Shown in pieces: positions 1 to 64,000 of a stretch of 64,000 bases of DNA. The stretch lies in contig CACODE010000004.1 of NCBI GenBank assembly GCA_902625885.1, forward strand, positions 40,751 through 104,750. Direction: 5' to 3'. Source of the stretch: an uncultured Candidatus Poseidoniales archaeon (GTDB lineage Archaea > Thermoplasmatota > Poseidoniia > Poseidoniales > Poseidoniaceae). The position numbers and the translations under genes are program-made. Below the pieces are notes generated by a model. That model was not told the origin of the DNA and did no database searches. It was given only the letters and a program-made list of their open reading frames with translations. Every line of letters starts with the position of its first letter. Within the stretch, counting starts at the first letter, position 1.

Positions 1-69
1 TTTAACCGGGGGTAAGAATGATTCGTTACGTGTGATTGATTACCACACGACAGGGTTCCACGAATTGAA

Positions 70-255
70 TTACTTTTGAAGCAGTTCAAGGCGTCTTTCA
101 ATTTCCTTTTTGGATGCTTCCGATTTCTCGATTTCCATCTTGTGGTACTCTTCGTCTGTTAACTCACGGGAGCCAAGAATTAATTGCAAAAAATCATTTA
201 TGAAATAACCGCAGATGAAACTTCCAAGCATCAAGAATATTGTTTGCGGCTCCAT
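70..255 (-). CDS. small hypothetical protein (N-terminal hydrophobic segment, charged coiled-coil-like tail)
   Basis: 61-aa ORF lying 6 nt downstream of the ubiquitin-like gene on the same strand. No recognisable motif. Confidence 0.3.
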   Translation of the reverse strand: MEPQTIFLMLGSFICGYFINDFLQLILGSRELTDEEYHKMEIEKSEASKKEIERRLELLQK

Positions 256-261
256 AAGAAC

Positions 262-483
262 TCAACCGCCCGAGGAAATCGTCGTGACCAACAGCTCCAC
301 CGGCTGATGAAGCGGGGTGGCGTGGGGCAACACCGTGCCGTCGTGACTCACGATCACCATGGATGGATAGATGTCTGCGGCCTGCAGGGCCGCTCGTACG
401 GTGGCGCCCTTGTCAATGTCAACCGTGGTGTCGACGTCTTTCCCGTGAAAGCGCACCTGCATAACACGGCGACCAAACATCAT
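262..483 (-). CDS. ubiquitin-like beta-grasp protein (ThiS/MoaD/SAMP-like) ending in Gly-Gly
   Basis: About 73 aa starting at 'MMFGRRVMQVRFHGKDV...' and ending '...LLVTTISSGG*'. Small size and the C-terminal diglycine are typical of ThiS/MoaD/SAMP. The tracked ORF (to 585) would run through the tRNA-Ser, so an internal Met is used. Confidence 0.55.
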   Translation of the reverse strand: MMFGRRVMQVRFHGKDVDTTVDIDKGATVRAALQAADIYPSMVIVSHDGTVLPHATPLHQPVELLVTTISSGG

Positions 484-517
484 GCTTATGACCGTGGCGC
501 ATGAGGCGAGCAACAGA

Positions 518-600
518 GCCGAGGTCGCATAGCCCGGTATTGCGGTGGATTCGAAATCCACTGTCCCTTGGACGCGGGGGTTCAAATCCCTCTCTCGGCG
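518..600 (+). tRNA. tRNA-Ser (anticodon CGA), type II with long variable arm
   Basis: Hand-folded. Acceptor GCCGAGG/TCTCGGC (one G-U), anticodon stem GTGGA/TCCAC with loop TTCGAAA, variable arm GTCC-ctt-GGAC, T arm GGGGG-TTCAAAT-CCCTC. CCA is not encoded. Confidence 0.85.
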
Positions 601-606
601 CTCGTT

Positions 607-1362
607 CTAGATGTAAAAGGCATCATGCGAAGCCGTCATTTCCTTGACGAGGTCGTCCTTTGTTCCCGGTGCGATGCTTTGCAGTTTCTCTCGGAGCCAT
701 TCATCACCGTTGGTCGGTACGGTCAACCCGAAACCAAACCACTGCTCGACGTGTTCAATCAGCCGTTGGGAACTCATGATGTCGCCGCTGTTGCCGACGG
801 TTGTGGAAATGATGCAGGCCGAGTTGATGCCGTACAGCGGTCCGGAGGAGGCGAGAAGGGCAGCCAGGCCTATCGCACCCGATTTGGGTTTGTCTCGCCT
901 GACATCGACGCCGAGGGCCTCCATGTCAATGCGAAACGACGCCGAGCTGGCGACGGCAAACGTTTCTTTGTTTTCCGGGCTGTCAAACATACCGGCGAGC
1001 ACCAAGATGCTGGCGAGGTGTTCGTTTTCAAAAAAGGACAAGAGTTCGTTGGCGAGCAAGGATTGCTGACTGGGCTCGTTCGGCTGTGCCTGGCCGGTGA
1101 GCGTGATGAGTGGCGTGTCACCCTTTGTCTGAACCGATCGCAGGGACAGGTGTGGTGGAGCGAGCAGACCGTCTTCGTCCAACACCGCATGAGGCGGAAG
1201 ACCGACTGGATGAAGTCGGGCCAATTCGATCGAATCATGAAGTTCGCAAATTGAGTCTATGGCGACTTTGCCAACATTACCGACGCCCGGGAACGCTACA
1301 AGGGCCGTTGCGCCCGTTGGCAGGCTCGTGTTTCCATTTCGCCATTCAACTCGCATGGTCAT
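607..1362 (-). CDS. PAC2-family proteasome assembly chaperone (PbaA/PbaB-like)
   Basis: N-terminal 'LVAFPGVGNVGKVAIDSI' is typical of the PAC2 family. The C-terminus '...AFYI' fits a HbYX proteasome-docking motif. Sits in the conserved archaeal position after nop10. Confidence 0.65.
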   Translation of the reverse strand: MTMRVEWRNGNTSLPTGATALVAFPGVGNVGKVAIDSICELHDSIELARLHPVGLPPHAVLDEDGLLAPPHLSLRSVQTKGDTPLITLTGQAQPNEPSQQSLLANELLSFFENEHLASILVLAGMFDSPENKETFAVASSASFRIDMEALGVDVRRDKPKSGAIGLAALLASSGPLYGINSACIISTTVGNSGDIMSSQRLIEHVEQWFGFGLTVPTNGDEWLREKLQSIAPGTKDDLVKEMTASHDAFYI

Positions 1363-1386
1363 GAAGGGCTAAACCCGTCAACACGC

Positions 1387-1398
1387 GCTATAATGTTT
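1387..1398 (-). promoter_or_regulatory. possible archaeal TATA element upstream of the PAC2-family gene
   Basis: The minus strand reads 'AAACATTATAGCG' about 30 nt upstream of the ATG at 1362. Confidence 0.25.
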
Positions 1399-1451
1399 CA
1401 CCTTGCCTGAGGGGGACGGACGATGTTTTCGGCCGGTTTGAAAAGCGCCAC

Positions 1452-1676
1452 TTATTCCTCTTCTTGGGAGAGATTGGCCTGCATTTCCTCAAGGCTTGGT
1501 AGGGTTGAGAGGTTGCTTGGCCAGTCCGCACTTTCAACGTCGTTCATTTTTCTTCGAAGCGAAGCTCGGTGGTCCTCTGGCGACCATTTGAGAGGTGCAG
1601 CGGCTTGTGCACGCTCGCCACACTCTGGACAGACGGTCATTAGGGAGAATGCGCCGCACGTCAGGCATTGTTGCAT
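1452..1676 (-). CDS. nop10: H/ACA RNP protein Nop10
   Basis: 'MQQCLTCGAFSLMTVCPECGERAQAAAPLKWSPEDH' gives a CxxC...CxxC zinc ribbon plus the Nop10 core, directly downstream of aIF2-alpha. The tracked ORF start (1784) overlaps aIF2-alpha, so the internal Met is used. Confidence 0.8.
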   Translation of the reverse strand: MQQCLTCGAFSLMTVCPECGERAQAAAPLKWSPEDHRASLRRKMNDVESADWPSNLSTLPSLEEMQANLSQEEE

Positions 1677-1695
1677 GCGTTGCCTCGCCACGAAA

Positions 1696-2484
1696 TCACT
1701 CCCTCTCTGCCGTGGCTTCTCCACCTGCGGCGACCATGCAGTCAACAACCGCTTGGGTCGCTTGCTCCCACATGGACTCTGCAATCTTGAAATCAGGCGC
1801 CTTCAGTTCAATACGGTAGGACGGCGCACCATCGTAGAAACACTTCACGTCGATTTCTTCGGCTTCGTTGGAAAAGGCTTCGGCGGCCTCAAGGGCGTTG
1901 CGTATCACGGAAACGCCGTCCGTGACATTGATGCTGAGTGTCAATGAACCTCGAACTTCAACAAACGGTGGAATGATGTTTTCCACGGCGATCTCGACGA
2001 AAGGCGCCAGCCAATCACCCTCAAAACCGGCATTCTCGAGGGATCCTTCCTGCATGGCTGCGTCTTCAAAAGCGGTGTAAAGGCTTCCAAAGGCGTCAAG
2101 GAGTTCTGAAGAGAGTTCTGTTACCCGGTCTTCGCTCCAGCCGACTTTTTCTCCAAGCACCTTCAGCAATTGGTTGGCCCGCTGTTCGTTTTTCCATTCC
2201 TGCAATCGATCCCTGCGGCGTTCTTCTGAGACGGATTTCAACGAGAGTTCAAGCGAAGTGCCGTCCCTACGAGTCCGCATGACCTTGCAGATGACGCGTT
2301 GACCTTCGCGGACGAATCCACGGATGTTTTTGACCCAGCCGGATGCGATTTCACCAATGAAAATGAAACCCTCGGTACCCTCGTATTCGTCAAGGTCAAC
2401 GTAAGCCCCGTTTTGTTTCACGTTGGTGATGGTAGCAACCACCAACTCCCCTTCTTCGGGTGTTGCACCTTCTTGTGTGACCAT
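1696..2484 (-). CDS. eif2a: translation initiation factor aIF2 alpha subunit
   Basis: 262 aa with an N-terminal S1/OB domain ('GELVVATITNVKQNGAYVDLDEYEGTEGFIFIGEIASGWVKNIRGFVREGQRVICKV') and a typical aIF2-alpha layout. Confidence 0.9.
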   Translation of the reverse strand: MVTQEGATPEEGELVVATITNVKQNGAYVDLDEYEGTEGFIFIGEIASGWVKNIRGFVREGQRVICKVMRTRRDGTSLELSLKSVSEERRRDRLQEWKNEQRANQLLKVLGEKVGWSEDRVTELSSELLDAFGSLYTAFEDAAMQEGSLENAGFEGDWLAPFVEIAVENIIPPFVEVRGSLTLSINVTDGVSVIRNALEAAEAFSNEAEEIDVKCFYDGAPSYRIELKAPDFKIAESMWEQATQAVVDCMVAAGGEATAERE

Positions 2485-2499
2485 GGAGGCTCAGCCTCC

Positions 2500-2670
2500 T
2501 CAATTCAGGGCTTCAACAACGGTGCATCCGACGAGATCGGCTTTTCCACCGGACGGTTTTGTGAGCGTTGCACTGCAGACGGTGCAAGCGATGGCGGTGG
2601 TTGAGCGTGAAAAAATGATGGATTCACTGCCGCAATCCCGGCAGCTGACTCTAAAGAAGTAATTGGGCAT
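2500..2670 (-). CDS. rps27e: 30S ribosomal protein S27e
   Basis: 'MPNYFFRVSCRDCGSESIIFSRSTTAIACTVCSATLTKPSGGKADL' shows the C4 zinc ribbon of S27e. The tracked ORF is over-extended and overlaps L44e. Confidence 0.85.
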   Translation of the reverse strand: MPNYFFRVSCRDCGSESIIFSRSTTAIACTVCSATLTKPSGGKADLVGCTVVEALN

Positions 2671-2680
2671 GTTGGGCACC

Positions 2681-2965
2681 TCAGCGGTCGACAAGTTCGA
2701 ATTTCTTGGCCCGCTTGCACGGGGCGTAGTGGGCTTTTCCGGTCTCTGTGCACCGGTAGAGAATGTTGACCCGCTTGGTGGGTTTTTCACGACCGTCGGG
2801 TTTTGGACGAGGGAAACCCCTGTAACCGGCCATGACCCGACGGAAACGTCGCTGACCCCATCGAAGTTCGGAGGCTCGCTTTTTCTTGACGCGCTCAACG
2901 GTGTGAAGCGTGTGCTTGCCAGCGGACGGGCTGTAGCGCATAACTTGACGGGGTCGCTTCACCAT
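2681..2965 (-). CDS. rpl44e: 50S ribosomal protein L44e
   Basis: 'MVKRPRQVMRYSPSAGKHTLHTVERVKKKRASELRWGQRRF...LYRCTETGKAHY' is 94 aa from the internal Met, with a GGTG Shine-Dalgarno-like element upstream. Confidence 0.85.
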   Translation of the reverse strand: MVKRPRQVMRYSPSAGKHTLHTVERVKKKRASELRWGQRRFRRVMAGYRGFPRPKPDGREKPTKRVNILYRCTETGKAHYAPCKRAKKFELVDR

Positions 2966-3067
2966 GTGAACACCTAAGCATTCACCCCACCAAGGTCGGG
3001 TATTTAGCCCCTCCGCTAGACGTTTTGGCCTTAACCGGTCCACTGCGTTGTCTTCATAGGCATTCTC

Positions 3068-3073
3068 TATAAA
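3068..3073 (+). promoter_or_regulatory. TATA box candidate (TATAAA) for the 3096 gene
   Basis: TATAAA lies 23-28 nt upstream of the ATG at 3096, with 'GAGGAGGT' in between. Spacing would fit a leaderless or short-leader transcript. Confidence 0.3.
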
Positions 3074-3095
3074 TCGAGGAGGTCAGCAAGCCATC

Positions 3096-3893
3096 ATGGA
3101 AGAGGCGACGCAGGCCTTCGTTTTCTTCTGGCTCGCAGGGCTTTTTTTGTTGTTCGGCTTCATGCTGTCTTTCTTTTCGAAGGTCCATTGGCAGCGAAGG
3201 GCCGGTTTGTTTCTGTTTGGGACAGGTCTGCTATCACTGATGGCCACACCATGGACGCTTCCTTTTTCGCCGTCGAGTGCTTTTGGCCATCTCTTGGGAA
3301 GCTTGATTGGACCGTCGGTGCTCCTGGGCGTGGGTTTCTACCAGATCACCTTCTCGGGAAATGTGCCGGTCGGCAAACTTGGGCCTGGTGAGAGAAAAAT
3401 TGGCTTCGTCATGGTCGTTGGCGGTGTTTTGTGGTTGCAGGGCATGCATTGGTGGCACCTGACACCGACCTATCCGGACGAAGTCAACCGCTACTGGTTC
3501 ATCTTTTGGCCAACGATGCTGCTGGGAGTTTTGGCGATATCAAGTGGCGCATATGGCGTCCTCGCTATGGTTGGTGCGCAGCGACAAAAAGAACAACGGC
3601 TGATGGGCGGCGTGGCCTTCTTCGCCTTGTATTCAATTTTGGTCGGCGCCTTCTTTGATGGGCCAAACGTTCACAGCGAGCGCTTTGTGAGTCAAGTCTT
3701 CCTTGCCGCCGCAGATGTCTTTGGGGCGCTTGTGGGTGCATTGTTTGCTGTCCTGGTGTTTGCTCTTGTACTGGTCGTCTACGAAAGGCAACAACCAGAC
3801 CCGGACCGCCTCGAACCTCCAAACGCTGAACAGCTCACGCAAGCCAGCCGGATGATTGCGCAACAGATGGAAGGTGGTGATGAGGATGAATAA
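3096..3893 (+). CDS. polytopic membrane protein, unknown function
   Basis: 265 aa with about 7 hydrophobic helices and an acidic C-terminus. Confidence 0.5.
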   Translation: MEEATQAFVFFWLAGLFLLFGFMLSFFSKVHWQRRAGLFLFGTGLLSLMATPWTLPFSPSSAFGHLLGSLIGPSVLLGVGFYQITFSGNVPVGKLGPGERKIGFVMVVGGVLWLQGMHWWHLTPTYPDEVNRYWFIFWPTMLLGVLAISSGAYGVLAMVGAQRQKEQRLMGGVAFFALYSILVGAFFDGPNVHSERFVSQVFLAAADVFGALVGALFAVLVFALVLVVYERQQPDPDRLEPPNAEQLTQASRMIAQQMEGGDEDE

Positions 3894-4347
3894 ATCGCAC
3901 CCTTTGATGGTCCTGGCCCGGTTGGGGACGTTTGTTTTGTTTCCGCTTTTGGTGGTGTTGTCCGCTGTTTGGTGGTTCAAGGGCGCTTCTGGTGAAGGCA
4001 TGTTGGTTCGGTTTGTAAACGCCCTTCTGACCTCTTTCACCCTCACGAGCTTTGTGCTTTTGTTCACCCTCTTTGTCTACGGCGATGCTCGAAAAAGGCC
4101 GACAGCGCCGCTTTTCGGGATGTGCCTTAGCGGCTTTATCGGCGCTGGTCTGACCGTTTATTTCCTTTCCCAAGGAGAGCTCCTGATGGAGGACAACGGC
4201 TCGGTCAGGGCACAGGCGCTGTCGAACATCATTCGGTTTGGCACGACCATGATCGGTTTGGGATTGGCGGGCATGGTGGTGGCCGGCGCATTGTTTTCCA
4301 GCGTAATGAGCGGACCACGAAACACAATTCTGTTTGAAGAGGAATAA
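3886..4347 (+). CDS. membrane protein, unknown function
   Basis: Four or so hydrophobic helices. Start taken at 'MNKSHPLMVL', overlapping the upstream stop by 8 nt. Confidence 0.5.
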   Translation: MNKSHPLMVLARLGTFVLFPLLVVLSAVWWFKGASGEGMLVRFVNALLTSFTLTSFVLLFTLFVYGDARKRPTAPLFGMCLSGFIGAGLTVYFLSQGELLMEDNGSVRAQALSNIIRFGTTMIGLGLAGMVVAGALFSSVMSGPRNTILFEEE

Positions 4348-4416
4348 AATCCGACGATAGCCGTGCCGCTGATTTCATAAGGGGGCGGCCGGTGGGCGAG
4401 TCGTTCAGGTGAGGTC

Positions 4417-4596
4417 ATGTCAAAAGGTACACCGTCCATGGGCCGTCGACAAAAGACGACCCACATACGCTGCCGACGCTGTGGCCGCAACGCCTACCAC
4501 AAGCAAAAAAGGGTCTGCGCAGCCTGCGGCTTTGGCCAAACCACAAGAATGCGAAGGTACAGTTGGTCCAAGAAGTCTCATCGACCCAAGCAGTGA
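4417..4596 (+). CDS. rpl37e: 50S ribosomal protein L37e
   Basis: Hand translation gives [59 protein letters not shown] (59 aa, CxxC...CxxC). Below the 60-aa cutoff, so absent from the ORF track. Confidence 0.85.
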
Positions 4597-4654
4597 TGTT
4601 GTTCCATCGCAACGATAAGAAGCGACCTCGGATTGGTTGGAACGAGGCAAACGC

Positions 4655-6196
4655 ATGTGCGGCATCTTGGGAATCGTTGGTCAACAAGGTTCTCACGTGA
4701 ACCAACTGATTTACGACGGCCTGACCGTTCTCCAACATCGCGGCCAAGATGCAGCGGGAATTCTGACGGACAAGGATGGGCATTTCCGATTGAGAAAATC
4801 AAACGGGCTGGTCGCTGATGTGTTCTACAAGCGGCACATGTTGCGCCTTGAGGGCAACGTTGGAATTGGCCATGTCAGGTACCCAACAGCCGGCTCATCA
4901 TCGCGTGCAGAAGCCCAACCTTTCTACGTCAATTCGCCCTACGGCATCGCTCTTGCCCACAACGGCAACCTGACCAATGCTGAGGAGTTGGGCCGTTTCC
5001 TGAGGGACGATTGCATGCGACACATCAACACGACCAGCGATTCCGAGTTACTGCTGAATGCGCTCGCCGTTGAATTGGGAGAGCGAAGCAGCGCTCTGCG
5101 AATCGAGGGGCAACCCCATATGAACATCGAGACGGTTTTTGGTGCCATCAGTGCAGTCAATAAGCGGGTCCGCGGTGGTTACGCTTGTGTATCGGTGATT
5201 TCCGGCTACGGTCTGCTGGCGTTCCGGGACCCGAACGGTATCCGTCCGTTGGTCTATGGCAAGCGTGAATCGGACGGCCAGACGGAATACATTGTGGCCA
5301 GTGAAAGCGTCGCCATCACGGCTCTGGGCTTTGAGATCGTTCGGGACGTGTTGCCCGGAGAAGCGGTGTTCATCAGTTCCTCCGGCCATCTCTTCAGCAG
5401 GCAATGCTCCGAGCCGCAGAGTTACTCACCCTGCATTTTCGAGCACGTCTATTTCGCCCGCCCGGATTCCGTCATCGACGGCATGTCGGTTTACCAATCG
5501 CGCCTGAATCAGGGACAGCGCTTGGCTGAACGGTTGCTGGAATCGTGGCCAGATCACGACGTTGATGTCGTCATTCCAATCCCAGATTCAGGCAGAATCG
5601 CAGCACTTCAATTGGCGAAAACCCTTGGCGTCTCCTACAGGGAGGGGTTTGTCAAGAATCGGTATGTCGGCCGCACGTTCATCATGCCGGGCCAAGCCTT
5701 GCGCGAAAAATCCGTTCGAAAGAAGCTTAACGCCATCCAACACGAGTTCAAAGGAAAGAACGTTCTTCTTGTTGACGATTCCATCGTTCGTGGCACCACC
5801 AGTGCAAAAATCATTCAGATGGCCCGTGATGTTGGAGCGAAAAAGGTGTATTTTGCATCGGCCGCACCACCCGTCCGCCATCCAAACGTGTACGGTATCG
5901 ACATGCCGGCGGTCAACGAATTCATTGCCGACGGTAGGACCATTGAAGAAATCAGCAACACCATCGGCAGCGATCGACTCTTCTACCAGTCGCTGGACGA
6001 TTTGGTGGAAGTGACCCAACAACCGGGGTCTGAGGTGTCCACGTTTGAATCCAGTTGCTTTGATGGTGTTTACATCACCGGCGACATCGACGAACATTAC
6101 CTGAAGAAACTTGACGACGCCCGAAATGATGGAGCAAAAGGCCAATCCCATGTTGACGATGCGGTCATTGACCTGCACAACGACGACGCCGCATGA
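4655..6196 (+). CDS. purF: amidophosphoribosyltransferase
   Basis: 'MCGILGIVG' Ntn-amidotransferase start, plus the PRPP-binding '[13 protein letters not shown]'. Confidence 0.9.
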
Positions 6197-6247
6197 CGCT
6201 CATCTTCATAACCGAGTGCTTTAGAACAACAAGCCCGACCTCATGTC

Positions 6248-7873
6248 ATGGTCTTGACGCGAACGGCGGCACCCCTGGTTCGTCCAGAGCAGAAGGTTCG
6301 CCATCTTGCGCTTGATGAATCGGGCGACACCGTGGCTTGGGTAGAGGGCGGAAAGACCGTGTTTTTGGCCAGACTTGACGGTACGGGTCGGGCATCAACC
6401 GTTTCAACATTTGAAACCGAACACGCCGTTTCCTGTCTCGTTTTTCACCGTTCCCGGCTGGTTGTTGGCGACGACTTGGCGTCGCTATCGTTTCACGACC
6501 TCGAGGGAAACATGCTCGAGAAGCAGGAAATTGACGGGGGCGTTCAAGCCTGCAAGATGATGGGACTGCGCCTTGCTGTTCTCTCCGGCATGGGGGAGGT
6601 GTTCCTGGCCCAATTCGAACGTGAACCCCAAAACCTCTCTCGACACCATGACCTTGGCGATGTCGTCCACCTAACGGTTCATGCCGACCGCATGTTCGTG
6701 GCGGACCAGGGAGGCCAAGTGCTGTCAATGACGGCTTCTGAAGTGCTTTGGCGTCGTCAGGTTCGGGGGGAGCACGGTGAGCGAATCACCGGAATGGGCT
6801 CCACGAACAACGGGCGTCTCTTCCTAACTCGCGAGGGACACGCTCTGGTCGCCGGTGATGAGGAGGCGATAGAGTTTGAATTGTGGAATCACGATGCGCT
6901 CGTTTGCAGGATTGATGTGAGTAAGCGACTTCTTACATCATCGCCAACAAGCGAAGGCGCCGTGCTCGGCTTTGACGACGGTTCCGTATGTCGCCTGAGC
7001 GAGGAGGGGGTCATGGAAACCGCCTTCGAAACGGCATATCCCGTGTTTTCCTGCCTTCAACACGGTGCGCACCTTGTCGCCAGTTCGTGGTTTTACATAC
7101 ACGGCGAGGCCAACGATGGTGTTTGGAAAATTGAGCATCAGGGCATGCCCCAGATGTTGTGTCTTCACGCTGAAAAGGGCCTTCTGGTGTTTGCAGGTGA
7201 TGATCAAAACGACTACACCAGCCCGGAACCTATCGGTATCATTGACCTGAAAGAAATGGCCTATATCGTCGATGATGCCGACCTTTCAGCCTGGTTTCAG
7301 ATGGAAAATTCCAAACCTCCACCCACAGCAGAAGAGCTCTACGCAAAAAGCGATGAGGTGTACAACCTCTTGTCGGATGACGAAAGAGCATCCATGGCGA
7401 ACCCCGAAGGTATCGAAGTGTCCTCCGAAGTCTTGTTGGCGGCTTTGGAAGCCGAAACGACGTCCTCAGAAGTTCCTGCAGCCATCATTGATGAGCAAGA
7501 CCTGCTCTTGGCGCTGGAAAACAACGAGTCCCTTTCCGATGAAGAGAGTGAGCAACTTATGGATGCGTTGAACGCCTCGGTGAGCGAGGTCATCCCGCCC
7601 CGTGCGATTGCGGGTGATGACCAGCGGCACACGGCGGACGATGATGGAACGTGCCTCGTCCTGCTCGACGGTCGAGGCTCGTTTGACCCGCAGGGGCGAA
7701 TCGTTCGATGGTCTTGGCACGACGCACGTGGCCAGGAACTTTCGGCATCGGCCCAATTGCGGTTAAAATTGCCCGTTGGCAACCACCGTTTTGAGTTGCG
7801 AGTCGTTGACAGTGAAGGCTCGTGGACCACTGATTCCCTATCCGTTCGCATCCTTGATGGCCTAACCTCATGA
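6248..7873 (+). CDS. beta-propeller-like protein with acidic linker and C-terminal PKD/Ig-like domain
   Basis: The N-terminal ~330 aa have repeated beta-strand blades. An acidic linker follows, then a C-terminal segment '...LLDGRGSFDPQGRIVRWSWHD...HRFELRVVDSEGSWTTDSLSVRI' that is PKD-like. Confidence 0.45.
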   Translation: MVLTRTAAPLVRPEQKVRHLALDESGDTVAWVEGGKTVFLARLDGTGRASTVSTFETEHAVSCLVFHRSRLVVGDDLASLSFHDLEGNMLEKQEIDGGVQACKMMGLRLAVLSGMGEVFLAQFEREPQNLSRHHDLGDVVHLTVHADRMFVADQGGQVLSMTASEVLWRRQVRGEHGERITGMGSTNNGRLFLTREGHALVAGDEEAIEFELWNHDALVCRIDVSKRLLTSSPTSEGAVLGFDDGSVCRLSEEGVMETAFETAYPVFSCLQHGAHLVASSWFYIHGEANDGVWKIEHQGMPQMLCLHAEKGLLVFAGDDQNDYTSPEPIGIIDLKEMAYIVDDADLSAWFQMENSKPPPTAEELYAKSDEVYNLLSDDERASMANPEGIEVSSEVLLAALEAETTSSEVPAAIIDEQDLLLALENNESLSDEESEQLMDALNASVSEVIPPRAIAGDDQRHTADDDGTCLVLLDGRGSFDPQGRIVRWSWHDARGQELSASAQLRLKLPVGNHRFELRVVDSEGSWTTDSLSVRILDGLTS

Positions 7874-7889
7874 AGGAGTCCTTGTTGGG

Positions 7890-8648
7890 ATGACCATGGC
7901 CATGGGCGAACCTTGGATTGACCACTTCGTTGTTGGACCGCTTCAAATGCGATGTTCTGTTCTGACCGATCCAGCGACGGGCGACACGGTCATCATTGAC
8001 GGTGGCGATGAAACCGGACGCATCATTGACTGGATTGACGGGTTTGAAGGGCCCGGGCCAGACTGGACCAGCGGTCCCAAAAACAAGGCTACTGCCGACT
8101 CCATGCCAAAGAGAAAAGTTGTGGCGCTTGTCAACACGCATGCCCATTTTGACCACAGCGGTTTCATCCCGGACTTGAAAGCCCGTTATGGGGTGGATTG
8201 GTACCTTCACCCGGACGATTTCTACCTGCAAACACTTGTTCAGGCCTCCGCACGAAAGTACGGTTTGCGGTTACCTGAACCGGCCGTCGCCGACCAAGAA
8301 CTGTTGCCTGACAGGACCTATGAATTCGGTAGCATCAACTTGGAAGTGTTTCACACACCTGGCCATTCCTTGGGCAGTTGCAGCTTGTTGTTGAGGGTTG
8401 AAAACGGCGCCGACCATGTGTTTGTTGGCGACGTTCTTTTCGCCGGATCGGTGGGGAGAACCGATATTCCAAACTCCGGAGGAGATTTTGAAATGCTGGC
8501 CCGCTCCATACACACGCATCTCTGGCCGTTGGAGGATTCAACCGTTGTTCACACGGGTCACGGCCCGATTACCACCATCGGCTACGAGAAGCGAACCAAC
8601 CCGTTTGTGGGGGAACCTGCACGCCGAGGCGGCATGGTTGGTTTCTAG
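7890..8648 (+). CDS. MBL-fold metallo-hydrolase (glyoxalase II-like)
   Basis: HxHxDH motif in 'NTHAHFDHSG', with downstream 'HTPGHSLGS' and 'GDVLFAGSVGRTD'. Confidence 0.8.
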   Translation: MTMAMGEPWIDHFVVGPLQMRCSVLTDPATGDTVIIDGGDETGRIIDWIDGFEGPGPDWTSGPKNKATADSMPKRKVVALVNTHAHFDHSGFIPDLKARYGVDWYLHPDDFYLQTLVQASARKYGLRLPEPAVADQELLPDRTYEFGSINLEVFHTPGHSLGSCSLLLRVENGADHVFVGDVLFAGSVGRTDIPNSGGDFEMLARSIHTHLWPLEDSTVVHTGHGPITTIGYEKRTNPFVGEPARRGGMVGF

Positions 8649-8659
8649 AACCGGGTGTA

Positions 8660-9586
8660 TCATCCCATCATGCCTTTGAGGCTCTCGTGGAGAACAGGCA
8701 GGGCTTCTTCCCAAGTAGCGACAATACCGTAGTCTGCGTGTTGGAAAATCGGGGCGTCAGCGTCTTTGTTGATGGCCACGATGTATTTCGATGACCTCAT
8801 GCCCGCCAGGTGTTGAATGGCTCCTGAGATACCCACTGCGATGTAGAGGTTGGGGTTGACCGTCTTGCCGGTTTGCCCCACCTGCATGGCGTGAGGTATG
8901 GCTTCCCAAGTGTCGACGGCGGCTCGCGAAGCCCCGACGGCAGCACCAATGGTATCGGCCACGGCTTCAAGGTGAGCGAAGTTTTCAGGTGAACCCATAC
9001 CACGGCCGCCCGAAATGACGATGTTTGCTTCAGAAACATCGAGGCGTTCGGAGGCTCTGGCCATGAATTCCTGGACGGAGGTAGCGACATCGCCATCGGT
9101 ATCGATGACCGTTACATCACCGGCGCCGCCGGTGGCGGCTGCAAACACGTTTGAACGGACCGATATGACGACCGGACCTGTTGCGGCGACCGTCTGCATG
9201 GCTTTGCCGCTGTAGACGGGGGACGTGATGTTGCTGCCTTCAATACTCACAGCGTCTTGAACCACGGCGATGTTGCGACGAGCGGCGAGTCTTGCCGCCA
9301 TGTCCTTTGACTGGGGGCTGGCGCTGGTGATGATCGTTCCCTGAGGCACAACTGCGTCGAGGGCCGTTGCCCAAGCGCTGGCGTCGTAATGGGTGAAGGC
9401 GGCTGATTTGGCGGCGATGATGCTACCTGCTCCCATGCCCTGTGCACCACTGGCGTGAGAGGCGTCGGTGCAAGGGACAACCAGTGTTGGTTCCCCTCCA
9501 AACGTTTTCGCAGCGCTGACGAGTTCAGCGGTGCTTGGGTGTACGGCGTTGTTGTTCATTTCTGCAATTACTATTGTTTGTGTCAT
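8660..9586 (-). CDS. etfA: electron transfer flavoprotein alpha subunit
   Basis: C-terminal FAD-binding region 'GGRGMGS...VGASRAAVD...QVGQTGKTVNPNLYIAVGISGAIQHLAGM'. Confidence 0.85.
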   Translation of the reverse strand: MTQTIVIAEMNNNAVHPSTAELVSAAKTFGGEPTLVVPCTDASHASGAQGMGAGSIIAAKSAAFTHYDASAWATALDAVVPQGTIITSASPQSKDMAARLAARRNIAVVQDAVSIEGSNITSPVYSGKAMQTVAATGPVVISVRSNVFAAATGGAGDVTVIDTDGDVATSVQEFMARASERLDVSEANIVISGGRGMGSPENFAHLEAVADTIGAAVGASRAAVDTWEAIPHAMQVGQTGKTVNPNLYIAVGISGAIQHLAGMRSSKYIVAINKDADAPIFQHADYGIVATWEEALPVLHESLKGMMG

Positions 9587-9595
9587 GTGTTCACC

Positions 9596-10342
9596 TCAAA
9601 TGATGTTGGCTTCGTTTCGAAGCAAGTTAGCGACTTCAGCGGCTGCTGCGCCTCCTTCGTAGCTCTTTCCGGCAGGTTTTGCTGGTGGAAGAGCGTGACT
9701 GACGATGGATACGGAGGAAGAGGGCACGTCTATAGAATGGACATCTACTTTGGCACGCTTTGCCTGCATGATGCCCTTGACATTGGGTTTGCGGACTTTG
9801 AGATCGCCTTTGTCGCACGAGACGACAGCAGGCAACGGGACGCTCACTTTGGCGTTCCCTCCGCCAATGGGCATGACAACGTTCAGCCCACCATCATGGG
9901 TGGCTCCAATGATGTTTGATACCGAGGCCCAACCCATTCGTTCTGCCAAGCCAGGTCCAGTGGAACCAGCGCCTGTGTCGGCGGCGGATTTTCCACAGTA
10001 CACCACCTCGCCGCCCAAGTTGTTCACGGCTTGAGCCAGGACGGTTTGAAGGGCGTTGGAATCCATCTCACCATCGGCGTCAATGCGCACGATGTGGTCG
10101 ACGCCGATGGCTTTGGCGTCTTTCAGGATCTTCTCGGCGCTGGCGCCACCTACGGTAAGAGCGGTGACTTCGCCACCCGCAGCCTCTTTGTGTTGGAGGG
10201 CCGTCTCAACAGCAAATTCGTCGTAAGGGCTCATCACCATTTTAACGCTTGAAAGGTCTACACGGTCGCCGTTAACGACGATTTTGGCATTGGTATCGGG
10301 GACTTGCTTTACGAGGACAATTATGTTCGGCATGGACATCAA
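9596..10342 (-). CDS. etfB: electron transfer flavoprotein beta subunit
   Basis: 'IVLVKQVPDT' N-terminus, ETF-beta length, immediately upstream of etfA. Confidence 0.85.
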   Translation of the reverse strand: MMSMPNIIVLVKQVPDTNAKIVVNGDRVDLSSVKMVMSPYDEFAVETALQHKEAAGGEVTALTVGGASAEKILKDAKAIGVDHIVRIDADGEMDSNALQTVLAQAVNNLGGEVVYCGKSAADTGAGSTGPGLAERMGWASVSNIIGATHDGGLNVVMPIGGGNAKVSVPLPAVVSCDKGDLKVRKPNVKGIMQAKRAKVDVHSIDVPSSSVSIVSHALPPAKPAGKSYEGGAAAAEVANLLRNEANII

Positions 10343-10475
10343 CTACAATCTTCAATTCACCCACGGAGAGTTGCTTCATGAACCTTGCCACCTGACCTCT
10401 TGCTACGTCACGCCGGGTTCCTCTGCCTTGCTCTTTGGATAGCCTTATGAACCGTCCAGCCCAGCGACAAGTTCC

Positions 10476-11327
10476 ATGTTGCCCTCAAAGAATGTAGACC
10501 TAGACCCAGAAGAACAAGCCGCTCTACGAGAGTGGCGAGAACTCGTTGTTGAACACTACACCGAAGACATTGAGCATCTTGAAGGCATGGAGGAAAGCGT
10601 CCATGGATTTCATATCGAACACCGCCTTATCGATGAAAAACCGACGTTGCGACGCATCTTCCACGAACGCCCTACACGAGCCTTGGAGCTTGGCTTTCGC
10701 ATCATGCGTGAGCAATTTGATGCCCACAAGATACCCACGCGCCCTGTGCTGAGGGTGGTGGGGCTTTCGGACAACTACCTCAACAGCGTTGATGAATTGC
10801 GAATGCGGGATAGGAACCAACTCGTCGCTCTTGATGTCAAAATTAACGACGTCTCTCAGCCGTATGGCTGGCTAAAGCAGGCTGTTTACGAATGCTTGGA
10901 TTGCGGGGCGACCGTGAGCGTCAAACAGCGTCGTGCTCGACAACGAGAGAGCCCGCGCACGTGCCGCAGTTGCCTCCAGAAAGCGTTTGAAGGCATCAAA
11001 ACCGACAACATCCCCATCGGTTTGTTCAACCCGCTGCCACATTTCACCCTTCGACAGGAGGATTGTGTTTACGAGGACGCCGTGGACCTCAGCATGAGCC
11101 AAATAACCTACAACCAAGATTACAACCTCATCAATTGTTCAACGCACAACCAAATCATCGGTACGGTCAGCGACGACCTCATCGACCAGCTGGTCGTGAA
11201 AAGCTATGCTCGCGTCAATGCGATTGTGCGTGTTGAACCCATTCCAGATAGGACTTTTGCCAAAGACACGCGTCGGCTTCTCGCCCTTGATATCCTCAGT
11301 GTCGAAGAACTCCCTATTCGCTCCTGA
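10476..11327 (+). CDS. MCM N-terminal-domain-like protein (OB fold + zinc ribbon), no AAA+ module
   Basis: 'YECLDCGATVSVKQRRARQRESPRTCRSCL' (CxxC-x19-CxxC) is followed by 'HFTLRQEDCVYEDAVDLSMSQ' and 'GTVSDDLIDQLVVKSYARVNAIVRV', resembling the MCM N-domain layout. The ORF ends at 283 aa, against convergent tyrS. Confidence 0.4.
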   Translation: MLPSKNVDLDPEEQAALREWRELVVEHYTEDIEHLEGMEESVHGFHIEHRLIDEKPTLRRIFHERPTRALELGFRIMREQFDAHKIPTRPVLRVVGLSDNYLNSVDELRMRDRNQLVALDVKINDVSQPYGWLKQAVYECLDCGATVSVKQRRARQRESPRTCRSCLQKAFEGIKTDNIPIGLFNPLPHFTLRQEDCVYEDAVDLSMSQITYNQDYNLINCSTHNQIIGTVSDDLIDQLVVKSYARVNAIVRVEPIPDRTFAKDTRRLLALDILSVEELPIRS

Positions 11328-11328
11328 A

Positions 11329-12474
11329 TCAGGACCGCATCAAACGCGAAACTTGCTCGAGCGTCTCGGGATTTTCTTCAAAATAAGCGGCCAACGATTC
11401 CAACCCCTTCGCCAAGCCGTCGGCAACACCAAATTTGGCGTCAAGTGGATGAAGGGTACCGTCCATAACCGCTCCTCGGAACGACTCAAGCGACGTCCAC
11501 CTGCTTGGCTCACCGAATTTTGGATTTGGCGTGACGTCAACGGCGCCAAATTCGGGGAGCAGGATGTGTTCCACGAGTTCGTAAACCGGTGAATTCGGGT
11601 CGTCGGGGGAAATGTAGGCTTTGCGCATTTTTTTCCGAATCTGTTCAGGTGTGTCGTGGAGAAGCAAAGCACCAGCCGGATCGGATTTTGACATTTTATG
11701 GTCAAAGGATTCCATGCGAGCGCCCGAGGTTTTCAGGGAAGAGATGATCGGTGTGTGAAGGCAAGTCGCTTTGAGCCAACCGTACTTCGAAGCAACGTCT
11801 CTCATGAACATGTGCGCCTTGCGCTGGTCCATACCGCCGATGGCGATGTCAATTTCCATCTCAAAAATGTCAGCGGCTTGCATGGCTGGGTAATAGAACT
11901 TCGAGAGGTCGTGATCTGAGGAAGCCTCGTCCCTGCCCATGATGGTGAAGGTTTTTCGCACCATAGCGAGCGTGGCGCCTTTGGAACAACGAAGTACTCT
12001 AGCCCAGTAATCTCCGGATTCCATGAGTTCAGAGGCCCACCTGAATTGAAGCTCTCCGGCTCCTGTCCCCTCCGGTGGGTGATTGAGCAGTGCACGGAAG
12101 GTGTCTTTCATGTACGTCCCAGTGGTGCGAATCGCCTCCATGTCGCCGTTGAATTTGTCGTTGACCCATGCGTGCCAATCGGCCAGGAAGACCATAACGT
12201 TGGCGTTGGCGTCAAGCATTCGTCGGAGTTGAAGCGCAAGCACTTTCCATCCGATGTGGGCCTTTCCACTCGGTTCAAAACCAACGTAGCAACGAACAAC
12301 ATCGTCGCCGCTGTGGGAGGTGCCGTTCCCGAGAGCATGTATCAGGTGGTCAACACCCACCGCTTCCTCGACGTGGTCGACCATCAAGTGCAATCGTTTT
12401 TTTGCCTCATTGGAGAGGCTTTCGTAGTCTTCTTGGGAGGCCAGCAAGGCAGGTATGTCTTGCGTCTTGGCCAT
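11329..12474 (-). CDS. tyrS: tyrosyl-tRNA synthetase (class I aaRS)
   Basis: 'GFEPSGKAHIGW' (HIGH-type region) and a 'KMSKSDP' KMSKS loop. Confidence 0.75.
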   Translation of the reverse strand: MAKTQDIPALLASQEDYESLSNEAKKRLHLMVDHVEEAVGVDHLIHALGNGTSHSGDDVVRCYVGFEPSGKAHIGWKVLALQLRRMLDANANVMVFLADWHAWVNDKFNGDMEAIRTTGTYMKDTFRALLNHPPEGTGAGELQFRWASELMESGDYWARVLRCSKGATLAMVRKTFTIMGRDEASSDHDLSKFYYPAMQAADIFEMEIDIAIGGMDQRKAHMFMRDVASKYGWLKATCLHTPIISSLKTSGARMESFDHKMSKSDPAGALLLHDTPEQIRKKMRKAYISPDDPNSPVYELVEHILLPEFGAVDVTPNPKFGEPSRWTSLESFRGAVMDGTLHPLDAKFGVADGLAKGLESLAAYFEENPETLEQVSRLMRS

Positions 12475-12483
12475 GCTATCGCC

Positions 12484-13062
12484 TCAAAACAAGTCGTTGA
12501 GCTTCTTGACTTGAGTTTCGGAAGGTGGGTTGCCGGATGCGACTTTCTCTTCCAGCAAAGCGATGAGCTCATGCGCTTTGTCGATGGTGCTCTGGTCGAG
12601 GTTCTTCATGAGTTCCATGGATTTATGCGCCATCTTGATGGCGGATTTTGCCTTCGAGAACTTCTTTGCGTCTTCTTTGGCCTTATCACCACGCTGTTTG
12701 GCGTTGTACCCGGTCGCTTCGTCGAGGAAACCTGACCAGCGCCGACGCGATTCCATGGCTTTTTGCGGTCCTTCATCGCTTTCGAGAAAAGCCCCCAATT
12801 CCGCTCCTTTGAGCTGGACAACGTCCACCGCAAGTTTTCCAGCATCATCGTAAGACCCCTCAACCTTCACAAGCAAGCCATAACTTCCGGTGAACACGCC
12901 TTCAGCGTTCACGTTGATGTCGTCGAAATAGGCCGTGGCCAGTTTGGCCAAACCAGCGTTTCCACCCATGGATTTTATCAGACCTCGCTTGACGGCAAAT
13001 CGCTCCATGAAACACGCAACCACCAGCGTCTCATAAGGCCACCGTCCCGACATCTTGTGCAA
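12484..13062 (-). CDS. conserved hypothetical protein
   Basis: 192-aa ORF 10 nt downstream of tyrS on the same strand, with a lysine-rich helical C-terminal half. Confidence 0.5.
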   Translation of the reverse strand: MHKMSGRWPYETLVVACFMERFAVKRGLIKSMGGNAGLAKLATAYFDDINVNAEGVFTGSYGLLVKVEGSYDDAGKLAVDVVQLKGAELGAFLESDEGPQKAMESRRRWSGFLDEATGYNAKQRGDKAKEDAKKFSKAKSAIKMAHKSMELMKNLDQSTIDKAHELIALLEEKVASGNPPSETQVKKLNDLF

Positions 13063-13094
13063 ATACGCCGAATGGGAGATGTTTTGATGACCCT

Positions 13095-14285
13095 ATGAGT
13101 GGGATTGTCATGCGAGGGAAAGCATGGTTTGCATCGGGCCTCGTCGCTTTGCTGCTGACATCGCTTGCCTCTGCAGAACTCGTCAGCAGGGTTCAACTCG
13201 AGGATGCAGGGTCGTTGGGAGACATTGACATCGGTCTCAAAACAGGTGCTGTTTCTCCAAACGGCGATGACATCCTCGTCGCCGGAATGAACGGGTATGC
13301 TCGGCTTTTGTCGGCTGAAGACGCCGGAAACCGTGCGCTGGATATCGAACTCGTGACAGGCCGGAGTTCGACGATCCAAGACATTGCCTGGCACCCCCGT
13401 GGCAACACGGCCATCATGGTGGGCGATGGCGGTTTTGCCATGCGATACGATTCCTATGACCACAGCGTCACCTATGTCAACGGATCTTTTTCCGTCTCGG
13501 GCTACGACCTCACTTCCGTTGTTTGGAGACCTGGTGGCGATTTTGCTTACGTCGCCTCGACCACAGGCCAAATTTGGAAGTTTGCCGAACATACCGGATT
13601 CGAGCTTTTGGACAACCTGGGCGAATCCCATGTTGCCGACATGGCGTGCCACAGGAACTACAACGTCTGTGTTTTGGCAACCTACGGCGAAGGCATGGCC
13701 ATCATTGACGAAGGCCATGCTGTGACATGGCTCGGTCAAACGGCCGCCCAAACTTGGGTGGGCGTGGACTGTGCGAGCCCCGTCCTAAACGAATGCGTAG
13801 GTTTTGCAAGCGGCCTCGTCAGCAAAGTTGTGAGCATCAATACCCTCGATACCAAGCAATCCACGGTTGAAGCCGCAGTCCAAATCGGGCTCCCCTCTGG
13901 CGATTACGTCAAGGTCTCCCGGGGGCATGACGGCACGAATTTGGCGCATATTGCCCCGCTCGGGCTGGTTCGCTACATGCCGATGAGCGGCGAGGCGTTT
14001 GCCGTGTTGCTGTCGGAGGACGCTTCCGAATGGGATGAAGTCATCGCCGGCCGCGCTTTGGCCGTGGTTTGGGAGAACAGCCTTCACAACGGCTACATCA
14101 TCACCGATTACGGCAACATCATCGCTTTCTCACCGGCGGTTGAAGAGGTTGAGATGAACATCATGGACGTCCTCGTGCTGGGCGCTGTGGCTGTTTCCGT
14201 CCCCGGTGTCATCTTGGGATTGATTTACATGAACAGTCCATGGCTTCAACGAAAGTACCGAGAATTGAGATTTGGAAAGAAATGA
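13095..14285 (+). CDS. secreted beta-propeller-like protein with C-terminal TM anchor
   Basis: N-terminal signal/TM ('WFASGLVALLLTSLASA'), repeated blade-like segments, and a C-terminal TM ('VLVLGAVAVSVPGVILGLIY') followed by basic residues. Confidence 0.5.
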   Translation: MSGIVMRGKAWFASGLVALLLTSLASAELVSRVQLEDAGSLGDIDIGLKTGAVSPNGDDILVAGMNGYARLLSAEDAGNRALDIELVTGRSSTIQDIAWHPRGNTAIMVGDGGFAMRYDSYDHSVTYVNGSFSVSGYDLTSVVWRPGGDFAYVASTTGQIWKFAEHTGFELLDNLGESHVADMACHRNYNVCVLATYGEGMAIIDEGHAVTWLGQTAAQTWVGVDCASPVLNECVGFASGLVSKVVSINTLDTKQSTVEAAVQIGLPSGDYVKVSRGHDGTNLAHIAPLGLVRYMPMSGEAFAVLLSEDASEWDEVIAGRALAVVWENSLHNGYIITDYGNIIAFSPAVEEVEMNIMDVLVLGAVAVSVPGVILGLIYMNSPWLQRKYRELRFGKK

Positions 14286-14357
14286 GTCACTGCTTTCTAT
14301 CAACTTGAGGGACATGTTGATGAAGCACCCGCGTTCCAGACCAAATGAGGGTGGCGA

Positions 14358-15533
14358 ATGGAGCCGTTTGAGGGATTGGATTTTTACAACGTTGAAAGCC
14401 TCTTGACAGAAGAAGAAATCATGATTCGGGACATGGTCCGGGAATGGGTCGACGAAGCCGTCATTCCGAAAATTGAGCACGCCTGCGAGGAAGGTATCTT
14501 CCCGGATGAATGGCGGGTTGCTCTGGGCGAAATGGGCGTACTTGGCGCACCACTGAAAGGCTACGGCTGCCCGGGTCTTTCCTACGTTGCTTACGGCCTC
14601 ATCTGCCAAGAACTTGAGCGCGGCGATAGCGGGCTTCGGTCCTTCGCCTCTGTTCAGGGCTCTCTTGCGATGTACCCAATTTGGGACTTTGGAAGCGAGG
14701 AACAGAAAGAGAAATACCTTCCAAAAATGGCCTCCGGCGAGTGGATCGGTTGCTTTGGACTGACCGAGCCAGATTACGGCTCAAACCCCGGCGACATGGT
14801 CACGAAAGCCGAAGACAAAGGCGACCATTACTTGCTGAACGGCGCGAAAATGTGGATCACCAACGGCACCATCGCTGACATCGCCATTGTGTGGGCTAAA
14901 CTCAACGGCGTGATTCGTGGTTTTATCGTTGAGAAAGACGATGAGGGCTACAGCGCGCCAGAAATGAAAGGCAAGCATTCCTTGAAAGCCAGTGTCACCA
15001 GTGAACTCGTCTTCCAAGATTGCAAGATACCCAAGGACCGAATGCTCCCCAACGTGAAGGGGCTCCGAGGGCCGTTCTCATGCCTCAACAACGCTCGTTA
15101 CGGCATCTCATGGGGGGCGCTTGGTTCGGCCATGGCCTGCTTCCACAGTGCCAAAACCTACGCACTCTCGCGAATTCAGTTTGACCATCCCATTGCGTCT
15201 TACCAACTGATACAAAACAAACTGGCGTGGATGCTTCGTGAAATCACCAAAGGGCAGCTCCTTGCTTACCATCTCGGAAAGAAGAAAGACGACGGCACGT
15301 GGTTCCCCGAACAAATCTCCCTCGCGAAGATGAACAACGTTGACATTGCCCTCGAGATCGCTCGCGTGTCTCGAGACATTCACGGTGCCAACGGTATCCT
15401 TGACGAATATCCTGTCATGCGTCACATGGCAAATCTTGAGTCGGTGAAAACTTACGAAGGCACCCACGACATCCACAACTTGATTTTGGGTCGATACATC
15501 ACGGGCATTCAGGCCTTCACTCGAAGCGTTTGA
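14358..15533 (+). CDS. gcdH: glutaryl-CoA dehydrogenase-type acyl-CoA dehydrogenase
   Basis: 'GCFGLTEPDYGSNPGDMVTKA', 'KMWITNG' and the C-terminal 'YEGTHDIHNLILGR' signature. Confidence 0.8.
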   Translation: MEPFEGLDFYNVESLLTEEEIMIRDMVREWVDEAVIPKIEHACEEGIFPDEWRVALGEMGVLGAPLKGYGCPGLSYVAYGLICQELERGDSGLRSFASVQGSLAMYPIWDFGSEEQKEKYLPKMASGEWIGCFGLTEPDYGSNPGDMVTKAEDKGDHYLLNGAKMWITNGTIADIAIVWAKLNGVIRGFIVEKDDEGYSAPEMKGKHSLKASVTSELVFQDCKIPKDRMLPNVKGLRGPFSCLNNARYGISWGALGSAMACFHSAKTYALSRIQFDHPIASYQLIQNKLAWMLREITKGQLLAYHLGKKKDDGTWFPEQISLAKMNNVDIALEIARVSRDIHGANGILDEYPVMRHMANLESVKTYEGTHDIHNLILGRYITGIQAFTRSV

Positions 15534-15612
15534 TTGCTTTCTGTTGATGCTTATCAGCGTCGAACCCTGCCGTAGTTCAGCAACCACGCGTTCGAAGCGT
15601 TGGTCTTCTGAT

Positions 15613-16911
15613 TCAGACAGCGGGCAGAATGCCGACCCGTGCCAAGGCGCCCCAAACGGGGTCGAGGAAAGCCGGGAGGAAGCGATGGCGCAAGTAGACC
15701 GCCGCTGCGAGAGAGATTTTCTGAATCTTGTTTAGTTTGACTCGTTTGGTGAACACGTCGCCCTGTTGCTTCTCGATCTGTCGGAGAATCTTGTCGTAGA
15801 AAGCAATCATGGCCGCTGGTGAATAACGGGTTCGTCGCGGCAACAGCGGCAACAAGGCCCTCGCCTCTTCCAGATAGGTTCTGGCTCGCGCCGCATACTG
15901 GCGGCAGTACGGTTCCCAATGCTTGTTGAGGACAATTTTACCATCCAGCTCGCTTTCGGCCATGCCGTTGTTTTCAAGTTCATTAAGCGGGAGGTAAACG
16001 CGGTCGCGTTGGATGTCCTCGCCCACGTCTCGCAAGACGTTGGTGAGTTGCATGAAGATGCCCCACGATTCAGCATACTTGCGAGCCATGGGGTTGTCGT
16101 AGCCGTAGACTTCGATGCACATCAGGCCGACAACAGAAGCGACGCGATAGCAGTAAACGTACAATTCGTCAAACGTCCTGTAGCGATTGTTGTAGAGGTC
16201 GTCCTCCATGCCGGAGATGAGGTCGTCAAACACTTCTCGTGGGATGTTGTAGCGCTTCACCGTGTCTTTGAGTGCGAGGAAAACGGGGTCTGTGGAGTGA
16301 ACGTCCCCATAGCAAGTCGAGAGTTTTTTTCGGAAAAAGAAGAGTTGGGTGATCTTGTTTAGGTAGGCCTCTTCATCAAGTATCGTGCCTCTGTCTTGGA
16401 GGGATTCAAGTTGGTTCCGGTAGGCTGTTGCTTCCGGGTCCAGTTCGCCTTTGCCGCCAGGGAACCTATCAGCCCAATCACCGTCGGCGATGTCGTCTGC
16501 GCGTCGGCAGAATGCGTAAATGGCGCACATGGCCAGACGCTGCTCCTCTGGAAGATACTTGAACGAATGATAGAAATTCCCGGCTTCTCGAATGGTCAAT
16601 TCTTCGCAGTAACGGTAAGCGAGCTTGTGAAGTTCTGCAGGCGGCATTTCCGACCAAATGGGAGCGTCAAGATGAGCGAAAGGGTCGACGAGTTGGTTCT
16701 TTTCGCCCACGATGCCGATGAACGAGGCACCTTCTCGAAGTGCTTCCATGGCCGTTACGCTAACCGCTTTGACGGCATCTCTAGCCAGCATAACACCGGC
16801 TCTGAGACGGTCAAGGGTTGTTGGGGGTCGAACACCGTTTTCGTCAGACCTGCTTGAAGCGTTGCCCTTGAGGGGGAACAGCAAATCAAGCGGCTTCCGG
16901 CGTTCAAGCAT
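15613..16911 (-). CDS. phytoene synthase-type (CrtB/HpnD-like) trans-isoprenyl diphosphate synthase, head-to-head
   Basis: 'YAFCRRADDIADG' (first DxxxD) and 'NVLRDVGEDIQRDRVYLP' (second Asp-rich motif). Carries an N-terminal extension of about 100 aa. Confidence 0.7.
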   Translation of the reverse strand: MLERRKPLDLLFPLKGNASSRSDENGVRPPTTLDRLRAGVMLARDAVKAVSVTAMEALREGASFIGIVGEKNQLVDPFAHLDAPIWSEMPPAELHKLAYRYCEELTIREAGNFYHSFKYLPEEQRLAMCAIYAFCRRADDIADGDWADRFPGGKGELDPEATAYRNQLESLQDRGTILDEEAYLNKITQLFFFRKKLSTCYGDVHSTDPVFLALKDTVKRYNIPREVFDDLISGMEDDLYNNRYRTFDELYVYCYRVASVVGLMCIEVYGYDNPMARKYAESWGIFMQLTNVLRDVGEDIQRDRVYLPLNELENNGMAESELDGKIVLNKHWEPYCRQYAARARTYLEEARALLPLLPRRTRYSPAAMIAFYDKILRQIEKQQGDVFTKRVKLNKIQKISLAAAVYLRHRFLPAFLDPVWGALARVGILPAV

Positions 16912-17022
16912 CCTAACCGGTCACCCCCTCGCATCTCTTGTTTAAGATACCTCGCCTCGGGAGTGTGCTGAAAAGCACTTCTCTCTGTTCTAGTAAATTA
17001 ATACTTACAATCTTCTTTAATT

Positions 17023-18057
17023 CTATAGATTGGACGGTACATCTTTGTTCTTTTCGAGCAAACGTTTGACGCCACCGGGTATCAACAGCGCTCGTAGTAA
17101 TTTTCGTCCGTACGTCTTCATCTCGTCTCGAGTCACTTTTATCCGTTCATCCGAATTCAGGATGTTGCCGTCACGAAGCAGGGTGACGGTGCGCTGTCCG
17201 ACCAAGACGGGCAGCATGCAAGACGCCTTGAGTCGGAATTGCGTCTCCGGTATCATGCCGATGTAAGCCGTTGCCGCTTCGAGATGTTCGTTGGTCAGGT
17301 CGAGATAGCGATTGTAAAGGGGTCGAAAGGTGTCAAGATTGCTGTCGTCCACCAACATGTCTGGCGTCAAACCGATGTCGTCCAGGGCTTCTTCTGGTAT
17401 GTAGCAGCGACCAAATCGCAGGTCCTCGGGTATGTCTCTGAGAATGTTGATCATCTGCAGGGCTTTCCCAAATCGGACGCCACGTTCCATGAACAACGCC
17501 TCCTCATCTGGCGGTAGCTTCATCAAATGGGCAAGCGACATTTTCGTCCAAAACACGCCCACGCAACCAGCGACTCGGAAGGTGTAATCGTCAAGTTCCT
17601 CATCGTTCTTGAGTGCTGATATTCCTCCGCCCTCGTTGGCTGGTCCAAACCGTTCAAGATCCAGTATTTGCCCGCCAACGATGATGTCCAAGCATTCCAG
17701 CATTCTGGTTTGGTCTTCGGCGCTGTACACCGATAACCCCTCCACGACAGCAGGGACATTGCGGAGAAGTTCCGCTTCATGCTCGTTGGCCTGCACTTCA
17801 GCAAGAGCCTGCAGGTCTGGCAAGGTTTCGTTTCGTCCCTGAACGGCCTCGTTGTACGCTTTGAGGTGTTGAAGGAGAATTTCCGTCTCCCCAACCTTCG
17901 AGTCGGCAATGGTGTCAGCCACCCTCGCCAGGAGGTAGAGGAGGCCTATTTGCCCGCGCGTTTTCTTTGGTAAATACTTGAGCGTTGGGTAGAAGGATCT
18001 TGAAGTCGTTTCGAGCAACTTGTCGATTTTTTCGTTGACGAGCACCGGCAACTGCAT
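17023..18057 (-). CDS. squalene synthase-type (farnesyl-diphosphate farnesyltransferase-like) enzyme
   Basis: 'TSRSFYPTLKYLPKKTRGQIGLLYLLARVADTIADS' and 'NILRDIPEDLRFGRCYIP' resemble the eukaryote-type SQS motifs. Start taken at the internal 'MQLPVLV'. Confidence 0.7.
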   Translation of the reverse strand: MQLPVLVNEKIDKLLETTSRSFYPTLKYLPKKTRGQIGLLYLLARVADTIADSKVGETEILLQHLKAYNEAVQGRNETLPDLQALAEVQANEHEAELLRNVPAVVEGLSVYSAEDQTRMLECLDIIVGGQILDLERFGPANEGGGISALKNDEELDDYTFRVAGCVGVFWTKMSLAHLMKLPPDEEALFMERGVRFGKALQMINILRDIPEDLRFGRCYIPEEALDDIGLTPDMLVDDSNLDTFRPLYNRYLDLTNEHLEAATAYIGMIPETQFRLKASCMLPVLVGQRTVTLLRDGNILNSDERIKVTRDEMKTYGRKLLRALLIPGGVKRLLEKNKDVPSNL

Positions 18058-18213
18058 TCCCTCCAAATCACGCCAACGGCCCCTTTGCCATGAACATTCG
18101 GTTGGCCCGTGGCTTGAGCGAGCTTCAAGACGCCGAGGACACAGTTGTGGATGGGAATCTCGTCGCAACCCTTTAGGAAGGGTGGCTTAAGCAACCCTTG
18201 GAAGGGAGAGGTC

Positions 18214-19845
18214 ATGAACTGCAACTCGTGCGCCGCGCAAATCCCAGCCGACAGCATGTTCTGTCCAGAATGCGGCGCAAGACAAGACATGTCCGTCTCA
18301 AGCGGGTTCGCCCCCGGACCCCAACAAAGCATCCCGCCGTTCCCACCCCAGCAACGGTCATTCGACCCTGTTTCCGGTCAAGAACAACGTATGCAACAAG
18401 AAAACAACATGCAACAAATGGGCCAAATTCAACCCGATATGCTTCAAGGCATGGCACAGGGCTTGCAGCAACAACAGAATCTCCCCCCCGGCGTGTATCC
18501 ACAACAGCCTTTGCCCAGAGGCTACCCTCAAGGTCAACTGCCGCCTCAGCAACAGGGCAACTTCATGCCTGGAAACCCTCAACCACCCCTCAGCGATATG
18601 CCCAATGTTCAGCGTGGTCCATCCATCGCCAGCGGCGCGCTGCCGAACGCAAGCAATGTTTCACCGCTCGCACCCGGAGGTACGAAAATTGCCCACAATC
18701 CATCAAACTCGCCAACCGATGCCATGGTCAATCGTCTGGCGGAAGCGGAGAGGGCGGTCAAAGACGAGCGGAGAAGCCAGTGGCTCTCCATGAACCAATC
18801 ACCCGCCTCATCGGTTTTGGCAAATCTGGGTGGCGGTGAGCTGCCGCCGCACATTCGAGGAGAGAATCAAGGCGGCAACGCCGCAGCGGAAATCATGGCC
18901 GGTGCCATGGGGAAACCTTCCACAGAAGCCCCTAGCGAACCGTTGCTAAGGCGCATCTCTGAAGTGGCTGTTAGACGCGTGGCTCGCAAGCGAGGTGTGG
19001 CCGTTGAAGCACCTCAAACCAAATTAGAGGACGACCAGTTCCTGGTCAACGTCACCTACATTGATGACGGTCGTGTGTTGGACACGCCTGAAGACCTCAC
19101 GCAGGCGTTTGAACACGCCATACAGACAGAACTTGCCCTGAAAGGCTACGATCTGTCGTGCGCCATCACCATGTTCCGGTCAAAAGACGGGATCACGCAA
19201 AAGATAGGTGAAGAGGAAAGCGATGAGGAGTTGTTCGCTTGCGAAATTTGTGGTGGTTTGGTCAAGGAGAGCGATAACGAATGTGCACATTGCGGTGCCG
19301 TCTTCGAGGACGATGACGCTGGGGATGAGCCAGCTCCACCAAGCCGTTCGGGCCCACCGGGCCCAAGAAAAGGTGGGCCACCAGGTCCCAAGAAAGGCGG
19401 CCCTCCCGGCCCCAAGAAGGGCGGTCCCGGCGGCCCTCCCGGCCCCAAGAAGGGCGGTCCCGGCGGCCCTCCCGGTCCGAAGAAGAGCGGTCCACCCGGC
19501 GGCCCCAAGAAGGGTGGTCCAGGTGGTCCTCCCGGCCCGAAGAAGAGCGGTCCCCCAGGTGGCCCGAAGAAGAGCGGCCCTCCCGGTCCAAAGAAAGACG
19601 GGCCTGGCGGTCCACCCGGTCCGAAAAAGGGCGGTCCTCCCGGTCCGAAGAAGAGCGGTCCTCCCGGTCCGAAGAAGAGCGGACCACCCGGCGGGCCCAA
19701 GAAAGGCGGACCCGGTGGTCCTCCCGGCGGTCCCAAGAAAGGCGGTCCTTCCGGCGGTCCCAAGAAAGGCGGTCCTGGCGGCCCTCCCGGTCCAAAGAAA
19801 GGCGGTCCTCCCGGCGGTCCAAAACGAGGCCCTCCAGGTCGCTGA
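18214..19845 (+). CDS. double zinc-ribbon protein with Q/P-rich region and C-terminal GGPPGPKK repeat tail
   Basis: 'CNSCAAQIPADSMFCPECGA' at the N-terminus and a second ribbon 'CEICGGLVKESDNECAHCGA'. The last 164 aa are about 17 Gly/Pro/Lys repeats. A Shine-Dalgarno-like GGGAGAGG precedes the ATG at 18214. Confidence 0.6.
   Translation: MNCNSCAAQIPADSMFCPECGARQDMSVSSGFAPGPQQSIPPFPPQQRSFDPVSGQEQRMQQENNMQQMGQIQPDMLQGMAQGLQQQQNLPPGVYPQQPLPRGYPQGQLPPQQQGNFMPGNPQPPLSDMPNVQRGPSIASGALPNASNVSPLAPGGTKIAHNPSNSPTDAMVNRLAEAERAVKDERRSQWLSMNQSPASSVLANLGGGELPPHIRGENQGGNAAAEIMAGAMGKPSTEAPSEPLLRRISEVAVRRVARKRGVAVEAPQTKLEDDQFLVNVTYIDDGRVLDTPEDLTQAFEHAIQTELALKGYDLSCAITMFRSKDGITQKIGEEESDEELFACEICGGLVKESDNECAHCGAVFEDDDAGDEPAPPSRSGPPGPRKGGPPGPKKGGPPGPKKGGPGGPPGPKKGGPGGPPGPKKSGPPGGPKKGGPGGPPGPKKSGPPGGPKKSGPPGPKKDGPGGPPGPKKGGPPGPKKSGPPGPKKSGPPGGPKKGGPGGPPGGPKKGGPSGGPKKGGPGGPPGPKKGGPPGGPKRGPPGR
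19351..19842 (+). repeat. coding tandem repeat of about 17 imperfect units encoding G-G-P-(G-G)-P-P-G-P-K-K
   Basis: Read directly from the sequence: repeated 'ggcggtcc(t/c)cccgg(t/c)cc(g/c)aagaa(g/a)' units of 24-33 nt. Confidence 0.95.
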
Positions 19846-19857
19846 GGTGATTACGTC

Positions 19858-22647
19858 GTGAGCGACGGTCCCGACTTCGGAAACATTCGTTTCGGTGGGA
19901 AACTTCGTCCATCGCAGGTCGCAGCTGTCTCGGTCATCAAACCCCAACTCAATGAAGGTGAAAAACGACTCCACATTGTTGCACCACCCGGCTCTGGCAA
20001 GACCGTGCTTGGGCTCTATGTTTGGGCGGACTTGGTCCGCAAGCCCGCCTTGGTTCTCTCCCCCAACTCCGCCATTCAGGCGCAATGGGCCGCACGAACC
20101 GATTTGTTCGAGCTTGACGGGAAGGATGACCAAATCAGCATTGACCCCGAGCGACCGGGCTTGTTGACTTCACTGACCTATCAATCCGTGACCATGCCCA
20201 AACGTGGCGGTGAGGGCTTGGATGAATCCGCCATGATGCTTTGGGCGGAGAAGTTGGTGGAGAAAGGCGAGGCGGTTGACATCACTTCAGCCGAGGCGTG
20301 GATCGCCGACTTGGAGCAGAAGAATCCAACCTACTACGCCAAACGGGTGAAGGTGTACCGAAAAGCGGTCCGGGACGACTATGCAAAGAACGGCAACGCC
20401 CTTTGGACGCTGCACGAATCGTCGCGCTCAACGCTGCTTCGACTCAAGGAGGCAGGCATCGGGCTCATCATCCTCGACGAGTGTCATCACTTGCTCCACC
20501 ATTGGGGGCGTGTCCTTCACCAACTGAAGGACTTCTTTGACGACCCGGTGGTCCTTGGACTCACAGCCACACCTCCTGACGCCGAAAAAGCCGACGACGA
20601 AGACGCCCTTCGTTATGCTGAGTTTCTTGGGGACATTGACTACGAAGTGCCGGTGCCTGCCTTGGTTAGGGACGCCAATCTCGCACCCTATCAGGACCTG
20701 TGTTACTTCGTTCGTCCAGCACGGATCGAAATGGATTTCATCCGAGACGTGAACGAGACTTTCGATGGAATCCTCCAACAACTAAACGAACCATCCAAGG
20801 GAGAGGGGGCCATTCTTCCTCTCACCGATTGGGTTGAGGAGGAACTCAGCGCTCGAAAGGGGCCCTCGGGTGGTAACCTTTCTTGGGATGAGTACACACG
20901 TGCAATTCCAGATTTTTCCTATCAGGGTCGAATCTACCTCGCACTCGAAAATCGACCCATGCCAGCAGGTGTTCCAGCCGACGTTCAGGAAACCGATGCG
21001 GGGGCTCTTGCGTTCACCAGAGACCATCGTAATGAGATGTTAAGAAGCGTTGTCTCCCGATACGTACGTCTCGGCTTGCGCCGATCTTCCAACACCAACG
21101 ACCAAGAGAAGGCTGAGCGTGCCGCCAAGCAATACCGGTTGCTGGGCACCCAAATCACGGAAACCGGGAGTCAACCTTGTGCATCCCCCATCAATCGCAT
21201 TCTTGCCTACAGCAACAGCAAATGTGAGGCGTTGAGCACCATCCTCCAGGAGGAAATGCAAAACCTTGGCAACACCATACGTGCCGTGGTCATCACCGAC
21301 TTTGAGAAAACTTCCTCGACCTTGCTCATCGACGATGTGCTCGATGATGAGGCCGGAGGTGCTGTCGCCGCCTTCCGTCATTTGGTGGCGTGCCCTGCCG
21401 GCGATATGCTTGACCCCATCTTGATGACGGGTAGCACCGTGTTGGTGGACGACGACCTCTCCGAGGCTTTTCTTGAAAAAGCACGAGCATGGATTGCAGA
21501 GCGTCATCTCAAGATTGTGCTTCGAGATGAAGTGATGGGTCGCTACCACGAAATCTCCGGCTCCGGCGAGGACTGGGTACCACGGTATTATTCCACCATG
21601 ATCACCGAATTCTTTCAAGAGGGTTTCACCCGATGCCTGATTGGGACGCGTGGCCTCATGGGCGAGGGATGGGATGCTTCGCGCATCAACGTACTGATCG
21701 ATCTGACGTCCGTGACCACCAACATGAGCATCAACCAACTTCGAGGCCGGAGCATTCGCTTGGACAAGCACTGGCCCGAGAAGGTCGCCAACAACTGGGA
21801 TGTGATTTGTCTCGCCGATGAATTCCAGACCGGCTTCAGCGACTACAAGCGGTTCATTCGCAAGCACAAGCAACTGTACGGTGTTGGCGACGATGGAGCC
21901 ATCGAGAAAGGCCCCGGTCATGTTCATCCAGCCTTCATGGACGCCGAGCCAATGGGCATTCACGAAGGCATGGCGATGTTCAATGACGAGATGTTGAAGC
22001 GTTCCAAAATGCGAACAAGAACACGTGAACTTTGGGGCATCGGACAACCGTTCAATGCTGAACCAAAAGACGCCGTGGAATCCAAACAAAAGGTGGCCGG
22101 TCCAGGTTTTGGTTTTTCCGAACCGGGCATTCCATGGAGCGATGCGTCGCTCACAGCGGCGATGAGCGAGGCCATCGTCGGTGCCTTGATTCAAACAAAA
22201 CAACTGCCTCCCGCCGCCGTAGCAGCCGGCGGAGATCGAGGTGGGGGTTGGATTCGCATGCACCTTGCGAACTGCTCACCAGAGGAGGCTACCCTCTTTT
22301 CGAAGTGCCTTGAAGAGGTGCTCTCGCCACTGGAGAAACCGAGGTACGTCATTTCTCGGGCCGCAGTGTTCCCTCACGACACATGGCTGACGCGATTGCT
22401 CCCCGAGGTGTTAGCGAAGTACCTCCGTCCCCATCGCCACCATCTGGTGATGTTCCACAACGTCCCCTCGGCGCTTGCGAACACGAAACGGAACGCCGCT
22501 TTGTTCAAACAACATTGGGATGCGAAATTCGGTGAGAGTGAACTCTTCTATGTCCACAGCAAGGAGGGACGGTTTCGCCTCGAACAGGTTCAAGCCAGCG
22601 GCATGACGCCTCAAGCGAATGTGCAGCGAAAAAGCCTCTACCTATGA
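19858..22647 (+). CDS. SF2 helicase (DEAD/DEAH-box / ResIII-XPB-like core) with ~280-aa C-terminal extension
   Basis: Walker A 'APPGSGKT', 'LIILDECHHL' (DECH), 'GLTATPP', and motif VI 'QLRGRSIR'. GTG start 12 nt after the repeat-protein stop. Confidence 0.8.
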   Translation: MSDGPDFGNIRFGGKLRPSQVAAVSVIKPQLNEGEKRLHIVAPPGSGKTVLGLYVWADLVRKPALVLSPNSAIQAQWAARTDLFELDGKDDQISIDPERPGLLTSLTYQSVTMPKRGGEGLDESAMMLWAEKLVEKGEAVDITSAEAWIADLEQKNPTYYAKRVKVYRKAVRDDYAKNGNALWTLHESSRSTLLRLKEAGIGLIILDECHHLLHHWGRVLHQLKDFFDDPVVLGLTATPPDAEKADDEDALRYAEFLGDIDYEVPVPALVRDANLAPYQDLCYFVRPARIEMDFIRDVNETFDGILQQLNEPSKGEGAILPLTDWVEEELSARKGPSGGNLSWDEYTRAIPDFSYQGRIYLALENRPMPAGVPADVQETDAGALAFTRDHRNEMLRSVVSRYVRLGLRRSSNTNDQEKAERAAKQYRLLGTQITETGSQPCASPINRILAYSNSKCEALSTILQEEMQNLGNTIRAVVITDFEKTSSTLLIDDVLDDEAGGAVAAFRHLVACPAGDMLDPILMTGSTVLVDDDLSEAFLEKARAWIAERHLKIVLRDEVMGRYHEISGSGEDWVPRYYSTMITEFFQEGFTRCLIGTRGLMGEGWDASRINVLIDLTSVTTNMSINQLRGRSIRLDKHWPEKVANNWDVICLADEFQTGFSDYKRFIRKHKQLYGVGDDGAIEKGPGHVHPAFMDAEPMGIHEGMAMFNDEMLKRSKMRTRTRELWGIGQPFNAEPKDAVESKQKVAGPGFGFSEPGIPWSDASLTAAMSEAIVGALIQTKQLPPAAVAAGGDRGGGWIRMHLANCSPEEATLFSKCLEEVLSPLEKPRYVISRAAVFPHDTWLTRLLPEVLAKYLRPHRHHLVMFHNVPSALANTKRNAALFKQHWDAKFGESELFYVHSKEGRFRLEQVQASGMTPQANVQRKSLYL

Positions 22648-23409
22648 GGCACATGTATGGCACAGCACACCGTTGTTCCCGCAGGAACTGCAAATTCGAC
22701 GGCGGCATTTGAAGCACTGGAAACTGAAGGCATTGACCTCGTTTGAGCAGCGGGCCATGCCGCACACGCCATCGGCCGCAGGCACGGATTTGGCAGCCTT
22801 TTGGCCAAGGTTTCCCCAGAACGAGTCGTTAACCAAATCAGCTGTTGGTTTACCTGAGTTTTGTGTTGTCGAGGACGCTTTGGTCTGCCCGGAGGATGTG
22901 CGATTGGCACCTCCTAAATCAAGGGCTTTGACCACTTGTGGGTGATTGAAGAACGACCTTGCAGCGTTCTCACCGCCGTTGAACCAACGTTTGTGCTGCG
23001 CCACGAGGGATGCCGCGGTTTGGCCCTCGGACGGCGCAAGTCGCAATCGAAACATGACGGATTCGTAGCGATCAAGCCTTGAGCCTCGGCCCGACATCTG
23101 CAGGGGCAGTGGGCTCCTTGAAGGTGCCTCGTTTGGTCCCCCAAGCAAGGCTTCTCTGGACATCGGTTTTGGTACGATTGCCAATACGACCTTCTGCAGC
23201 GTTTTGCTGATCATTACAAGTACGGGAAGAATAAGGCAACTCCCCCAAAAGAGCGCTTCGCCATCACCGTCGACGAAGCCGATGAAAACCAGCAGTGCAC
23301 CCATGAGGGAAATGCCTCCAAACAAGAAGACGATGCCGCCGAGCGAGGGGGGAGGTGCATTCGGGTCGTCAGGTTGACTCCAATGCTGAGTTGGCCAGTC
23401 ATCGTCCAT
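22642..23409 (-). CDS. membrane protein with C-terminal eight-Cys zinc-finger-like module
   Basis: Two N-terminal TM helices. C-terminal 'CGMARCSNEVNAFSFQCFKCRRRICSSCGNNGVLCHTC' follows the pattern C-x4-C-x10-C-x2-C-x4-C-x2-C-x6-C-x2-C. A GAGGTGA Shine-Dalgarno-like element lies upstream. Confidence 0.5.
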   Translation of the reverse strand: MDDDWPTQHWSQPDDPNAPPPSLGGIVFLFGGISLMGALLVFIGFVDGDGEALFWGSCLILPVLVMISKTLQKVVLAIVPKPMSREALLGGPNEAPSRSPLPLQMSGRGSRLDRYESVMFRLRLAPSEGQTAASLVAQHKRWFNGGENAARSFFNHPQVVKALDLGGANRTSSGQTKASSTTQNSGKPTADLVNDSFWGNLGQKAAKSVPAADGVCGMARCSNEVNAFSFQCFKCRRRICSSCGNNGVLCHTCAS

Positions 23410-23430
23410 CCGTGTTCACCTCGAAAAAGT

Positions 23431-23461
23431 GGCCATGGCGCCGTCCTCAGGCGCCATGGCC
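23431..23461 (-). terminator. perfect 12-bp GC-rich hairpin followed by T5 on the transcribed strand (terminator or processing/regulatory structure)
   Basis: GGCCATGGCGCC-gtcctca-GGCGCCATGGCC. On the minus strand it is followed by ACTTTTTCGAGGTGA and then the ATG at 23409. It sits 93 nt after the PriS-like stop. Confidence 0.4.
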
Positions 23462-23553
23462 GAGCATGTCATGGCCTACTCGCGAAGCAGTTGTCATTGT
23501 CCGAAGACTCCATTGAGGACGGTGCGAAATGGAATTTGGCAGTAAATAAAGAT

Positions 23554-24834
23554 TCATGACATGGACACGATGTCAAAGGTTGGTTCGACCAGTCCACACA
23601 CGTCGTGGGACGGGAGGTCTCGATGAACGCCGAGTCGCCGTTCGAGCTCCAAATGTTGACGCGAATACAGCGGCACGCCCTCATACGACACGCCGTAGAT
23701 GCCCATCAATTCAGGCTCTGTGTCCTCAAGGCCGTTCATGTCCGGCGGTGTTAGAGACGTCCATTGGTGCTCCCGTTGCTTCAACGTTGATTCCGAAAGC
23801 GGCAGGCCACGGCGCTTGTACATCTTCACGAGTTTTGGCCGCGGAATCGCCAGCGGGCAAAGCATCAACACACGCTCGTTGTGGCGCCAAAAACTGCAGG
23901 GGCCGAGGTTGTCGTGTTCAATCCATTCGAGGGCATGCTCCATGGCCCCGAGCGGGGCACCCCACGATTTCGGCAACCACATCATCAACACATGTCGATT
24001 TTTTGTTCCCCTCACGTGGGTGTTGACGCGAAGTTTGAACCACGGTTCTGCATGTTGGGTTTCGGAGGCTGGCTTCGGTTTCGTGCTCGATTCAGCCGGT
24101 GGCGGGTCAACCCGTTGCGGTATGTCGGGCGCCAAAGGGTGCCGGTAAAGCGTGCTCAAGAGGTCCTCCAGCGGCCCGTTCAGCGCCTCTACCGAGATGC
24201 GAGTGCATGCATATCCTGTGCTCCCGTGCAAACTCCCGGGAAGGCGGAGGATGCGACGTGTGTCGGCGGTCACCTTGGTGTCGACCTCAAACCCGGCCTC
24301 CACCACACGGTTCAACAGCGCCTTGCGCTGCGCCTTTACCGCCATCTCACGTTCTCTGAGATCGGGCAGGGCAAAGGCGTCTCGATCAGGGTCGTCGTAG
24401 ATGAGGTGGAAGCCCTTGGATCCCGAGAATGAAATGCTACGCAGGCGGAGGATCTCATGCTCATCAAGCCATCCCATCAATTCGCAGCTGATGGATTGGG
24501 CCTTTGTTAGATTCTCTATAGAAAAAGGGGCTACATCAATATCAAAGACCACAAAATGGTCCAAAAGAACAGGGTAATGTTCGGGATTGTCCCTCAAACG
24601 GGGGAGGTCAATCGGGTTGAGCCAGGAGGCCGTTGAGACATAGACGTCGCGTGGTGCACTCATCCCGATCGCCTTCAGGAACGAAGCGTGGTCGCGAACG
24701 CGTCGCCTCGCTGTAAGCCAGCGATTGTCGTTGGTTCGCCATCGAAACACGTGCTGGCTGGATTTGTTCAACCATGAAACGTCAACGGTGTGTTCTCGGT
24801 AGTGGTCCTTGAGCGCTTGGTCGTCAAGCGACAT
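23554..24834 (-). CDS. archaeo-eukaryotic primase (AEP) small-subunit-like protein (PriS-like)
   Basis: AEP motifs I 'FVVFDIDV' (DxD), II 'FSGSKGFHLIY' and III 'RILRLPGSLHGSTG'. Confidence 0.6.
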   Translation of the reverse strand: MSLDDQALKDHYREHTVDVSWLNKSSQHVFRWRTNDNRWLTARRRVRDHASFLKAIGMSAPRDVYVSTASWLNPIDLPRLRDNPEHYPVLLDHFVVFDIDVAPFSIENLTKAQSISCELMGWLDEHEILRLRSISFSGSKGFHLIYDDPDRDAFALPDLREREMAVKAQRKALLNRVVEAGFEVDTKVTADTRRILRLPGSLHGSTGYACTRISVEALNGPLEDLLSTLYRHPLAPDIPQRVDPPPAESSTKPKPASETQHAEPWFKLRVNTHVRGTKNRHVLMMWLPKSWGAPLGAMEHALEWIEHDNLGPCSFWRHNERVLMLCPLAIPRPKLVKMYKRRGLPLSESTLKQREHQWTSLTPPDMNGLEDTEPELMGIYGVSYEGVPLYSRQHLELERRLGVHRDLPSHDVCGLVEPTFDIVSMS

Positions 24835-24843
24835 GAAGTTCCC

Positions 24844-25766
<923 letters not shown>

Positions 25767-25767
<1 letters not shown>

Positions 25768-26975
25768 CAGTTGCCACCTCCAATGAGCTCGACTATTTTT
25801 TGCGCCCCTTCGGCGAGGTCGTCGGCGGGGTGTATGTTGAGGGTGGATTTAGCAAGAATGGCTTTGCCTTGGTCTACATTGGTCCCGGCAAGGCGAACGA
25901 CGAGCGGTACGTCAAGCGAGAGGGCTTCTGTGGCGGCGATAACACCTCGGGCGATGATGTCGCATCGCATGATGCCCCCGAAAATGTTGACCAATATGCC
26001 TTTGACATTGGGGTCCTCGAGAATGATGCTAAACGCAGTCTTGACCTGTTCTTCGTTGGCACCACCACCAACGTCGAGGAAGTTGGCCGGCTCACCGCCG
26101 TACAATTTGATGACGTCCATGGTCGCCATGGCCAAGCCGGCGCCGTTGACCAAGCAACCGATGTTGCCGTCCAACTTCACGTAGGACAAACCGGTTTCCT
26201 TGGCCCGAATTTCCACTTCCTCTTCCTCGGACAAGTCCCGGAGTTCGTCCCAGTTTTTGTGGCGGAATTCAGCGTTCTCGTCAAAGGAAACCTTGGCGTC
26301 CAAAGCCACGATTTCATCGTCCGCCGTCCGCACTAGCGGGTTTATCTCGAGCATGGCGCAATCGCTCGAAACGAACATGCCGTACATGGCCGTCAGGGCC
26401 TTTGAGAAGGCTTTGTGGGCGGCGCCTGTCAAGCCGAGAGCAAGGCCGAGGTCTCGCTTCTGATAGCCAAGCAGGCCGGCATTCGGGTCCACCGAAATCT
26501 TGTGAATTTTCTCTGGTGTGGTCTCGGCAACGTGTTCAATGTCCATGCCACCCTCGGTGGAGGCCATGATGAGAACCGATTTGTTTTCACGGTCGACCAA
26601 GATGGCGAGGTAGTATTCGTGAGCGATGTCGCAGCCTGACTCAACGTACAGGTTGCGAACCAACTTTCCCGCTTCACCGGTTTGTATGGTAACCAATATG
26701 TTACCAAGAATGTTGGTGGCGTAGGTTTGAACCTCTTCTTTTGAAAACGCGATTTTAACGCCCCCCTCCATCACGAGGTCTCTGGATTCCGGTGCATACA
26801 GGTTGCCTTTTCCTCGGCCGCCTGCGTGAATTTGTGATTTAACAGCGACCACTTTGGAGCCGAGGCTGTCGTAGGCCGCCAAGGCTTGTTCCACGGTGGT
26901 GCAGTGAACGCCTTCGAGGACAGGGACCCCGTGTTCTTTGAGAAGCGCTTTTCCTTGGTACTCGTGAATGTTCAT
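25767..26975 (-). CDS. sucC: succinyl-CoA synthetase beta subunit
   Basis: '[12 protein letters not shown]' start and an ATP-grasp layout with '[18 protein letters not shown]'. Its stop overlaps the sucD start by 1 nt (TGATG). Confidence 0.9.
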
Positions 26976-27086
26976 GAGGCTCTCCAATCGGGTGGACTGA
27001 AAGGCCGTCTTTCAATACTTTGGAGCGTGATGTTCCATCGGGTTTTCAGGGTGTTCTTGATAACTGAGAAATTGACCGGGTGAACG

Positions 27087-28100
27087 ATGCAGGTCGTGGT
27101 CTTGGCGGGTGGCGTAGGTTCCCGGCTTCGGCCGTGGACCAACAGCATACCGAAACCACTGTTGCCGGTCCTTGACCAAACCCTGCTCGAACACGTTGTC
27201 GGGTCCTTGCCTGTTGACATGGTGGATGAGGTTGTCGTTGCCGGGGGCTACAAGATTGACCAAATCAAGGCTTATTTTGACGGTTCCGACACCCCTTTTG
27301 ACGTTCGCATCGTTCCCGAAGATGAGCCGCTGGGGACCGGGGGAGCGCTCGGCAATTGCCGAGACGTCGTCAGCGGAACCTTTGCTTGCTTCAACGGCGA
27401 TATCGTCTCCTCTCTCGACGCTTCATCGCTTCTCGATCAGCACCGACGCAATCGCTCGGTTGGCACACTGGGCCTTTGGGAGGTAGAAGACCCGACGCGT
27501 TTTGGTATCGTCGGTTTGGATGAATCGGGCTACATCACCCGCTTCAAAGAGAAACCAAAGCCGGAAGAGGTCTTCTCAAAACTCATCAACGCCGGTTCTT
27601 ACATCTTCAACGACGACGTCTTTGATTGGATGCCTCAGGGTCGGCATTCCATTGAGCGAGATGTCTTTCCCAAACTGGCTGAGGCGGGCCTGCTGAGTGG
27701 CGTTCCTTTCGAGGGTTATTTCATCGATGCAGGAACGCCTGAGGCATGGAATCAGGCTGTTGTCGCTTCCATTCAACACGCTCGTCACAAAAACGGTGTT
27801 CTGCATGGCGACCTTCCGTCGTGGTTTGCAGACAAAGCGACTTTGGAAGGCGTCTCTTCATCCGCCGACCTTGCGCACTCAATGGTGGCGAAATCGTGCA
27901 TCGTAGGTGATTCCATCGTCTCCATGTCCACTTTGCTCGAAGGTGCCCGAATTGGAAACCAAGCACGGCTCTCCTCGTGTTTGATCGGGACCAACGCTGT
28001 TATCGGCGACGGTTGTGATCTGGAGGACGTCATTATCGATCACGGTTCGGAAGTACCTGCAGGCACCGTCCAGTCCGGCGGGTGCTGGCCATCGGCATGA
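27087..28100 (+). CDS. NDP-sugar pyrophosphorylase (nucleotidyltransferase + left-handed beta-helix C-terminus)
   Basis: 'VLAGGVGSRLRPWTNSIPKPLLPV' G-loop, plus hexapeptide-like repeats at the C-terminus. Confidence 0.8.
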   Translation: MQVVVLAGGVGSRLRPWTNSIPKPLLPVLDQTLLEHVVGSLPVDMVDEVVVAGGYKIDQIKAYFDGSDTPFDVRIVPEDEPLGTGGALGNCRDVVSGTFACFNGDIVSSLDASSLLDQHRRNRSVGTLGLWEVEDPTRFGIVGLDESGYITRFKEKPKPEEVFSKLINAGSYIFNDDVFDWMPQGRHSIERDVFPKLAEAGLLSGVPFEGYFIDAGTPEAWNQAVVASIQHARHKNGVLHGDLPSWFADKATLEGVSSSADLAHSMVAKSCIVGDSIVSMSTLLEGARIGNQARLSSCLIGTNAVIGDGCDLEDVIIDHGSEVPAGTVQSGGCWPSA

Positions 28101-28136
28101 AACCTGCTAAATGGAAGGGCGGTTGTGCCTCAATCC

Positions 28137-28802
28137 ATGGAACGGCCGCTCATCGTTGTGAACTTCAAAACCTATGCCTCTGCGTCGGCGACAGAAGCCG
28201 AACGTCTTCTCCAAGCAATGGAACAGGCCGCAGGTGATACGGCGACAATGGTTGCCGTTGCTTCGGCCTTTGATCTTGCTGTACTTGCCAACCAATCAAC
28301 CAACGTCGAAGTTTGGAGTCAACACCTTGACCCCGTTGGATTGGGCGGGTACACAGGTTGGCTTGAACCGCAGACGGCTCTTACTCGTGGTGCAAAAGGC
28401 AGCCTCATCAACCACGCAGAGCACAAGGTGGATTTGGACCATGTGCGCTCGTTGCTCTCGATGCTTCCCGACGGATTTCCCGTTTGTGCATGCGCTGCTG
28501 ACGTCGAGGAGGCGAAGGCATTGGCCGAACTCAACCCGACCTTCATCGCTGTCGAACCTCCCGAACTGATCGGTGGCGACATCTCCGTAACAACCGCCGA
28601 CCCGGCCATCGTCAGCGATACCGTGGCTGCGGTTAAGGCCGTCAACCCCAGCGTGCGCGTGCTGTGCGGTGCGGGCGTCAAAAACGGCATGGATGTTGCC
28701 AAAGCCTTGGAACTCGGCGCCGAGGGCGTCCTTCTTGCAAGCGGTGTGACGAAAGCTAAGGATGTTCACGCCGTATTAGCCGACCTCGTCGCTTCCCTCT
28801 GA
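28137..28802 (+). CDS. tpiA: triosephosphate isomerase (archaeal short type)
   Basis: 'LIVVNFKTY', 'INHAEHK', 'AVEPPELIG' and 'CGAGV'. An alternative GTG start lies at 28125. Confidence 0.85.
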   Translation: MERPLIVVNFKTYASASATEAERLLQAMEQAAGDTATMVAVASAFDLAVLANQSTNVEVWSQHLDPVGLGGYTGWLEPQTALTRGAKGSLINHAEHKVDLDHVRSLLSMLPDGFPVCACAADVEEAKALAELNPTFIAVEPPELIGGDISVTTADPAIVSDTVAAVKAVNPSVRVLCGAGVKNGMDVAKALELGAEGVLLASGVTKAKDVHAVLADLVASL

Positions 28803-29690
28803 AAGGGAAACCAAACGAATTCGCTGTTCTTCCTTCGCTTCCGTCAAGCCGTTCCCCGCAGGGCACCCCTTTCGGTGGTGGCAAATGTTGCAGGTCATCT
28901 CATGCCTTGCCAGTGGCAAAGCGGCCAGTGACGGGTCGGCAAGGGCGCATCGCTCTATCCACTTTGCTTCCCGCACGTCGTGTTCGACCAGGGCAAAGGC
29001 CTGCCTCATCAGTGTTGAGCTCAAGGGGACCTCGTGTTCCACCCAAACACCTCGCCGCCACGCTACGACTTTGAGGCGGAACGCCTCGATGTTGTCCGGA
29101 AACCCCGGTTGTTGGAGAGCCCAGTGAACCATCAGCATGTGCTCCAGAACTTGGTACCATCCTTGATGGGGCGATGCCCGAAACTGAATCCGAACCAATG
29201 TCCAACGATGGTGAGTGAACACGGCAACATCGGGCGCAGCGTAGAGCTTGACGCCGTCAATAAGTGCTGGGCGTTGACGATCGAAATACGCCCACCTTCC
29301 CCCGTCTCCACTCACGATGTTTCGCAAAGACAACGTCTGTTCGAGCCGTTCAAGTTGCCGCATGCTCTGTGTTATCTTCCTCGATACAAGTGAGGAATTC
29401 AATGTCAAGTTTGAGTTCTTCAGCAGCTTGTTGAACGCCTTCATGAAAGCCTGCAGTTTGTATGACGGCGACCAGATTTTGTGGTTGTAGAGGTCGGTCA
29501 GTCGTCTCCTCCACACCTTTCTCATCGTTCGTGTGAGCAATTCATCCAACGTGCGTGGTCTGGTGTTGTCGGCTGACCCTGGAGCATCGGGCCGTTTATG
29601 CGGCTTTGCGTACACCAGCGCCCAAAGCCTCGGGCAGGCGTTCATCAAACGCGAACTGGTTTGACTCCAAAACGAAGAGAGGGGTTGCAT
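28776..29690 (-). CDS. Cas4/RecB-like PD-(D/E)xK-fold protein with four-Cys cluster (stand-alone)
   Basis: N-terminal 'NACPRLWALVY' plus C-terminal 'CNICHHRKGC' (C-x2-C-x5-C) is the Cys arrangement of Cas4/AddB-type Fe-S nucleases. The expected (D/E)xK position reads 'LVRIQFR' and looks degenerate. Start taken at the internal Met so it does not overlap the upstream gene. Confidence 0.45.
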   Translation of the reverse strand: MQPLSSFWSQTSSRLMNACPRLWALVYAKPHKRPDAPGSADNTRPRTLDELLTRTMRKVWRRRLTDLYNHKIWSPSYKLQAFMKAFNKLLKNSNLTLNSSLVSRKITQSMRQLERLEQTLSLRNIVSGDGGRWAYFDRQRPALIDGVKLYAAPDVAVFTHHRWTLVRIQFRASPHQGWYQVLEHMLMVHWALQQPGFPDNIEAFRLKVVAWRRGVWVEHEVPLSSTLMRQAFALVEHDVREAKWIERCALADPSLAALPLARHEMTCNICHHRKGCPAGNGLTEAKEEQRIRLVSLSEGSDEVG

Positions 29691-29728
29691 AGGTTGTGCA
29701 CGGCCGTCAACACAGATAACGGTCTTGC

Positions 29729-32074
29729 TCAAAACACGCGAAGATCGATAATGTTGATGAGCGCGTTGATGGCCATCCAAAGGGCCATCGGCGTCAAAAT
29801 CCATCCGACAAATTGAGCGAAGACGTCACCACCAAACTTTCCAAACAGGCGCGAGAATGGCCCGCCCCAAGAGGAGACAATGCGGAGCAAGAGGACCACA
29901 AAACCACCGCTCAGCGTGAACAAGAGCAGGAAGACAAGCCCCATTGCAATGCCGCTTCCTCCTGCAAGTAACGATGAACCCACTGCCTGTGGGTAGAGGT
30001 GGGGGAAGGCCAACCAACCGAACCAACCCATCCAGATGCCAAGCAGAACGTCTCGGTTCATATCAATGGGGTCTCGCCATTCTTGGAAGGATTTAGGGAA
30101 GCATTTGTGCATGGCTCGACCCAGCAGATCGGCCTCGAGCGGAGCACCTCTTTTCGCCGTGAAGAAACACATTTCCAGCATCCAAAGCATCATGAGCACA
30201 TCAAGCAAGAACCGAGCGTTCATGCCAACGGGAAGGACGGTCAAGAGCAGGGGAGGCAAGTTGACCATCAGAATGCCTGCACCGCTTGCCAAGATGATGG
30301 AGCCCCATAGCAGGCCTGGAGGCAGCGGTTCCTCTGGTGCCGTCCATTCGTTCCTCGGTAGAGCGAGCAGGAGAAGAAACAGCCCCGGTCCGAAGAACAG
30401 GCCAAAATACGAGGCGATGGAATTGGGCCCACCGCTCTTGATGTCCTCGACAGCTTCCACAATGTCCAGCATGGCTGCGGAGGAGGCTTGCGAGAAGGTG
30501 ATGTGCATGCCTGGGTCAACCACCACGACGGCGTCAGAAGCACCGGTGGGTAAGCTGTTGGCAAAGGCGCTCTTTTCGTCAAGGTATACCGCCCATGTGG
30601 CGTTGGTTGAGGCTGATAGCGATACAACATCAGACATGCGTGCGTCTTCCCCGGTGATGATGTGAATCACTTCGGCCCGTTCACCGAGTTGGTCCATCGT
30701 GCGGTTGAATTCGTTTGCCTGGGTGAGTATTTGTTCCGAGCCCGGTAGAACGAGCCCGATGATGAGGGCCTCGTTGCCGCTCAGCAGTTCGCTGACCGAG
30801 AACGTCTTCCCGTCGGGGCTCGTGAGTTCAGCATCGAGGATTTTGGTGTTGTCAAGGATGACGGCGTCCGCTCCGAGGTTTGGTTGTTCAAACACGGTTG
30901 GTAGGGTTAACAGCGCCAACGCCAGCAGAGCAGCCATGATGGGTAATGGGAGCTCAACTCCCGTCTGGAAGGCGTTCCCGATGTAGCCCAGCAGGGCAAC
31001 AAGGGTTGTGAGGGTCAGCCAGAGGCCAGCACTGGCGAACCCGTCGTCGTCTCCAAACACCTCGAACCGATGAATACCTTCTGCATGACAGTCGCTGTTC
31101 AAGTCCCCGGCTACCGTTCGAAGGCAGAACTGCAGGTTCATTTCCCCGACCGGCAGGGGTTTGGTACCGGACCAAGTGAAGACGGAATTGTTGCCTCCGA
31201 GGTCCCGTGTCATGCGGATTCTGCCGGCGCTTGTTTCAACGAGCAATTCTCCGTTCCGAGTCGTTTTCTCGGAAGGCAACAACGGCCCCCAAATCTCCCA
31301 CTTTTCGTCGCGCAGATCCTCCAATCCCCAAGGCAGGCGATGCTCCAGTTCAACATGCGCCAGTCTTGAGGCATCAACCACCATGCGGGCCTCGGGTTCG
31401 TACAGCACGCCCTCAATGATGATGCCCCCACTGTTTTGTTCAAAGCCTCCCCACTGCACACGTGCCTGTGTGCCCAGACAACGGTGTTCTATAGAAAGAC
31501 TCAATGAAATTGTTTTGCCTTTGGGAACGACCAGTGTGGCGTTTTTGATTTCACCTGAGAAATTCATGGCTTGGTTTTCAGCGGTGGTGTCCAATGTCTG
31601 CGTGATTTCGCTGCTGTAAATCTCGCTGCCATTTACTGAGACGCTGTAGTACAGGGTGGTGCTCGAGTCGAGGATGGTTTGGCGTGTGCACGATTGCGGT
31701 CCACCGCCACCCTCGATAATGGCAGAAAAATAGACGCTCATCAACACCTCAGCGTCGATCGTCTGCTCAACTGGCGGGCTTTCAAGGGTGAACACGGGAA
31801 CCGGACCGTTCGTCAGGCCGACCGTGAACCCGCCCACGGCCGAGTCGGTTTGTCCACGCTGGAGCACCGCCTCTTCAACGTCTGAACCTTCGACAAAGAG
31901 GCGTTCCATCGGGAGAATGTCCCACTCAGTATAACCCGGTTCATAGGTGAGGTCTTGGTTGGCAGACACCACGCTGGAGACGCCAACGCACAGCAACAAA
32001 CACAGGGTCCCGACGGCCCATGCTTGACGCCCCATGCACGGACCAGCATGTTTCGGTTCAAGAAGCCAATGCAC
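29729..32074 (-). CDS. large membrane protein (N-terminal extracellular domain, central Cys-less redoxin-like segment, multiple TMs)
   Basis: 781 aa with a signal/TM near the N-terminus, a beta-rich ectodomain of about 330 aa, then more than 8 hydrophobic helices. Confidence 0.5.
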   Translation of the reverse strand: MHWLLEPKHAGPCMGRQAWAVGTLCLLLCVGVSSVVSANQDLTYEPGYTEWDILPMERLFVEGSDVEEAVLQRGQTDSAVGGFTVGLTNGPVPVFTLESPPVEQTIDAEVLMSVYFSAIIEGGGGPQSCTRQTILDSSTTLYYSVSVNGSEIYSSEITQTLDTTAENQAMNFSGEIKNATLVVPKGKTISLSLSIEHRCLGTQARVQWGGFEQNSGGIIIEGVLYEPEARMVVDASRLAHVELEHRLPWGLEDLRDEKWEIWGPLLPSEKTTRNGELLVETSAGRIRMTRDLGGNNSVFTWSGTKPLPVGEMNLQFCLRTVAGDLNSDCHAEGIHRFEVFGDDDGFASAGLWLTLTTLVALLGYIGNAFQTGVELPLPIMAALLALALLTLPTVFEQPNLGADAVILDNTKILDAELTSPDGKTFSVSELLSGNEALIIGLVLPGSEQILTQANEFNRTMDQLGERAEVIHIITGEDARMSDVVSLSASTNATWAVYLDEKSAFANSLPTGASDAVVVVDPGMHITFSQASSAAMLDIVEAVEDIKSGGPNSIASYFGLFFGPGLFLLLLALPRNEWTAPEEPLPPGLLWGSIILASGAGILMVNLPPLLLTVLPVGMNARFLLDVLMMLWMLEMCFFTAKRGAPLEADLLGRAMHKCFPKSFQEWRDPIDMNRDVLLGIWMGWFGWLAFPHLYPQAVGSSLLAGGSGIAMGLVFLLLFTLSGGFVVLLLRIVSSWGGPFSRLFGKFGGDVFAQFVGWILTPMALWMAINALINIIDLRVF

Positions 32075-32089
32075 CGATGAACATCGTCT

Positions 32090-32854
32090 TCAAAGGCTTG
32101 CCATGTAGGTGGCCATCAAGAGCACACCCCCTGTGATAGCGGAGGCATTCACTGCGCCCTTGCTCATGTAGCCCCGATTTTCAAGAAGCGCACCAAGATA
32201 GCTGTCGATTTGGCAACCCAACCATCCCACAAACGCCAACACGCCACCCATTTGAAGGCCGTCTGCTACAGAAGCGGCAGGAGTTGTGAGCCACCATGTT
32301 AGCAAGGTCAAGACCGCAACAACAGCCGAACCGACGGCTGCTGCCAGTTGGCCGTTGGGAGAAAAACCGCCGTTCTCGCCTTGTTTGCAGGGCTTCAACG
32401 TCGTGATCATGCGAACCCGGGTGTCCAAGCATCCGATTTCGCTTGCAAAAGTGTCGGATGCTGCCACCGCAACAGCGGCGCCAAAGAGCCAAACGACCGT
32501 TTCCCAATCCTCCGATAGATAGGCGTAAAGGCAAATCAGGCCCGGAATGGCTCCGTTGGCGACCACGTTGGTCCACCCCCGATGGCCGTCGCTTGATTCG
32601 CTCAGGCCCAACGCTTTTTTCTCCTCAAATCGCCACTTCGTGGCTTTGTGAGAGCCGAGGAGGAACCCAAGCAGGACCAGGAGCCACGTCCAATGGCCCA
32701 AGCCTCCGACGATGAGGCCGAGCATGGCTGCAGCGTTGGCCCCTTTGGCATCCAACATTTTGGTCCGTGAAGACATCACCAGGAGGAACACAACGAGGCC
32801 CAGAGTGACCGACAAATTTCCCAGATTTGGACCGCTGGAGAAGACGTCCATCAA
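32090..32854 (-). CDS. DUF92/TMEM19-family integral membrane protein
   Basis: Polytopic protein. 'GHRGWTNVVANGAIPG' resembles the conserved DUF92 motif. Confidence 0.5.
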   Translation of the reverse strand: MMDVFSSGPNLGNLSVTLGLVVFLLVMSSRTKMLDAKGANAAAMLGLIVGGLGHWTWLLVLLGFLLGSHKATKWRFEEKKALGLSESSDGHRGWTNVVANGAIPGLICLYAYLSEDWETVVWLFGAAVAVAASDTFASEIGCLDTRVRMITTLKPCKQGENGGFSPNGQLAAAVGSAVVAVLTLLTWWLTTPAASVADGLQMGGVLAFVGWLGCQIDSYLGALLENRGYMSKGAVNASAITGGVLLMATYMASL

Positions 32855-32945
32855 TCATCACCTGTAGACAGGACAAAATTGGTGTCCACCCTTACCCAGC
32901 GGCCGTTGGCTTTTGAAGACAGCACCCGATTTTAGAACAAACGCC

Positions 32946-34433
32946 TCACTCTCGTGGACGCAGAACGATGGTAGGGAGCCATCGAAGGATGCAAAACCAA
33001 AGAAACAGCACCATCAACACCAACCATGCCATCTGCAGGAGGAAACCAAGCGTGGAGTCGTTTTCCGCAAGGGCGACACCCACTCCCCAAGAAGAGCCGT
33101 TCCACAACGCATGACCACCTATGGCCAACAGCAATCCCGCCGAGATGGTCGTTGGCATGGGCCAAGCGTGGTTGGCATGGCGAGAGAGGAGTTTCTTTGC
33201 GGCAGGAGAGGGTTCTGTGGACCAGTTTGACTCCGGCAGAATTCGCCCTTTGCTATCGAAAAGCACCCACCTCGCATCGGCGTCTTCGGAGAGGTAGGCT
33301 GTGCCAGACAGCGACGGCAGGGTGTTGCCTTTGCTCAACCAGAAGCCGATGGCGTACCCGCTTAACCCGGTCCAAAGAGCATGGCCGGGAATGGAACTCA
33401 AACCTCTGAGCGTTGCCGTGAAGAAGTATGCGATGCTGCTGTAATCGGACATCAGCGCCATCGAGATGTAGGTTGCGTTCTCGAGCAAGGCAAACCCGAG
33501 GCCCACGGTTGAACCGACGTAAAAACCGTGTTTTGGTGACACGATGAGGTGACTGAGGGCGAGCACGGCCAACGCTTTTGCGATTTCCTCGCCCACGGGA
33601 GCGGATACAAACAGGATCAAGCCCTCACCCAGCGTTCCCGATGCAAACGGGTTCAAACCCATAGCGTTGATGAGAATGGGCGAGAAAATAGAGTTGATTA
33701 CGATCGCCGGCACCGCCGAGAGCATGCCGGCGGCCAACATCCACTCCGCATCCCTTCGCGAAATCTGAATGCCAAGGTGCCGGCTCGTGATGGACCACCA
33801 TGCGAACACGGGTGTTGAGAAGCCGATGAGCCATGCGGGAAGCACGACGGCCACAGCCAGCGTCAACGTGAGAACGTTCGCTCCTGCCAAGGTCAGTGGC
33901 AGAAGGCAGACGGTCGAGACACCGACGCCCATCACAAACAGCAGCCACAGATGTTTGGGCCGTGGCATCTCAAGCGGTGCCGTGGAGCGAAAAAGGTGGT
34001 GTTGCACGCCGGTTGGTACCGGCGAATTCACCACCATGCCTCCGGACAAAGCGTGCATGTTGGTGCCGTTTTGGTCCGGGTATGCTTGAATGGTGTGCGT
34101 TAATTTGGGTCTTCGTAGATAAAAAAACAACATCAGAAACGGAGAGATGCACAAGCCTCCGAAAAACGTGGCCACCGGGTCGAGGGGGCCCAACGTGCCG
34201 TTCATGTCCCCGTCGATGTACCCTGCAACGATGAGGACGGCGATTTGCGCCAGAAAGAAGCAGACGATAACCAAGCCCAACATTGAACGTACGGTTTGCC
34301 ACGGTGTTGATGCTCGCCAAACGGTCAATTTGTCGGGAACGGGCGAAAGTGGAATCTCCCGTACAAGTCCGGAAGATGGCATGGGCTGCAAGGCGTTCAC
34401 CTGGAGAGGGTACCCGCTCAGTTCGCCCATCAA
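32946..34433 (-). CDS. PrsW-family intramembrane protease-like protein
   Basis: 'APVGEEIAKALAV' (EExxK), 'GFALLENATY' and 'IPGHALWTGLSGYAIG' within a polytopic protein. Confidence 0.55.
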   Translation of the reverse strand: MMGELSGYPLQVNALQPMPSSGLVREIPLSPVPDKLTVWRASTPWQTVRSMLGLVIVCFFLAQIAVLIVAGYIDGDMNGTLGPLDPVATFFGGLCISPFLMLFFYLRRPKLTHTIQAYPDQNGTNMHALSGGMVVNSPVPTGVQHHLFRSTAPLEMPRPKHLWLLFVMGVGVSTVCLLPLTLAGANVLTLTLAVAVVLPAWLIGFSTPVFAWWSITSRHLGIQISRRDAEWMLAAGMLSAVPAIVINSIFSPILINAMGLNPFASGTLGEGLILFVSAPVGEEIAKALAVLALSHLIVSPKHGFYVGSTVGLGFALLENATYISMALMSDYSSIAYFFTATLRGLSSIPGHALWTGLSGYAIGFWLSKGNTLPSLSGTAYLSEDADARWVLFDSKGRILPESNWSTEPSPAAKKLLSRHANHAWPMPTTISAGLLLAIGGHALWNGSSWGVGVALAENDSTLGFLLQMAWLVLMVLFLWFCILRWLPTIVLRPRE

Positions 34434-34563
34434 TCGTCACTGAAAAACAGCATTCGGCAGAGGCCATCATCATTGCAGGTGCATCCACCCAAGCCGTTCT
34501 CCTTCATCAACGGTTTGAAGAAAAAAACGGTTGTTCAAATAGAAATGAAGTGAGTTTTGGTCC

Positions 34564-34881
34564 ATGTCGTGGTTCTCGGCCGCCTTCGCACCCCGTAGGG
34601 ACCACAAAGGGATGTCAACACCGAGCTACGCTGCCCGTTGGTGGCTACCAATTTGCACGCTCTCCTCTGCCGTATGGTCTTGGCAAGCCACCGATGGCTT
34701 TCTCGTTATGGCGGCAGCACTCACCGTCATGATCGCCACGCCTCTGCTCAGCATCGGCTGGTACGTTATCGGCATCGTGTCGGCTCGCGTAGCACCGAGG
34801 TACATCATTCCCCAGGCTGAGGGTGCTCACAAGGCGCGCCTTGAGCGAAAGGCACGACAGGCCCGGAACAAAGCCGCCTGA
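34564..34881 (+). CDS. small two-TM hypothetical protein
   Basis: 105-aa ORF with two hydrophobic helices and a basic tail. It competes with antisense ORFs. Confidence 0.3.
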   Translation: MSWFSAAFAPRRDHKGMSTPSYAARWWLPICTLSSAVWSWQATDGFLVMAAALTVMIATPLLSIGWYVIGIVSARVAPRYIIPQAEGAHKARLERKARQARNKAA

Positions 34882-36513
34882 TCAGCCGAGGAAACCGTAG
34901 GTCCAATCGTGGGGCGGTGCAAACGTCTCTTTGATCGAGCGAGGGCTGACCCAGCGCAAGAGGTTCAGCGGACTGCCCGCCTTGTCGTTCGTACCGCTGC
35001 CCCGTGCCCCGCCAAACGGCTGCTGACCGACCACGGCGCCCGTGGGTTTGTCGTTGATGTAGAAGTTGCCGGCACTGTACCGAAGAGCGGCCACGGCCGT
35101 TTCGATGTGGCGGCGGTCGGTGGCAAAGATGGAACCTGTCAGGGCGTATTCTGAAGTCGAGTCGCACAAGGTCAACGTGGCTTCGAAGTCGTCGTCAGCG
35201 TACACGTGAACCGAGAGCACCGGCCCAAAGATTTCCTCTTCCATGGTCTCGCTCTTGGGGTTGTGGCACACGATGGTGGTTGGCTGAATGAAGTAGCCAG
35301 TACTGTCGTCGTACGTGCCCCCGGTGACAATATCGCACTCCGGATCAGCAGCGGCGCGATCGATGTAGCCTGTGATGCTGTCGAAGGCTTTCTTGTCGAT
35401 AACAGCGCCGAGGAAGTTCCCGAAATCGGCGACATCCCCGACGGTGATTTTGTTCACCTCGGCGATGTAGTCGTCCTTGATGGCCTCCCACACCGAGTGA
35501 GGGACGTAAACCCGGCTGGCTGCACTGCATTTTTGGCCTTGGAATTCAAACCCGCCACGAAGCATGGCCACCAGCAAGGCTTGTCGGTCGCAATCCGGGT
35601 GGGCCACGATGAAATCTTTTCCACCCGTTTCTCCGACGATTCTGGGGTAGGATTTCATGTTCTCCAAATTGTTGGCAACGTCTCGCCACATCTGACGGAA
35701 CACACGCGTTGAACCTGTAAAGTGAATACCTGCTAACTCCCTGTGCTGGAGGCATGTATCGCCCACCACTGCCGCTCGCCCTGGGACGAAATTGATGACG
35801 CCAGCGGGCAGGCCTGCGTCCATCATCAGGCGCATCAATCGGTAGTTCGACACGTAGGAGTTTCTCGACGGTTTCCACACCCCGACGTTACCCATGATGG
35901 CGGCACTGGAAGGCAGGTTGGCCGCAATGCTCGAGAAATTGAACGGCGTGACAGAGAACACGAAACCTTCGAGCGGTCTTACTTCACTGGAATTCCACAT
36001 GGATGAGGGGGAGATGGGTGGTTGAAGGTCTTCGTAGATTTGGCGTGCGTAGTCGGCGTTGAAACGCCAGAAGTCGATCAGTTCGCAGGCCGAGTCAATC
36101 TCGGCCTGGTGGCAGGTTTTGGACTGGTTCAGCATGGTGGAGGCGTTGACTTCAGCCCTTCGCGGCCCCCTGAGCAACTCGCTGGCTTTGAGGAAGATGG
36201 CAGCACGAGCCTGCCAGGGCATGGTGGACCACATTTCGTGGGCCTCTAGGGCGGCATCGATGGCAGCGTTGACTTCCTTTTGTCCAGCCATGTGGACTTT
36301 GGCTATCACGTGGCCGTGGTTGTGCGGCATTACCTGCTCAACAACATCACCGGTAAACACTTCCTCGCCGTTGATGATGCACGGAATTTCAAGCACCTCA
36401 GCGGACTGACGCTTGAGTTCAGCTTCAAGTTCAGCGCGTTCTTTGCTGCCCGGCAGGTAGCCAAGGACGGGCTCGTTAACGGGGGTGGGTGGCTTGGGTA
36501 TGCTGTTCACCAT
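34882..36513 (-). CDS. pruA: 1-pyrroline-5-carboxylate (L-glutamate gamma-semialdehyde) dehydrogenase
   Basis: 'MVNSIPKPPTPVNEPVLGYLPGSKERAELEAEL' N-terminus, ALDH motifs 'ETGGKD' and 'EFQGQKCSAASR'. The tracked ORF has a low-complexity 138-aa extension that I reject. Confidence 0.85.
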   Translation of the reverse strand: MVNSIPKPPTPVNEPVLGYLPGSKERAELEAELKRQSAEVLEIPCIINGEEVFTGDVVEQVMPHNHGHVIAKVHMAGQKEVNAAIDAALEAHEMWSTMPWQARAAIFLKASELLRGPRRAEVNASTMLNQSKTCHQAEIDSACELIDFWRFNADYARQIYEDLQPPISPSSMWNSSEVRPLEGFVFSVTPFNFSSIAANLPSSAAIMGNVGVWKPSRNSYVSNYRLMRLMMDAGLPAGVINFVPGRAAVVGDTCLQHRELAGIHFTGSTRVFRQMWRDVANNLENMKSYPRIVGETGGKDFIVAHPDCDRQALLVAMLRGGFEFQGQKCSAASRVYVPHSVWEAIKDDYIAEVNKITVGDVADFGNFLGAVIDKKAFDSITGYIDRAAADPECDIVTGGTYDDSTGYFIQPTTIVCHNPKSETMEEEIFGPVLSVHVYADDDFEATLTLCDSTSEYALTGSIFATDRRHIETAVAALRYSAGNFYINDKPTGAVVGQQPFGGARGSGTNDKAGSPLNLLRWVSPRSIKETFAPPHDWTYGFLG

Positions 36514-36568
36514 GCGACAGCGTCGTCTCGGCGACCCTTGAACATCACCCATCCCATCTATGACGGTC

Positions 36569-37090
36569 TCAGAGGTAAAGGTGAGCGTGCTTGGCGCGAA
36601 CTTTGGCGATTTTTGGACCGACGACAGCCATGCAGTAGCCTTGATAGGGATTTCGAGCGTAGTAGTCGTGGTGTTTCTTTTCGGCAATGAGGAAATGGAC
36701 GGGTTCCTCGATGGTGGTGACGATGGGGTCGTCGTAGACGTTGCCCATGTCGGCAATCGTCGCCTCGGCCGTCGCCCGTTGGTCTTCTGAGAGTGGCATG
36801 ATGCAGGAACGGTATTGCGTGCCGATGTCGTTACCTTGACGGTTGAGTTGGGTCGGGTCGTGGACGGTGAAGAACACCTCAAGGAGGGTCTCAAAAGAAA
36901 CAATGGTTGGGTCAAATTGAACCTCAACCACTTCAGCGTGCCCGGTTGTGCCGCTGCAAACAGCTTCGTAAGTCGGGTGAGGGTCGTGGCCCCCAGCGTA
37001 GGCAGGTAGCGCCGATTCTACACCTTTGATTTGCTTGTAAGCGCCCTCCACGCACCAGAAGCATCCGCCACCAACAATCATTCGTTCCAT
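36569..37090 (-). CDS. msrA: peptide-methionine (S)-S-oxide reductase
   Basis: 'GGGCFWCVEGAY' active-site motif, 173 aa. Confidence 0.9.
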   Translation of the reverse strand: MERMIVGGGCFWCVEGAYKQIKGVESALPAYAGGHDPHPTYEAVCSGTTGHAEVVEVQFDPTIVSFETLLEVFFTVHDPTQLNRQGNDIGTQYRSCIMPLSEDQRATAEATIADMGNVYDDPIVTTIEEPVHFLIAEKKHHDYYARNPYQGYCMAVVGPKIAKVRAKHAHLYL

Positions 37091-37141
37091 GGTTGTACCT
37101 ATAGGGTGGTCTCATTTGAAGGTTTGATTCAGACACTAGGC

Positions 37142-37546
37142 CTAATTTTCCCAAGATGAGGTCGTCTGATCGTCCAGGACCACGACACCGATGATATCCG
37201 TTTTTTGGTTTTTACTTTGGAATACGTACATCGCACTTCCATGAAAATAGGGCTCGCCTCCACGATTTATCCTGTGGAAATCAACCAGAAGCGTTCCGGT
37301 GTTCTCTGATACGCTCGTGAAATCAAGGTTATTCAAACGGCTGGCAACATACCCATCGGCGTCCAGTGAGCCACGCAGCAATGAGAATCCATCCAAGAGT
37401 TCTTTTCTGTTTTCAAAAATGCTGGTCCCCGATGGTGATGAAGCAAAAAACGGTGTTCTGCATGTGTCTGCAATAGTAACGTAGTCCTTGTCTTCAAACG
37501 CCCGTATGTATTTCATGTACTGGTCCATTACCTGTTGTTCGTCCAT
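37142..37546 (-). CDS. NTF2/SnoaL-like small protein (hypothetical), low-GC
   Basis: 134 aa. Size and alternating pattern fit an NTF2-like fold. A hand-counted 100-nt sample is about 44% GC. Confidence 0.45.
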   Translation of the reverse strand: MDEQQVMDQYMKYIRAFEDKDYVTIADTCRTPFFASSPSGTSIFENRKELLDGFSLLRGSLDADGYVASRLNNLDFTSVSENTGTLLVDFHRINRGGEPYFHGSAMYVFQSKNQKTDIIGVVVLDDQTTSSWEN

Positions 37547-37565
37547 GAAACCTTTCCCAAGGTGG

Positions 37566-37577
37566 CCGTTATAGAGG
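37566..37577. promoter_or_regulatory. TATA-like element in the divergent island promoter region
   Basis: 'CCGTTATAGAGG'. On the minus strand, 'CTCTATAACG' is centred about 26 nt from the ATG at 37546, which is leaderless-type spacing. It is also about 19 nt upstream of the ATG at 37591 on the plus strand. Confidence 0.25.
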
Positions 37578-37590
37578 CATCGGAGAACAT

Positions 37591-37719
37591 ATGGCCACCA
37601 ATTTGAGGAGAGCGCTATATGATGGTGAAGGATGCCGGCGTCCTCAATACCTACAAGAGGTTGACAAAGAAATGAAGAAGTTAAACCTCTTGGTTAACAT
37701 GAGGACGGTTGGTGAATGA
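37591..37719 (+). CDS. candidate 42-codon upstream ORF coupled to the 390-aa gene
   Basis: Hand translation gives MATNLRRALYDGEGCRRPQYLQEVDKEMKKLNLLVNMRTVGE*. Its TGA (37717-37719) overlaps the ATG (37716-37718) of the next gene as ATGA. Confidence 0.2.
   Translation: MATNLRRALYDGEGCRRPQYLQEVDKEMKKLNLLVNMRTVGE
37654..37692. repeat. 9-bp perfect inverted repeat CAAGAGGTT-n21-AACCTCTTG upstream of the island operon
   Basis: Read directly from the sequence. It lies inside the candidate uORF, 24-62 nt upstream of the ATG at 37716. Confidence 0.6.
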
Positions 37720-38888
37720 GCGCGGTAGATTCTCCCCGGGAATTGCCCTATGCCTCCGTGGATATCCTCAACGGAATTGAAATCAAGATTGGCGAGGGTT
37801 GGATTAAATTTTCTTACCCACTGGCTAAGGGCATTGAGAGAATAGAAATCAGTTGTGCTTGGATTGAGTCAAACCCAGCAGATAGAATCGGTATCTGGGT
37901 AGGTCTGTCTGACGAAAGAGTCCCGCAAACGCTTACCGCATGGGGTAATGGCCATGCTATTGGATTGGAATCCTATGGTGAAAACTCACCAATCGTAGAT
38001 GTAGAACGCTGGGAATTTGGAAAGTCCGCCAAATTGATTGTTGAAACGAAACAACAAGAGATGAAATTGAACGTTTACCTTCTCTGCCGCCCTCGATTGG
38101 ATGATTTGAAAAGATCACTTGAGATTACCATTGATGAGTATTCTGCAATAAACGGGATGAAACCAGAAAATTCAGAAACAAGGGTATACGAATTTCAGCG
38201 AGCAGAAAAAAGCCCTATGATGAGGACAACAATATCGAAACTCGAGGAGTTGGGTTCACTAAATTACACAGGGATTGGAAACGTCATCCATCCCAAACAA
38301 ATTCTTACGCTCAAGGCGCTTCAGCACCTCCTCAGAAAGAAGATGCTCAACGATGAAAAATCATTTTCTGTCGCTTACGTTGGGACAGACACCCTTGAGA
38401 ACCTAACCAGCATCATTCGATGGCTCGAATCAAAGGGATTGTATGGACAGATCACAGAAATCAAGGCATATACTTACGACGATTGGGATGACAAACTCCA
38501 AGATCTGCTCGATGATTTGGTTCCTGTAAATATTGGAAACGACTCAAAAGTAGACCTTGTGCCGAACAATGAATCACAAAGGGCCGATGCTTCCAGCCAC
38601 GATGTTGTCATCACTACTTATGTGTGCCCTTGGATAAAAAAAGACGATAGGGATGACTTCCAGGCGCTCATTGACAAACTCGTAGGTCCGAATTCCGTGC
38701 TTATCTCTGTTGACCCCAAAACTGCGTTAAACTCAGTTAGGAGTCCAATTTTTAATTCCAATGAGTACAATCCTCAGTCAATATACAAGGGAGAAGATGG
38801 ACTTGAATTAAGCAATCTTAAGACGTTCAAATTCCACGCTGCAGAGGCAATAATCTACAAACGAAAAAAGGGGTGGGTGATGAGATGA
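37716..38888 (+). CDS. hypothetical protein (390 aa), first large gene of the low-GC island operon
   Basis: Long ORF with A/T-rich codon third positions. No motif I can assign. The C-terminal half has an alternating beta-alpha pattern ('FSVAYVGTD...','HDVVITTYV','NSVLISVDP') vaguely like a Rossmann/methyltransferase fold. Confidence 0.6.
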   Translation: MSAVDSPRELPYASVDILNGIEIKIGEGWIKFSYPLAKGIERIEISCAWIESNPADRIGIWVGLSDERVPQTLTAWGNGHAIGLESYGENSPIVDVERWEFGKSAKLIVETKQQEMKLNVYLLCRPRLDDLKRSLEITIDEYSAINGMKPENSETRVYEFQRAEKSPMMRTTISKLEELGSLNYTGIGNVIHPKQILTLKALQHLLRKKMLNDEKSFSVAYVGTDTLENLTSIIRWLESKGLYGQITEIKAYTYDDWDDKLQDLLDDLVPVNIGNDSKVDLVPNNESQRADASSHDVVITTYVCPWIKKDDRDDFQALIDKLVGPNSVLISVDPKTALNSVRSPIFNSNEYNPQSIYKGEDGLELSNLKTFKFHAAEAIIYKRKKGWVMR

Positions 38889-41800
38889 AAACCTTGCCCT
38901 CTCAATCCCAATCAGAGACAGCAAATGGTGTCCGTAGTTTTCACACAAACTCAGTTCGAGCTATCTCCGACAGGGTGCGCAGCATGATCTCCCCCCAGCC
39001 TACTGCAATTTTTTACGATGAGATTGTTCATCAACTCGGTTCAGTTGAGCCTGACACGATTGAGTATTTTATCCGAGTCTGCAATATCGTCTGTAAGATC
39101 AAATCACAGAATACATTAAGAACAGAAAATTTGATTCAACTCGCCGATTATGACTCTAGAGCGTTAGATGAATTCGAAACGTTTGTACTCTCTAGTCCGG
39201 AGATTAAAAACAGGAAATTTAAACACAACTTGGCGAGGGTTTTCCGTGATGTTCTTCCTAAGCGAGAACTTAGTAGATTTAACGAACTCACAACAAATAT
39301 TGGAAACTCAGAATTACGCCCTCCACCCACGGTAGATCAGTACGCCCTAGCTGAGGATGAGATAAAAACGCCTCCTTCAATTCGTAGAAGAAGTACAAGT
39401 TCAGCAAAAGTAGGGGATGATCTGCTAAGTTGGTTAACAGAATCTTCCATCCCCCTCGAATTGCTGTGTATGTTTTTCCACGATCTTGCCAAGCCAGAAC
39501 CACGGGGAGAAATGGGATTTCTAAGATTCCTTTGCCGTTCCTCAGTTATCGTGTTGGGACAAAAACAGTATTCCAATGCACCCAGCACCGCGGTCCGAGG
39601 ATCATCTGAACTAATTCTTGTTTGTTCAGAATCAGAATTTTATGCGAACAGAGAGAAATATTCTCAGTTCGTAGTTCTTAATTGTAAAAACTCTGATGAG
39701 TTTTTGGCTCTCCACAATGAGAGGTTTTCATCTACCTATGAGCGATACATCACTTCGCTGTCAAATGCAACGATGTTTGGAAAATGTGGCTCGAAAGTTA
39801 CGCGTATCGACAAACTCTACTCTACTCGTAATTTTTTTCCGGTGAAAACTCAGGGTGATAAGAACAATCTGACGACGGTATCCCCTGAATCCATTGATGA
39901 AATCAATTCAAACCGTGGAAGCAAAGAAGTAGAACTAGAGGAAAAACTCTGGGAAGAATTGGAGCAGGCAAGGGGTATGGGGGTGGACTCAGTGCGTCTC
40001 GCAGAAGCGCTTCATAATGTGGGTAAGCATGTGAGAAACCAAACATCAGATGACACCGTTGCAGACGAATTATTCGATGAATGCTTGAAGGTTTCAAAAC
40101 GAATTAACTATATCGAAGGGGAAGCAAAGGCGTTGAACAGCTTGGGCATCTCCGCAAAAAATCGACAAGACTACGCTTCTGCAAGGATCTATTACAACGC
40201 CAGTTGTAATCTAATGGAGGATTGCTCTAACTATGAAGGATTATCAAAATCGCTTGTGAATCTTGGTATTTTGGAACAGGGTGTCGGCCGATTTGGGGAT
40301 GCCCGGGCCTATTTCAGACGTGCAATTAACATGAAGGAAAAACATGGCTTGAATGTTAGTCCCGCCCTTTACTCTAGACTTGATGTTGTATCTGGCGCAG
40401 GAAGCGGAATCAATCCAAACCGCCGTGCTCCTCCATCTCGCACCAGTGCAAATACCTTCAGACAACTTCTCGGACAACGCTCAGAGATTTTTGTGTTACG
40501 AGGAGATGCAGGTTCGGGAAAAAGTATTGCAATGGTCCAATTTGCCAACCACTACATCACTGCCATTGAACAAAAGATGGATGATAATTCATGGGATCAT
40601 AACGATATTGTTATCCCTATTTTCTTGAAATCCCGTCATCTTGATATTAAATGGGGATCGTGGAAAAATGGCTTGGGAGACACTGCAATTGAGGTTGAGG
40701 GGCCGTTGAGTCCGAGCGTCATAACAGATGGTATACTGCGCTCAAACCCAAGTCTGCAGGATCAACTTTCTGCAAGTGAACTTACCAATTTTTTCGAGTT
40801 CCTTGAAGCGGCAGGTGAATATCTCAACATTCGTTTTCTAATCTTCGGGGACGCGGTTGATGAAATCCCAGATGAACATCAGCGAGGTGTATTTTGTGAG
40901 TGGGTTCGCTCCATGAGCAAGCAAAAACATTCTGAGATTTATCTTGCGGTGAGACCCGGTTTCCCTGAGGTGGAACAACTCGCAACAAACGATCAAATCG
41001 TTGACCTGGAAATCCCTGTTGATGTTCTCAAAAATGAAATGCCAAACATGTTATGCCGTGCATGGGGCATCTCCGAAGAATTGGCTGACGTATACCAAGA
41101 ACGTTTTGAGGAGTTTGAGGAACTGTTAACCCATCCGCTCTACGTGGGATGGTTTTGTTTCCTTCTCTACTCCAACGAACTCACGGACGATATTGTAGGC
41201 ACTGCAACAGAGAAGAAACATGCAGTGATTCAACGTATTGTTGAGATCGGCATTGATTCTGCACTTGATCGGCGCGAGAGTCCGTTGGCGAATCTTGACC
41301 CAGTCAAACGAAAGGAATTTCATAAGAAAGTACGCCAATTCATCGCTCTTGCCCATCACAGCCCGAGTGAACCCGCAGTGAAATCATATTTTGACAAATT
41401 AGAGAAATTGACCGATTACTCGTTTACAGAGGATGAAAAACATGCCATTCAGCATGATTGCGGCATCCTCTTCCTCGCAGATAATGGACTGGTTTGGACG
41501 CACCATACCGTTCCAGAAATCATCTATGCGGACCACATTCATGAACTTTGGAATGGAGATTTGAACCCGTCGTTGATGGCTGGTAAGCCCCGAATATCCA
41601 CCCCCTTTATCCAGCGGTTGAGCTCGCTTCGTGGGTCGACAAAACTCGAAATCGCTCGCGAACTTCTCGAATATCCCTCAATAACCAAATCAGACGCAGA
41701 TGTTCTTTTCTCAATTGCAGACAGATTTGATTGGTCCGGAAACGAACTTTATCTAGATGAACATGGCGTTTCTGACGTCCCTTTGCTGGATGTTAGACCG

Positions 41801-42895
41801 AATAAGGATGTTATCAAAGATGCTCTGAATAAGATATTCTTCGTGAATCAATTTGAAATTTCATCTGAGAAGGTGCCTGAGGACCTGAGTGTTTTTTGGC
41901 AGTACAGAGTTGATTGCGCAATGCTCCTTGCAGAATTACTGAATCTCGGATTCCGTTCTCCTTTGGACGAAATTTGTATGACGAATGAAGCAATTTACGC
42001 ACTTGCAAATTTATCAGAAACGCTAGATTATTCTGATGTTTTCGATACCATTTCTTGGTATCATAGCATAATGACAGATGAAGAAGATGTGCAGGAACCG
42101 TGGGAAGACTTTGTACCTTGGAATGCAGAACTTCTTCTCAAGCGAGTAAAGAAAAATCCACTGTTGATTCATGATTTTGACAGCCTCATCCATCTCGTTG
42201 GAGTTCAACTAGACCATGGGGACCGATCGGTTGATAACGTCCGTCCATTGTTCAACCTACATCATGTTGAGCTGGCAGATTCCTTGCTTACCGGCAGCGA
42301 GAATGATTATTGTTGGAGTGCGTGGGGGATGCGTTCCCCATCAGCTAGCGAATACAATCTAACCATGCACTTTCTCTCTGAGGGGCATCAACAGGAATAT
42401 GATACAAAACATTATTTGCACAACAACCAAGTTTTTGTTTCCAGATCATCGCTGGCTCAAAATCTCAGTTTGAGAGAGAATGAAGAACGCATTTTTGACG
42501 GGTTAAGGCGTTCGATCGTGGAGATTGTTTTCGGAAACCTCTACGGTAAAAACTGGGAGAACAAGGTAGAGGAATTGTATGGTTTGGTAAAAGACCAATC
42601 CGAATCAATAAACAAATTGTATGATGAGATGTTCTGTGTTGCGTACGATGACTTCTTTTTCTACTACAATGACAATCCACCTGATGTCATTTGGATTGGA
42701 CACGAATTCTATGAAACAAGCATCGAAAAGAAAGGGATTTCACTCATTCCGTTCGTTGCTTACGCTATCGGGAATGTCGATGGTGACATTCGGAATCAAT
42801 TTTACGAAGATAGCCACGATGTAGCAATTGATTTTGTTCTTGATGCAGGGAAGAGTGCTGTCAACAGATTCCGATATCCGTCAACTCGAAAATAG
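38885..42895 (+). CDS. giant STAND NTPase: unknown N-domain + TPR repeats + NACHT-type P-loop + ~600-aa helical C-terminal region
   Basis: Walker A 'VLRGDAGSGKSIAM', Walker B 'IRFLIFGDAVDEIPD' (NACHT-like DGxDE) and 'IYLAVRPGF' (TSRP-like). TPR-like repeats lie upstream ('EAKALNSLGISAKNRQDYASARIYYNASCNL...SKSLVNLGILEQGVGRFGDARAYFRRAINM'). The ATG at 38885 overlaps the upstream TGA as ATGA; an alternative GTG is at 38873. Confidence 0.7.
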   Translation: MKTLPSQSQSETANGVRSFHTNSVRAISDRVRSMISPQPTAIFYDEIVHQLGSVEPDTIEYFIRVCNIVCKIKSQNTLRTENLIQLADYDSRALDEFETFVLSSPEIKNRKFKHNLARVFRDVLPKRELSRFNELTTNIGNSELRPPPTVDQYALAEDEIKTPPSIRRRSTSSAKVGDDLLSWLTESSIPLELLCMFFHDLAKPEPRGEMGFLRFLCRSSVIVLGQKQYSNAPSTAVRGSSELILVCSESEFYANREKYSQFVVLNCKNSDEFLALHNERFSSTYERYITSLSNATMFGKCGSKVTRIDKLYSTRNFFPVKTQGDKNNLTTVSPESIDEINSNRGSKEVELEEKLWEELEQARGMGVDSVRLAEALHNVGKHVRNQTSDDTVADELFDECLKVSKRINYIEGEAKALNSLGISAKNRQDYASARIYYNASCNLMEDCSNYEGLSKSLVNLGILEQGVGRFGDARAYFRRAINMKEKHGLNVSPALYSRLDVVSGAGSGINPNRRAPPSRTSANTFRQLLGQRSEIFVLRGDAGSGKSIAMVQFANHYITAIEQKMDDNSWDHNDIVIPIFLKSRHLDIKWGSWKNGLGDTAIEVEGPLSPSVITDGILRSNPSLQDQLSASELTNFFEFLEAAGEYLNIRFLIFGDAVDEIPDEHQRGVFCEWVRSMSKQKHSEIYLAVRPGFPEVEQLATNDQIVDLEIPVDVLKNEMPNMLCRAWGISEELADVYQERFEEFEELLTHPLYVGWFCFLLYSNELTDDIVGTATEKKHAVIQRIVEIGIDSALDRRESPLANLDPVKRKEFHKKVRQFIALAHHSPSEPAVKSYFDKLEKLTDYSFTEDEKHAIQHDCGILFLADNGLVWTHHTVPEIIYADHIHELWNGDLNPSLMAGKPRISTPFIQRLSSLRGSTKLEIARELLEYPSITKSDADVLFSIADRFDWSGNELYLDEHGVSDVPLLDVRPNKDVIKDALNKIFFVNQFEISSEKVPEDLSVFWQYRVDCAMLLAELLNLGFRSPLDEICMTNEAIYALANLSETLDYSDVFDTISWYHSIMTDEEDVQEPWEDFVPWNAELLLKRVKKNPLLIHDFDSLIHLVGVQLDHGDRSVDNVRPLFNLHHVELADSLLTGSENDYCWSAWGMRSPSASEYNLTMHFLSEGHQQEYDTKHYLHNNQVFVSRSSLAQNLSLRENEERIFDGLRRSIVEIVFGNLYGKNWENKVEELYGLVKDQSESINKLYDEMFCVAYDDFFFYYNDNPPDVIWIGHEFYETSIEKKGISLIPFVAYAIGNVDGDIRNQFYEDSHDVAIDFVLDAGKSAVNRFRYPSTRK

Positions 42896-42923
42896 CATCT
42901 TTCGAATGAAGATTGCTCCTCGT

Positions 42924-42932
42924 GTTTGTTTT
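42924..42932 (+). terminator. oligo-T tract (TTTGTTTTT) about 30 nt after the NACHT gene stop
   Basis: Archaeal terminators are typically oligo-T. The tract lies in the 39-nt gap between the convergent genes. Confidence 0.3.
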
Positions 42933-42934
42933 TC

Positions 42935-44515
42935 TCACTGGTTCGCAGTTTCCAGCGTGCTCTGTCCGTAATCAAGCAAACTCTTCTGTGGATTTGGTTC
43001 GGCTTTTCCTTGCTGGTTCTGGCTTGTTTTCTGCCGCCTGAAGGTCCGTTTTTTCCGGCTGCCGTGAAGGGTGTACACCGCTTTCGATCGGGCTTTCACT
43101 CCTTCGTTACGCCGCGCTGCATACGCTTTTTTGATGCCAAGGTTGCGGGCCTCCGCCTCGTCGAGGATAGGAAGCGGGTAAGTCTCCCCAACGATGACGC
43201 CAGTCGTTTTTTGCATCGCTTCGCTCATCGTCCACGGTTCGTGAATTTGAGGTGTGGGCACCATCGCAAGCTCCGGCACCCACTTTCGGATGAAATCACC
43301 GTCTAGGTCGTGGTCAAGGGATTGTTTGAGGATGGAGTAGGCCCGCACGGCGTTGATGCCCGTGATGCCAGATTGCATGTGGATTTGCGACCAGTGGATG
43401 CCGGGCTCGTAATCGATGAACAACTTGGCCAGGTGAGTCCCGGTGCGTTGCCATGGCAACCAGAGCGTGTAGGCAGCAACGGACTGCATCATGGCCCGCA
43501 TTCTGAAATTGATCCACCCCGTGGCTTTCAGCGAACGCATGCATGCGTCAAAAAACGGCCATCCCGTCCTTCCTTCCGCCCATGCATGAAAATGTTCCTC
43601 AACACCTTGGCGTTCAAGGGCCGCGTCGAGTTCAGGATTGATGGATTGGACGTCCATCGTGGTTTCCATCTCAAGACGTTGAACGAAATGGCAACGCCAC
43701 GACACCCTTGAGGTGAAGGCGTTGATGTTTTTTCGGAAGGTTGCGGTGTCAACATCTGGGTTGTTTGCTACGGCCTTGTTCGCCTCCCGCAACCGTTGTT
43801 TCACTTGCCGGACGCTCAGGGCGCCGCAGGCGAGGTAGGCGGACAGGCGTGAGGAACCTTCTCGTGATGTTGCTGGGTTTGATATGGTGGGCAAGTAGTT
43901 GTCAAACCGGGTTTCCAAAAACGAGTCCAACCAAGCGTGCGCTGCCTTTTCCCCTGCTTCAAGCGGCGTGTTGACGAGGCCATGATGGTCCCGAGTGTTG
44001 GAAACGCTGTCAACGGAATCAAGCGAGGAGTGGGCAGGAAGGCTTCCTGGGGCCTCAAGAACCGGCATCACCATTCTTCGGTTGCGAAGCGTGTTCCAAC
44101 GGTCGCGGTTCAATAGCGCTCGAACAACGCCGTTGGAAGGGCATTGATGCCATACGATGCCGTTGACGTCGCACCAGCGCTGAACACGTTTGTCCCGCTC
44201 CCATGACCACATCAAACCTGTTTCCTGATGGCTGTACAGGCATGTGATAGGGCATTTTTGGTGAATGGCTGACAGCACTTCGGTGGGCTCGCCGGTAACG
44301 AGTTGCACGGTGCCTCCAAGTTCGTTGATGGAACGGGCGAGCGACCGGGCGTTGGCCAAGTCCCAAGCCAAGTGCAACGCAGAAACATCGGGCTGGTTGG
44401 CCCGCTCTGGCTCGTCGATGTAGAGACAGAGGACGTCGTCTTCGGCGCCATACGCCTCAACGAGGGGTGCGTGGTCAGCAAGGCGCAAATCGCGCTTGAA
44501 CCAGACCACTCGCAT
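42935..44515 (-). CDS. phr: cryptochrome/photolyase-family flavoprotein
   Basis: 'MRVVWFKRDLRLADHAPL' N-terminus and a C-terminal FAD-binding region ('...WINFRMRAM...IDYEPGIHWSQIHMQSG...'). Confidence 0.8.
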   Translation of the reverse strand: MRVVWFKRDLRLADHAPLVEAYGAEDDVLCLYIDEPERANQPDVSALHLAWDLANARSLARSINELGGTVQLVTGEPTEVLSAIHQKCPITCLYSHQETGLMWSWERDKRVQRWCDVNGIVWHQCPSNGVVRALLNRDRWNTLRNRRMVMPVLEAPGSLPAHSSLDSVDSVSNTRDHHGLVNTPLEAGEKAAHAWLDSFLETRFDNYLPTISNPATSREGSSRLSAYLACGALSVRQVKQRLREANKAVANNPDVDTATFRKNINAFTSRVSWRCHFVQRLEMETTMDVQSINPELDAALERQGVEEHFHAWAEGRTGWPFFDACMRSLKATGWINFRMRAMMQSVAAYTLWLPWQRTGTHLAKLFIDYEPGIHWSQIHMQSGITGINAVRAYSILKQSLDHDLDGDFIRKWVPELAMVPTPQIHEPWTMSEAMQKTTGVIVGETYPLPILDEAEARNLGIKKAYAARRNEGVKARSKAVYTLHGSRKKRTFRRQKTSQNQQGKAEPNPQKSLLDYGQSTLETANQ

Positions 44516-44595
44516 GCCAACACCTCATCGTCCGCCCTCATCAAGCGTTGTCACTTTGCCACCAGAACAATAGGCCCACCTCCTGATGCGTAACC

Positions 44596-46395
44596 ATGAA
44601 CAGGGACGTCATATGGCTCGTCGTTGTCCTTCTGTTGGGAGGAAGTTTGCTCACGATGATGGCGCAGGACCAAGAGGTGGCGGACGTCGAGCAGGAGGAG
44701 GAACAGACGGTTGAGGAAGAACAGTCTTGCGTGGTTGGCACGGAAAAAGTGTACAACGCTTCCGCTGCTTTGGGTTTTGATTGCGTGCCGCTCGACCCGC
44801 ACAAGCTCGCACACAACCACCCCGCACCGGTTCTGACGGTTTCGGACGTCATCGACGACGGGGCCGTTGTTGTTTTCATCGGCAGCATTGACCACTTGCA
44901 CCCCGAAGAAATCCTCGTCACAGCGACGTACGATGGCGACATGACGCTATCAACCCAACCAAACCTGCAGGGTCAATGGTCGATGACGGTGCGCACCAGC
45001 GCCGAAGAGCCGCTGCAGTTTTCCATAACGGCGAGACACCCTTCGGAAGGGACGTCGTCAGCCACCACGGTGGTCGATGTTGAGCGAACCTCCGACGATG
45101 ATGGTTCGTCCCCAGATGAGGAAGAGGGAGACGGTAATGGCAATGCTTCGGGCGGCGAGGCAGGGTCCGGAGAGAACAACAGCACCACCGGCAACCAATC
45201 ATCAGAAACAAACGCCACGGACGAGGGCAACGACCCCGAACCGGCGACACCGACCTACAACGCTTCCGACATGGGGTCATTTTGGCTCGATGTTTTCCGC
45301 TGCCAGCCGGGACAAAACATCACGCAGGTTGACGATTTGACCACGTCTGCCGTGGAAACTCACGAATGCTCGGTGAGCATCACGATGAACGAAACCCACA
45401 TCACCATCGTGGCCAACGGCCTGCCGGACCATGATTTCGAGTCTACCTTGGCTTGCTCACAAGGCAATGACTGCACGCGCGCCCAAAATTACGAATGGAC
45501 CGTTCCTCGCTCGCCGGTCAACGACACCACGGGCGGCCACGACGCCACGGATTGTCCCGAAGCCAACGGCGATTACGAATGCGCTCCCGCTCGCGGCGAG
45601 GTCGCCATCGCCATTAACGGCGTCCCGTTTTACGGTCCAGAGGACGGTCCGGGTGGCGATGCTGTAGCGAGTCAGCACGGCGCCTACGAGGAAGACCGGC
45701 AACCCATCGTCCTCGGCGTGTGCCACGCCCACAACGGCCAAGGCGGGACCTTCCACTACCACGCCGACGCCAACTGCCTTCACTGGCACCCCGAGGAGGG
45801 TGAAACCATGTTTGACTACGACACCAGCACGCCTGCCGCCGTAGCGCAAAACACCGCCAACGGTTCCCACTCTTCTGTGATCGGCGTTGGCATGGATGGC
45901 TACCCCATCTACGGCCTCTGGGGGTACGACAATGACATGAACATCGTTGAGATGAAGAGCTCTTACCGGTTGAAGTCGGGTGAGACGGGTTACAACGGCA
46001 TTGATGATTACGAGTTTGTTGCTGGTTTGGGTCATCTCGATGTTTGCAACGGACACTTTGGTCCAACCCCCGAATTTCCGGATGGTATCTACCATTATCA
46101 CTCGACCATGATGAACGGCGACGGGGCCATGGGCTTCCCCTATTTCCTGTTGTGCTATCACGGTGAAACCTTCCTCGATGAAAGTGGCAGCGGTGCTGAC
46201 TGTTCCGGATTTGGTGAAACGTGGGGTCCTGGCATTGCTCCGCCTCCGGAAGGCTGTGGTAACGGGGGCGGTGGCGGTCAAGGCGGACAGCTGTCGGAGG
46301 TTCGGGTCGTTTCTTCGCAAGCCTTCTCACCCCTTGCCATGGTGTGGATGTTGGCGTTTAGCTTGATGTTGCTGAGGCAGCGGCGAAGGTCATGA
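44596..46395 (+). CDS. secreted YHYH-domain protein with acidic S/D/E/N-rich linker and C-terminal TM anchor
   Basis: N-terminal TM/signal, then 'GGTFHYHADANC' and 'DGIYHYHSTMMNG' (YHYH motifs), ending 'PLAMVWMLAFSLMLLRQRRRS'. Confidence 0.55.
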   Translation: MNRDVIWLVVVLLLGGSLLTMMAQDQEVADVEQEEEQTVEEEQSCVVGTEKVYNASAALGFDCVPLDPHKLAHNHPAPVLTVSDVIDDGAVVVFIGSIDHLHPEEILVTATYDGDMTLSTQPNLQGQWSMTVRTSAEEPLQFSITARHPSEGTSSATTVVDVERTSDDDGSSPDEEEGDGNGNASGGEAGSGENNSTTGNQSSETNATDEGNDPEPATPTYNASDMGSFWLDVFRCQPGQNITQVDDLTTSAVETHECSVSITMNETHITIVANGLPDHDFESTLACSQGNDCTRAQNYEWTVPRSPVNDTTGGHDATDCPEANGDYECAPARGEVAIAINGVPFYGPEDGPGGDAVASQHGAYEEDRQPIVLGVCHAHNGQGGTFHYHADANCLHWHPEEGETMFDYDTSTPAAVAQNTANGSHSSVIGVGMDGYPIYGLWGYDNDMNIVEMKSSYRLKSGETGYNGIDDYEFVAGLGHLDVCNGHFGPTPEFPDGIYHYHSTMMNGDGAMGFPYFLLCYHGETFLDESGSGADCSGFGETWGPGIAPPPEGCGNGGGGGQGGQLSEVRVVSSQAFSPLAMVWMLAFSLMLLRQRRRS

Positions 46396-46616
46396 TTCCA
46401 TCCTTTATGTGGACTGATGGGTTCTCATACTCATGGTCCGAACATGCGATCGCTGCCGCACACCGTTGATGGGAAGCCGCTGCCACCGCTGCCATTCTGC
46501 TCAGCGCAGCCAACGTTGTGAGGTGTGCGACCGTCCCTCGTACGGCCTTCGTTCACCGTCCGGTTCCGACCGAGCCGTGTGCCGTTCCTGCCTCAGGAAA
46601 CGCCGCACATGAACGA

Positions 46617-47726
46617 TTAGGTTTCGAACTTGTGGGTGAGGGGCCGTCCGATTTTTTGGGCGATGAACCGTATCAGGCCCCAGTTGAGTCGACGCCACCA
46701 GGAAAGATGAGAGGTTTTGACCATCGTGAATTCTTCGTTGGTCACACCACCGCGCAATTTCTTGAATTTGTTCGCTCCAGAACTGGCGTGCCGCTGGAAA
46801 TTGTTGTCCGAACAGGTTCTTGCGATTTTGGCCGTCAGGATACGGTAAAGCACGTGCGCCTGCGGGTGGTCGAAATCGTAGCCCAATACCGGCATGGTGG
46901 CAACACCATCCACGACCTTCATGCCCAACACCCCGATGATGTGGTCTCCGTCGAGCAACAACTGGTAGTGCAAAATGCTGCGGCTGGCACACTGGGCATG
47001 AAACAACGGGGTGAACCGAGGGTTGTTTTTGGAATACTTGCCGAGGTACAACCGGTTGTACAGTTCGGCAACCCGAGCCGCTTGTTCCTCGTCCAACTTT
47101 ACGCCCGATCGCCACGTGAACCCCAATTTCTTAACGAGGTGTTCGTCTCGCAGTATTTGCCGCCTCTTGACTCTCGGGTAGGTTTCGATCGGTTTGAACG
47201 GAAACAGCAACACGTTGCGAGCAAACATCGGTTTGAACCCGCACTCGGTCAACGCGTCGTAATCGCTTGCATTGAGGCCTCGATTCACCGAGCGAACCAA
47301 AATGGCATGCTTTGGGTTGGCCTTCTGCACCCGACCGACGGCTTCTTTCCATTCGTCTGCGCTCAACCCTTTTGGGAAAAGGTTGGTTGAAAGGCCGAAA
47401 TTGTTGATGGCAAACGCCTGGTCCACCTTTGCAAAGCGCAGGCACAAACCGAACAACCAAACCGGCGGCATCAACATCAGTTTTGAGAAGCGAAGACCAA
47501 CGATGTCCATCTCTTCCTTGAGGTAGTGGTAGTTGTGGGTGACGGTTGAGATTGTGTAGCACAACGTTTCCTTTGTCATTCTGTTTTTGGTGTACGGCAC
47601 CTGCTTGTCACCAAGCGCTAGCAATCCTGATTCACAATCCAAATTGTCGGCAAGGTTTGCCCATCCATGCTGGCGTACCATCTCGCCCCATTCCCGCACC
47701 AATTCGGTGTGGGGGAGGGGTTCCAT
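46617..47726 (-). CDS. FemAB/GNAT-like acyltransferase-fold protein
   Basis: 369 aa. The C-terminal half ('LLLDGDHIIGVLGMKVVDGVATMPVLGYD...ASSGANKFKKLRGG') resembles FemAB-like/Acetyltransf_6 proteins. Divergent from the ATP-grasp operon. Confidence 0.4.
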   Translation of the reverse strand: MEPLPHTELVREWGEMVRQHGWANLADNLDCESGLLALGDKQVPYTKNRMTKETLCYTISTVTHNYHYLKEEMDIVGLRFSKLMLMPPVWLFGLCLRFAKVDQAFAINNFGLSTNLFPKGLSADEWKEAVGRVQKANPKHAILVRSVNRGLNASDYDALTECGFKPMFARNVLLFPFKPIETYPRVKRRQILRDEHLVKKLGFTWRSGVKLDEEQAARVAELYNRLYLGKYSKNNPRFTPLFHAQCASRSILHYQLLLDGDHIIGVLGMKVVDGVATMPVLGYDFDHPQAHVLYRILTAKIARTCSDNNFQRHASSGANKFKKLRGGVTNEEFTMVKTSHLSWWRRLNWGLIRFIAQKIGRPLTHKFET

Positions 47727-47818
47727 GGGCTGATGAGGCCGGACTGGACCTTACATCTTTCCCCGTCAGCGAAATCGTTCTGGCCATACTTTATGCCATA
47801 CGCCAAGGTGGTGAGTCC

Positions 47819-48937
47819 ATGGCCAAGATTCTCGTGACCTGTGCGAGAAGTCCTGCCGCCGTGCACCTTGGAAGACTGCTGCACGAATCGGGCCATAGCG
47901 TGATGCTGGCCGACACCAAACGGCTGCATCTGGGCAGGTGGAGGTCTTGGCCCGACAAGTGCTTGCGCCATCCCTCGCCACGGCATCAACCCCAACGCTT
48001 TGCTGAGTGGTTGCAAAACGTTGTGAAAACGGAAGCGATTGATTGCGTTATCCCGGTTTACGAGGAAACGTTCCATCACGGCCTTAACCATGGAACTCTT
48101 GACTGCGAGCACTTCTGCTCCGACATTGAAACCTTGGACAGGTTGCACAACAAGTTTGAATTCATACAATTCGCAAGAAGTTGTGGTATCGAAGTTCCAG
48201 AGACCATCATGGTGGAACACATCGATGAAATCAAATCGAAGTTGACCTCAAATCACATCCTCAAACCGGTGTATTCGAGATTTGGTGAAAACGTCATCCT
48301 GAAACCGAACCCATCCAAGCTAAACATCAAGGTCAACAAAACAAATCCGTGGATTCTCCAGCAGAGGCTTGATGGAAAACAGTACTGCTTGCAAGGGATT
48401 TGCAAGAACGGCAAGGTGTTGTCTAGCGTTGCGTATTCCAGCGATTTCACCGTTTCCAAGACCTCTGTGTTCTTTGAGAAAACCGGCAAAGGCGACTTGG
48501 GTGGCATCATTGAAAAAATAGCGTCAAACTGCAACTACACAGGTTTTCTTTCGTTCGACGTCATTTTGGGCGAAGACGGCATTGCAAGGCCGATTGAATG
48601 CAACCCGAGAGCCACCAGCGCCCTGCATTTGTATGCGATGCAGGACAAGATCGATGACGCTATCCTGAATGGAAACACCGTCCAATGCACGGGCGTGAGT
48701 CGAAGGCTGGTGTTGCCGATGTGGTTCAATCTCCTGGCCAACCTGTTCAAGAAGAACCATGTTCGGGAGTGGAGAAAAGCCCGAAAGCGGTCAACCTCGG
48801 TAGAATGGAACGTCTTTGACCCAAGGCCCGGCCTTCTGCAACTGATTTCCCTTGTCGGGTTTGCAGCGGTGGCCCTCAGAAACAGAACATCCCTCATCGC
48901 TGCGACCACCCATGAATTCGAATGGAACGGCAAATGA
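47819..48937 (+). CDS. ATP-grasp family enzyme
   Basis: 'MAKILVTCARSPAAVHLGRLL' pre-ATP-grasp Rossmann-like start, plus 'ILKPVYSRFG', 'LQQRLDG' and 'IECNPRATSALHLY'. A GGTGGTGAG Shine-Dalgarno-like element precedes the ATG at 47819. Confidence 0.6.
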   Translation: MAKILVTCARSPAAVHLGRLLHESGHSVMLADTKRLHLGRWRSWPDKCLRHPSPRHQPQRFAEWLQNVVKTEAIDCVIPVYEETFHHGLNHGTLDCEHFCSDIETLDRLHNKFEFIQFARSCGIEVPETIMVEHIDEIKSKLTSNHILKPVYSRFGENVILKPNPSKLNIKVNKTNPWILQQRLDGKQYCLQGICKNGKVLSSVAYSSDFTVSKTSVFFEKTGKGDLGGIIEKIASNCNYTGFLSFDVILGEDGIARPIECNPRATSALHLYAMQDKIDDAILNGNTVQCTGVSRRLVLPMWFNLLANLFKKNHVREWRKARKRSTSVEWNVFDPRPGLLQLISLVGFAAVALRNRTSLIAATTHEFEWNGK

Positions 48938-48983
48938 ATGGCGGGTCAATCCTTTTTATTGAGATGCAATGACAGGCGTTTAG

Positions 48984-50006
48984 GTGGTTTGCGTGAAGAC
49001 ACAAATCTCTGGTTTTGCGTGCTACCTCCCACCCAATCTCATCAAAAGCGAGGACGTCATTCCGTTTGGCACCTTGCCCAGAGGCATTGACTTCAAGCGT
49101 CTAACCAAAATCGAAGCGCATCATGAGGTCCTGGAAGGCCAAGGGTCGCTTGAACTCGCCGTGGAAGCCGCCCAAAAAGCGATTGCAAGGTCGGGGGTGA
49201 ACAAAGAAGAGATCGATCTCGTCATTTCCTGCTCGGTCACCAAAATGAGCGGCGAACTTCAGAATTTGATTGAACCGTGCTTGGCTTCTCACATCTGCAG
49301 TGCACTCGATATCAAAGCTCAAAACTTCGACATCGCCAACGCCTGCCTTGGCATGGTGACGGGCATCCTCATCGCAGACAGAAAAATAAGGTCTGGAAAA
49401 ATCCGCCACGCCCTCATCGTTGCCGGTGAATACCTCACCGAGGCGCTGTACGAAGCGCTCGGCAAAAACCTGCTCTTCAATCAAAAGGCCTTCTCGAGTT
49501 TAACCATAGGCGACGCAGGTGGCGCCTACGTCGTTTCTGGAAGCGACGAGGAACGCATTCAATTCCACGAACCGATGACGCTGGCTCAGCACAGCCAGTT
49601 GTGCATCGGCGATGCTGCTGTCGGTCGACCCGGACCAGCGATGCGAACCTACGGCAAAAAACTCCAAAACGCCGCTCTAGAAAACTTGGGCGCCTACTTC
49701 AAACGCAATTTCAAGAGCCAAGAAGATTATGCTTCTCACGACCACATCATCTCGCATCAAACCACGCCAAGGGCGGTCAGCAAGGGCGCCCTGATCGCCG
49801 AAAAGACATGGGGCAGCGGGGACGCCGTACGCTCGATTTCGCACACCGGGAACACCGCTTCAACCTCCCATGCCGCCGTTTTGGAGACCTTGCTTGAGGA
49901 CGGAGCGTTGCTGTCCAACCAGAAGGTCTACTTGATGGCCTTCGGTTCGGGCCTTTCGTTCATGGGCATGAGTTTCCATCTCCCATCCGGGGTGGAAACA
50001 TGGTAG
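48984..50006 (+). CDS. beta-ketoacyl-ACP synthase III (FabH/KAS III-like) with intact Cys-His-Asn triad
   Basis: 'DIANACLGMVTG' (Cys), 'ISHQTTPRA' (His) and 'GNTASTSHA' (Asn). Confidence 0.75.
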   Translation: MVCVKTQISGFACYLPPNLIKSEDVIPFGTLPRGIDFKRLTKIEAHHEVLEGQGSLELAVEAAQKAIARSGVNKEEIDLVISCSVTKMSGELQNLIEPCLASHICSALDIKAQNFDIANACLGMVTGILIADRKIRSGKIRHALIVAGEYLTEALYEALGKNLLFNQKAFSSLTIGDAGGAYVVSGSDEERIQFHEPMTLAQHSQLCIGDAAVGRPGPAMRTYGKKLQNAALENLGAYFKRNFKSQEDYASHDHIISHQTTPRAVSKGALIAEKTWGSGDAVRSISHTGNTASTSHAAVLETLLEDGALLSNQKVYLMAFGSGLSFMGMSFHLPSGVETW

Positions 50007-50710
50007 GGATTTTGGCGTTTGAGTTTGAGCCCATCAAGAGAAAATCACTCTTGAAATCCCTCAAAGGCATCACGCAACGACTCTGCAAAAAAAACGCCAT
50101 CAACCCAGCAGACATTGGTTTGATGGTTCACACGGGGACGTACCGGCAGAATTTCCGGCAAGAACCGGCCTTTGCAGCCCACCTGCAGCAAGCGCTTGAC
50201 ATCGGGTGCGCAAACATCGGCCCGACCAGCAAACACACGTTTTCCTTTGACGTGAGCGATGGCGCTTGTGGCCCCCATCATGCGTTAGAAACCATCGCCG
50301 ATCTCTTCCCGGTCATCGGTTGCAAGTACGCTTTGCTCACCGCTGGCGATTGCCGTCCAAACAAGGAAACGCCGTGGCCTCACAAGCCAATCTCGTTCGC
50401 TGCTATCATCTCCGAGGACGGTCCGCTGCAAATCCTTGACACACGCTTTGATTACGAGCAGGAAAACGACTTTACATCCAGCACAAAATTCAACAAAAAA
50501 TACCACACAGAGGCCTTTACCTCAAAACCACACATCACGAAACATCGCGTTGAGGAAAACTGCTTCATCGCCTCTTCGGCATGGCTATGCGGTGAACAAC
50601 TGTCGAGGTTTGTCGAGTGGGCTTCATCGCAAAACGGCACCGTCACGCACCGCATTGAGAACAAGAACGGGAGGGTCTCGGAATTGAACTGGAGGGTGAA
50701 AGGTGAATAG
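50000..50710 (+). CDS. truncated KAS III-like (thiolase-fold N-terminal half only) protein
   Basis: 'FDVSDGACGPHHALE' resembles the KAS III Cys region, but the 236-aa protein lacks the His/Asn half. Its ATG overlaps the upstream TAG (ATGGTAG). Confidence 0.45.
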   Translation: MVGILAFEFEPIKRKSLLKSLKGITQRLCKKNAINPADIGLMVHTGTYRQNFRQEPAFAAHLQQALDIGCANIGPTSKHTFSFDVSDGACGPHHALETIADLFPVIGCKYALLTAGDCRPNKETPWPHKPISFAAIISEDGPLQILDTRFDYEQENDFTSSTKFNKKYHTEAFTSKPHITKHRVEENCFIASSAWLCGEQLSRFVEWASSQNGTVTHRIENKNGRVSELNWRVKGE

Positions 50711-52304
50711 GCCGAAGTTTGTCTATGGCTTCTGCATCTTCCTGACCCTCTACCACCTGACCGCTCGATTGGGCCTCGCCACCGATTTGCAATGGCATCT
50801 GGACGTGGGCCGGGACAGCATGTGGACGCCGCCTCACATCATGATTTTTGCAGGATTTCCAGTATGTGCTTTGCTTTCGCTGTATTATGTCTTGGTCACC
50901 ACGAGAGATCACAAGACGGGCATGGAACTGTCCGGTGTCCGAATCCTCGGGTTCGTCGCTCCGGGCTCGGTCTGGATGATTGTGCTTGGGACGTTCTCGC
51001 TCGGTGTCGGTGGCCTTTACGATGACTACTGGCATGCACAATTCGGCATTGACACCACGGTCATTACCCCACCTCATATGTTGACTTTGTTCGGTGGGAT
51101 GTTGGCGGAGTTTGCCAGTGTGTTGTTGGTTCGAGATTTGATCAATCACGATACAGAAAACCGATTCAAGGGCAAAAACATCATGGCTGCCGTGCTTCTT
51201 TGGACGCTGCTGTTTCACGGTAGTTTTTCGTTTTTGAATTTCATTGACCCTCGGGCGGCGACGGTCTCCGTGCTTGGGTTCAAAATGATGCTGCATTTGT
51301 TCTTCGGACCGTTCGTTGTCATGGCGATACTGCTGATTGGGAAGCAATGGTTTGACGGTCGGGTGATTTACCTGCTCGCTGGCTTCACGTTCCTGATTCA
51401 AACCGCCATGTTCGTGGTCATTCCCTTAGCCGTCGAGGCGCTCATGGGTCCTTCACATGCCTATCGACCGGGAGCGCCCTCCACTGTTTGGGCTGCGCAT
51501 TGCATCTCCTACCTCTTCCCCTTGGTCGCTGTTGCGTTTGTCAAATTTGATTTGGTTCGCCGGCCGAGTGTCTTGGTTGCCATCGCCTTGCTGAGCGATG
51601 TCATTTTCTCACCCTTTCTTCCCGTGAATTACCCATCTGAGGTGGGCCCGTTGGTGACCCTGGTCAACATCGTTGCAGCCTTTTTGCTGCTCAGATTGAG
51701 CCTTCCACCGCTCCATCAATACCTCGCCAGAATCCTTTCTTCCCTCGAGAGCGGCATCATCGAGTTCAAACCGAGAACCAAATCGCTCGCATTGCTGGCG
51801 ATTCTGGTCCTCATCACGCCCGTGAGCGCCCACGGCAACAATTACGAGGAGGGGTCCGGATTTGACGCTCCAATGCGTGTCCAAGTCGACATTGATGGCA
51901 TCGAAGTGTGGGTAGAATTCATGCTCTGGCCACCAAAAGCACCGCAATCCTGTGAGATGTTGCTGGTTGCTCAAGACAACGAATCTCGCATTGATGAGAT
52001 GTGGACGGAGATTGTTTTTCCTGATGAGAACGGCGAGGTGCGGATGATTCAAGCATTCAAACGGTACCCAGACCAGTCCATCTGGTTCGGTGAAAACCAT
52101 TTCACGTTCGGTGGAAATCAAACGCTCGAAATCAAGGCGCGGATCGCTGGTGAGGAGTACAGCGACACGGTCACACTGCAGGTTGAAGCCCCTTCAGTCG
52201 TCCCGGTATGGCTCGCTTGGACGTTTTCTTCGGTGTGGGTGTTCATGTTGTTCGCCCTTCCGTATTTTGTGGCCGGCATGCGGAGGTCGTCGGAGTGCGA
52301 ATAG
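50703..52304 (+). CDS. polytopic membrane protein with ~150-aa soluble domain and terminal TM
   Basis: 533 aa with more than 10 hydrophobic helices. The GTG start overlaps the upstream gene by 8 nt. Confidence 0.5.
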   Translation: MNRPKFVYGFCIFLTLYHLTARLGLATDLQWHLDVGRDSMWTPPHIMIFAGFPVCALLSLYYVLVTTRDHKTGMELSGVRILGFVAPGSVWMIVLGTFSLGVGGLYDDYWHAQFGIDTTVITPPHMLTLFGGMLAEFASVLLVRDLINHDTENRFKGKNIMAAVLLWTLLFHGSFSFLNFIDPRAATVSVLGFKMMLHLFFGPFVVMAILLIGKQWFDGRVIYLLAGFTFLIQTAMFVVIPLAVEALMGPSHAYRPGAPSTVWAAHCISYLFPLVAVAFVKFDLVRRPSVLVAIALLSDVIFSPFLPVNYPSEVGPLVTLVNIVAAFLLLRLSLPPLHQYLARILSSLESGIIEFKPRTKSLALLAILVLITPVSAHGNNYEEGSGFDAPMRVQVDIDGIEVWVEFMLWPPKAPQSCEMLLVAQDNESRIDEMWTEIVFPDENGEVRMIQAFKRYPDQSIWFGENHFTFGGNQTLEIKARIAGEEYSDTVTLQVEAPSVVPVWLAWTFSSVWVFMLFALPYFVAGMRRSSECE

Positions 52305-53194
52305 TCATCAGTGGAGCAACCGGTTCAATCGGCTCACAACTGATGGAGCGATTGTCGTCATTCCACGAGGTCGTCGGATTGGGCCGCGATGAAAGCAAAA
52401 TCAACTACATGGCCCGCCGTTTCACCATGAGTTCTTGCGACCTTGAGTCACAAGCATTCGAAACCATCGTTGCCTCGGCTGATTGTTTCATTCACTGCGC
52501 TGCGTTTGCTGCACCAAGAGGAAAAGCCGCACGTTTCCAAAAGAACGTTGACATCGTGAACGCCGTGATTCCGGTCCTGGAAGTCAACGATGTGTTCACG
52601 ATTTTCGTTTCATCCGCGTCGGTGTTTGACGGCATGCCTCGTGAAACGGCGTTGACCGACCCTTCGGCACGACCTCGGTCCTTGTATGCCAAATCAAAAT
52701 ACGACGCAGAACAAGCGGTGTTGAATTCGTCTTACAACAACTGGACCGGTCTTCGCCCACGAGCCGTCATCGGCAAGGGGGACAACACCGTAGCGCCGCG
52801 CCTTGATGCGCTGATCAGGGGCAACAAAATCCTCATCCCTGGAAAAGGCGATGCGCTGTTGGATTACACCTGCATGGAGAATTTCCTTGATTGCGTGGAG
52901 GCAACCATCGCTACTGGCGCTCAGCGGCGATTTTTCAACGTCAGCAACGGTGACCCAAGGCCGTTCAAAGAACTGGTGACGACCTACGCGAAACAGATTC
53001 ACAACATCACCGCCACCAAGCACGTACCTCTTTTACCGTTGAGAATAATGGCCAGCCTCTTTCCAACCGACAAAATCAACCACTATTCATTGGACCAAAT
53101 CAGCAAACCAATGGTCTTGGACCTGTCAGCGACCAAACGGGCTCTCACCTGGGAGCCAAAGCAAAGCCTGGAACAATGTTTGGAGGGGATGTGA
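52295..53194 (+). CDS. NAD(P)-dependent epimerase/dehydratase-family SDR
   Basis: 'ISGATGSIGSQL' (GxxGxxG) and 'YAKSKYDAE' (YxxxK). The GTG start overlaps the upstream gene by 10 nt. Confidence 0.7.
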   Translation: MRIVISGATGSIGSQLMERLSSFHEVVGLGRDESKINYMARRFTMSSCDLESQAFETIVASADCFIHCAAFAAPRGKAARFQKNVDIVNAVIPVLEVNDVFTIFVSSASVFDGMPRETALTDPSARPRSLYAKSKYDAEQAVLNSSYNNWTGLRPRAVIGKGDNTVAPRLDALIRGNKILIPGKGDALLDYTCMENFLDCVEATIATGAQRRFFNVSNGDPRPFKELVTTYAKQIHNITATKHVPLLPLRIMASLFPTDKINHYSLDQISKPMVLDLSATKRALTWEPKQSLEQCLEGM

Positions 53195-54462
53195 TGGGAA
53201 AACTCACCACGTTGTGGACATTTTACACCACACCAAAAATCCTCAAATCTCGGGCAAAAATCGACAAAATTCAGGAAAAGGGTATGGCCAAACAGGTGAA
53301 AATGGTCCGCAAAAAATCCCCCTTCTTTGCCCGACACTGGAAGGGCATTAACGACAAGGATTGGCGCCGTTTCCCACCGGTAAACAAGGAGGTTATGATG
53401 GCCAATTTACAGGACTACCTGACCGAGGACATCGATGTTGAATCGGCAAAAACGATGGCCTTGCAGGCAGAGAAATCACGCGATTTCAAGCAATCCCTCA
53501 AAGGGTACAGCATCGGTTTCTCGTCCGGTACCAGTGGCGCAAGAGGGATGCACATCGTCTCTAAAGCAGAACAAGACAGGTGGGCAGGCTACATGTTGGC
53601 CAGGGGTCTTGATGGCTCAATTTTGGGCAAGCACAGGATTGGGTTGTTCCTGCGAGCGAATTCAAACCTCTATGCGTCGGTTTCGTCATCGAGAATAACG
53701 TTCCAATTCTACGATTTGATGAGACCTCTGGACGACCTGGTCTCGGAATTGGTTCAAGACGCCCCTGACGTTCTGGTCGCCCCACCGAGCGTTCTGAGGT
53801 ACCTCGCAGACGAAAAAATAGGCATCAAATTCCGCAGGATTGTTTCGGTTGCCGAGGTGTTGACGCCGCTTGATAGAGCGACCATTGAACGGTATTTTCA
53901 AACCACGGTTCACCAATTTTACACCTCGACTGAGGGTGAAATTGCCGCCACTTGTGAACACGGTACCCTCCACCTCAACGAAGAGATCATGGTCGTTGAA
54001 AAGGAGTGGATTGACGAAGAACGGACCATGTTCCATCCCATCATCAGCGACTTCAAACGCAAGACGCAACCCATGATACGCTATCGGCAGAACGACATTT
54101 TGGTGCTGAGTAAAGAGCCATGCCCTTGCGGAGACGCCCGTCAAGCCATCGCTGAAATTCTTGGACGGCAGGACGATGTGTTCGAGTTTGAATCAACATC
54201 CGGCAACAAAGAACTGGTGGTTCCAGATTTGATTCGGAGAGCGACCATGGGCTTGCATTCCGGCATAACAGCCTACATGGTGGAACAGGTTTCTCCCAGC
54301 AACATCGTTGTTCAGCTTCAACCTCATCTGTCAAATCTGGACTTTTCCGGCTTCGAGCAACTTTGGGAGGCAAAAGAAATCGTTCCACCCGAAATATCGG
54401 TGGAAAGCTACGATTTTACACCGTCTGCGACGAAAATGAGGAGAATAAGCAAGCAATTCTGA
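53194..54462 (+). CDS. adenylate-forming enzyme (PaaK / coenzyme F390 synthetase / LuxE-like)
   Basis: 'GFSSGTSGARGMH' is a phosphate-binding-loop analogue of the ANL/PaaK 'SSGTTG' motif. Length and layout fit. The ATG shares 1 nt with the upstream TGA. Confidence 0.6.
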   Translation: MGKLTTLWTFYTTPKILKSRAKIDKIQEKGMAKQVKMVRKKSPFFARHWKGINDKDWRRFPPVNKEVMMANLQDYLTEDIDVESAKTMALQAEKSRDFKQSLKGYSIGFSSGTSGARGMHIVSKAEQDRWAGYMLARGLDGSILGKHRIGLFLRANSNLYASVSSSRITFQFYDLMRPLDDLVSELVQDAPDVLVAPPSVLRYLADEKIGIKFRRIVSVAEVLTPLDRATIERYFQTTVHQFYTSTEGEIAATCEHGTLHLNEEIMVVEKEWIDEERTMFHPIISDFKRKTQPMIRYRQNDILVLSKEPCPCGDARQAIAEILGRQDDVFEFESTSGNKELVVPDLIRRATMGLHSGITAYMVEQVSPSNIVVQLQPHLSNLDFSGFEQLWEAKEIVPPEISVESYDFTPSATKMRRISKQF

Positions 54463-54489
54463 TCCTCAAACGGCCGTCGTCGCCCCCCA

Positions 54490-55419
54490 TCACGAAAAAT
54501 ACGACAACAGAAAGGCGACGGTGAGTTTCAGCGGAATGAAGACGTTCCTCAGGCTTTGCTTGGGTTTTTTCATTTCTTTGTCGCTCAGGCCAGTCTTGAA
54601 CCAATACGTCATGTTGATGTTAAGGTCGTCAACGTGTTCAACGAAATGAAACCAACGAGACGGTATGAACAAGATGTCCCCTTCTTTCAATTCAACAACA
54701 TGAGGTTGGCACCTTTGCTGGTGAATCGATTTAAGACGACCGTGTTTGATGTCATCAAAAAAGGAAAAGGGGTGCATGCTCATTGCTTTGAAGGTCTTCA
54801 AGTGCTCCCAATTTTGGGGTGGAAACATCAAAATCTCTTTTTTCCCCTTGATTTGGAAATTCAGATTGTTGGCAAGCGAATCGTCGTAGTGGGTCATTGA
54901 CTGAATGCCGTTTCGACTCAACCAAAAGCCAACGGTGGAGAGCCTCGATAGCGGTATGAGGGCATTCTCACCACCGTATTCATCCAAGACTTCTTTGGCA
55001 TGATGCCACAACTCTGACCACTGCTCCACCACGGTATTTTTTGTGAAAATGTAGGTGTCGGTGCCCGACAAGAGGGTTCCGGGCTGTTTGAGGTCCAAGA
55101 ATTCCTTCAGCGAAACATGCTTTGAACGCAGCGACTTTGCGATGTTGAATACGCCGTCGGACGGGTCGACGAATTTCCCCGTGGGGGACGCCCGCATGCA
55201 CACCTTGCTCTCTCCCGCATGGTTTCTCAGCCACGGCTCGTCCAATATTTCTTGAAACGAAAAGACGGCTTCCTTTGAATAGACACACGGGGTGTTTTGT
55301 TGGATAGCCTCGCGAAATTCAGCCAAGGATGTGGCGACGGGGACTGGCTTCAAACCGGGCACAGGGCCGGCAAGACCGCCGCTGTTCGAACTTGCCATGA
55401 TGCGCTTAATCAACGCCAC
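54490..55419 (-). CDS. JmjC/cupin-like Fe(II)/2-oxoglutarate oxygenase-fold protein
   Basis: 'SMTHYDDS' (HxD) and a distal 'WFHFVEH' His, with the cupin beta-strand pattern between them. Confidence 0.55.
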   Translation of the reverse strand: MALIKRIMASSNSGGLAGPVPGLKPVPVATSLAEFREAIQQNTPCVYSKEAVFSFQEILDEPWLRNHAGESKVCMRASPTGKFVDPSDGVFNIAKSLRSKHVSLKEFLDLKQPGTLLSGTDTYIFTKNTVVEQWSELWHHAKEVLDEYGGENALIPLSRLSTVGFWLSRNGIQSMTHYDDSLANNLNFQIKGKKEILMFPPQNWEHLKTFKAMSMHPFSFFDDIKHGRLKSIHQQRCQPHVVELKEGDILFIPSRWFHFVEHVDDLNINMTYWFKTGLSDKEMKKPKQSLRNVFIPLKLTVAFLLSYFS

Positions 55420-55510
55420 CTGATTAATGATTATCCGACCAAGTCCGACTTAACTCGCATCGGTATGCTTGGTAGGCATTGATTCGAATAAGTTATGATG
55501 AAATCGTCAA

Positions 55511-55586
55511 TGGTGGACGTGCCGAGATTTGAACTCGGGGCCTCTACCATGCCAAGGTAGCGATCTTCCAACTGATCTACACGCCC
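55511..55586 (-). tRNA. tRNA-Ala (anticodon GGC), CCA encoded
   Basis: The reverse complement folds as GGGCGTG-TA-GATC-AGTTGGAA-GATC-G-CTACC-TTGGCAT-GGTAG-AGGCC-CCGAG-TTCAAAT-CTCGG-CACGTCC-A-CCA. The G3:U70 Ala identity pair is present. Confidence 0.88.
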
Positions 55587-55685
55587 ATGTGGGTGCTTTC
55601 GCAACCCGCCGACCGGCCCCGGCATGATAAGGATTCCCGACTTTCATCCCCCTCTATGCTCCGCCCGCTTCCGTGGTAAACCGCC

Positions 55686-56276
55686 GTGAAGCCTCTTGAG
55701 GGAGCACGTGCTGCGGGACCCATGGGCGAGACCAAACGCGGACCTCTCGCCGACACACCGGCCCCGAAACGCCCTCCGATCGTTCCCGAGGACATCGTGG
55801 AGCGGGTGCTGAATTCGTTATCCGGGCACGTTGAAGCCATCTTTCTGCCCTGGATCGCTGACCGATTCACGGTCGAGTGGTTGGACGTAAACGACGACCG
55901 CTTGGGCATGACGCGTTTTGAGGAAGGCAGTGCTGAACTGGTTCGCCGACGCCGTCTACGCCTTGACCCGGGCGAGGTAACCATCGGTTTGCACCCTGCG
56001 CTCATCGAGGACAAGGTGCTCTACCGGCACACCTTTGCCCACGAATTTCTCCACGCAGCCGGGTTGATGTTCCACACCGAACTGCACGACGAGCTGACCA
56101 ACCGTTTGGCACCTCCACCTGCGATGAAGGACTCGCCGCTCCTGCAAAAAATGCGGGCTGCTGTGTTGGACGGCCTCAAGACGCAAACGTGGACCTGCAA
56201 ACACTGTGGCTACGCCTGGAAACGAACGACTGTCCGGCGGCCAACTCGCTGTTTGAAGTGCGCAAGGCCGTGGTGA
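55686..56276 (+). CDS. SprT-like zinc metalloprotease-fold protein with C-terminal zinc ribbon
   Basis: 'FAHEFLHAAG' (HExxH) and 'CKHCGYAWKRTTVRRPTRCLKC' (CxxC...CxxC). The start is uncertain (GTG at 55686 or an internal ATG). Confidence 0.5.
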   Translation: MKPLEGARAAGPMGETKRGPLADTPAPKRPPIVPEDIVERVLNSLSGHVEAIFLPWIADRFTVEWLDVNDDRLGMTRFEEGSAELVRRRRLRLDPGEVTIGLHPALIEDKVLYRHTFAHEFLHAAGLMFHTELHDELTNRLAPPPAMKDSPLLQKMRAAVLDGLKTQTWTCKHCGYAWKRTTVRRPTRCLKCARPW

Positions 56277-56319
56277 AGTCTGCACACCCTTCAAGTACGG
56301 TCGGCCCAGCCCGAAGGTT

Positions 56320-56396
56320 GGACGTATAGTGTAGTCTGGATATCACTTCGGCCTTCTAAGCCGAAAACCCGGGTTCGAATCCTGGTACGTCCGCCA
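56320..56396 (+). tRNA. tRNA-Arg (anticodon TCT), CCA encoded
   Basis: Acceptor GGACGTA/TACGTCC, anticodon stem TCGGC/GCCGA with loop CTTCTAA, T arm CCGGG-TTCGAAT-CCTGG, then G-CCA. Confidence 0.85.
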
Positions 56397-56400
56397 CAAC

Positions 56401-57822
56401 TCAAGCAGATTTGAGGCGTGAAGCGTCAACCCACTCGTCCCAATCGGCGCTGTAATTGTCGTACGTGATGCGGTACGATTCGCCGTTGACTTCCAAGATT
56501 TGACCGTCGTACCACTGGCCGTGCCACTCAATTTTCACCTGCTGCCCGACGCTGTACGGGTTGTTGACCGGTGGATTTCCCGAGTGATGCACCGACGGAA
56601 AAGGCTCCACGCCTTCGGTTTGGTCGTCGCTCATCCACCCCGTGCTTGGGGGGGTGTCGGACGATGATTTGACCCGGTAGTAGTCGCCCCGTTTTCTGTC
56701 CAAGCTGTTGCGATTGGCCAAATACCACCACTGGTCACCGTTGCCCATTTTCCACCTTAGGAGGAGGACATCACCGTTGATGTAGCTCGGAACGCCGTCA
56801 AACTCGGTGGAGGGAAGGTACGTGCCGTTGCATTTTGACGTGCCAGCGCCCTGTACCGTGTAGAAGTGGTTGTCTGCATCGTTGAACGGATGATCGCTGG
56901 GGGTTTCTTTCCAACCGGTTGGCCCGACGACGTACACGGTGTTTTGTGTTTCAACCCGAGCGGTGGCTCGTTCGTCGTAGGTGACGCCAAGAACGGCCGA
57001 TGAGTTGATTCGGCCCTCACCAAGTTTTGGATGATCGTAGGCGTAGCCGGACAGTCCGTGTCCGTCGATCACAGCGTCGTGGATGACCACTTCGGGCTTG
57101 CTCGGTTGACTGATGTCCTCTTGGTCTGAGGCCACCATGAATTTTGCAAGCGACCGGTAGTCAATTTCGGAATCTAATTCAATGCCAAGGTCGACAAATT
57201 CACGTAGCACGTCGTCAACAGGGAGGGGATTGTCGCCGATTTCGCTCAAAATTCGAAGGTACTCACGGGCGGAAATCGTCCCCGTGTTGTTGGTGTCAAA
57301 GACCCGGAACGCGTCGATGAGTTCCTGTTCCTCGTTCATGACGTTTTCAACGTAAGCCTGAACCTCTGCAGAATCTTCGTTCAGCGGTTCAATGCGAATC
57401 CACTCCACGTTGTCCTCAACATCGCCATCGTCAAAGTGGATCAAAAATGTGTGATCTTCATGTTCCGAGGCAATTCGACCCGGATAGTAATGGCCGTATC
57501 GTTTCCAATCCACGAGCACTCGGTCCCCGGCCTTGAACGGCGGACTCGCCGGCCGTATGGTCCCCGGGGCAGAGCCGATGACAACGGCGTGCTTCGTTTG
57601 CACGATGCCGTTCTGGTAAGGGACTTCGATTTTGTAGGTTCCATCATCGTTGATGCCCATGACCTTGCAGCGATCCAACCAGCGGGCGTTGGTCGGGCTG
57701 TGGTATTCAACGTGGTCGCCGACATTGAACGCAGCCGGTAGAGCAACCTCGGGCGTGGGTGGGGGGGGCTGCGGGTGTGGTTGGTGTCGGGTTGACCATC
57801 CCCATCTGCTGCAGTGCGGCAA
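56401..57822 (-). CDS. multidomain protein: Tudor/SH3-like barrels + EF-hand pair + beta-rich domain + C-terminal Tudor-like barrel (3' portion of a frame-split gene)
   Basis: Canonical EF loop 'DTNNTGTISAREY'. Barrel-like segments 'GDRVLVDWKRYGHYYPGRIA' and 'GQQVKIEWHGQWYDGQILEVNGESYRITYDNY'. Confidence 0.6.
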   Translation of the reverse strand: MPHCSRWGWSTRHQPHPQPPPPTPEVALPAAFNVGDHVEYHSPTNARWLDRCKVMGINDDGTYKIEVPYQNGIVQTKHAVVIGSAPGTIRPASPPFKAGDRVLVDWKRYGHYYPGRIASEHEDHTFLIHFDDGDVEDNVEWIRIEPLNEDSAEVQAYVENVMNEEQELIDAFRVFDTNNTGTISAREYLRILSEIGDNPLPVDDVLREFVDLGIELDSEIDYRSLAKFMVASDQEDISQPSKPEVVIHDAVIDGHGLSGYAYDHPKLGEGRINSSAVLGVTYDERATARVETQNTVYVVGPTGWKETPSDHPFNDADNHFYTVQGAGTSKCNGTYLPSTEFDGVPSYINGDVLLLRWKMGNGDQWWYLANRNSLDRKRGDYYRVKSSSDTPPSTGWMSDDQTEGVEPFPSVHHSGNPPVNNPYSVGQQVKIEWHGQWYDGQILEVNGESYRITYDNYSADWDEWVDASRLKSA

Positions 57823-58000
57823 TTACGGCCGTCGTCACGGCTGCGGGGTCGTTGTTGATGGTGGTGTTGTGGACCACGTCGCCTCCAATCACGGAGTCTT
57901 GCATGTTGAGTTGTTGTCCAGCTTGACCGGGCGGTGCGGGAATCCATTCGCTCCCAGACCACATCCATTTGCCGTCTGGGCTGAACACGGGGTCGGCCAT
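57707..58000 (-). CDS. 5' fragment of the same gene in a different frame ('MADPVFSPDGKWMWSGSEWIPAPP...')
   Basis: The ORF ends shortly after the C8 tract. Removing one C fuses it in frame with the 56401..57822 ORF ('...TPAAPPPTPEVALPAAF...'). Confidence 0.45.
   Translation of the reverse strand: MADPVFSPDGKWMWSGSEWIPAPPGQAGQQLNMQDSVIGGDVVHNTTINNDPAAVTTAVIAALQQMGMVNPTPTTPAAPPTHARGCSTGCVQCRRPR
57761..57768. repeat. G8/C8 homopolymer at the frame junction
   Basis: Read directly: 'gggtGGGGGGGGct' on the plus strand. Confidence 0.95.
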
Positions 58001-58119
58001 AAGCTAGCGAGGCGGCGCGGGCGTACCAATACTTCGGTAAGGCATTGTGCAACCGTTGGTGCAAAACCCAAGGGAATGTCAACAAGGGTACTATATGGGA
58101 GGGATAGAAACATTGGCTC

Positions 58120-58647
58120 ATGGACGTCAGCACCTCAACACTGGCCGCCGCCGTTCAGGGCGTTCGTGCCTTGATTTCGGCTTACGATGGCTACGAGAAA
58201 GGTCGTTTCATGAAATCGGACGAGGCGGTTCGAGCCGAAATTCAGCGTCGTTGCGAAATGCTGAGCCGCCACGCAGAAAAATTGCAAGGTGACATGCATG
58301 CAGCGGGTAATCGAGCAGGACGAACGAGTCTGGAGAACATGATCGAATCCATCAACATCCTGCGCAATGAAGCCCAATTCTCCATCACCAGCAATCACGT
58401 TTCTCAACACACGGGCATTGGTAAACTGAAGGCCAAAGCCGTTCGCAAACTCGTGGAGCACGACGGCGAGGTTTTGCAGGCGCTCGTGGACACCACCCGC
58501 ATGGCCAACGAACTGGCCGATGAAATGAGCGACTTGGAGGACGATGCCGTCAATGCAAAGATCGCTGACTGGCATCAAAAATTGACGAGAACTCGAAACA
58601 TGTACCTGGAGAGGAACATGTACATCGATGGACTGACCAAGAGGTGA
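58120..58647 (+). CDS. helical/coiled-coil hypothetical protein
   Basis: 175-aa ORF whose stop overlaps the next gene's start (ATGA-type, 4 nt). Confidence 0.5.
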   Translation: MDVSTSTLAAAVQGVRALISAYDGYEKGRFMKSDEAVRAEIQRRCEMLSRHAEKLQGDMHAAGNRAGRTSLENMIESINILRNEAQFSITSNHVSQHTGIGKLKAKAVRKLVEHDGEVLQALVDTTRMANELADEMSDLEDDAVNAKIADWHQKLTRTRNMYLERNMYIDGLTKR

Positions 58648-59867
58648 AGACAATGCATTTCAGATGGAGAACCAACCCAACCGTGATCGCCCACTACATG
58701 AACGACGCCGACGTGCCCCGCCAGGCAGAGGTGACCCTCAAACCGAACGAGGTCTGCGTGGTTTTGGAAAACGGGAAGATTGTCGGTTCTGTTTCACAAA
58801 CCCACATGGAGGTCAGCCCACAGGTCGGCCTGTTCGGAAAGTTGTTCGGCAAAAGTAACCCCATCCGTTCCTTCATGTTCGCCTTTACCGGTCCACACGC
58901 CGTCCTCGTTCAAGTCCGAGGAACTGCCGAAAACGGCGACGAAATCAATTGCCTCATCACCCTAAAACTGGAAGTCACCCGGGAAACCGCCCCTCGCCTC
59001 ATATCCTTTCCCGCCAAGGGAACGATGACCGTTCAGGCCAAAGACATCGCTGATTTGCTCGCCTCTGCCACCAACTCGGCGGCGCTGCAGCACCTCCGTG
59101 GCATGGATGCGGCGGGGATGCGCACGGTTCAAGCCAACGAGGACGTCATGTACGCCATAAAGACGGGTCTGCGCTCAACATTGGACGAGCACGGTTTGGC
59201 TTTCCGAGGTGGGTTCATCACGTGGAGCAGCACCGCTGCCGAACAACAGGTTCAGCATCAGCACGACTTGGAACGCCTGCAGCTCTCCAAGGACATCGAA
59301 TCCGACAAACAAGCCGTGGAATTGGACCACCTGATCAAATCCGAACAACGCAAGCACGAGGTGAACGCTCGGATGGCGCTCGTCGGTGTGCAGGCCAAGG
59401 AAGCGGCTGAACTCAAGTTGGAACTTGAACGCCTCAGGGGCGAGGGTGAATTCAACCTGCAGCAGTGGCGACAACAGCAAGACCTTCACGACAAGCAAAT
59501 GGACGCTGCTCGAGGTGAGGCCCTCAAGACCGCACAGGCCGACGTGGAACTGGCCAAGCTTGAGGCCGAGCGGCAGAAGGCATTGGCTTCTGTTGCACAA
59601 GAGGCAGAGCAGAGCAAAATGAACAGAGCGATGGAAATGTTTGAGCAGGTTCAGGCCCGCAAACGAGACCGAATGCAACTCCAGAACGAGCAGGAACAAC
59701 AGCGTTTGGAGCAGCACGCTAAGGGTTCGCAATCCACCATCGCCGTCCTTGAAGAGATCGCCGCCTCCTCCGACGACCCCGCTGTAAAGTTGGAAGCGCT
59801 CAAGCAATTGGCCGAACTTCGCAAGACCGATGTGGCCGGCCAGAAAGACGCTTACAAGGACGATTAA
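58644..59867 (+). CDS. SPFH/band-7-like domain protein with long E/Q/K-rich coiled-coil C-terminus
   Basis: The N-terminal ~200 aa ('VVLENGKIVGSVSQTHMEV...','LITLKLEVTRE') resemble an SPFH (YdjI-like) fold. The C-terminal ~190 aa have charged heptad-like sequence. Confidence 0.45.
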   Translation: MKTMHFRWRTNPTVIAHYMNDADVPRQAEVTLKPNEVCVVLENGKIVGSVSQTHMEVSPQVGLFGKLFGKSNPIRSFMFAFTGPHAVLVQVRGTAENGDEINCLITLKLEVTRETAPRLISFPAKGTMTVQAKDIADLLASATNSAALQHLRGMDAAGMRTVQANEDVMYAIKTGLRSTLDEHGLAFRGGFITWSSTAAEQQVQHQHDLERLQLSKDIESDKQAVELDHLIKSEQRKHEVNARMALVGVQAKEAAELKLELERLRGEGEFNLQQWRQQQDLHDKQMDAARGEALKTAQADVELAKLEAERQKALASVAQEAEQSKMNRAMEMFEQVQARKRDRMQLQNEQEQQRLEQHAKGSQSTIAVLEEIAASSDDPAVKLEALKQLAELRKTDVAGQKDAYKDD

Positions 59868-60018
59868 TCACGATGCTGAACCAGATTATCACGAATCAAC
59901 TGCGCAGTGGTTCAACTCCCTAAGGTCGCGCCTTTCTCGGTGCACGCGTGGGCTTTGTTGATTTGGTTCTGAGATTCTTGAGCACAAACTTCATCTCAAT
60001 TCGGGATGTGTAGCCATT

Positions 60019-61323
60019 GTGGACGAGGAGAACCTGCTGTTTATTGGTGCCATCCTCAGCATCGCTCTGGGAGGTCTTTCTCTTCGGCTCGTACGCAAAA
60101 ACGTCAACCTTCCATGGAACGAAGCCATGGCCGCCCACATCCTTTGCCTCATGTTCATCACCAAAGGCATCCAGAACGCTGCGTTTGGCTACGTTAATTC
60201 CGAGTCAACCGGGGACATTTGGCAGTTCTGGGCCCAGATTGCTGTCTCAATGGACTACATTTTCGAATCAAGCATCATCGCCATCGCCTTGCTTTATCCA
60301 GTTCCGATGTTGAGAAACATGAAACAGGTGAAAGTTGGTTTGGGTCTTGTCGTCGGTCTTGCTTTGTTCAGGCTTGTTCTCGATGTCGTCGGATTGAACT
60401 TCTCCGTCTTCGGACTCGCTGGCGTGTTTGTTTTCGTTGTCGTCTTGGTTTGGGGTACCGTCTACATCAAGTTTCGATTGATGCCCGCAGAAAAGTCCAA
60501 TCCTTCAACACAAAACATAGCCCTCGTCGCCGGCTTGTTCACGACCCTCGTTCTCGGGCACGTGTGGATGTGGTGGCCGGGCTTTATTCTGCAATCTGAA
60601 TACTTCTACTTCCTTGACCCCTTTGGTGTGTTCAGTTCCACCGTTGCGAATTACATTTGGGTTGCTGGATACGCCGTTGGCATCGCTGCAGGCCTCACCA
60701 TTCTCATCGTGGAAATCCATCAAGCCATCAAAGGCAACATGAACACGCTCCTGTACATCATTTCGCCTTATTTTGTGTTGGGCATCATTGGATTTTTGAT
60801 CTATTCGCAAGGAGGCGCTTCCGGATTTGGGGTCCGGTCTGGGTCAGAGGGGGCCGTTCAATTGTGGGCCACGTTCACGACGAGCATGCATTTTACCATC
60901 ATTCGGCCGTTGATTGCGATGTACATTTTGCTCAGGTTTAGCCTCATTGAAATCAACGACGAAACGAAGCCGTTGGCGAAAACGATGTCCATCGTGTTGA
61001 TTGTCGTCGCAACCTCCGCCATTCTTGAGTTGATTCAATCGATCATTCCCATCAATCAAATGATCAGTGCTGCACTTCTTGGAATCATCATCGCTCTGGG
61101 ATTGGGTTGGGAAGAAAAATCGTTTCAAACCCTTGTTGCGAACCCTGGGCAACTGCGAGAAAACATCGACAAAAGATGGTTCCCGGAACTCGATATCCCT
61201 CGTGGAAACATCGGGCGGATAGAAATCGCCTGTTTGATTTACAGCCTCGTAAGCCTGCTCATTGCCTACTATGTTTGGGAATTCGACGTGATATTGGAAC
61301 TCCAAATGCAGCGAGGTGGCTGA
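60019..61323 (+). CDS. polytopic membrane protein, unknown function
   Basis: 434 aa with about 11 hydrophobic helices. Confidence 0.55.
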   Translation: MDEENLLFIGAILSIALGGLSLRLVRKNVNLPWNEAMAAHILCLMFITKGIQNAAFGYVNSESTGDIWQFWAQIAVSMDYIFESSIIAIALLYPVPMLRNMKQVKVGLGLVVGLALFRLVLDVVGLNFSVFGLAGVFVFVVVLVWGTVYIKFRLMPAEKSNPSTQNIALVAGLFTTLVLGHVWMWWPGFILQSEYFYFLDPFGVFSSTVANYIWVAGYAVGIAAGLTILIVEIHQAIKGNMNTLLYIISPYFVLGIIGFLIYSQGGASGFGVRSGSEGAVQLWATFTTSMHFTIIRPLIAMYILLRFSLIEINDETKPLAKTMSIVLIVVATSAILELIQSIIPINQMISAALLGIIIALGLGWEEKSFQTLVANPGQLRENIDKRWFPELDIPRGNIGRIEIACLIYSLVSLLIAYYVWEFDVILELQMQRGG

Positions 61324-62020
61324 CTTGACCGACAGCGAGAACGTGTTGTCTGATCTGTTCTCAGGCGATGGTTCACGGCGAAACGTCTCCGTTTATTTGG
61401 CGGTGTTGGCCGTCGCACTGCTCTACCACGCAAGCGTTTATTGGTTTATTTTGGGCAGTGAAATTCAAGCGAAAGACGAACAAATCAACTACATCGTTGA
61501 ATTTGAGGAGTCCTCAGAACTCTTTTCCGATTCAAGAACGATTAACGATGGTGAAAAAGAAACGCTGGAGTTTACGGCATCAGCCGACCTTTTCGACTCC
61601 ATGAGTGGCTTTGGTCTCTTGACGATCACCGTCTCCTACGCAGAAACATCAGGTGAGTTCGCTGACCCTTGCGATACAGTTTCTGCCGACCTTGCCTTGA
61701 CCGACGTCTCGGCCGATTGGAACAACGCCAACAACGTGTTGAGTGGGGTCTCCTCGGATTGCGAAACCATCGTCCTCACCCTCCATGTTTATCCCGAGTA
61801 TGACGGCCAAACAAAGGAAGTTACAGGAATGGATGCGTCTTACTGGAGCGATGCATGGTCCGATAGTTCGTACGGGCAAGGCACCTTTGAACTGGATGTC
61901 GAAGTGCTTGTTAATGAACCTCCCACCTCGGGAATTCCTACCGTTTCCGACACGAACGAAGAGGTGGACGTGACGTGGGAAGCCGTGTTCTACGATGTAT
62001 CGGTTCGAGAATCCTCCTAA
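61316..62020 (+). CDS. membrane-anchored acidic extracellular protein
   Basis: One N-terminal TM ('VYLAVLAVALLYHASVYWFIL') and an acidic beta-rich body. The start overlaps the upstream stop by 8 nt. Confidence 0.5.
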   Translation: MADLTDSENVLSDLFSGDGSRRNVSVYLAVLAVALLYHASVYWFILGSEIQAKDEQINYIVEFEESSELFSDSRTINDGEKETLEFTASADLFDSMSGFGLLTITVSYAETSGEFADPCDTVSADLALTDVSADWNNANNVLSGVSSDCETIVLTLHVYPEYDGQTKEVTGMDASYWSDAWSDSSYGQGTFELDVEVLVNEPPTSGIPTVSDTNEEVDVTWEAVFYDVSVRESS

Positions 62021-62058
62021 GTGGAGCATTTTTCAAGGAGACGATTGAGGTGACCACC

Positions 62059-63006
62059 ATGAGCCCTTCAAGGCAACAAGGGAAAGCCCTGTTCCTGCTT
62101 CTGATGATGCTCTGCCAGGTTACGGGTTGTATTTTTCCGGAAAAGACCGTTGCTGAACCCGAAGGGCCTGACCAAGAATCACCGTCCTCCGAACCCAGTA
62201 CCCTTTCCACGCAATGCATGGAGTTTAGCGGCGTTGAGCGCTGTTGGACGCTCTTGGTCCCCGGTAATGTCTCCACCGAGCAACCCGTGCCTCTGGTCCT
62301 TGACCTCCACGGGCACGGGGCCACCAGTGCGTCGCAAGTGAACATGTCTTCCTTTGCCACGTTGGCGGTTCAAGAACACTTTATCGTGGCTTATCCTCAG
62401 GGTTATGATTCGTTCTGGGGCTTGGGTTTTGATGGCGTTGACAACGACCTCAACGATGTTGGTTTTCTCACGGCATTGATCGATTCGGTCATCGAGGATT
62501 ACCCCATTGATGAGGCAAGGATCTACATGTCAGGCTGGTCCAATGGATGCAAAATGACGCAGCGTTTTGCCGTCGAAACACAAGGCGTGTTGGCTTCTGC
62601 TGGCTGCATGTCTGGGTACTTGATGACAGACGCCCCGGCCTCGTACGTCGCTCCGGTTCCGTTTATGGAGGTTCATGGCGTGTTGGATACGACGGTAAGC
62701 TATGCTGACAACACGGCGATGACCGTTTATTGGTTCCAGAACACCGTGGGATTCAACAAAGGGGCCATGCAAAACCTCGAGTATTGGGCAGACCTCAATG
62801 GCTGTAGCGGTGTGGTCCCCGAGGTGATCACGGTGAACGCAGACTACGACATCCGCGGGTATTCGGATTGCACGGCAAACGCTGAGGTGCGGTTGATGAG
62901 CCTGTTTTCTTCCGGCCACAACCCGTACCTGTCTGGCAATCCCACCGGCACTCAGTCCACCGCCATTCTTTGGGAATTTATGTCCCAGTACACCCTAATG
63001 CAGTGA
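62059..63006 (+). CDS. PHB-depolymerase/feruloyl-esterase-family secreted alpha/beta hydrolase (lipobox-like signal)
   Basis: 'ALFLLLMMLCQVTGC' is lipobox-like. Also 'PLVLDLHGHGAT' and the nucleophile elbow 'SGWSNGC' (GxSxG). A GAGGTGA Shine-Dalgarno-like element lies before the ATG at 62059. Confidence 0.65.
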   Translation: MSPSRQQGKALFLLLMMLCQVTGCIFPEKTVAEPEGPDQESPSSEPSTLSTQCMEFSGVERCWTLLVPGNVSTEQPVPLVLDLHGHGATSASQVNMSSFATLAVQEHFIVAYPQGYDSFWGLGFDGVDNDLNDVGFLTALIDSVIEDYPIDEARIYMSGWSNGCKMTQRFAVETQGVLASAGCMSGYLMTDAPASYVAPVPFMEVHGVLDTTVSYADNTAMTVYWFQNTVGFNKGAMQNLEYWADLNGCSGVVPEVITVNADYDIRGYSDCTANAEVRLMSLFSSGHNPYLSGNPTGTQSTAILWEFMSQYTLMQ

Positions 63007-63056
63007 TCATGGTGACACTCAGAGCGAGGCGAATTGGACAGGTGGTAGCGCCGGGT

Positions 63057-64000
63057 TCACGGCTCTCCGGTGTACTTGGAGATCCACTGGTCCTCTCGAC
63101 GGCTTGGTAGCCCTCTCGGTGCCTTCTTTCGTGGCCCTCCTCTCGTGAGGAGGAACGCCACGATGATGCTCAGCAACACGCAAACGCCGATCAAGATGTT
63201 GTTGCTTTTAGAATCGGTTTCTCCGGTCGAGACGTTGTCGTTTTGTACGGCTTCTTCCGTTTTGATGATGACTTCAGGTTGAATCAGGCATGAGGTGCAA
63301 AAGAGGACATCAAACGAGACGATGTTGCCCGAATTGTCGGTGACAACAAAGGCGATGGAAAAGTTGGCTGCATCCTCTGCAAGCACCACGTCGATGCTGG
63401 GGTTGGCGCCGTTCGGGTTCAGGGCCGTCGGCGTGGTCTCGGTGGACAACGTGTACATGACCGATTTGATGTCGTCTCCAGTGGTCAATTGGAGCGAATA
63501 CGCGCCAACTTCCAGGTTGGAGAACATCGCTTCTTCTCCTCCACTGAACCACCGGCTGGTCTCCAGAGCGTCGGCAGCGTCAAAGAGTTTCATCTGAACT
63601 TGGGGCGGTTGACGGTCTTCTCGAACGGTTGAACTTAGCGTCCAGTCCTCAAAGGACACGGTGTTCCCAAACGAATCCTCGCCCCCAATCGCATAGACTG
63701 CATTGACGATTTCTCCAGCCTGGGCCACGGTGTCAACAAACACGTTGTGAACCGAATCCCCGGTGTTTTCCATCGTGCCCACCTCAACCCAGAAGCCTTC
63801 TTCGCTCAGGTCGCTGTTGAGGTTTCGATAAAGTGTCCAGACCGTACCGGTTTCATCGGCGCTTCCCGACCAACTGAGTTGGGTTCTGCCGTCGGGGAGG
63901 TAAACGGCATCAAGCGTGGTTGGCACCACCGGGGCGGCCGTGTCCTCGCTCAGCGGCTGGAACAGGGAATTAAGCGCCAGGCTGATGTTTGTTTGAGCGT
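63057..64000 (-). CDS. C-terminal part of a large surface protein (Ig/FN3-like repeats, C-terminal TM + basic tail); 5'-partial at the window edge
   Basis: The frame stays open from 63929 to 64000 (hand-translated ...AQTNISLALNSLFQPLSEDTAAPV-). There is no signal peptide at the tracked start. C-terminal TM 'ILIGVCVLLSIIVAFLL'. Confidence 0.55.
   Translation of the reverse strand, partial: AQTNISLALNSLFQPLSEDTAAPVVPTTLDAVYLPDGRTQLSWSGSADETGTVWTLYRNLNSDLSEEGFWVEVGTMENTGDSVHNVFVDTVAQAGEIVNAVYAIGGEDSFGNTVSFEDWTLSSTVREDRQPPQVQMKLFDAADALETSRWFSGGEEAMFSNLEVGAYSLQLTTGDDIKSVMYTLSTETTPTALNPNGANPSIDVVLAEDAANFSIAFVVTDNSGNIVSFDVLFCTSCLIQPEVIIKTEEAVQNDNVSTGETDSKSNNILIGVCVLLSIIVAFLLTRGGPRKKAPRGLPSRREDQWISKYTGEP

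What the first reader, a model, noticed from the sequence alone, without database searches (positions are those of the whole stretch)
37100..42935. Low-GC ~5.8 kb accessory island wedged between msrA and a photolyase gene
Hand counts of 100-nt samples give about 36% GC (near 39.1 kb) and about 44% (37.15 kb) inside the island. Flanking core genes give about 55% (19.86 kb) and about 58% (43.07 kb). Third codon positions switch from G/C-rich to A/T-rich exactly over the ORFs at 37142-42895. None of these ORFs has a housekeeping signature. The content is an NTF2-like gene, a possible uORF, a 390-aa unknown and a giant NACHT-type NTPase. This is the compositional and gene-content profile of a horizontally acquired defence or accessory island. 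I saw no integrase, flanking tRNA or direct repeats, so the acquisition mechanism is unclear.
Basis: seen in the sequence. Interest (0 to 1): 0.85.

Follow-up and report, generated by a model that had tools for sequence, protein, structure and literature searches.

The report
Strain-specific NLR-like gene island in archaeon
One strain of an uncultured marine archaeon carries a 5.8-kb piece of foreign, AT-rich DNA between two housekeeping genes; its main cargo is a previously undescribed gene pair (a methyltransferase-shaped protein plus a giant NLR-type molecular switch) that elsewhere sits among antiviral defence genes, so it is probably a new antiviral system.

Summary
Window 37.1-42.9 kb is 43.6% GC against 55.1% elsewhere (z = -7.9), and GC3 drops by about 20 points. 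Ten of ten other metagenome contigs encoding the identical MsrA have phr and msrA 43 bp apart, so this is a strain-specific insertion in a Poseidoniales (Marine Group II) genome. No integrase, tRNA or flanking repeats are present.

The island is composite. Block A carries an NTF2-fold gene. It is shared with a second occupied variant of the site, which holds different cargo beyond it. Block B is a translationally coupled operon: a 390-aa protein (beta-sandwich plus class I methyltransferase fold) and a 1,336-aa NACHT-clade STAND NTPase with a TPR insert. Block B still carries the last 39 nt of a mutY gene. It therefore came from the "downstream of mutY" slot, where a 94%-identical copy sits in a 59%-GC archaeon and is equally AT-rich.

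The pair is conserved in five or six lineages. In one lineage, two paralogous pairs apparently bracket a DISARM/GmrSD/methylase island. Both genes are under purifying selection, and the giant's N-terminal half is swapped between old alleles.

A defence function is inferred, not shown.

The parts
36569..37090 (-). msrA, the native flank on the left side of the insertion
   Evidence: Pfam PMSR E = 2.9e-57. The identical protein is found on 22 other contigs.
37113..37130 (-). Conserved 18-nt element 23-40 nt upstream of the msrA ATG. It is probably the native msrA promoter element, so the foreign DNA starts just beyond it.
   Evidence: 100% match at the same distance from msrA in L101, L015 and L018.
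37142..37546 (-). o134: 134-aa NTF2-like (KSI/SnoaL-fold) protein. It is the cargo of block A.
   Evidence: AF2 pLDDT 90.3. Foldseek against PDB gives TM 0.65-0.78 at probability 1.0. The family has 153 clusters at about 70% identity in marine Euryarchaeota. In other MGII lineages it sits in a fixed housekeeping neighbourhood. There is no Pfam hit.
37091..37590 (.). Block A: msrA-proximal spacer, o134, and about 44 bp of o134 upstream sequence. It is shared with a second occupied variant of the site (L101).
   Evidence: L101 aligns at 94.3% nt to window 35873-37588, then diverges into an epimerase-like, 42%-GC gene.
37591..37664 (.). Unique junction between block A and block B. The 42-codon "uORF" (37591-37719) starts here.
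   Evidence: No match in any of the 189 fetched loci. The uORF is not conserved in L109 or L011, where this position is mutY coding sequence in another frame.
37665..37715 (+). Remnant of the last 39 nt of a mutY-like gene (QRNEEV...) plus the 12-nt spacer that precedes the 390-aa gene. It is a scar showing where block B came from.
   Evidence: Alignment to L011 and L109, where a full HhH-GPD/MutY gene ends 12 nt before the 390-aa gene.
37716..38888 (+). o390: 390-aa protein with an N-terminal beta-sandwich (aa 8-163) and a C-terminal class I SAM-methyltransferase fold (aa about 188-383). Its motif I is non-canonical (AYVGTDTLENLT). It is the partner of the NTPase.
   Evidence: AF2 on a 7-sequence alignment gives pTM 0.78 and pLDDT 72.6. 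Foldseek against PDB gives 298 hits at E<=1e-3, with SAM-dependent methyltransferases dominating the top of the list. The viral library gives the same fold. A profile search against PDB sequences gives weak SAM-MTase hits, E = 0.03. The family has only 6 other clusters. It is always followed by a 1,092-1,340-aa gene. omega is 0.10-0.18.
38885..42895 (+). o1340: 1,336-aa NACHT-clade STAND NTPase. Its start codon overlaps the o390 stop codon (ATGA).
   Evidence: The ATGA overlap and a GGTGA SD-like motif are seen. The L109 gene call starts at the same Met. 57 remote relatives align only to aa about 540-950. 30 of 38 relatives hit NPHP3_N and 26 of 38 hit NACHT. P0143 scores 32.7 bits on NACHT, above the 26.7-bit cut-off, on the aligned segment.
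39776..39817 (+). Conserved N-terminal motif FGKCGSKVTRIDKL. It is a signature of this NACHT sub-clade and its function is unknown.
   Evidence: Invariant F, C, S, T, D, K and L in all five module giants. Present in 14 of 57 remote relatives, usually within the first 25 residues.
40124..40342 (+). TPR repeats, inserted between the N-terminal motif and the P-loop. Only the window, L109 and L011 versions have this insert.
   Evidence: Pfam TPR_12 E = 7.6e-10, 39.3 bits against a 30.1-bit cut-off. Absent from the L092, L095 and L102 giants.
40451..41572 (+). NACHT nucleotide-binding/oligomerisation module. Motifs: Walker A GDAGSGKS (40502-40525), Walker B FGDAVDE, sensor-1 VRPG, LTHPLYVGWFCFL, and WTHHTVPE (winged-helix His).
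   Evidence: Invariant columns in the 38-sequence and 5-sequence alignments. The protein's own Pfam hits are sub-threshold: NPHP3_N at 18.8 bits, AAA_16, nSTAND_NTPase5.
41570..42892 (+). C-terminal region of about 440 aa. It has no detectable relatives outside the five module lineages and is a candidate sensor or scaffold.
   Evidence: No hits beyond the 96% copy in 1.84 billion representatives. No PDB profile hit. 20-33% identity among module giants.
38863..40490 (+). Hyper-divergent segment of the giant gene. Alleles of the N-terminal half are exchanged by recombination.
   Evidence: Against L011 the DNA is unalignable, aa identity is 26-70% and synonymous sites are saturated, while the flanking parts are 96-100% identical at aa level. 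Against L109, dS is 0.32 here and 0.11 elsewhere, with omega about 0.2 throughout.
42896..42934 (.). 39-nt spacer between the giant's stop codon and the phr stop codon. Its origin is unknown.
   Evidence: No match in the empty site, L109 or any other locus.
42935..44515 (-). Photolyase gene (phr), the native flank on the right side of the insertion.
   Evidence: Pfam FAD_binding_7 E = 1e-58 and DNA_photolyase E = 1.5e-20. It is adjacent to msrA in L001-L010.

Best explanation
Window 37.13-42.93 kb is a strain-specific, horizontally acquired insertion. It replaces the 43-bp phr-msrA spacer of a Poseidoniales (Marine Group II) archaeon.

It was assembled from at least two pieces.
- **Block A** is a single NTF2-fold gene. 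In other MGII lineages this gene is an ordinary conserved gene.
- **Block B** is a two-gene operon. It was lifted out of its usual position directly downstream of a mutY gene in another archaeon, and it took the last 39 nt of mutY with it.

No site-specific recombination machinery is involved. The most likely route is illegitimate joining followed by spread through homologous recombination in the conserved flanks. That step is inferred.

The operon encodes a methyltransferase-fold protein translationally coupled to a giant NACHT-clade STAND NTPase. The most likely function is an NLR-like antiviral defence system. All four steps of this model are inferred.
1. The giant protein senses an infection cue through its variable N-terminal/TPR half or its unique C-terminal region.
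2. It switches nucleotide state and oligomerises.
3. It then activates an effector.
4. The best effector candidate is the tightly coupled methyltransferase-fold partner. The alternative is the giant's own N-terminal domain.

Shown:
- the composition anomaly
- the empty site
- the composite structure and the direction of transfer
- conservation of the gene pair
- NACHT-clade membership by transitive homology
- the methyltransferase fold
- purifying selection
- allele swapping
- defence-island context in another lineage

Inferred:
- the defence function
- the sensing and effector roles
- the insertion mechanism
For: **Composition:**

**Empty site**
- 10 of 10 contigs with the identical MsrA have phr and msrA 43 bp apart.
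- Homology stops exactly at the phr stop codon and the msrA start codon.
- Congeners have no cargo at this site.

**Host:** Poseidoniales.

**Composite structure**
- L101 shares only block A.
- L109 shares only block B, at 94.06% over 5,235 bp, window 37665-42893.
- The mutY remnant is shown.

**Operon conservation**
- The pair is present in the window, L109/L011, L095-L100, L092-L094, L102 and the P0016 contig.
- The two genes overlap or abut everywhere.

**NACHT identity:**

**Methyltransferase fold:**

**Selection**
- omega is 0.1-0.2.
- The N-terminal half has saturated synonymous sites against L011, and a 3-fold higher dS against L109.

**Defence context**
- DrmA (E = 0), DrmB (3.5e-122), DrmC (1.8e-25), a DrmD-like fragment and a GmrSD/SspE-like DUF262 protein lie next to one pair.
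- An N6/N4 and a C5 DNA methylase lie next to a paralogous pair, apparently on the same 29-kb scaffold.

**Composition in other hosts:** the pair is AT-richer than its host in backgrounds of 55%, 59%, about 51% and 38% GC.

**Decay:** copies are split in L099 and truncated in the clusters, which is typical of accessory defence genes.
Against: - No known defence family matches either protein. PADLOC gives only a TPR hit.
- The giant's own Pfam NTPase scores are below threshold.
- No recognisable nuclease, protease, TIR or other death effector is present.
- The methyltransferase-fold domain lacks the canonical GxGxG SAM loop and hits no Pfam methyltransferase model.
- In three contexts the pair sits 12-30 nt downstream of mutY on the same strand. 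In two lineages whose MutY is only 54-57% identical it occupies the same slot. This could mean a DNA-repair or DNA-modification role rather than immunity.
- Defence-island context is seen on essentially one scaffold family.
- The phr-side junction is seen only in this window.
- The host of L109 could not be placed beyond "archaeon with TBP".
Confidence: 0.6

Rival explanations
1. The gene pair is not an immune system. It is a DNA-modification or DNA-repair accessory module. The methyltransferase-fold protein would modify DNA or a nucleotide, and the NACHT NTPase would act as a regulator or scaffold working with base-excision or photo-repair genes.
For: - The pair lies 12-30 nt downstream of a mutY-like glycosylase on the same strand in L109/L011 and in L095-L100. 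It sits in the same slot in two lineages whose MutY is only 54-57% identical.
- In the window it landed next to a photolyase.
- In L102 it is next to two DNA methylases.
- The partner has a methyltransferase fold.
Against: - In the window the pair is convergent with phr and has lost mutY, yet both genes stay intact under purifying selection.
- It is absent from 10 of 10 conspecific contigs. A repair function of general value would not be so sporadic.
- The GC3 contrast with mutY in L109 (0.60 against 0.41-0.47) argues that it is not an old co-evolving operon partner.
- The DISARM/GmrSD context is immune.
- NACHT-clade STAND proteins of prokaryotes characterised so far are immune sensors (abstracts listed; PMC13581612).
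Confidence: 0.15
2. The island is a remnant of an integrated mobile element (virus, plasmid, transposon or casposon-like). The element's mobility genes have been lost, and the gene pair is element cargo, for example for superinfection exclusion or addiction.
For: - AT-rich composition relative to every host.
- Composite structure with scars.
- Sporadic distribution.
Against: - No integrase, transposase, terminal repeats, target duplication or tRNA.
- No similarity to IMG/VR viral contigs, GenBank phages or PLSDB plasmids at DNA or protein level.
- The mutY remnant shows the block was copied from a chromosomal slot, not from an element end.
Confidence: 0.1
3. The island is an assembly or binning artefact: a chimeric contig into which a low-GC fragment from another organism was spliced.
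For: - The window appears to come from a metagenome-assembled genome.
- The phr-side junction and the block A/block B junction are seen only here.
Against: - Both flanks are collinear with one species, and the insert sits exactly in an intergenic spacer with every gene intact.
- The msrA-o134 junction is independently present in a different sample, L101.
- The same gene pair forms an equally sharp low-GC island in a 256x-coverage contig of another archaeon.
- Chimeric joins do not normally restore the original synteny 5.8 kb later.
Confidence: 0.04
4. The block is a fast-evolving native (core) region rather than an acquisition.
For: None beyond the lack of mobility genes.
Against: - The site is empty in 10 of 10 conspecific contigs and in congeners.
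- A 94%-identical copy sits in a different genomic slot of a different archaeon.
- The mutY scar shows the block came from elsewhere.
Confidence: 0.01

Closest known systems
Bacterial NLR-related NACHT proteins (bNACHT) and antiviral STAND NTPases (Avs)
   Same: - A central NACHT-clade STAND NTPase with Walker A, Walker B, sensor-1 and winged-helix His motifs, in a protein of more than 1,000 aa.
- Repeat (TPR) content.
- Sporadic, horizontally transferred distribution.
- Location in defence islands in another lineage.
- Rapidly diversifying non-NTPase parts.
   Different: - No PADLOC model matches.
- The TPRs are inserted N-terminal to the NTPase instead of forming a C-terminal sensor, and most family members lack them.
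- There is no recognisable effector domain.
- The protein is obligatorily paired and translationally coupled with a methyltransferase-fold protein. The characterised single-gene bNACHT/Avs systems do not have this (my knowledge, plus no mention of methyltransferase in PMC13581612).
- The hosts are uncultured marine archaea.
Methylase-containing multi-gene defence systems with large NTPases (DISARM, BREX)
   Same: - A methyltransferase-type protein is encoded next to a very large P-loop NTPase.
- The pair sits physically beside a DISARM locus in L092/L102.
   Different: - The NTPase here is a STAND/NACHT switch, not a helicase or a BrxC-type ATPase.
- The methyltransferase-fold protein matches no DNA-methylase model and lacks the GxGxG loop and a DPPY-type motif.
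- The system has only two genes.
Flexible (strain-specific) genomic islands of marine prokaryotes, exchanged by homologous recombination in conserved flanks
   Same: - Presence/absence and cargo polymorphism at one locus within a species: empty, window type and L101 type.
- No integrase, tRNA or att sites.
- A mosaic pattern of flank divergence.
- Atypical composition.
   Different: - The island is small (5.8 kb).
- It is demonstrably stitched from two sources, with a scar that identifies the source slot. This level of traceability is unusual.
NTF2-like superfamily (ketosteroid isomerase / SnoaL / CaMKII-hub fold), for o134
   Same: An alpha+beta cone fold, TM 0.65-0.78 to many solved members.
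   Different: - No sequence-family (Pfam/NCBIfam) match.
- The catalytic or ligand function is unknown.
- It is a conserved MGII-specific family.

Membership tests
NACHT-clade STAND NTPase (o1340) | Walker A GxxGxGK[ST] and Walker B hhhhDxxDE in a P-loop core | tested here: met
   GDAGSGKS and LIFGDAVDE are present. G, G, G, K, D, D and E are invariant in the 38-sequence alignment.
NACHT-clade STAND NTPase (o1340) | The protein itself scores above the curated threshold of a NACHT-type Pfam model | tested here: not met
   NPHP3_N scores 18.8 bits (cut-off 24.8), AAA_16 19.2 (32.6) and nSTAND_NTPase5 17.4 (34).
NACHT-clade STAND NTPase (o1340) | Homology of the NTPase module to proteins that do pass the NACHT threshold, on the same segment | tested here: met
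   - phmmer E = 8e-50 to P0143, whose residues 481-655 score 32.7 bits on NACHT (cut-off 26.7).
- P0160 scores 37.3 bits.
- 26 of 38 relatives hit NACHT and 30 of 38 hit NPHP3_N at E<=1e-3.
NACHT-clade STAND NTPase (o1340) | STAND-specific helical and winged-helix modules after the P-loop core, with a conserved sensor-1 Arg and a winged-helix His | tested here: inconclusive
   The invariant motifs R(PG), THPLYVGWFC and WTHxTxPE lie at the expected spacing. They were assigned by analogy. No structure model of this part could be made.
NACHT-clade STAND NTPase (o1340) | Nucleotide-dependent oligomerisation | not testable with these tools
   Requires biochemistry or cryo-EM.
Known anti-phage STAND systems (Avs1-5, bNACHT and other PADLOC families) | Match to a curated defence-system model | tested here: not met
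   PADLOC gives only a generic TPR hit for o1340. It gives no hit for the L092, L095 and L102 giants or for any 390-aa partner.
Known anti-phage STAND systems (Avs1-5, bNACHT and other PADLOC families) | Enrichment next to known defence genes | tested here: inconclusive
   - Met on the L092/L093/L094 and L102 scaffolds, which carry DISARM, a GmrSD-like gene and two methylases.
- Not met in the window or in the mutY-slot contexts.
- There are too few independent contexts for statistics.
Known anti-phage STAND systems (Avs1-5, bNACHT and other PADLOC families) | Protection against virus infection | not testable with these tools
   Requires heterologous expression and infection assays.
Class I SAM-dependent methyltransferase (o390, C-terminal domain) | Seven-stranded Rossmann-like methyltransferase fold | tested here: met
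   - The AF2 model has pTM 0.78.
- Foldseek against PDB gives 298 hits at E<=1e-3. The top 27, and most of the top 50, are SAM-dependent methyltransferases at probability 1.0, with TM to small methyltransferases of about 0.5.
- The viral library gives the same result.
Class I SAM-dependent methyltransferase (o390, C-terminal domain) | Sequence match to a methyltransferase family model | tested here: not met
   No Pfam, NCBIfam or PADLOC hit. A profile search against PDB gives only E = 0.03-0.05 to a SAM-dependent methyltransferase.
Class I SAM-dependent methyltransferase (o390, C-terminal domain) | Glycine-rich motif I (GxGxG) after strand 1, and an acidic residue after strand 2 | tested here: inconclusive
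   - Motif I is replaced by the invariant AY(I/V)GxDTxENLT.
- An acidic cluster with an invariant W-D follows strand 2.
- An invariant TYVxP(W/F) follows strand 4.
Class I SAM-dependent methyltransferase (o390, C-terminal domain) | SAM binding and methyl transfer | not testable with these tools
   Requires biochemistry.
NTF2-like superfamily (o134) | Alpha+beta cone fold | tested here: met
   pLDDT is 90.3. There are 645 PDB matches at E<=1e-3, and the top matches are KSI, SnoaL, SgcJ and CaMKII-hub structures with TM 0.65-0.78.
Site-specifically integrated mobile element | Integrase or transposase gene | tested here: not met
   The island holds only three ORFs of at least 120 aa, and none has such a domain.
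Site-specifically integrated mobile element | Flanking tRNA gene or direct repeats (att) / target-site duplication | tested here: not met
   The nearest tRNA is at 55.5 kb. No repeat pairs the two boundaries. The 43-bp spacer is replaced, not duplicated.
Strain-variable (flexible) genomic island | Presence/absence polymorphism among conspecific genomes, with conserved flanks | tested here: met
   - Ten contigs have the empty site, with flanks 88-100% identical.
- One alternative occupied state exists, L101.

The most novel reading that the evidence does not exclude
The pair is a new type of archaeal NLR-like immune system. In it, a NACHT sensor/switch controls a separate methyltransferase-fold enzyme as its effector, for example by modifying nucleic acid or a metabolite on infection. 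Recognition specificity is renewed by swapping whole N-terminal cassettes between long-maintained alleles. The system also stays AT-rich in every host because it circulates as a pan-lineage mobile allele pool.
Probability: 0.3. Interest if true: 0.75.

Novelty: new variant of a known kind. Interest (0 to 1): 0.55.

Why it matters
Marine Group II archaea are among the most abundant archaea in the surface ocean. They are uncultured, and almost nothing is known about how they resist their viruses.

This finding gives three things:
- A cleanly documented recent gene transfer in a natural MGII population. The empty site, the source slot and the scar are all visible.
- A candidate defence system that curated defence databases do not recognise. 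It couples an NLR-type switch to a methyltransferase-shaped partner.
- An example of cassette-like allele exchange in the putative sensor half.

If the pair is shown to be antiviral, it would add an effector logic (STAND plus a separate methyltransferase-fold enzyme) to the prokaryotic NLR repertoire, and it would extend that repertoire into planktonic archaea.

If the pair is instead repair-related, the repeated linkage to mutY would be the interesting part.

The island as such is an ordinary kind of object.

Tried and rejected
- **Exact-protein look-ups of phr, o390 and o134:** not on record.
- **JGI metagenome scan with o390 and IMG/VR scan with o1340:** nothing.
- **GenBank phage and PLSDB plasmid searches, DNA and protein:** nothing.
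- **PDB sequence and profile searches for o1340 (whole, N-terminal, NOD, C-terminal) and o134:** only TPR or generic P-loop noise.
- **"Low-GC donor genome" idea, held at first:** I inferred from L011 and L095 that the pair is native to a lineage of about 44% GC. L109 showed that the host there is about 59% GC and the pair is an island there too, so I rejected this.
- **SNP-sharing test in the first 200 bp of msrA:** I looked for co-transfer of flank with block A and found no clear signal.
- **Flank identity profiles:** they hint at a recombination breakpoint about 400 bp inside phr relative to L005, but do not prove a mechanism.
- **MsrA-anchored JGI scan for more site states:** only two close contigs, both without cargo.
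- **Taxonomic placement of L109's host by comparison with 1.4 Mb of fetched Poseidoniales loci:** failed.
- **Literature searches on MGII defence and on NACHT plus methyltransferase:** nothing specific.
- **First o134-L101 dN/dS attempt:** it used a wrong frame and is discarded.
- **Sigma-70 promoter scan:** not run, because the host is an archaeon.

Full report
**Observation**

The compositional anomaly is real and sharp.
- Positions 37100-42935 have 43.6% GC, against 55.1% for the rest of the window.
- This is the lowest 5.8-kb stretch in the window, 7.9 standard deviations below non-overlapping stretches of the same length.
- At 200-nt resolution GC falls from 0.555 to 0.455 between 36.9 and 37.3 kb. 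It rises from 0.425 to 0.575 between 42.8 and 43.2 kb.
- Third-position GC is 0.51, 0.45 and 0.42 in the three island ORFs. It is 0.64-0.69 in the neighbouring genes.
- Tetranucleotide distance to the window background doubles over the island.
The flanks are msrA and a photolyase.
- No tRNA lies within 12 kb, no repeats bracket the island, and Rfam finds only three distant tRNAs.

**The block is an insertion, and the host is a Marine Group II archaeon**

Photolyase relatives in reference genomes are all Poseidoniales/MGII MAGs. The best is only 70% identical, so the species itself has no representative there.

The exact MsrA protein occurs on 22 other metagenome contigs. In all 10 contigs shown, phr and msrA are adjacent with a 43-bp spacer. 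These contigs belong to the same species: the aldehyde dehydrogenase is 99-100% identical, phr is 93-98% identical, and flank nucleotide identity is 88-100%.

Homology to the empty site stops exactly at the phr stop codon and the msrA start codon. The spacer is replaced, and there is no target duplication.

Congeners have phr-msrA adjacent (L012, L013, L016) or have YHYH between them (L015, L017, L018, L110, L111). None carries cargo at this site.

**The island is composite**

*Block A.* A Tara contig, L101, matches the window at 94.3% from the aldehyde dehydrogenase through msrA and o134, up to window 37588. It then continues into different 42%-GC DNA encoding an epimerase/dehydratase fragment. 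So the site has at least three states in this population: empty, window type and L101 type. Block A (about 37131-37590) has its own history.

An 18-nt element lies 23-40 nt upstream of msrA (37113-37130). It is conserved at the same distance in L101, L015 and L018, so it is probably native msrA promoter sequence.

*Block B.* This block (37665-42893) matches a 36.7-kb, 256x-coverage contig, L109, at 94.06% over 5,235 bp. In L109 the same two genes lie 12 nt downstream of a full-length mutY-like gene (HhH-GPD). The surrounding genome is archaeal (it carries a TBP gene) and has 55-62% GC.

The window retains the last 39 nt of that mutY gene (QRNEEV...) and the 12-nt spacer, at 37665-37715. This scar fixes the direction of transfer: from a mutY-downstream slot into the phr/msrA site.

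*Orphan pieces.* The 74 nt between the blocks and the 39 nt before phr match nothing in the fetched loci. It has no counterpart in L109 or L011, so it is not a feature.

**Low GC belongs to the gene pair, not to a donor genome**

| Locus | Host genes | Gene pair |
|---|---|---|
| L109 | GC3 0.60-0.76 | GC3 0.41-0.47 |
| L095 | GC 0.51-0.52 (flanks) | GC 0.43-0.45 |
| L092 | GC 0.375-0.41 (defence-gene neighbours) | GC 0.34-0.35 |

I first read L011 and L095 as evidence for a native lineage of about 44% GC. L109 disproved that reading.

**Block A cargo: o134**

o134 has no family hit. It belongs to an abundant family of about 134 aa from marine Euryarchaeota, with 153 clusters at about 70% identity. 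In other MGII lineages it sits in a fixed housekeeping neighbourhood: RidA, a 108-aa gene, o134, DUF1295, AcnX and archaeosine TGT.

A confident model (pLDDT 90.3) has the NTF2-like cone fold, with TM 0.65-0.78 to KSI, SnoaL, SgcJ and CaMKII-hub structures. Its function is unknown, and nothing links it to the operon.

**Block B cargo: a conserved two-gene operon**

*The small protein, o390.* It has only six other clusters among 5.8 billion proteins, at 31-50% identity. In every contig long enough to show it, a gene of 1,092-1,340 aa follows immediately. These are the window, L109, L011, L092-L094, L095-L098 (split in L099) and L102. Shorter contigs hold a truncated downstream gene, namely L100 and the P0016 contig.

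The two genes overlap or abut everywhere. In the window and in L109 the stop and start codons share ATGA, and a GGTGA motif precedes them.

An AlphaFold model built from the seven-member alignment (pTM 0.78, pLDDT 72.6) shows two domains:
- an N-terminal beta-sandwich
- a C-terminal seven-stranded Rossmann domain

The Rossmann domain matches class I SAM-dependent methyltransferases. There are 298 PDB hits at E<=1e-3, and SAM methyltransferases dominate the top of the list. The viral structure library gives the same result. The family profile weakly hits a SAM methyltransferase by sequence, at E = 0.03.

The canonical GxGxG loop is replaced by an invariant AY(I/V)GxDTxENLT. Other invariant motifs (HPKQ, WD, TYVxP, SVDP, VRSPI, NPQ) suggest an active enzyme of unknown substrate.

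*The giant, o1340.* It is 1,336 aa counted from ATG 38885.
- It has a significant TPR_12 hit and only sub-threshold P-loop hits.
- An exhaustive HMMER search with residues 501-1340 found 57 relatives. All align only to residues about 540-950.
- 30 of 38 relatives hit NPHP3_N and 26 of 38 hit NACHT.
- The closest distinct relative, P0143, passes the NACHT gathering threshold at the start of the segment that aligns to o1340.
- Family alignments show Walker A, Walker B (DAxDE), a sensor-1 Arg, THPLYVGWFC and WTHxTxPE.

So the NTPase belongs to the NACHT clade of STAND by transitive homology and motifs.

The TPRs are an insertion specific to the window, L109 and L011 version. They lie between a clade-specific motif (FGxCxSKxTRIDKL) and the P-loop. 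The C-terminal region of about 440 aa has no relatives outside the module lineages. PADLOC recognises neither protein.

**Evolutionary behaviour**

Against L109, omega is 0.10 for o390 and about 0.2 for every segment of the giant. Both genes are therefore functional.

However, dS is 0.32 in the giant's first 505 residues and 0.11 elsewhere.

Against L011 the contrast is extreme. L011 is the same lineage as L109, with the mutY region 98.7% identical.
- o390 and the giant's last 650 residues are 96-100% identical at protein level.
- The first 690 residues or so are 26-70% identical, with saturated synonymous sites and unalignable DNA.

This pattern indicates recombination between anciently diverged alleles of the N-terminal half. 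It does not indicate relaxed or positive selection on a recent copy.

Decayed copies also exist. The giant is split in L099, and clusters contain truncated members.

**Context elsewhere**

On Tara scaffolds L092 and L093, one pair lies next to a DUF262/GmrSD-SspE-like gene and a complete DISARM core: DrmA (E = 0), DrmB (3.5e-122), DrmC (1.8e-25) and a DrmD-like SNF2 fragment.

A paralogous pair (L102) lies next to an N6/N4 and a C5 (DrmMII-like) methylase. Both o390 paralogues are recorded on a contig of the same length, 29,262 bp. The two pairs therefore apparently bracket one defence island.

In contrast, L109/L011 and L095-L100 share the mutY slot. Both flanks are homologous there, at 51-57% aa identity.

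**Interpretation**

The best-supported reading is a strain-specific acquisition whose main cargo is a candidate NLR-like defence operon. Five observations fit immunity:
- NACHT-clade membership
- sporadic distribution
- AT-richness in every host
- cassette-like allele exchange
- DISARM/GmrSD neighbours

In the most economical model, the tight coupling to a methyltransferase-fold enzyme, together with the lack of any recognisable effector domain in the giant, makes o390 the effector or a co-sensor. This is inference only.

The main rival is a DNA-repair or DNA-modification accessory role, suggested by the repeated mutY linkage. I give it about 15%. Mobile-element remnant, assembly chimera and fast-evolving core gene are much less likely, for the reasons listed under the rival explanations.

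The insertion mechanism remains open. There is no site-specific machinery, and scars sit at both internal joints. The flanks are mosaic, which is compatible with spread by homologous recombination.

**Comparison with known systems and novelty**

A 2026 systematic survey reports 589 prokaryotic STAND clades, 198 of them defence-associated. It does not mention methyltransferase partners (PMC13581612). Characterised bNACHT and Avs proteins are described as single proteins with fused effectors (abstracts listed, plus my own knowledge).

The island itself is an ordinary kind of object. The gene pair is a new variant of a known kind.

Noticed in passing
L092 1-15070 and L102 1-11411 (Tara scaffolds; apparently one 29,262-bp contig): The scaffold consists almost entirely of defence genes. 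Two paralogous 390-aa/giant pairs (31-35% identical to the window's o390) appear to bracket a DISARM locus. That locus holds DrmA, DrmB, DrmC and a DrmD-like gene, two DNA methylases, an unknown gene of more than 1,578 aa, a GmrSD/SspE-like DUF262 gene and a 180-aa gene with a faint Toprim hit.
   Followed up: partly
L099 1571-5155; cluster members P0202, P0204-P0206, P0208: Several copies of the pair are decayed. The giant is split into 671 + 444 aa in L099. An 82.8-kb NCBI contig and a 3.4-kb contig carry truncated or split o390 and giant fragments. This suggests frequent loss of the system.
   Followed up: no
window 42935-46395 versus 34882-37090: Among conspecific empty-site contigs, the phr/YHYH side is clearly more divergent (88-97% nt) than the msrA/aldehyde-dehydrogenase side (96-100%). 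L005 is the exception: it is 98-100% identical on the phr side, apart from the 400 bp nearest the junction (93%). This is a recombination mosaic around the variable site.
   Followed up: partly
L015, L017, L018, L110, L111 versus window 42935-46395: In some congeners the YHYH surface-protein gene lies between phr and msrA instead of on the far side of phr. The phr-msrA neighbourhood is therefore rearranged within the genus even without foreign cargo.
   Followed up: no
L101 1-718: The alternative occupied state of the site carries a 42%-GC NAD-epimerase/GDP-mannose-dehydratase-like gene fragment upstream of o134. This hints at a sugar-modification (cell-surface) island in other strains. The contig is too short to see more.
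   Followed up: no
window 54490-55419 (-) and tRNA-Ala 55511-55586 (-): A Cupin_8/JmjC-type hydroxylase gene sits in a mild GC dip (0.445 at 54.6-55.0 kb) directly beside a tRNA-Ala gene. The neighbouring 428-aa ORF (53176-54462) has no Pfam hit. This could be a small tRNA-associated accessory patch.
   Followed up: no
window 18145-22647: This is the highest-GC patch of the window (0.62 at 19-20 kb). It lies in a 566-aa protein with several zinc-ribbon hits. A 929-aa ResIII/DEAD-box helicase follows immediately.
   Followed up: no
window 60019-62020: Two adjacent ORFs (434 aa and 234 aa) have about 49-50% GC and no Pfam hit. They form a second, much weaker compositional dip.
   Followed up: no
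L109 8987-9988 and L095 1-489: The GC of the mutY-like gene falls towards its 3' end, next to the inserted pair. In L109 its GC3 is 0.60, against 0.67-0.76 for the other host genes. In L095 its GC3 is 0.47. This suggests that recombination tracts from the AT-rich module extend into mutY.
   Followed up: no

What the first reader, a model, noticed from the sequence alone, without database searches (positions are those of the whole stretch)
38885..42895. Giant (~1336 aa) archaeal STAND/NACHT NTPase with inverted domain order (unknown N-domain, then TPR, then NACHT, then ~600 aa unknown)
The P-loop 'GDAGSGKS', the NACHT-style Walker B 'LIFGDAVDEIPD' and the 'LAVRP' sensor-1-like motif together identify a NACHT-type STAND ATPase. 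In characterised prokaryotic antiviral STANDs (Avs/bNACHT) and in NLRs, the repeat sensor normally follows the NTPase. Here clear TPR-like repeats (roughly aa 385-505) come before it. About 370 N-terminal and about 600 C-terminal residues carry no motif I can recognise. Either region could be a new effector or sensor module. An archaeal NACHT system on a foreign-composition island could plausibly be an undescribed immune or signalling system.
Basis: partly seen in the sequence, partly recalled or inferred. Interest (0 to 1): 0.85.

Follow-up and report, generated by a model that had tools for sequence, protein, structure and literature searches.

The report
Archaeal NACHT ATPase with methyltransferase-like partner
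The giant gene is a real, intact NLR-type (NACHT) switch ATPase of a marine archaeon, always encoded with an undescribed methyltransferase-fold partner gene; the pair looks like a new two-gene immune or signalling module, but its function is unproven.

Summary
The ORF (38885-42895, 1336 aa) and all quoted motifs are real. The window protein is below Pfam thresholds for NTPase models. Its small family is 57 clusters among 1.84 billion proteins. In that family 31/39 members match NACHT and 35/39 match NPHP3_N. The NACHT-diagnostic Walker B D[GAS]hDE (D656-A-V-D659-E660), Walker A, sensor-1 R690 and a His motif (H873) are conserved.

The gene is translationally coupled (ATGA overlap) to an upstream 390-aa gene. 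That pairing holds at 58 junctions in related loci, sometimes as tandem arrays of 2-3 diverged pairs. The partner matches no Pfam family. Its AlphaFold model is a beta-sandwich plus a class I SAM-methyltransferase fold.

The TPRs are a clade-specific insertion (about 5/39 members), not the family's sensor. About 220 of the "600 unknown" C-terminal residues are the conserved post-NTPase helical region.

The pair sits in a 43-47% GC island in a 55-57% GC Poseidoniaceae (Marine Group II) genome. It is 93-97% identical to copies at a different locus in reef metagenomes. There, two deeply diverged alleles of the N-terminal half share near-identical flanks.

Immune function is plausible but unproven: only one of at least 12 contexts holds known defence genes.

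The parts
37100..42930 (.). Low-GC (0.42-0.47) island between msrA (36569-37090, -) and photolyase (42935-44515, -). The part shared with the reef-metagenome copies is 37665-42893.
   Evidence: Composition profiles. BLASTN against L001 and L145. Pfam on the flanking genes. No flanking direct repeats, integrase or tRNA at the borders.
37716..38888 (+). Partner gene, 390 aa: N-terminal beta-sandwich (aa 1-162) plus C-terminal class I SAM-methyltransferase-like Rossmann domain (aa ~190-385). Its stop codon overlaps the NACHT start codon (ATGA).
   Evidence: No Pfam, NCBIfam or PADLOC hit. AF2 model pLDDT 63. Foldseek: 266 PDB hits at E<=1e-3, top 50 all class I methyltransferases; BFVD gives the same picture. 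A homologue lies immediately upstream of the NACHT gene at 58 junctions.
38271..38744 (+). Invariant partner motifs: GxGNxxHPKQxxT (aa 186-198), YxGxDxxEN....R (aa 221-235, at the methyltransferase motif I position), WD (257-258, after beta2), TYVxPW (301-306, motif IV position), DP...R (333-342).
   Evidence: Alignment of 40 partner homologues. Positions checked. Secondary-structure register.
38885..42895 (+). NACHT-clade STAND NTPase gene, 1336 aa.
38885..39694 (+). N-terminal extension (aa 1-270) of unknown fold. Shared only with P0001 and the L085 protein.
   Evidence: phmmer of segments against all collected relatives. No PDB sequence hit.
39713..39844 (+). Family-conserved pre-NTPase motif (aa 277-320; Y288, C301, L311; 'FGKCGSKVTRIDKLYSTR'). 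In shorter relatives it lies at the very N-terminus.
40037..40399 (+). TPR insertion (aa ~385-505; Pfam TPR_12 at aa 414-486 = nt 40124-40342).
40442..40984 (+). P-loop NTPase core (aa ~520-700): Walker A 40502-40525, Walker B D-A-V-D-E within 40838-40864, sensor-1 Arg R690 within 40937-40957.
   Evidence: Invariant columns G540 G543 G545 K546 D656 D659 E660 R690 in 39 sequences. Pfam on family members.
40985..41644 (+). Most conserved region of the family (aa 701-920), read as the helical domain plus winged-helix domain of the STAND module: MPxxLxxAWGI (41039-41071), THPLYVGWF (41126-41155), WTHxTxPE with H873/E878 (41489-41530).
   Evidence: 58 relatives hit this segment. Conserved columns. 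The HD1/WHD assignment is inferred from motif resemblance, not from a model.
41645..42892 (+). C-terminal region (aa 921-1336) of unknown fold. Shared only with the closest relatives.
   Evidence: The single-sequence AF2 model was unusable (pLDDT 36).
38863..40930 (+). Mosaic segment. Against L001 it has diverged to synonymous saturation, while both flanks are about 96-97% identical. The same locus in L145 carries the window-type allele.

Best explanation
The feature is one half of a conserved two-gene module of marine archaea.

Gene 1 (37716-38888) encodes a protein of an undescribed family. It has an N-terminal beta-sandwich and a C-terminal class I methyltransferase-like Rossmann domain. 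Its invariant residues sit on the loops that form the cofactor/substrate cleft in methyltransferases.

Gene 2 (38885-42895) is translationally coupled to gene 1. It encodes a NACHT-clade STAND NTPase.

Shown:
- the family assignment;
- the obligate gene pairing;
- purifying selection;
- horizontal acquisition by this Poseidoniaceae genome;
- two ancient alleles of the N-terminal half at one locus;
- tandem arrays of diverged pairs.

Inferred mechanism: as in other NACHT/NLR proteins, the NTPase module is held off in an ADP-bound state. A ligand is recognised by the variable terminal regions (N-extension/TPR and/or the C-terminal region). Binding triggers nucleotide exchange and oligomerisation. 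This recruits or activates the partner enzyme as the output, probably a SAM-dependent modification of a nucleic acid or protein.

The most likely biological role is a conflict (antiviral) system. This is less certain than the anatomy.
For: NACHT assignment:
- Walker A, Walker B D-A-V-D-E, sensor-1 R690, P751/G755 and H873/E878 are invariant or nearly so across 39 family members.
- Pfam NPHP3_N matches 35/39 members, NACHT 31/39 (best E 2.1e-9) and nSTAND3 16/39.
- A precomputed NACHT hit exists on P0017.
- D[GAS]hDE is the stated NACHT discriminator (bioRxiv 10.1101/2022.07.19.500537).

Obligate pairing:
- Partner homologues (22-50% identity) lie directly upstream of a family NACHT gene in essentially every locus with enough upstream DNA.
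- 58 junctions were measured. Most overlap by 4 nt or 1 nt.

Partner fold and pocket conservation.

No member of the NACHT family carries a recognisable fused effector domain. The adjacent gene is therefore the natural output candidate.

Conflict-system hallmarks:
- A foreign-GC island, 93-97% identical to copies at a different, MutY-flanked locus.
- Two alleles of the N-terminal half with saturated dS inside flanks that are 99-100% identical to each other.
- Tandem arrays of 2-3 pairs that are only 26-47% identical.
- Disrupted copies in some contigs.
- One locus abuts DISARM (DrmA/B/C, SNF2) and GmrSD.
Against: - No experimental data exist for any member.
- No PADLOC model of a known defence system matches either protein family.
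- Among 80 non-redundant neighbours from at least 12 contexts, most are housekeeping genes: SufBD, ribosomal L15e, aminotransferases, TGT and others. Only one context holds defence genes.
- In several lineages the pair sits at a syntenic position, as a vertically inherited chromosomal gene would.
- The family was not found in 2.9 million viral contigs.
- The partner lacks the canonical GxGxG loop. It has G-T-D-T-x-E-N instead. Its model is only of moderate confidence (pLDDT 63, with low confidence in the pocket loops). SAM binding and catalysis are therefore unproven.
- The helical/winged-helix assignment rests on motifs. No Pfam WHD/HD model matched, and the PDB profile search gave only generic P-loop hits plus NLRC4 at E 0.014.
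- Pairwise omega of 0.12-0.24 gives no sign of positive selection.
Confidence: 0.45

Rival explanations
1. This is a non-immune cellular signalling module. A STAND switch ATPase, comparable in logic to MalT/AfsR-type regulators, senses a metabolite or protein and controls a dedicated methyltransferase-like enzyme acting on a cellular target. The island in this window would then be an ordinary horizontal transfer of an accessory regulatory pair.
For: Neighbours are mostly housekeeping genes. The chromosomal position is syntenic in two sets of loci. All regions are under purifying selection. There is no known effector domain and no PADLOC hit. The family is absent from viral contigs.
Against: No DNA-binding or other output domain typical of regulatory STANDs was detected. 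Three observations are unusual for a housekeeping regulator: tandem arrays of deeply diverged pairs with variable copy number at one locus; a two-allele polymorphism with saturated dS within near-identical flanks; and disrupted copies. One locus lies in a DISARM/GmrSD island.
Confidence: 0.3
2. This is a modification-dependent discrimination system, restriction-modification-like or BREX/DISARM-like. The partner would methylate host DNA or RNA as a self mark. The large protein would carry an unrecognised nuclease or other restriction activity in its orphan N- or C-terminal domain, gated by the NTPase.
For: The partner has a methyltransferase fold with a conserved pocket. Large orphan domains flank the NTPase. 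One locus sits next to DISARM and GmrSD. A few members give weak PADLOC hits to MADS components (mad8, E 4.6e-4, 3/39).
Against: None of 40 partner homologues matches any DNA or RNA methyltransferase family in Pfam. No canonical GxGxG or (D/N/S)PP(Y/F) motifs are present. The orphan N- and C-domains are not conserved across the family, so a conserved nuclease is unlikely. The window and L001 partners are 97% identical although the N-halves of their NACHT proteins are only about 45-50% identical.
Confidence: 0.12
3. This is a selfish addiction or mobile-element cargo module, toxin-antitoxin-like. The tightly coupled pair would be maintained because losing one gene is toxic. It would spread horizontally without benefit to the host.
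For: Tight translational coupling. Horizontal transfer into a new context with foreign GC. Disrupted copies in some populations.
Against: No integrase, transposase, terminal repeats or tRNA target at the island borders. Gene sizes (390 + 1336 aa) and the STAND architecture are atypical for addiction modules. Synteny is long-term stable in several lineages.
Confidence: 0.08
4. The P-loop region is a generic AAA/ABC-type ATPase and the NACHT resemblance is coincidental.
For: The window protein alone is below all Pfam NTPase cut-offs. The PDB profile search is dominated by generic P-loop hits: mS29 and DEAH helicases.
Against: Family-wide NACHT, NPHP3_N and nSTAND3 matches. The D[GAS]hDE motif, the sensor-1 Arg and the downstream His motif are conserved.
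Confidence: 0.03

Closest known systems
Bacterial NACHT proteins (bNACHT; Kibby et al., bioRxiv 10.1101/2022.07.19.500537) and animal/fungal NLR NACHT modules
   Same: P-loop with GxxGxGK[ST]. Walker B with the NACHT-specific D[GAS]hDE. Sensor-1 Arg in an 'hhhh(T/V)(S)RP' strand. A conserved helical region follows, then a His-containing motif at the position of the winged-helix histidine. Variable N- and C-terminal regions. Pfam NACHT and NPHP3_N match most family members.
   Different: No recognisable N-terminal effector and no recognisable C-terminal repeat sensor. TPRs, where present, lie N-terminal to the NTPase. The gene is obligately coupled to a separate partner gene. The hosts are marine planktonic archaea. 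No PADLOC defence model matches. Placement among the 25 NACHT clades was not tested.
Antiviral STANDs (Avs1-5 and the ~90 defence-associated STAND families of Nature 2026, PMC13581612)
   Same: The general logic I propose: a STAND switch with variable sensor regions, accessory distribution and horizontal transfer.
   Different: Avs proteins are typically single polypeptides with a fused nuclease, protease, SIR2 or TIR effector and a C-terminal sensor. Here no fused effector is detectable, and the candidate output is a separate methyltransferase-fold protein. Membership in any of those clades could not be tested with the tools at hand.
nSTAND3 / NPHP3-type NTPases (Pfam PF20720, PF24883; Kaur et al. 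eLife 2020, PMC7159879)
   Same: These are the best-scoring Pfam NTPase models for the family (35/39 NPHP3_N, 16/39 nSTAND3). Some members associate with TPRs.
   Different: In NPHP3-type proteins the TPRs follow the NTPase. The multi-gene conflict systems of Kaur et al. use other adaptors and effectors, and none has this partner family.
Class I SAM-dependent methyltransferases (small-molecule O-methyltransferases, TrmR, RsmD-like HI0767, METTL21/18)
   Same: The partner's C-terminal domain has the seven-stranded Rossmann-like topology, including the terminal beta-hairpin. Its invariant residues sit after beta1, beta2, beta4 and beta5, where methyltransferases bind SAM and substrate.
   Different: No sequence-profile match to any methyltransferase family. 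The glycine-rich loop is replaced by G-T-D-T-x-E-N. An additional invariant GNxxHPKQ motif and an N-terminal beta-sandwich are present. Cofactor binding is untested.

Membership tests
STAND NTPase superfamily | P-loop NTPase core with Walker A GxxGxGK[ST], Walker B acidic residues and a sensor-1 arginine | tested here: met
   G540, G543, G545, K546, D656, D659, E660 and R690 are invariant in 39 aligned family members. Positions verified.
STAND NTPase superfamily | Helical domain and winged-helix domain directly after the NTPase core, with a conserved histidine contacting the nucleotide | tested here: inconclusive
   aa 701-920 is the most conserved region of the family (58 hits). Its motifs are MPxxLxxAWGI, THPLYVGWF and WTH(873)xTxPE(878), which resemble NLR HD1/WHD motifs. 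However, no Pfam HD/WHD model matched. The PDB profile search gave only NLRC4 at E 0.014. The only structure model of this region was unusable (pLDDT 36).
NACHT clade of STAND | Walker B signature D[GAS]hDE (as stated in bioRxiv 10.1101/2022.07.19.500537) | tested here: met
   D656-A657-V658-D659-E660. D656, D659 and E660 are invariant, and the family consensus is IDAxDE.
NACHT clade of STAND | Match to curated NACHT-type profile models above threshold | tested here: inconclusive
   Window protein: NPHP3_N 18.8 bits against a cut-off of 24.8, and no NACHT hit at E<=0.1. Relatives: NACHT in 31/39 (best E 2.1e-9) and NPHP3_N in 35/39 (best E 9e-10). A precomputed NACHT hit exists on P0017. Membership therefore rests on transitive homology.
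NACHT clade of STAND | Phylogenetic placement of the NTPase domain inside the NACHT clade relative to AP-ATPase, MalT/SWACOS, MNS and nSTAND | not testable with these tools
Known STAND-based anti-phage systems (as modelled in PADLOC-DB v2.0.0) | Match to a defence-system protein model | tested here: not met
   The window protein hits only the generic TPR model. Across 39 family members only scattered weak hits appear: mad8 in 3 members at E 4.6e-4, and PtuA in 1.
Prokaryotic defence systems in general | Enrichment next to known defence genes (defence islands) | tested here: inconclusive
   One context (L082/L083) has DrmA/B/C, SNF2 and GmrSD next to the pair. The other 11 or more contexts show mainly housekeeping or unannotated genes. 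No background rate could be computed.
TPR repeat proteins | Profile match to TPR models above the curated cut-off | tested here: met
   TPR_12 at aa 414-486, 39.3 bits against a cut-off of 30.1.
Class I SAM-dependent methyltransferases (partner protein) | Seven-stranded Rossmann-like fold with a C-terminal antiparallel hairpin | tested here: met
   AF2 strand/helix order beta1-alpha-beta2-alpha-beta3-alpha-beta4-alpha-beta5...beta6-beta7. Foldseek gives 266 PDB hits at E<=1e-3, and the top 50 are all class I methyltransferases, with TM (target-normalised) up to 0.58. The model is only of moderate confidence (pLDDT 63).
Class I SAM-dependent methyltransferases (partner protein) | Glycine-rich motif I (GxGxG) and an acidic residue after beta2 for SAM binding | tested here: inconclusive
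   Motif I is replaced by the invariant Y221-x-G223-x-D225-x-x-E228-N229. Acidic residues follow beta2: D255 is nearly invariant in the 10-sequence alignment and D258 is invariant. None of 40 members matches a Pfam methyltransferase family.
Class I SAM-dependent methyltransferases (partner protein) | SAM binding and methyl transfer | not testable with these tools
   Requires biochemistry.

The most novel reading that the evidence does not exclude
This is a previously undescribed archaeal NLR-type immune system. A NACHT switch is obligately coupled to a new beta-sandwich/methyltransferase-fold enzyme that acts as its effector, in place of the nucleases, proteases and NADases of known systems. 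It would be maintained in Marine Group II populations as ancient alternative alleles and as tandem arrays of diverged receptor-effector pairs. That arrangement would be an archaeal counterpart of eukaryotic NLR gene clusters.
Probability: 0.3. Interest if true: 0.8.

Novelty: new variant of a known kind. Interest (0 to 1): 0.62.

Why it matters
Marine Group II archaea are among the most abundant planktonic archaea. They are uncultured, and their defences against their viruses are essentially unknown. NACHT/NLR proteins are central to immunity in animals, fungi and bacteria.

An archaeal branch with an obligate methyltransferase-fold partner would add a new output type to STAND signalling. It would also add a new protein family with a conserved, probably catalytic, pocket. 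The two-allele mosaic and the tandem arrays offer a natural system for studying how NLR-like receptors diversify by module exchange.

If the non-immune reading is right instead, the pair would be a new type of STAND-controlled modification enzyme.

Tried and rejected
1. Single-sequence AlphaFold of aa 505-1336 gave pLDDT 36 and was discarded. It was not used for fold search.
2. Scans with the single protein found no relatives in genome, metagenome or viral contig collections. Only the family alignment retrieved loci.
3. The word-indexed protein search found one true homologue; the rest were TPR-only hits.
4. The PDB profile search with the family alignment gave only generic P-loop hits. PDB sequence searches of the N-domain, the C-domain and the partner family found nothing.
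5. NCBIfam gave no hit for either protein.
6. Pfam at E<=1 on 40 partner homologues gave only noise.
A 10-sequence alignment was used instead.
8. A search for island-border repeats or integration signatures found only short chance repeats.
9. I considered diversifying selection as the cause of the divergent N-terminal half and rejected it. dS is saturated and omega is 0.14-0.32 against L001, and omega is 0.18-0.24 against the same-allele copy L145. The pattern is recombination between old alleles, not rapid adaptive change.
10. I considered a viral origin. The family is absent from IMG/VR.
11. I considered that the upstream block of unannotated genes seen in many low-GC loci belongs to the system. 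It is absent from the window and from the L001/L085 loci, so it is not an obligate component.
Full report
**1. Observation**

The ORF is real. It runs from ATG 38885 to the stop at 42895 and encodes 1336 aa. An in-frame GTG lies at 38873.

The quoted motifs are at these positions:
- GDAGSGKS, aa 540-547
- LIFGDAVDE, aa 652-660
- IYLAVRP, aa 685-691

Pfam finds TPR_12 at aa 414-486 above its cut-off. For the NTPase region it gives only sub-threshold hits: AAA_16, NPHP3_N and nSTAND_NTPase5 at E about 2-4e-3.

GC is 0.42-0.47 from about 37100 to 42900, against 0.55-0.58 outside. The flanking genes are msrA and a photolyase.

The host is a Marine Group II archaeon. Its purF is 87% identical to that of Poseidoniaceae MAGs.

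**2. The gene is half of a pair**

The start codon overlaps the stop codon of an upstream 390-aa ORF (37716-38888) as ATGA. A GGTGAT Shine-Dalgarno-like sequence lies just upstream.

The only close homologue of the large protein in 5.8 billion clustered proteins is P0001, at 71% identity. It lies on a 5.8-kb reef-metagenome contig (L001), behind a 392-aa gene that is 97% identical to the window's upstream gene.

More distant homologues of the upstream protein (31-50% identity) are each followed by a large protein of 1194-1248 aa. Those large proteins are homologous to the window protein.

**3. The family**

An exhaustive HMMER search of 1.84 billion representatives with aa 505-1336 found only 57 clusters at E<=1e-3. 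All matched aa ~535-920.

In an alignment of 39 full-length members:
- Invariant: G540, G543, G545, K546, P578, D656, D659, E660, R690, P720, L723, A726, W727, P751, G755.
- Nearly invariant: H873, E878 and a pre-NTPase motif (Y288, C301, L311).

Members scanned individually against Pfam gave these matches:

| Pfam model | Members matched (of 39) | Best E-value |
|---|---|---|
| NPHP3_N | 35 | 9e-10 |
| NACHT | 31 | 2.1e-9 |
| nSTAND3 | 16 | 1.5e-8 |

The Walker B D656-A-V-D659-E660 fits the D[GAS]hDE signature. Kibby et al. give that signature as the discriminator of NACHT from other STANDs.

I therefore accept the NACHT-clade assignment by transitive homology and motifs. The helical/winged-helix part (aa 701-920) is the most conserved region of the family (58 hits). 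Its assignment rests on motif resemblance only, because no model or profile confirmed it.

**4. Domain map of the large protein**

| Region (aa) | Content | Conservation |
|---|---|---|
| 1-270 | N-terminal extension, unknown fold | Shared only with P0001 and the L085 protein |
| 277-320 | Pre-NTPase motif | 18 members; lies at the N-terminus of shorter relatives |
| ~385-505 | TPRs | About 5 of 39 members |
| ~520-700 | NTPase core | Family-wide |
| 701-920 | Conserved helical region | Family-wide, most conserved |
| 921-1336 | C-terminal region, unknown fold | Closest relatives only |

The 'inverted order' is therefore a clade-specific TPR insertion. Only about 415 of the '600 unknown' C-terminal residues are truly orphan.

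No member carries a recognisable effector domain. No PADLOC model matches meaningfully.

**5. The pairing is a family-wide rule**

A pattern scan of JGI metagenomes with the family alignment returned 50 loci, all marine or estuarine. I built HMMs of the partner and of the NACHT core and searched these loci.

A partner homologue lies directly upstream, on the same strand, in essentially every locus with enough upstream DNA. Of 58 junctions, most overlap by 4 nt or 1 nt, or abut.

Loci L101, L102, L103, L128, L133 and L144 carry two or three consecutive pairs. Paralogues within an array are only 26-40% identical for the NACHT protein and 33-47% identical for the partner.

**6. The partner**

None of 40 homologues matches any Pfam family, even at E<=1. 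Neither NCBIfam, PADLOC nor PDB sequence searches find anything.

An AlphaFold2 model built from a 10-sequence alignment has pLDDT 63 and pTM 0.53. It shows a beta-sandwich (aa 1-162) and an alpha/beta domain with class I methyltransferase strand order, including the terminal hairpin.

Foldseek gives 266 PDB hits at E<=1e-3. The top 50 are all class I SAM-dependent methyltransferases. The viral structure library gives the same answer.

Invariant residues cluster after beta1, beta2, beta4 and beta5, plus one further motif:
- after beta1: Y221, G223, D225, E228, N229
- after beta2: W257, D258
- after beta4: T301, Y302, V303, P305, W306
- after beta5: D333, P334
- additional motif: GNxxHPKQ

These are the loops that form the SAM/substrate cleft in methyltransferases. 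That points to a functional pocket. However, the canonical GxGxG loop is absent, and these loops have low model confidence.

**7. Horizontal transfer and allelic mosaic**

DNA identity between the window and L001 depends on position:

| Window coordinates | Identity to L001 |
|---|---|
| 37665-38863 | About 96% |
| 38863-~40930 | 51-70% nt, measured per 250-nt window between the breakpoints; third-codon-position identity mostly ~0.3-0.45, i.e. saturated |
| ~40930-42893 | 93-99% |

A third contig, L145, shares L001's flanks at 99-100% identity: a MutY-like gene upstream and the same gene downstream. Yet it carries the window-type middle segment at 88-94% identity.

So two ancient alleles of the N-terminal half coexist at one locus in one population. 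The N-terminal half comprises the N-extension, the TPRs and the NTPase core up to sensor 1. The window genome has acquired one of these alleles at a different site.

The L085 group (33-48% identical pair) occupies the same MutY-flanked position, with flanks about 51-54% identical. In those lineages the pair is therefore long-resident.

Omega is 0.12-0.24 in every region that can be measured. Both alleles are under purifying selection, and the mosaic reflects recombination rather than fast adaptive change.

No integrase, tRNA or border repeats mark the window island.

**8. Genomic context**

In L082 and L083 the pair follows a DISARM system and GmrSD (DrmA E=0, DrmB 3.5e-122, DrmC 1.8e-25, plus SNF2).

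Elsewhere the 80 non-redundant neighbours are mainly housekeeping or unannotated genes. About 12 low-GC loci share one syntenic neighbourhood, with one to three pairs inserted.

The family is absent from IMG/VR. The context evidence for defence is therefore weak and mixed.

**9. Interpretation**

The anatomy is well supported: an obligate two-gene module made of a NACHT-clade STAND NTPase and a new methyltransferase-fold protein.

The mechanism is inferred from what is established for NACHT/NLR proteins. Ligand recognition by variable terminal regions releases an ADP-locked state. Oligomerisation follows and activates an output. Here the output is most economically the partner enzyme.

Several features favour a conflict system: horizontal transfer, old balanced alleles, tandem diverged arrays, occasional disruption and one defence-island context. 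The housekeeping contexts and the lack of any known effector keep a non-immune signalling role as a serious rival.

**10. Novelty**

NACHT STANDs are a known kind. The following were not matched by anything in Pfam, PADLOC, NCBIfam, PDB sequences or the papers consulted:
- the obligate coupling to this partner family;
- the partner family itself;
- the archaeal planktonic host range;
- the allele and array structure.

I could not test membership in the 589 STAND clades of PMC13581612.

Noticed in passing
L130:2995-6222, L132:3299-6526, L137:3759-6866: In these loci the family NACHT gene is short (772-837 aa). It is followed, with an overlap, by a 1035-1075-aa gene with its own STAND-like motifs (GIGGLGKT, LLVLDNFED, VTSR, HPLML). 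This gives a partner-NACHT-second-STAND arrangement reminiscent of paired NLRs.
   Followed up: partly
L144:4169-8726; also L101, L103, L108, L127, L133; inverted on the P0017 contig: A conserved, tightly packed block of unannotated genes (about 185, 727, 174, 95, 258 and 103 aa; none has a Pfam hit; several look like coiled-coil or membrane proteins) lies immediately upstream of the pair(s) in many low-GC loci. It is absent from the window.
   Followed up: partly
L082:1-9916 and L083: A DISARM-like set (SNF2, PLD/DrmC, DrmB, DrmA) plus a GmrSD-type gene and a 180-aa unknown gene lie directly upstream of a partner-NACHT pair on a 29-kb TARA scaffold.
   Followed up: partly
L145 (whole contig) and L089:1571-5155: Copies of the pair are broken into several ORFs. 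In L145 (2x coverage) the partner is split into 279+109 aa and the NACHT gene into 115+357+661 aa. In L089 the NACHT gene is split into 671+444 aa. These are either pseudogenes or assembly errors.
   Followed up: partly
window:37142-37546 (-): A 134-aa ORF with no family hit lies inside the low-GC stretch (GC about 0.47), between msrA and the partner gene. It is not shared with L001 or L145, so its relation to the island is unclear.
   Followed up: partly
window:53000-56400: A second dip in GC (0.487 around 53-55 kb) lies next to tRNA-Ala (55511-55586, -) and tRNA-Arg (56320-56396, +). It may be another inserted segment.
   Followed up: no
window:4637-6196 (+): After the Poseidoniales hits, the purF gene's next-best matches (57-64% identity) are almost all marine Gammaproteobacteria rather than other archaea. 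This suggests an old inter-domain transfer of purF.
   Followed up: no
window:19858-22647 (+): A 929-aa ORF shows only weak similarity to XPB helicase and the EcoAI type I restriction R subunit (E 7e-6 and 8e-4). It may be a helicase-type gene.
   Followed up: no

Follow-up and report, generated by a model that had tools for sequence, protein, structure and literature searches.

What does a tightly packed set of genes for a condensing enzyme, a reductase and an acyl-activating enzyme do in an uncultured archaeon of the Poseidoniales? The locus lies in a 64,000-nucleotide stretch of contig CACODE010000004.1 (the window), in which the six open reading frames, four overlapping junctions and single 46-nt gap of the original prediction were all reproduced at the same coordinates. 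The features are as follows.

46617..47726, minus strand: gene for a 369-aa, weakly GNAT/FemAB-like protein, divergent, upstream of the ATP-grasp gene
47819 (ATG) to 48937 (TGA), plus strand: ATP-grasp gene (open reading frame and domain match)
48938-48983: intergenic gap of 46 nt between the ATP-grasp and KAS III genes
48947..48960, plus strand: conserved BRE/TATA-like element CAATCCTTTTTATT, inside the gap
48984 (GTG) to 50006 (TAG), plus strand: KAS III gene (PF08545 and PF08541)
50000 (ATG) to 50710 (TAG), plus strand: half-KAS gene (thiolase fold by hhalign and Foldseek)
50703 (GTG) to 52304 (TAG), plus strand: gene for a polytopic membrane protein of 533 aa
52295 (GTG) to 53194 (TGA), plus strand: SDR gene (PF01370)
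53194 (ATG) to 54462, plus strand: adenylase gene (TIGR02304)
54490..55419, minus strand: Cupin_8/JmjC-type oxygenase gene (PF13621), convergent neighbour

Do these genes belong together? The KAS III and half-KAS genes overlap by 7 nt (ATGGTAG), the half-KAS and membrane protein genes by 8 nt, the membrane protein and SDR genes by 10 nt and the SDR and adenylase genes by 1 nt (TGATG). The KAS III gene has an alternative start at GTG 48993, 6 nt 3' of AGGTGG, and the adenylase start was placed at 53194 and not at the mechanical ORF start 53176 because its homologues have 422 aa. The five genes from KAS III to adenylase recur in the same order in every Poseidoniales locus examined (L001-L005, L007, L009, L010, L091 and L092), with junctions that overlap or abut and with protein identities of 35-77%, and they do so in at least three genomic contexts, flanked by TauE/peptidase M28, 3HCDH/HD or KaiC-like/V-ATPase genes. 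All five make up a single conserved, overlap-coupled unit, which has a promoter-like element of its own. Of the single six-gene unit first proposed the coupling of five genes stands; the ATP-grasp gene falls outside the core, as it does not adjoin the core in L001-L005 and L092 and as a TATA-like element lies in the gap behind it. CAATCCTTTTWAT occurs once in the window against 0.12 occurrences expected, and, in the window as in L007 and L092, 22-25 nt separate the BRE/TATA-like element from the KAS III start downstream. Moreover, 13 nt of the TATA-like element are conserved upstream of KAS III in three lineages, and in L092 the element is present though no ATP-grasp gene lies upstream; it is probably the promoter from which the five-gene core is read.

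The ATP-grasp gene and the 369-aa gene make up an accessory pair that occurs only in some lineages. The ATP-grasp protein matches PF02655 (ATP-grasp_3; 26.5 bits, cut-off 23.2) and, as its best NCBIfam model, NF005315/PRK06849 (271 bits, under the cut-off of 406), and its profile matches the ATP-grasp structure 2pn1 (E 1.3e-7), which suggests a PRK06849-like ATP-grasp ligase. Its gene is present in L007, L009, L010 and L091. The 369-aa protein, the divergent gene for which had been omitted from the earlier description and is part of the bacterial cluster considered below, reaches PF13480 (FemAB-like GNAT) at a sub-threshold 19.2 bits (E 1.4e-3, cut-off 22) and has no sequence match in the PDB. 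In archaea its gene co-varies with the ATP-grasp gene, which homologues adjoin in L007, L009 and L010. The Cupin_8/JmjC-type oxygenase (PF13621, E 1.2e-27) stays in place in L007 and L008 alone, the closest relatives, and other genes occupy the site in other lineages; it is possibly a lineage-specific tailoring enzyme, and its membership is uncertain. Further lipid or acyl genes accompany single loci, namely FA_hydroxylase in or beside the operon in L004, and 3HCDH and adh_short behind the GNAT-like gene in L009.

Which reactions could the core carry out? The domain calls made initially (ATP-grasp, KAS III triad, truncated thiolase fold, membrane protein, SDR, PaaK/F390) were borne out by profiles, hhalign and structural models. 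The KAS III protein passes the cut-offs of PF08545 and PF08541, but all of its best NCBIfam matches are under cut-off (PRK09258 123 bits against 285, PRK09352 113 against 249, fabH 91 against 292, PRK07204 57 against 402). Its alignment to FabH structures reaches E 6e-17, and Cys118, His255 and Asn287 (codons 49344, 49755 and 49851) are invariant across 7 Poseidoniales homologues, as befits a condensing enzyme of KAS III type that has diverged yet keeps its full Cys-His-Asn triad. The half-KAS has no Pfam match, and profile alignment with KAS III (hhalign probability 95%, E 4e-8; residues 23-143 on KAS III 58-177) indicates homology to the N-terminal half of that protein. Its AlphaFold2 model is poor (pLDDT 50; topology beta-alpha-beta-alpha-beta-alpha-beta-beta), and the top Foldseek matches of this pLDDT 50 model are all enzymes of the thiolase fold, PqsB chains among them. 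The protein lacks the His/Asn half, and Cys90, near-invariant in the motif FDVxDGxCGP and invariant across divergent lineages, lies one position past the canonical nucleophile. Probably the half-KAS assists KAS III as a partner that is non-catalytic or holds the acyl group.

The membrane protein belongs to no Pfam or NCBIfam family. Its AlphaFold2 model (pLDDT 80, pTM 0.82) consists of about 10 helices and a beta-sandwich; WH...TPPH motifs recur in the sequence, the beta-sandwich is C-terminal and CopC/CrdA-like, with one last TM helix after it, and H32, D34, D38, H45, D107, H111, D117, H125, H172, H252 and H377 are among its invariant residues. In Foldseek the membrane domain found no credible match; the beta-sandwich alone (residues ~391-495) matched the H. 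pylori copper protein CrdA (TM 0.70, 13% identity), and any role assigned from the motifs and a domain match at 13% identity is a guess. Among the loci searched the protein occurs only in Poseidoniales, always within the operon. The SDR (PF01370, E 3.5e-20; motifs GATGSIG and YAKSK) has OleD as best NCBIfam match, with 74 bits against a cut-off of 580, and is predicted to be an extended, NAD(P)-dependent reductase whose nearest profile is of the OleD/3-beta-HSD type. The adenylase scores 398.7 bits on TIGR02304 (cut-off 251.9), its profile aligns with phenylacetate-CoA ligase structures at E 6e-26, and it carries SSGTSG (110), YTSTEG (243) and an invariant K414, as expected of a PaaK/F390-synthetase-type adenylate-forming enzyme of the TIGR02304 family. 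Its homologues fill 2647 clusters at E<=1e-10, those of Poseidoniales being 56-99% identical and bacterial ones at most 47%.

Where else do such genes meet? For 80 bacterial TIGR02304 genes, from Paenibacillus, Brevibacillus, Bacillus cereus, Metabacillus, Scytonema and others, same-strand neighbours within 7 kb include an MBL-fold protein in 78, an SDR in 76, KAS III in 69, an ATP-grasp protein in 59 and a GNAT-like protein in 46; adh_short is present in 25 of the 80, and the Scytonema locus adds a Rieske oxygenase and an ABC exporter. The bacterial order is KAS III (PRK07204), ATP-grasp (PRK06849), OleD-like SDR, lactonase-like MBL, F390-synthetase-related adenylase and a 370-aa GNAT-like protein. 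No paper on this cluster itself was found in the literature. The bacterial cluster is widespread and shares four homologous families with the archaeal one, combined with a different KAS III and an MBL. The adenylases are 38-47% identical, the window protein passing the family cut-off, the ATP-grasp proteins 24-34%, the SDRs 23-32% and the 369-aa proteins 28-34% (E 1e-32 to 1e-53), the last directly 3' of the TIGR02304 gene in 46 of the 80 loci. Both clusters include a KAS III, their genes are co-directional and tightly packed, and in both domains the ATP-grasp and GNAT-like genes vary more than the core. The clusters differ in gene order and in that the MBL, the most constant bacterial partner, is absent from the archaeal operon. 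Furthermore, the archaeal KAS III falls into another subfamily, scoring 57 bits on PRK07204 where the Metabacillus protein scores 544, and is not orthologous to the bacterial one; condensation may therefore be a step that the two clusters acquired separately. The half-KAS was seen only in Poseidoniales, and neither it nor the membrane protein has a counterpart in the 80 bacterial loci (tblastn 1e-5; hmmsearch E<1); both are archaeal additions without a known family.

A bacterial origin had been proposed for the cluster. The GC content of 48200-48600, put in the mid-40s %, is indeed 45.6%, and the whole cluster has 52.1% against 55.0 ± 2.6% for 1.1-kb windows elsewhere. At only about 1 SD low, GC is weak support for recent transfer. 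The nearest relatives outside Poseidoniales are bacterial. Any transfer would be old, because Poseidoniales lineages with protein identities of only 35-60% have the operon in common.

Taken together, the original view of an uncharacterised acyl or small-molecule pathway in an archaeon agrees with the translational coupling and the verified domains. With a probability of roughly 60%, the operon would encode a dedicated, ACP-independent acyl-condensation pathway that is conserved in Poseidoniales and yields a hydrophobic small molecule or lipid. Briefly, the PaaK-type enzyme would adenylate a carboxylic acid, probably giving a CoA thioester. F390-synthetase relatives can adenylylate hydroxyl groups instead of forming thioesters, and this first step could therefore be wrong. 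The KAS III would then use its triad, probably as a heterodimer with the half-KAS in the manner of PqsC and PqsB, to condense the acyl thioester with malonyl-CoA or a second acyl-CoA to a beta-keto product, which the OleD-like SDR would reduce to a beta-hydroxy group. The membrane protein, with its conserved His/Asp motifs and copper-protein-like domain, may receive, modify or export the hydrophobic product. In lineages with the accessory pair the ATP-grasp and GNAT-like proteins could add an amide- or ester-linked group, e.g., an amino acid.

Alternatively, though with clearly lower likelihood, the operon could follow Ole/beta-lactone logic. KAS III and half-KAS would join two acyl-CoAs head to head in a non-decarboxylative manner to a 2-alkyl-3-keto acid, the SDR would reduce it, and the adenylase would act last, activating the carboxylate of the beta-hydroxy acid, which would then either cyclise to a beta-lactone or be handed to an acceptor. 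In bacteria, opening or processing of the lactone would fall to the lactonase-like MBL, and attachment of amino acids to the ATP-grasp and GNAT-like proteins. In line with this, OleD is the top NCBIfam model for both SDRs (bacterial protein tested, from L019: 224.6 bits), the bacterial MBL is closest to lactonases (AttM 87 bits, 4-pyridoxolactonase 71 bits), SDR, MBL and adenylase follow one another in bacteria, and SDR and adenylase are translationally coupled in archaea. Paired thiolase subunits have been reported in the beta-lactone pathways to lipstatin (LstA/B) and nocardiolactone (NltA/B), and belactosin and cystargolide combine a beta-lactone with ATP-grasp ligases. However, every OleD score is far under the 580-bit cut-off, the adenylase is of PaaK type and not an OleC-type ANL enzyme, an OleB-type alpha/beta hydrolase and, in archaea, the MBL are missing from the operon, and in the PDB the KAS III matches OleA over residues 57-158 only (46 bits) but FabH over its full length (65 bits).

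It is improbable that the module is catabolic, with the PaaK-like ligase activating an imported aromatic or fatty acid and the thiolase-fold enzyme and dehydrogenase running a beta-oxidation-like breakdown. Such a function would suit the known heterotrophy of Marine Group II on lipids, Poseidoniales having been inferred to degrade fatty acids (PMC6461757, PMC6336850); genes for 3HCDH and acyl-CoA dehydrogenase are found close to the L009 cluster, and among solved structures PaaK is nearest to the adenylase. But the Cys-His-Asn residues are those of a biosynthetic KAS III and not of a degradative Cys-His-Cys thiolase, the SDR is of the extended epimerase/OleD type and not a 3-hydroxyacyl-CoA dehydrogenase, the operon contains no enoyl-CoA hydratase or acyl-CoA dehydrogenase, and the ATP-grasp ligases and exporters of related clusters suggest synthesis. 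Even less credible is initiation by FabH of a bacterial-type fatty-acid synthesis that would feed acyl chains into the 'mixed' membranes proposed for Marine Group II. In its favour are the intact triad and the FabH enzymes as best matches of solved structure; an ordinary FabH in a complete FAS II locus is nevertheless not what was found, as the scores are far under the FabH cut-offs (91 vs 292, 113 vs 249) and as domain searches detected no ACP, FabD, FabF/B, FabZ or FabI in or beside the operon at any Poseidoniales locus examined. Moreover, one condensing enzyme and one reductase cannot sustain iterative elongation, and neither the half-KAS nor the novel membrane protein nor the PaaK-type adenylase is part of the FAS II machinery. 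That unrelated housekeeping genes stand side by side by chance can practically be dismissed, with only the ATP-grasp and cupin_8 genes loosely attached as lineage-specific neighbours and no other finding in its favour, as synteny is strong in archaea, where the five-gene order recurs across contexts at 35-77% identity, and partial in bacteria, where four of the families co-occur again, the opposite of genes without synteny elsewhere.

On the favoured reading of an ACP-independent condensation pathway, some of the ocean's most abundant uncultured archaea (Poseidoniales, or Marine Group II) probably make a lipid-like or small molecule, using a compact gene set for acyl joining, reduction and activation that is kin to an unstudied bacterial cluster.

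How does the operon compare with characterised systems? As predicted, it matches none (cut-offs of FabH, OleD and PRK07204 failed), and the resemblance to Ole and alkyl-quinolone logic was recovered in the SDR profile and the PqsB fold matches. Like OleABCD, it combines, free of ACP, a thiolase-fold condensing enzyme, an extended SDR and an adenylate-forming enzyme; unlike OleABCD, it adds half-KAS and membrane protein, lacks OleB, has a PaaK-type adenylase in place of OleC and an SDR far from OleD by score, and its KAS III is nearer to FabH than to OleA. In Pseudomonas PqsABCDE the catalytically defective PqsB pairs with active PqsC, and PqsE is an MBL-fold hydrolase. The operon likewise joins a carboxylate-activating ligase to KAS III-type condensation and a second thiolase-fold protein without catalytic apparatus, PqsB and PqsC are among the sequence and fold matches, and the bacterial relatives also encode an MBL-fold hydrolase. 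On the other hand, PqsC matches are weak (27 bits), the window KAS III retains the whole triad, the half-KAS has 236 aa against 283 of PqsB and retains a near-invariant Cys, and the operon has an SDR but neither MBL nor anthranilate-type ANL ligase. From FabH the KAS III is set apart by insertions, by sub-cut-off scores on every FabH family model and by the lack of ACP or FAS II context, whereas it shares with FabH the KAS III fold, the triad and a full-length alignment to the E. coli and Y. pestis enzymes (E ~1e-16). The operon is neither FabH/FAS II nor Ole nor Pqs, yet shares a common logic with them.

The genes of the cluster, together with tRNA genes of the window, are arranged as follows.

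518-601: tRNA Ser-CGA
46617-47726, - strand: gene for the 369-aa GNAT-like protein, divergent
47819-48937, + strand: ATP-grasp gene, ATG to TGA (ORF table and junction sequence)
48984-50006, + strand: KAS III gene, GTG to TAG (ORF table and junction sequence)
50000-50710, + strand: half-KAS gene (truncated thiolase fold), ATG to TAG, ATGGTAG overlap with the KAS III gene
50703-52304, + strand: membrane protein gene, GTG to TAG
52295-53194, + strand: SDR gene, GTG to TGA
53194-54462, + strand: adenylase gene, ATG start, TGATG junction with the SDR gene
55511-55586, - strand: tRNA Ala-GGC, just downstream of the cluster
56320-56396: tRNA Arg-TCT, just downstream of the cluster

The ORF table and the sequence read at each junction bear out the coordinates and junctions of the original prediction. 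The gap between the ATP-grasp and KAS III genes measures 46 nt. An alternative KAS III start, GTG at 48993, has better spacing behind AGGTGG, and the adenylase start is placed at 53194 rather than at the mechanical ORF start 53176 because the homologues are 422 aa long. The original prediction had also judged part of the cluster to be in the mid-40s % GC and had taken this as a sign of bacterial origin. The low local value is confirmed, with 45.6% measured for 48200-48600, but as support for a recent transfer GC is weak: the whole cluster has 52.1% against 55.0 ± 2.6% in 1.1-kb windows outside an island at 37-43 kb, and recent horizontal transfer inferred from GC was for this reason dropped.

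The island itself (37716-42895) has 43% GC where its surroundings have about 55%. It codes for a 390-aa protein without a family and a 1340-aa TPR-containing protein, and PADLOC finds in the 37.7-42.9 kb region one generic TPR match only. The closest relative, locus L007, is without the island and has the Aldedh, PMSR, photolyase and GNAT-like genes contiguous; the island is probably a recently acquired insertion. Also missing at this place in L007 is the gene for a 599-aa YHYH-domain protein (44596-46395, + strand; PF14240, E 1e-30) that lies between the photolyase and GNAT-like genes of the window. On the other side of the cluster a 473-aa protein (56401-57822, - strand) has Tudor/Agenet-type and EF-hand matches, several of them near or under the Pfam cut-offs. 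Domains of this kind are characteristic of chromatin readers and calcium sensors in eukaryotes and are unusual in an archaeon.

Archaeal loci for comparison were retrieved through homologues of the adenylase or the membrane protein with 35-77% identity. The closest adenylase homologues are marine metagenome proteins, one of them named Candidatus Poseidoniaceae, and one half-KAS relative is named Thermoplasmatota. All retrieved loci that are long enough contain KAS III, half-KAS, membrane protein, SDR and adenylase genes in fixed order with overlapping or abutting junctions, the ATGGTAG overlap between KAS III and half-KAS genes being found in every locus. This core is flanked by TauE or FA_hydroxylase upstream and by peptidase M28 or a PALP enzyme downstream in L001-L005, by 3HCDH/adh_short and HD hydrolase genes in L009, L010 and L091, and by KaiC-like ATPases and the V-ATPase operon in L092. 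The ATP-grasp gene and the divergent gene for the 369-aa GNAT-like protein are both present in the window, L007, L009, L010 and L091, and neither adjoins the core in L001-L005 and L092. Moreover, the gap before the KAS III gene holds the element CAATCCTTTTTAT (window 48947-48960) with the 13-nt motif CAATCCTTTTWAT. The same 13-mer is located 22-25 nt 5' of the KAS III start in the window, L007 (5754-5766) and L092 (7191-7203), is thus conserved in lineages whose proteins are just about 45% identical, and is kept in L092 though the ATP-grasp gene is missing there. Judged by its sequence and position, it is probably a BRE/TATA-type promoter of the five-gene core and may include a regulator site. 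Since the accessory pair is missing beside the core in some lineages and this element precedes the KAS III gene, the locus is best described as an operon of five core genes, accompanied by a divergent accessory pair. Of the single six-gene operon originally proposed, the overlap-coupled five-gene part therefore stands, whereas the ATP-grasp gene is accessory to it. The search for conserved co-occurrence elsewhere, suggested at the same time, shows the five-gene order to recur in archaeal loci and finds a partial counterpart in a bacterial cluster.

Several lineages carry additional genes near the core. An FA_hydroxylase-family membrane enzyme is encoded directly 5' of KAS III on the same strand in one Poseidoniales lineage (L004/L005, 4504-5655), and a gene of the CD36 family, a family of eukaryote-type lipid receptors, follows the operon at a distance of 6-9 kb in L001 (17269-19503) and L004 (20510 onward). 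The window is without homologues of other lineages' accessory genes (FA_hydroxylase, 256-aa protein, TauE, CD36, MBL). In L009 (1717-4541, - strand) the GNAT-like gene is followed on the same strand by genes for a 3-hydroxyacyl-CoA dehydrogenase and an adh_short/KR SDR. The operon of L091, a 1.4-Mb long-read contig, is broken into many short fragments (5795-12897), most likely by frameshift errors of long-read assembly rather than as real pseudogenes. A Cupin_8/JmjC-type oxygenase gene (54490-55419, - strand) converges with the adenylase gene at a distance of 27 nt, and no locus apart from L007 and L008, the closest relatives, keeps it at this place; its product could be a lineage-specific tailoring hydroxylase.

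The window KAS III exceeds the cut-offs of the Pfam KAS III domains and aligns to FabH structures along its full length. Its residues C118, H255 and N287 align with C112, H244 and N274 of FabH, and this triad shows no variation among Poseidoniales homologues. All NCBIfam subfamily models stay under cut-off (PRK09258 123 bits, PRK09352 113, fabH 91, PRK07204 57), including the FabH models TIGR00747 (91.3 bits, cut-off 292.1) and PRK09352 (cut-off 249). On PRK07204 (cut-off 402) the KAS III of the Metabacillus locus L019 reaches 544 bits, and on such profile scores the archaeal KAS III is of another subfamily than that of the bacterial cluster.

The half-KAS matches no Pfam family, finds nothing in a PDB sequence search and weakly matches one KAS III model of NCBIfam (PRK09258, 19 bits, E 7e-4). 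By profile-profile comparison it pairs with residues 58-177 of the KAS III alignment (probability 95%, E 4e-8), so that its homology is to the N-terminal half of KAS III and the half bearing His and Asn is missing. The AF2 model, built from a shallow alignment, is poor (pLDDT 50), for which reason the fold assignment comes mainly from hhalign; its topology, beta-alpha-beta-alpha-beta-alpha-beta-beta, corresponds to one thiolase half, and the top fold matches of this poor model are all thiolase-fold enzymes, among them PqsB chains. Cys90, one residue past the canonical nucleophile position, is kept in every divergent lineage aligned and near-invariant overall.

The membrane protein belongs to no Pfam or NCBIfam family; five of 22 members show weak DUF373 matches. 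Its AF2 model is good (pLDDT 80, pTM 0.82) and consists of about 10 helices, a C-terminal beta-sandwich and a last helix. The sandwich resembles the H. pylori copper protein CrdA (Foldseek TM 0.70 over 107 residues, 13% identity) and alone has a structural relative, as the membrane domain gets no credible match from Foldseek among PDB folds. In the membrane domain a W-H...T-P-P-H motif occurs twice and several His and Asp positions are invariant; H377, directly before the sandwich, is invariant among homologues. Word-indexed searches with the half-KAS and with the membrane protein give matches at the level of Poseidoniales only; the direct test elsewhere is a set of 80 bacterial loci, in which neither has a counterpart (tblastn 1e-5, hmmsearch E<1).

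The window SDR is an extended SDR with OleD as best NCBIfam model. The adenylase scores 398.7 bits on TIGR02304, "F390 synthetase-related protein" (cut-off 251.9), the match spanning residues 9-427 and profile positions 2-427 of 430, and its profile matches phenylacetate-CoA ligase structures. It contains the adenylation motifs SSGTSG at 110 (P-loop) and YTSTEG at 243 (YxxTEG) and the C-terminal Lys, with G108, S110, G112, T113, E247, G248 and K414 invariant in 43 sequences. Having both defining features, it is by sequence a member of the TIGR02304 family. The ATP-grasp protein lies above the cut-off of Pfam ATP-grasp_3 and has PRK06849 as its best model (271 bits, under an equivalog cut-off of 406). 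For the 369-aa protein the GNAT label is tentative because its profile finds no solved structure; it is homologous to counterparts in the bacterial cluster (E 1e-32 to 1e-53).

In a library clustered at 50% identity nearly all Poseidoniales adenylases fall into one cluster, three further entries being fragments. The next matches are at most 45% identical, and those with names are from Bacillota, e.g. Planifilum. A scan of GTDB species genomes yields 80 bacterial loci, hosted by Paenibacillus, Brevibacillus, Bacillus cereus, Metabacillus, Saccharibacillus, Scytonema and Nostocaceae as well as by alphaproteobacterial, Bdellovibrionales and other MAGs. On the strand of the adenylase gene, and no more than 7 kb from it, these contain a lactonase-like MBL-fold hydrolase (MBL; 78/80), an SDR homologue (76/80), KAS III (69/80), an ATP-grasp homologue (59/80) and a homologue of the 369-aa protein (46/80), with all five partners together in 38. 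The commonest order is KAS III, ATP-grasp, SDR, MBL, adenylase, GNAT-like, the MBL gene thus lying between SDR and adenylase genes. In the Metabacillus cluster KAS III and ATP-grasp exceed the PRK07204 and PRK06849 cut-offs, respectively. Its SDR reaches 224.6 bits with the OleD model, and the closest matches of its MBL are AHL and pyridoxo-lactonases. No archaeal locus contains an MBL-family gene, and the whole 64-kb window is without a homologue of the L019 MBL (tblastn, E 1e-3). A classical adh_short SDR gene lies 3' of the GNAT-like gene in 25 of the 80 loci (e.g. L020, 12497-13378); such a second reductase recurs with the accessory module in L009 and these 25 loci. In Scytonema sp. NUACC26 (L013, 2410-12471) the ATP-grasp and SDR genes are separated by inserted genes for a Rieske/VanA-type oxygenase and an ABC exporter, which suggests that the product of this cluster is secreted and oxidatively tailored.

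What could such an operon produce? The conserved, co-directional and overlap-coupled five comprise a KAS III that is catalytically complete by its residues, a degenerate thiolase partner, an OleD-like reductase, a PaaK-type adenylase and a dedicated membrane protein. The preferred reading, to which we assign a probability of roughly 60%, is a pathway of condensation, reduction and activation in which the adenylase acts first, its steps being taken from family functions. The adenylase would activate a carboxylic acid; KAS III, probably as heterodimer with the half-KAS, would perform a Claisen condensation on CoA thioesters; the SDR would reduce the beta-keto group; and the membrane protein would receive, modify or export the hydrophobic product, which the ATP-grasp and GNAT-like proteins, where present, might decorate. 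The main rival keeps the order of the Ole pathway, with head-to-head condensation, reduction and the adenylase acting last on a 3-hydroxy acid, giving e.g. a beta-lactone; the OleD-like SDR, the lactonase-like MBL of the bacterial cluster and the coupling of SDR and adenylase genes all favour it, but every test of Ole membership turned out negative, and we consider it unlikely. A catabolic role fits poorly with enzyme types and context and is very improbable. The same poor fit makes an ordinary FabH function extremely improbable, and chance juxtaposition is excluded because synteny is conserved.

Poseidoniales, or Marine Group II, are uncultured, globally abundant and the most abundant archaea of the surface ocean. 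Genome surveys describe them as degraders of lipids and proteins with unresolved membrane chemistry, stressing fatty-acid degradation, the lack of G1P dehydrogenase and possibly mixed membranes, and do not mention the operon in their main texts (PMC6461757, PMC6336850, PMC7852524). The literature search found nothing on FabH in Marine Group II and no paper on the bacterial TIGR02304 cluster. An order-wide operon around a fatty-acid-type condensing enzyme offers a concrete target for heterologous expression, with a metabolite or lipid of these organisms as the aim. It is furthermore tied to a widespread bacterial cluster of Bacillota, cyanobacteria and other groups that is labelled only at family level, so that thousands of genes would gain an annotation once either system is solved. 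Two families without assigned function are added, the truncated thiolase partner and the His/Asp-motif membrane protein with its copper-protein-like domain. It could also be imagined, though we hold this to be quite improbable, that the operon builds a non-isoprenoid, acyl-derived membrane compound, for instance a lipid of mycolic-acid-like or lactone/olefin type that is condensed head to head from imported fatty acyl-CoAs; the His/Asp-rich membrane protein would then represent a new class of lipid-modifying enzymes that depend on metal. If true, a bacterial-type acyl lipid pathway would be fixed in a major archaeal order, with direct bearing on the "lipid divide" and a possible new source of marine biomarkers.

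The operon is composed of known enzyme superfamilies, yet its arrangement is unmatched by any characterised pathway. With FabH, Ole and Pqs systems it shares the joining of carboxylate activation and thiolase-fold condensation without a carrier protein. The Cys-His-Asn triad is that of FabH, but the operon is not FabH/FAS II because the KAS III scores lie under the cut-offs and the ACP context is absent: no ACP or fabD/F/G/Z/I gene lies inside the operon or up to 10 kb away from it (L001-L010, L092), and the only adh_short/KR genes nearby are part of a beta-oxidation-like set in L009. An ordinary FabH inside a complete type II FAS locus, the outcome that would have overturned the original prediction, is thus not what is observed. 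Ketoreduction is shared with Ole, but the operon is not OleABCD because its SDR is far below the cut-off of the OleD (2-alkyl-3-oxoalkanoate reductase) equivalog (74.1 bits, cut-off 580), its adenylase is of PaaK/F390 type instead of an OleC-type ANL beta-lactone synthetase, and the operon has no gene for an OleB-type alpha/beta-hydrolase. Nor is it Pqs; PqsB chains are among the half-KAS fold matches, and KAS III and half-KAS may pair as the active and the degenerate subunit of a PqsBC-type heterodimer. These comparisons agree with the initial view that neither Ole-type nor alkyl-quinolone-type systems are matched. Closest in gene content is the bacterial TIGR02304 cluster, whose PRK06849-type ATP-grasp and GNAT-like (about 370 aa) genes adjoin the operon in the window too. 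Since the KAS III of that cluster is of the PRK07204 subfamily and the window KAS III is not, and since the MBL almost constant there is lacking in the archaeal operon, the latter is a variant of the bacterial cluster rather than a member of it.
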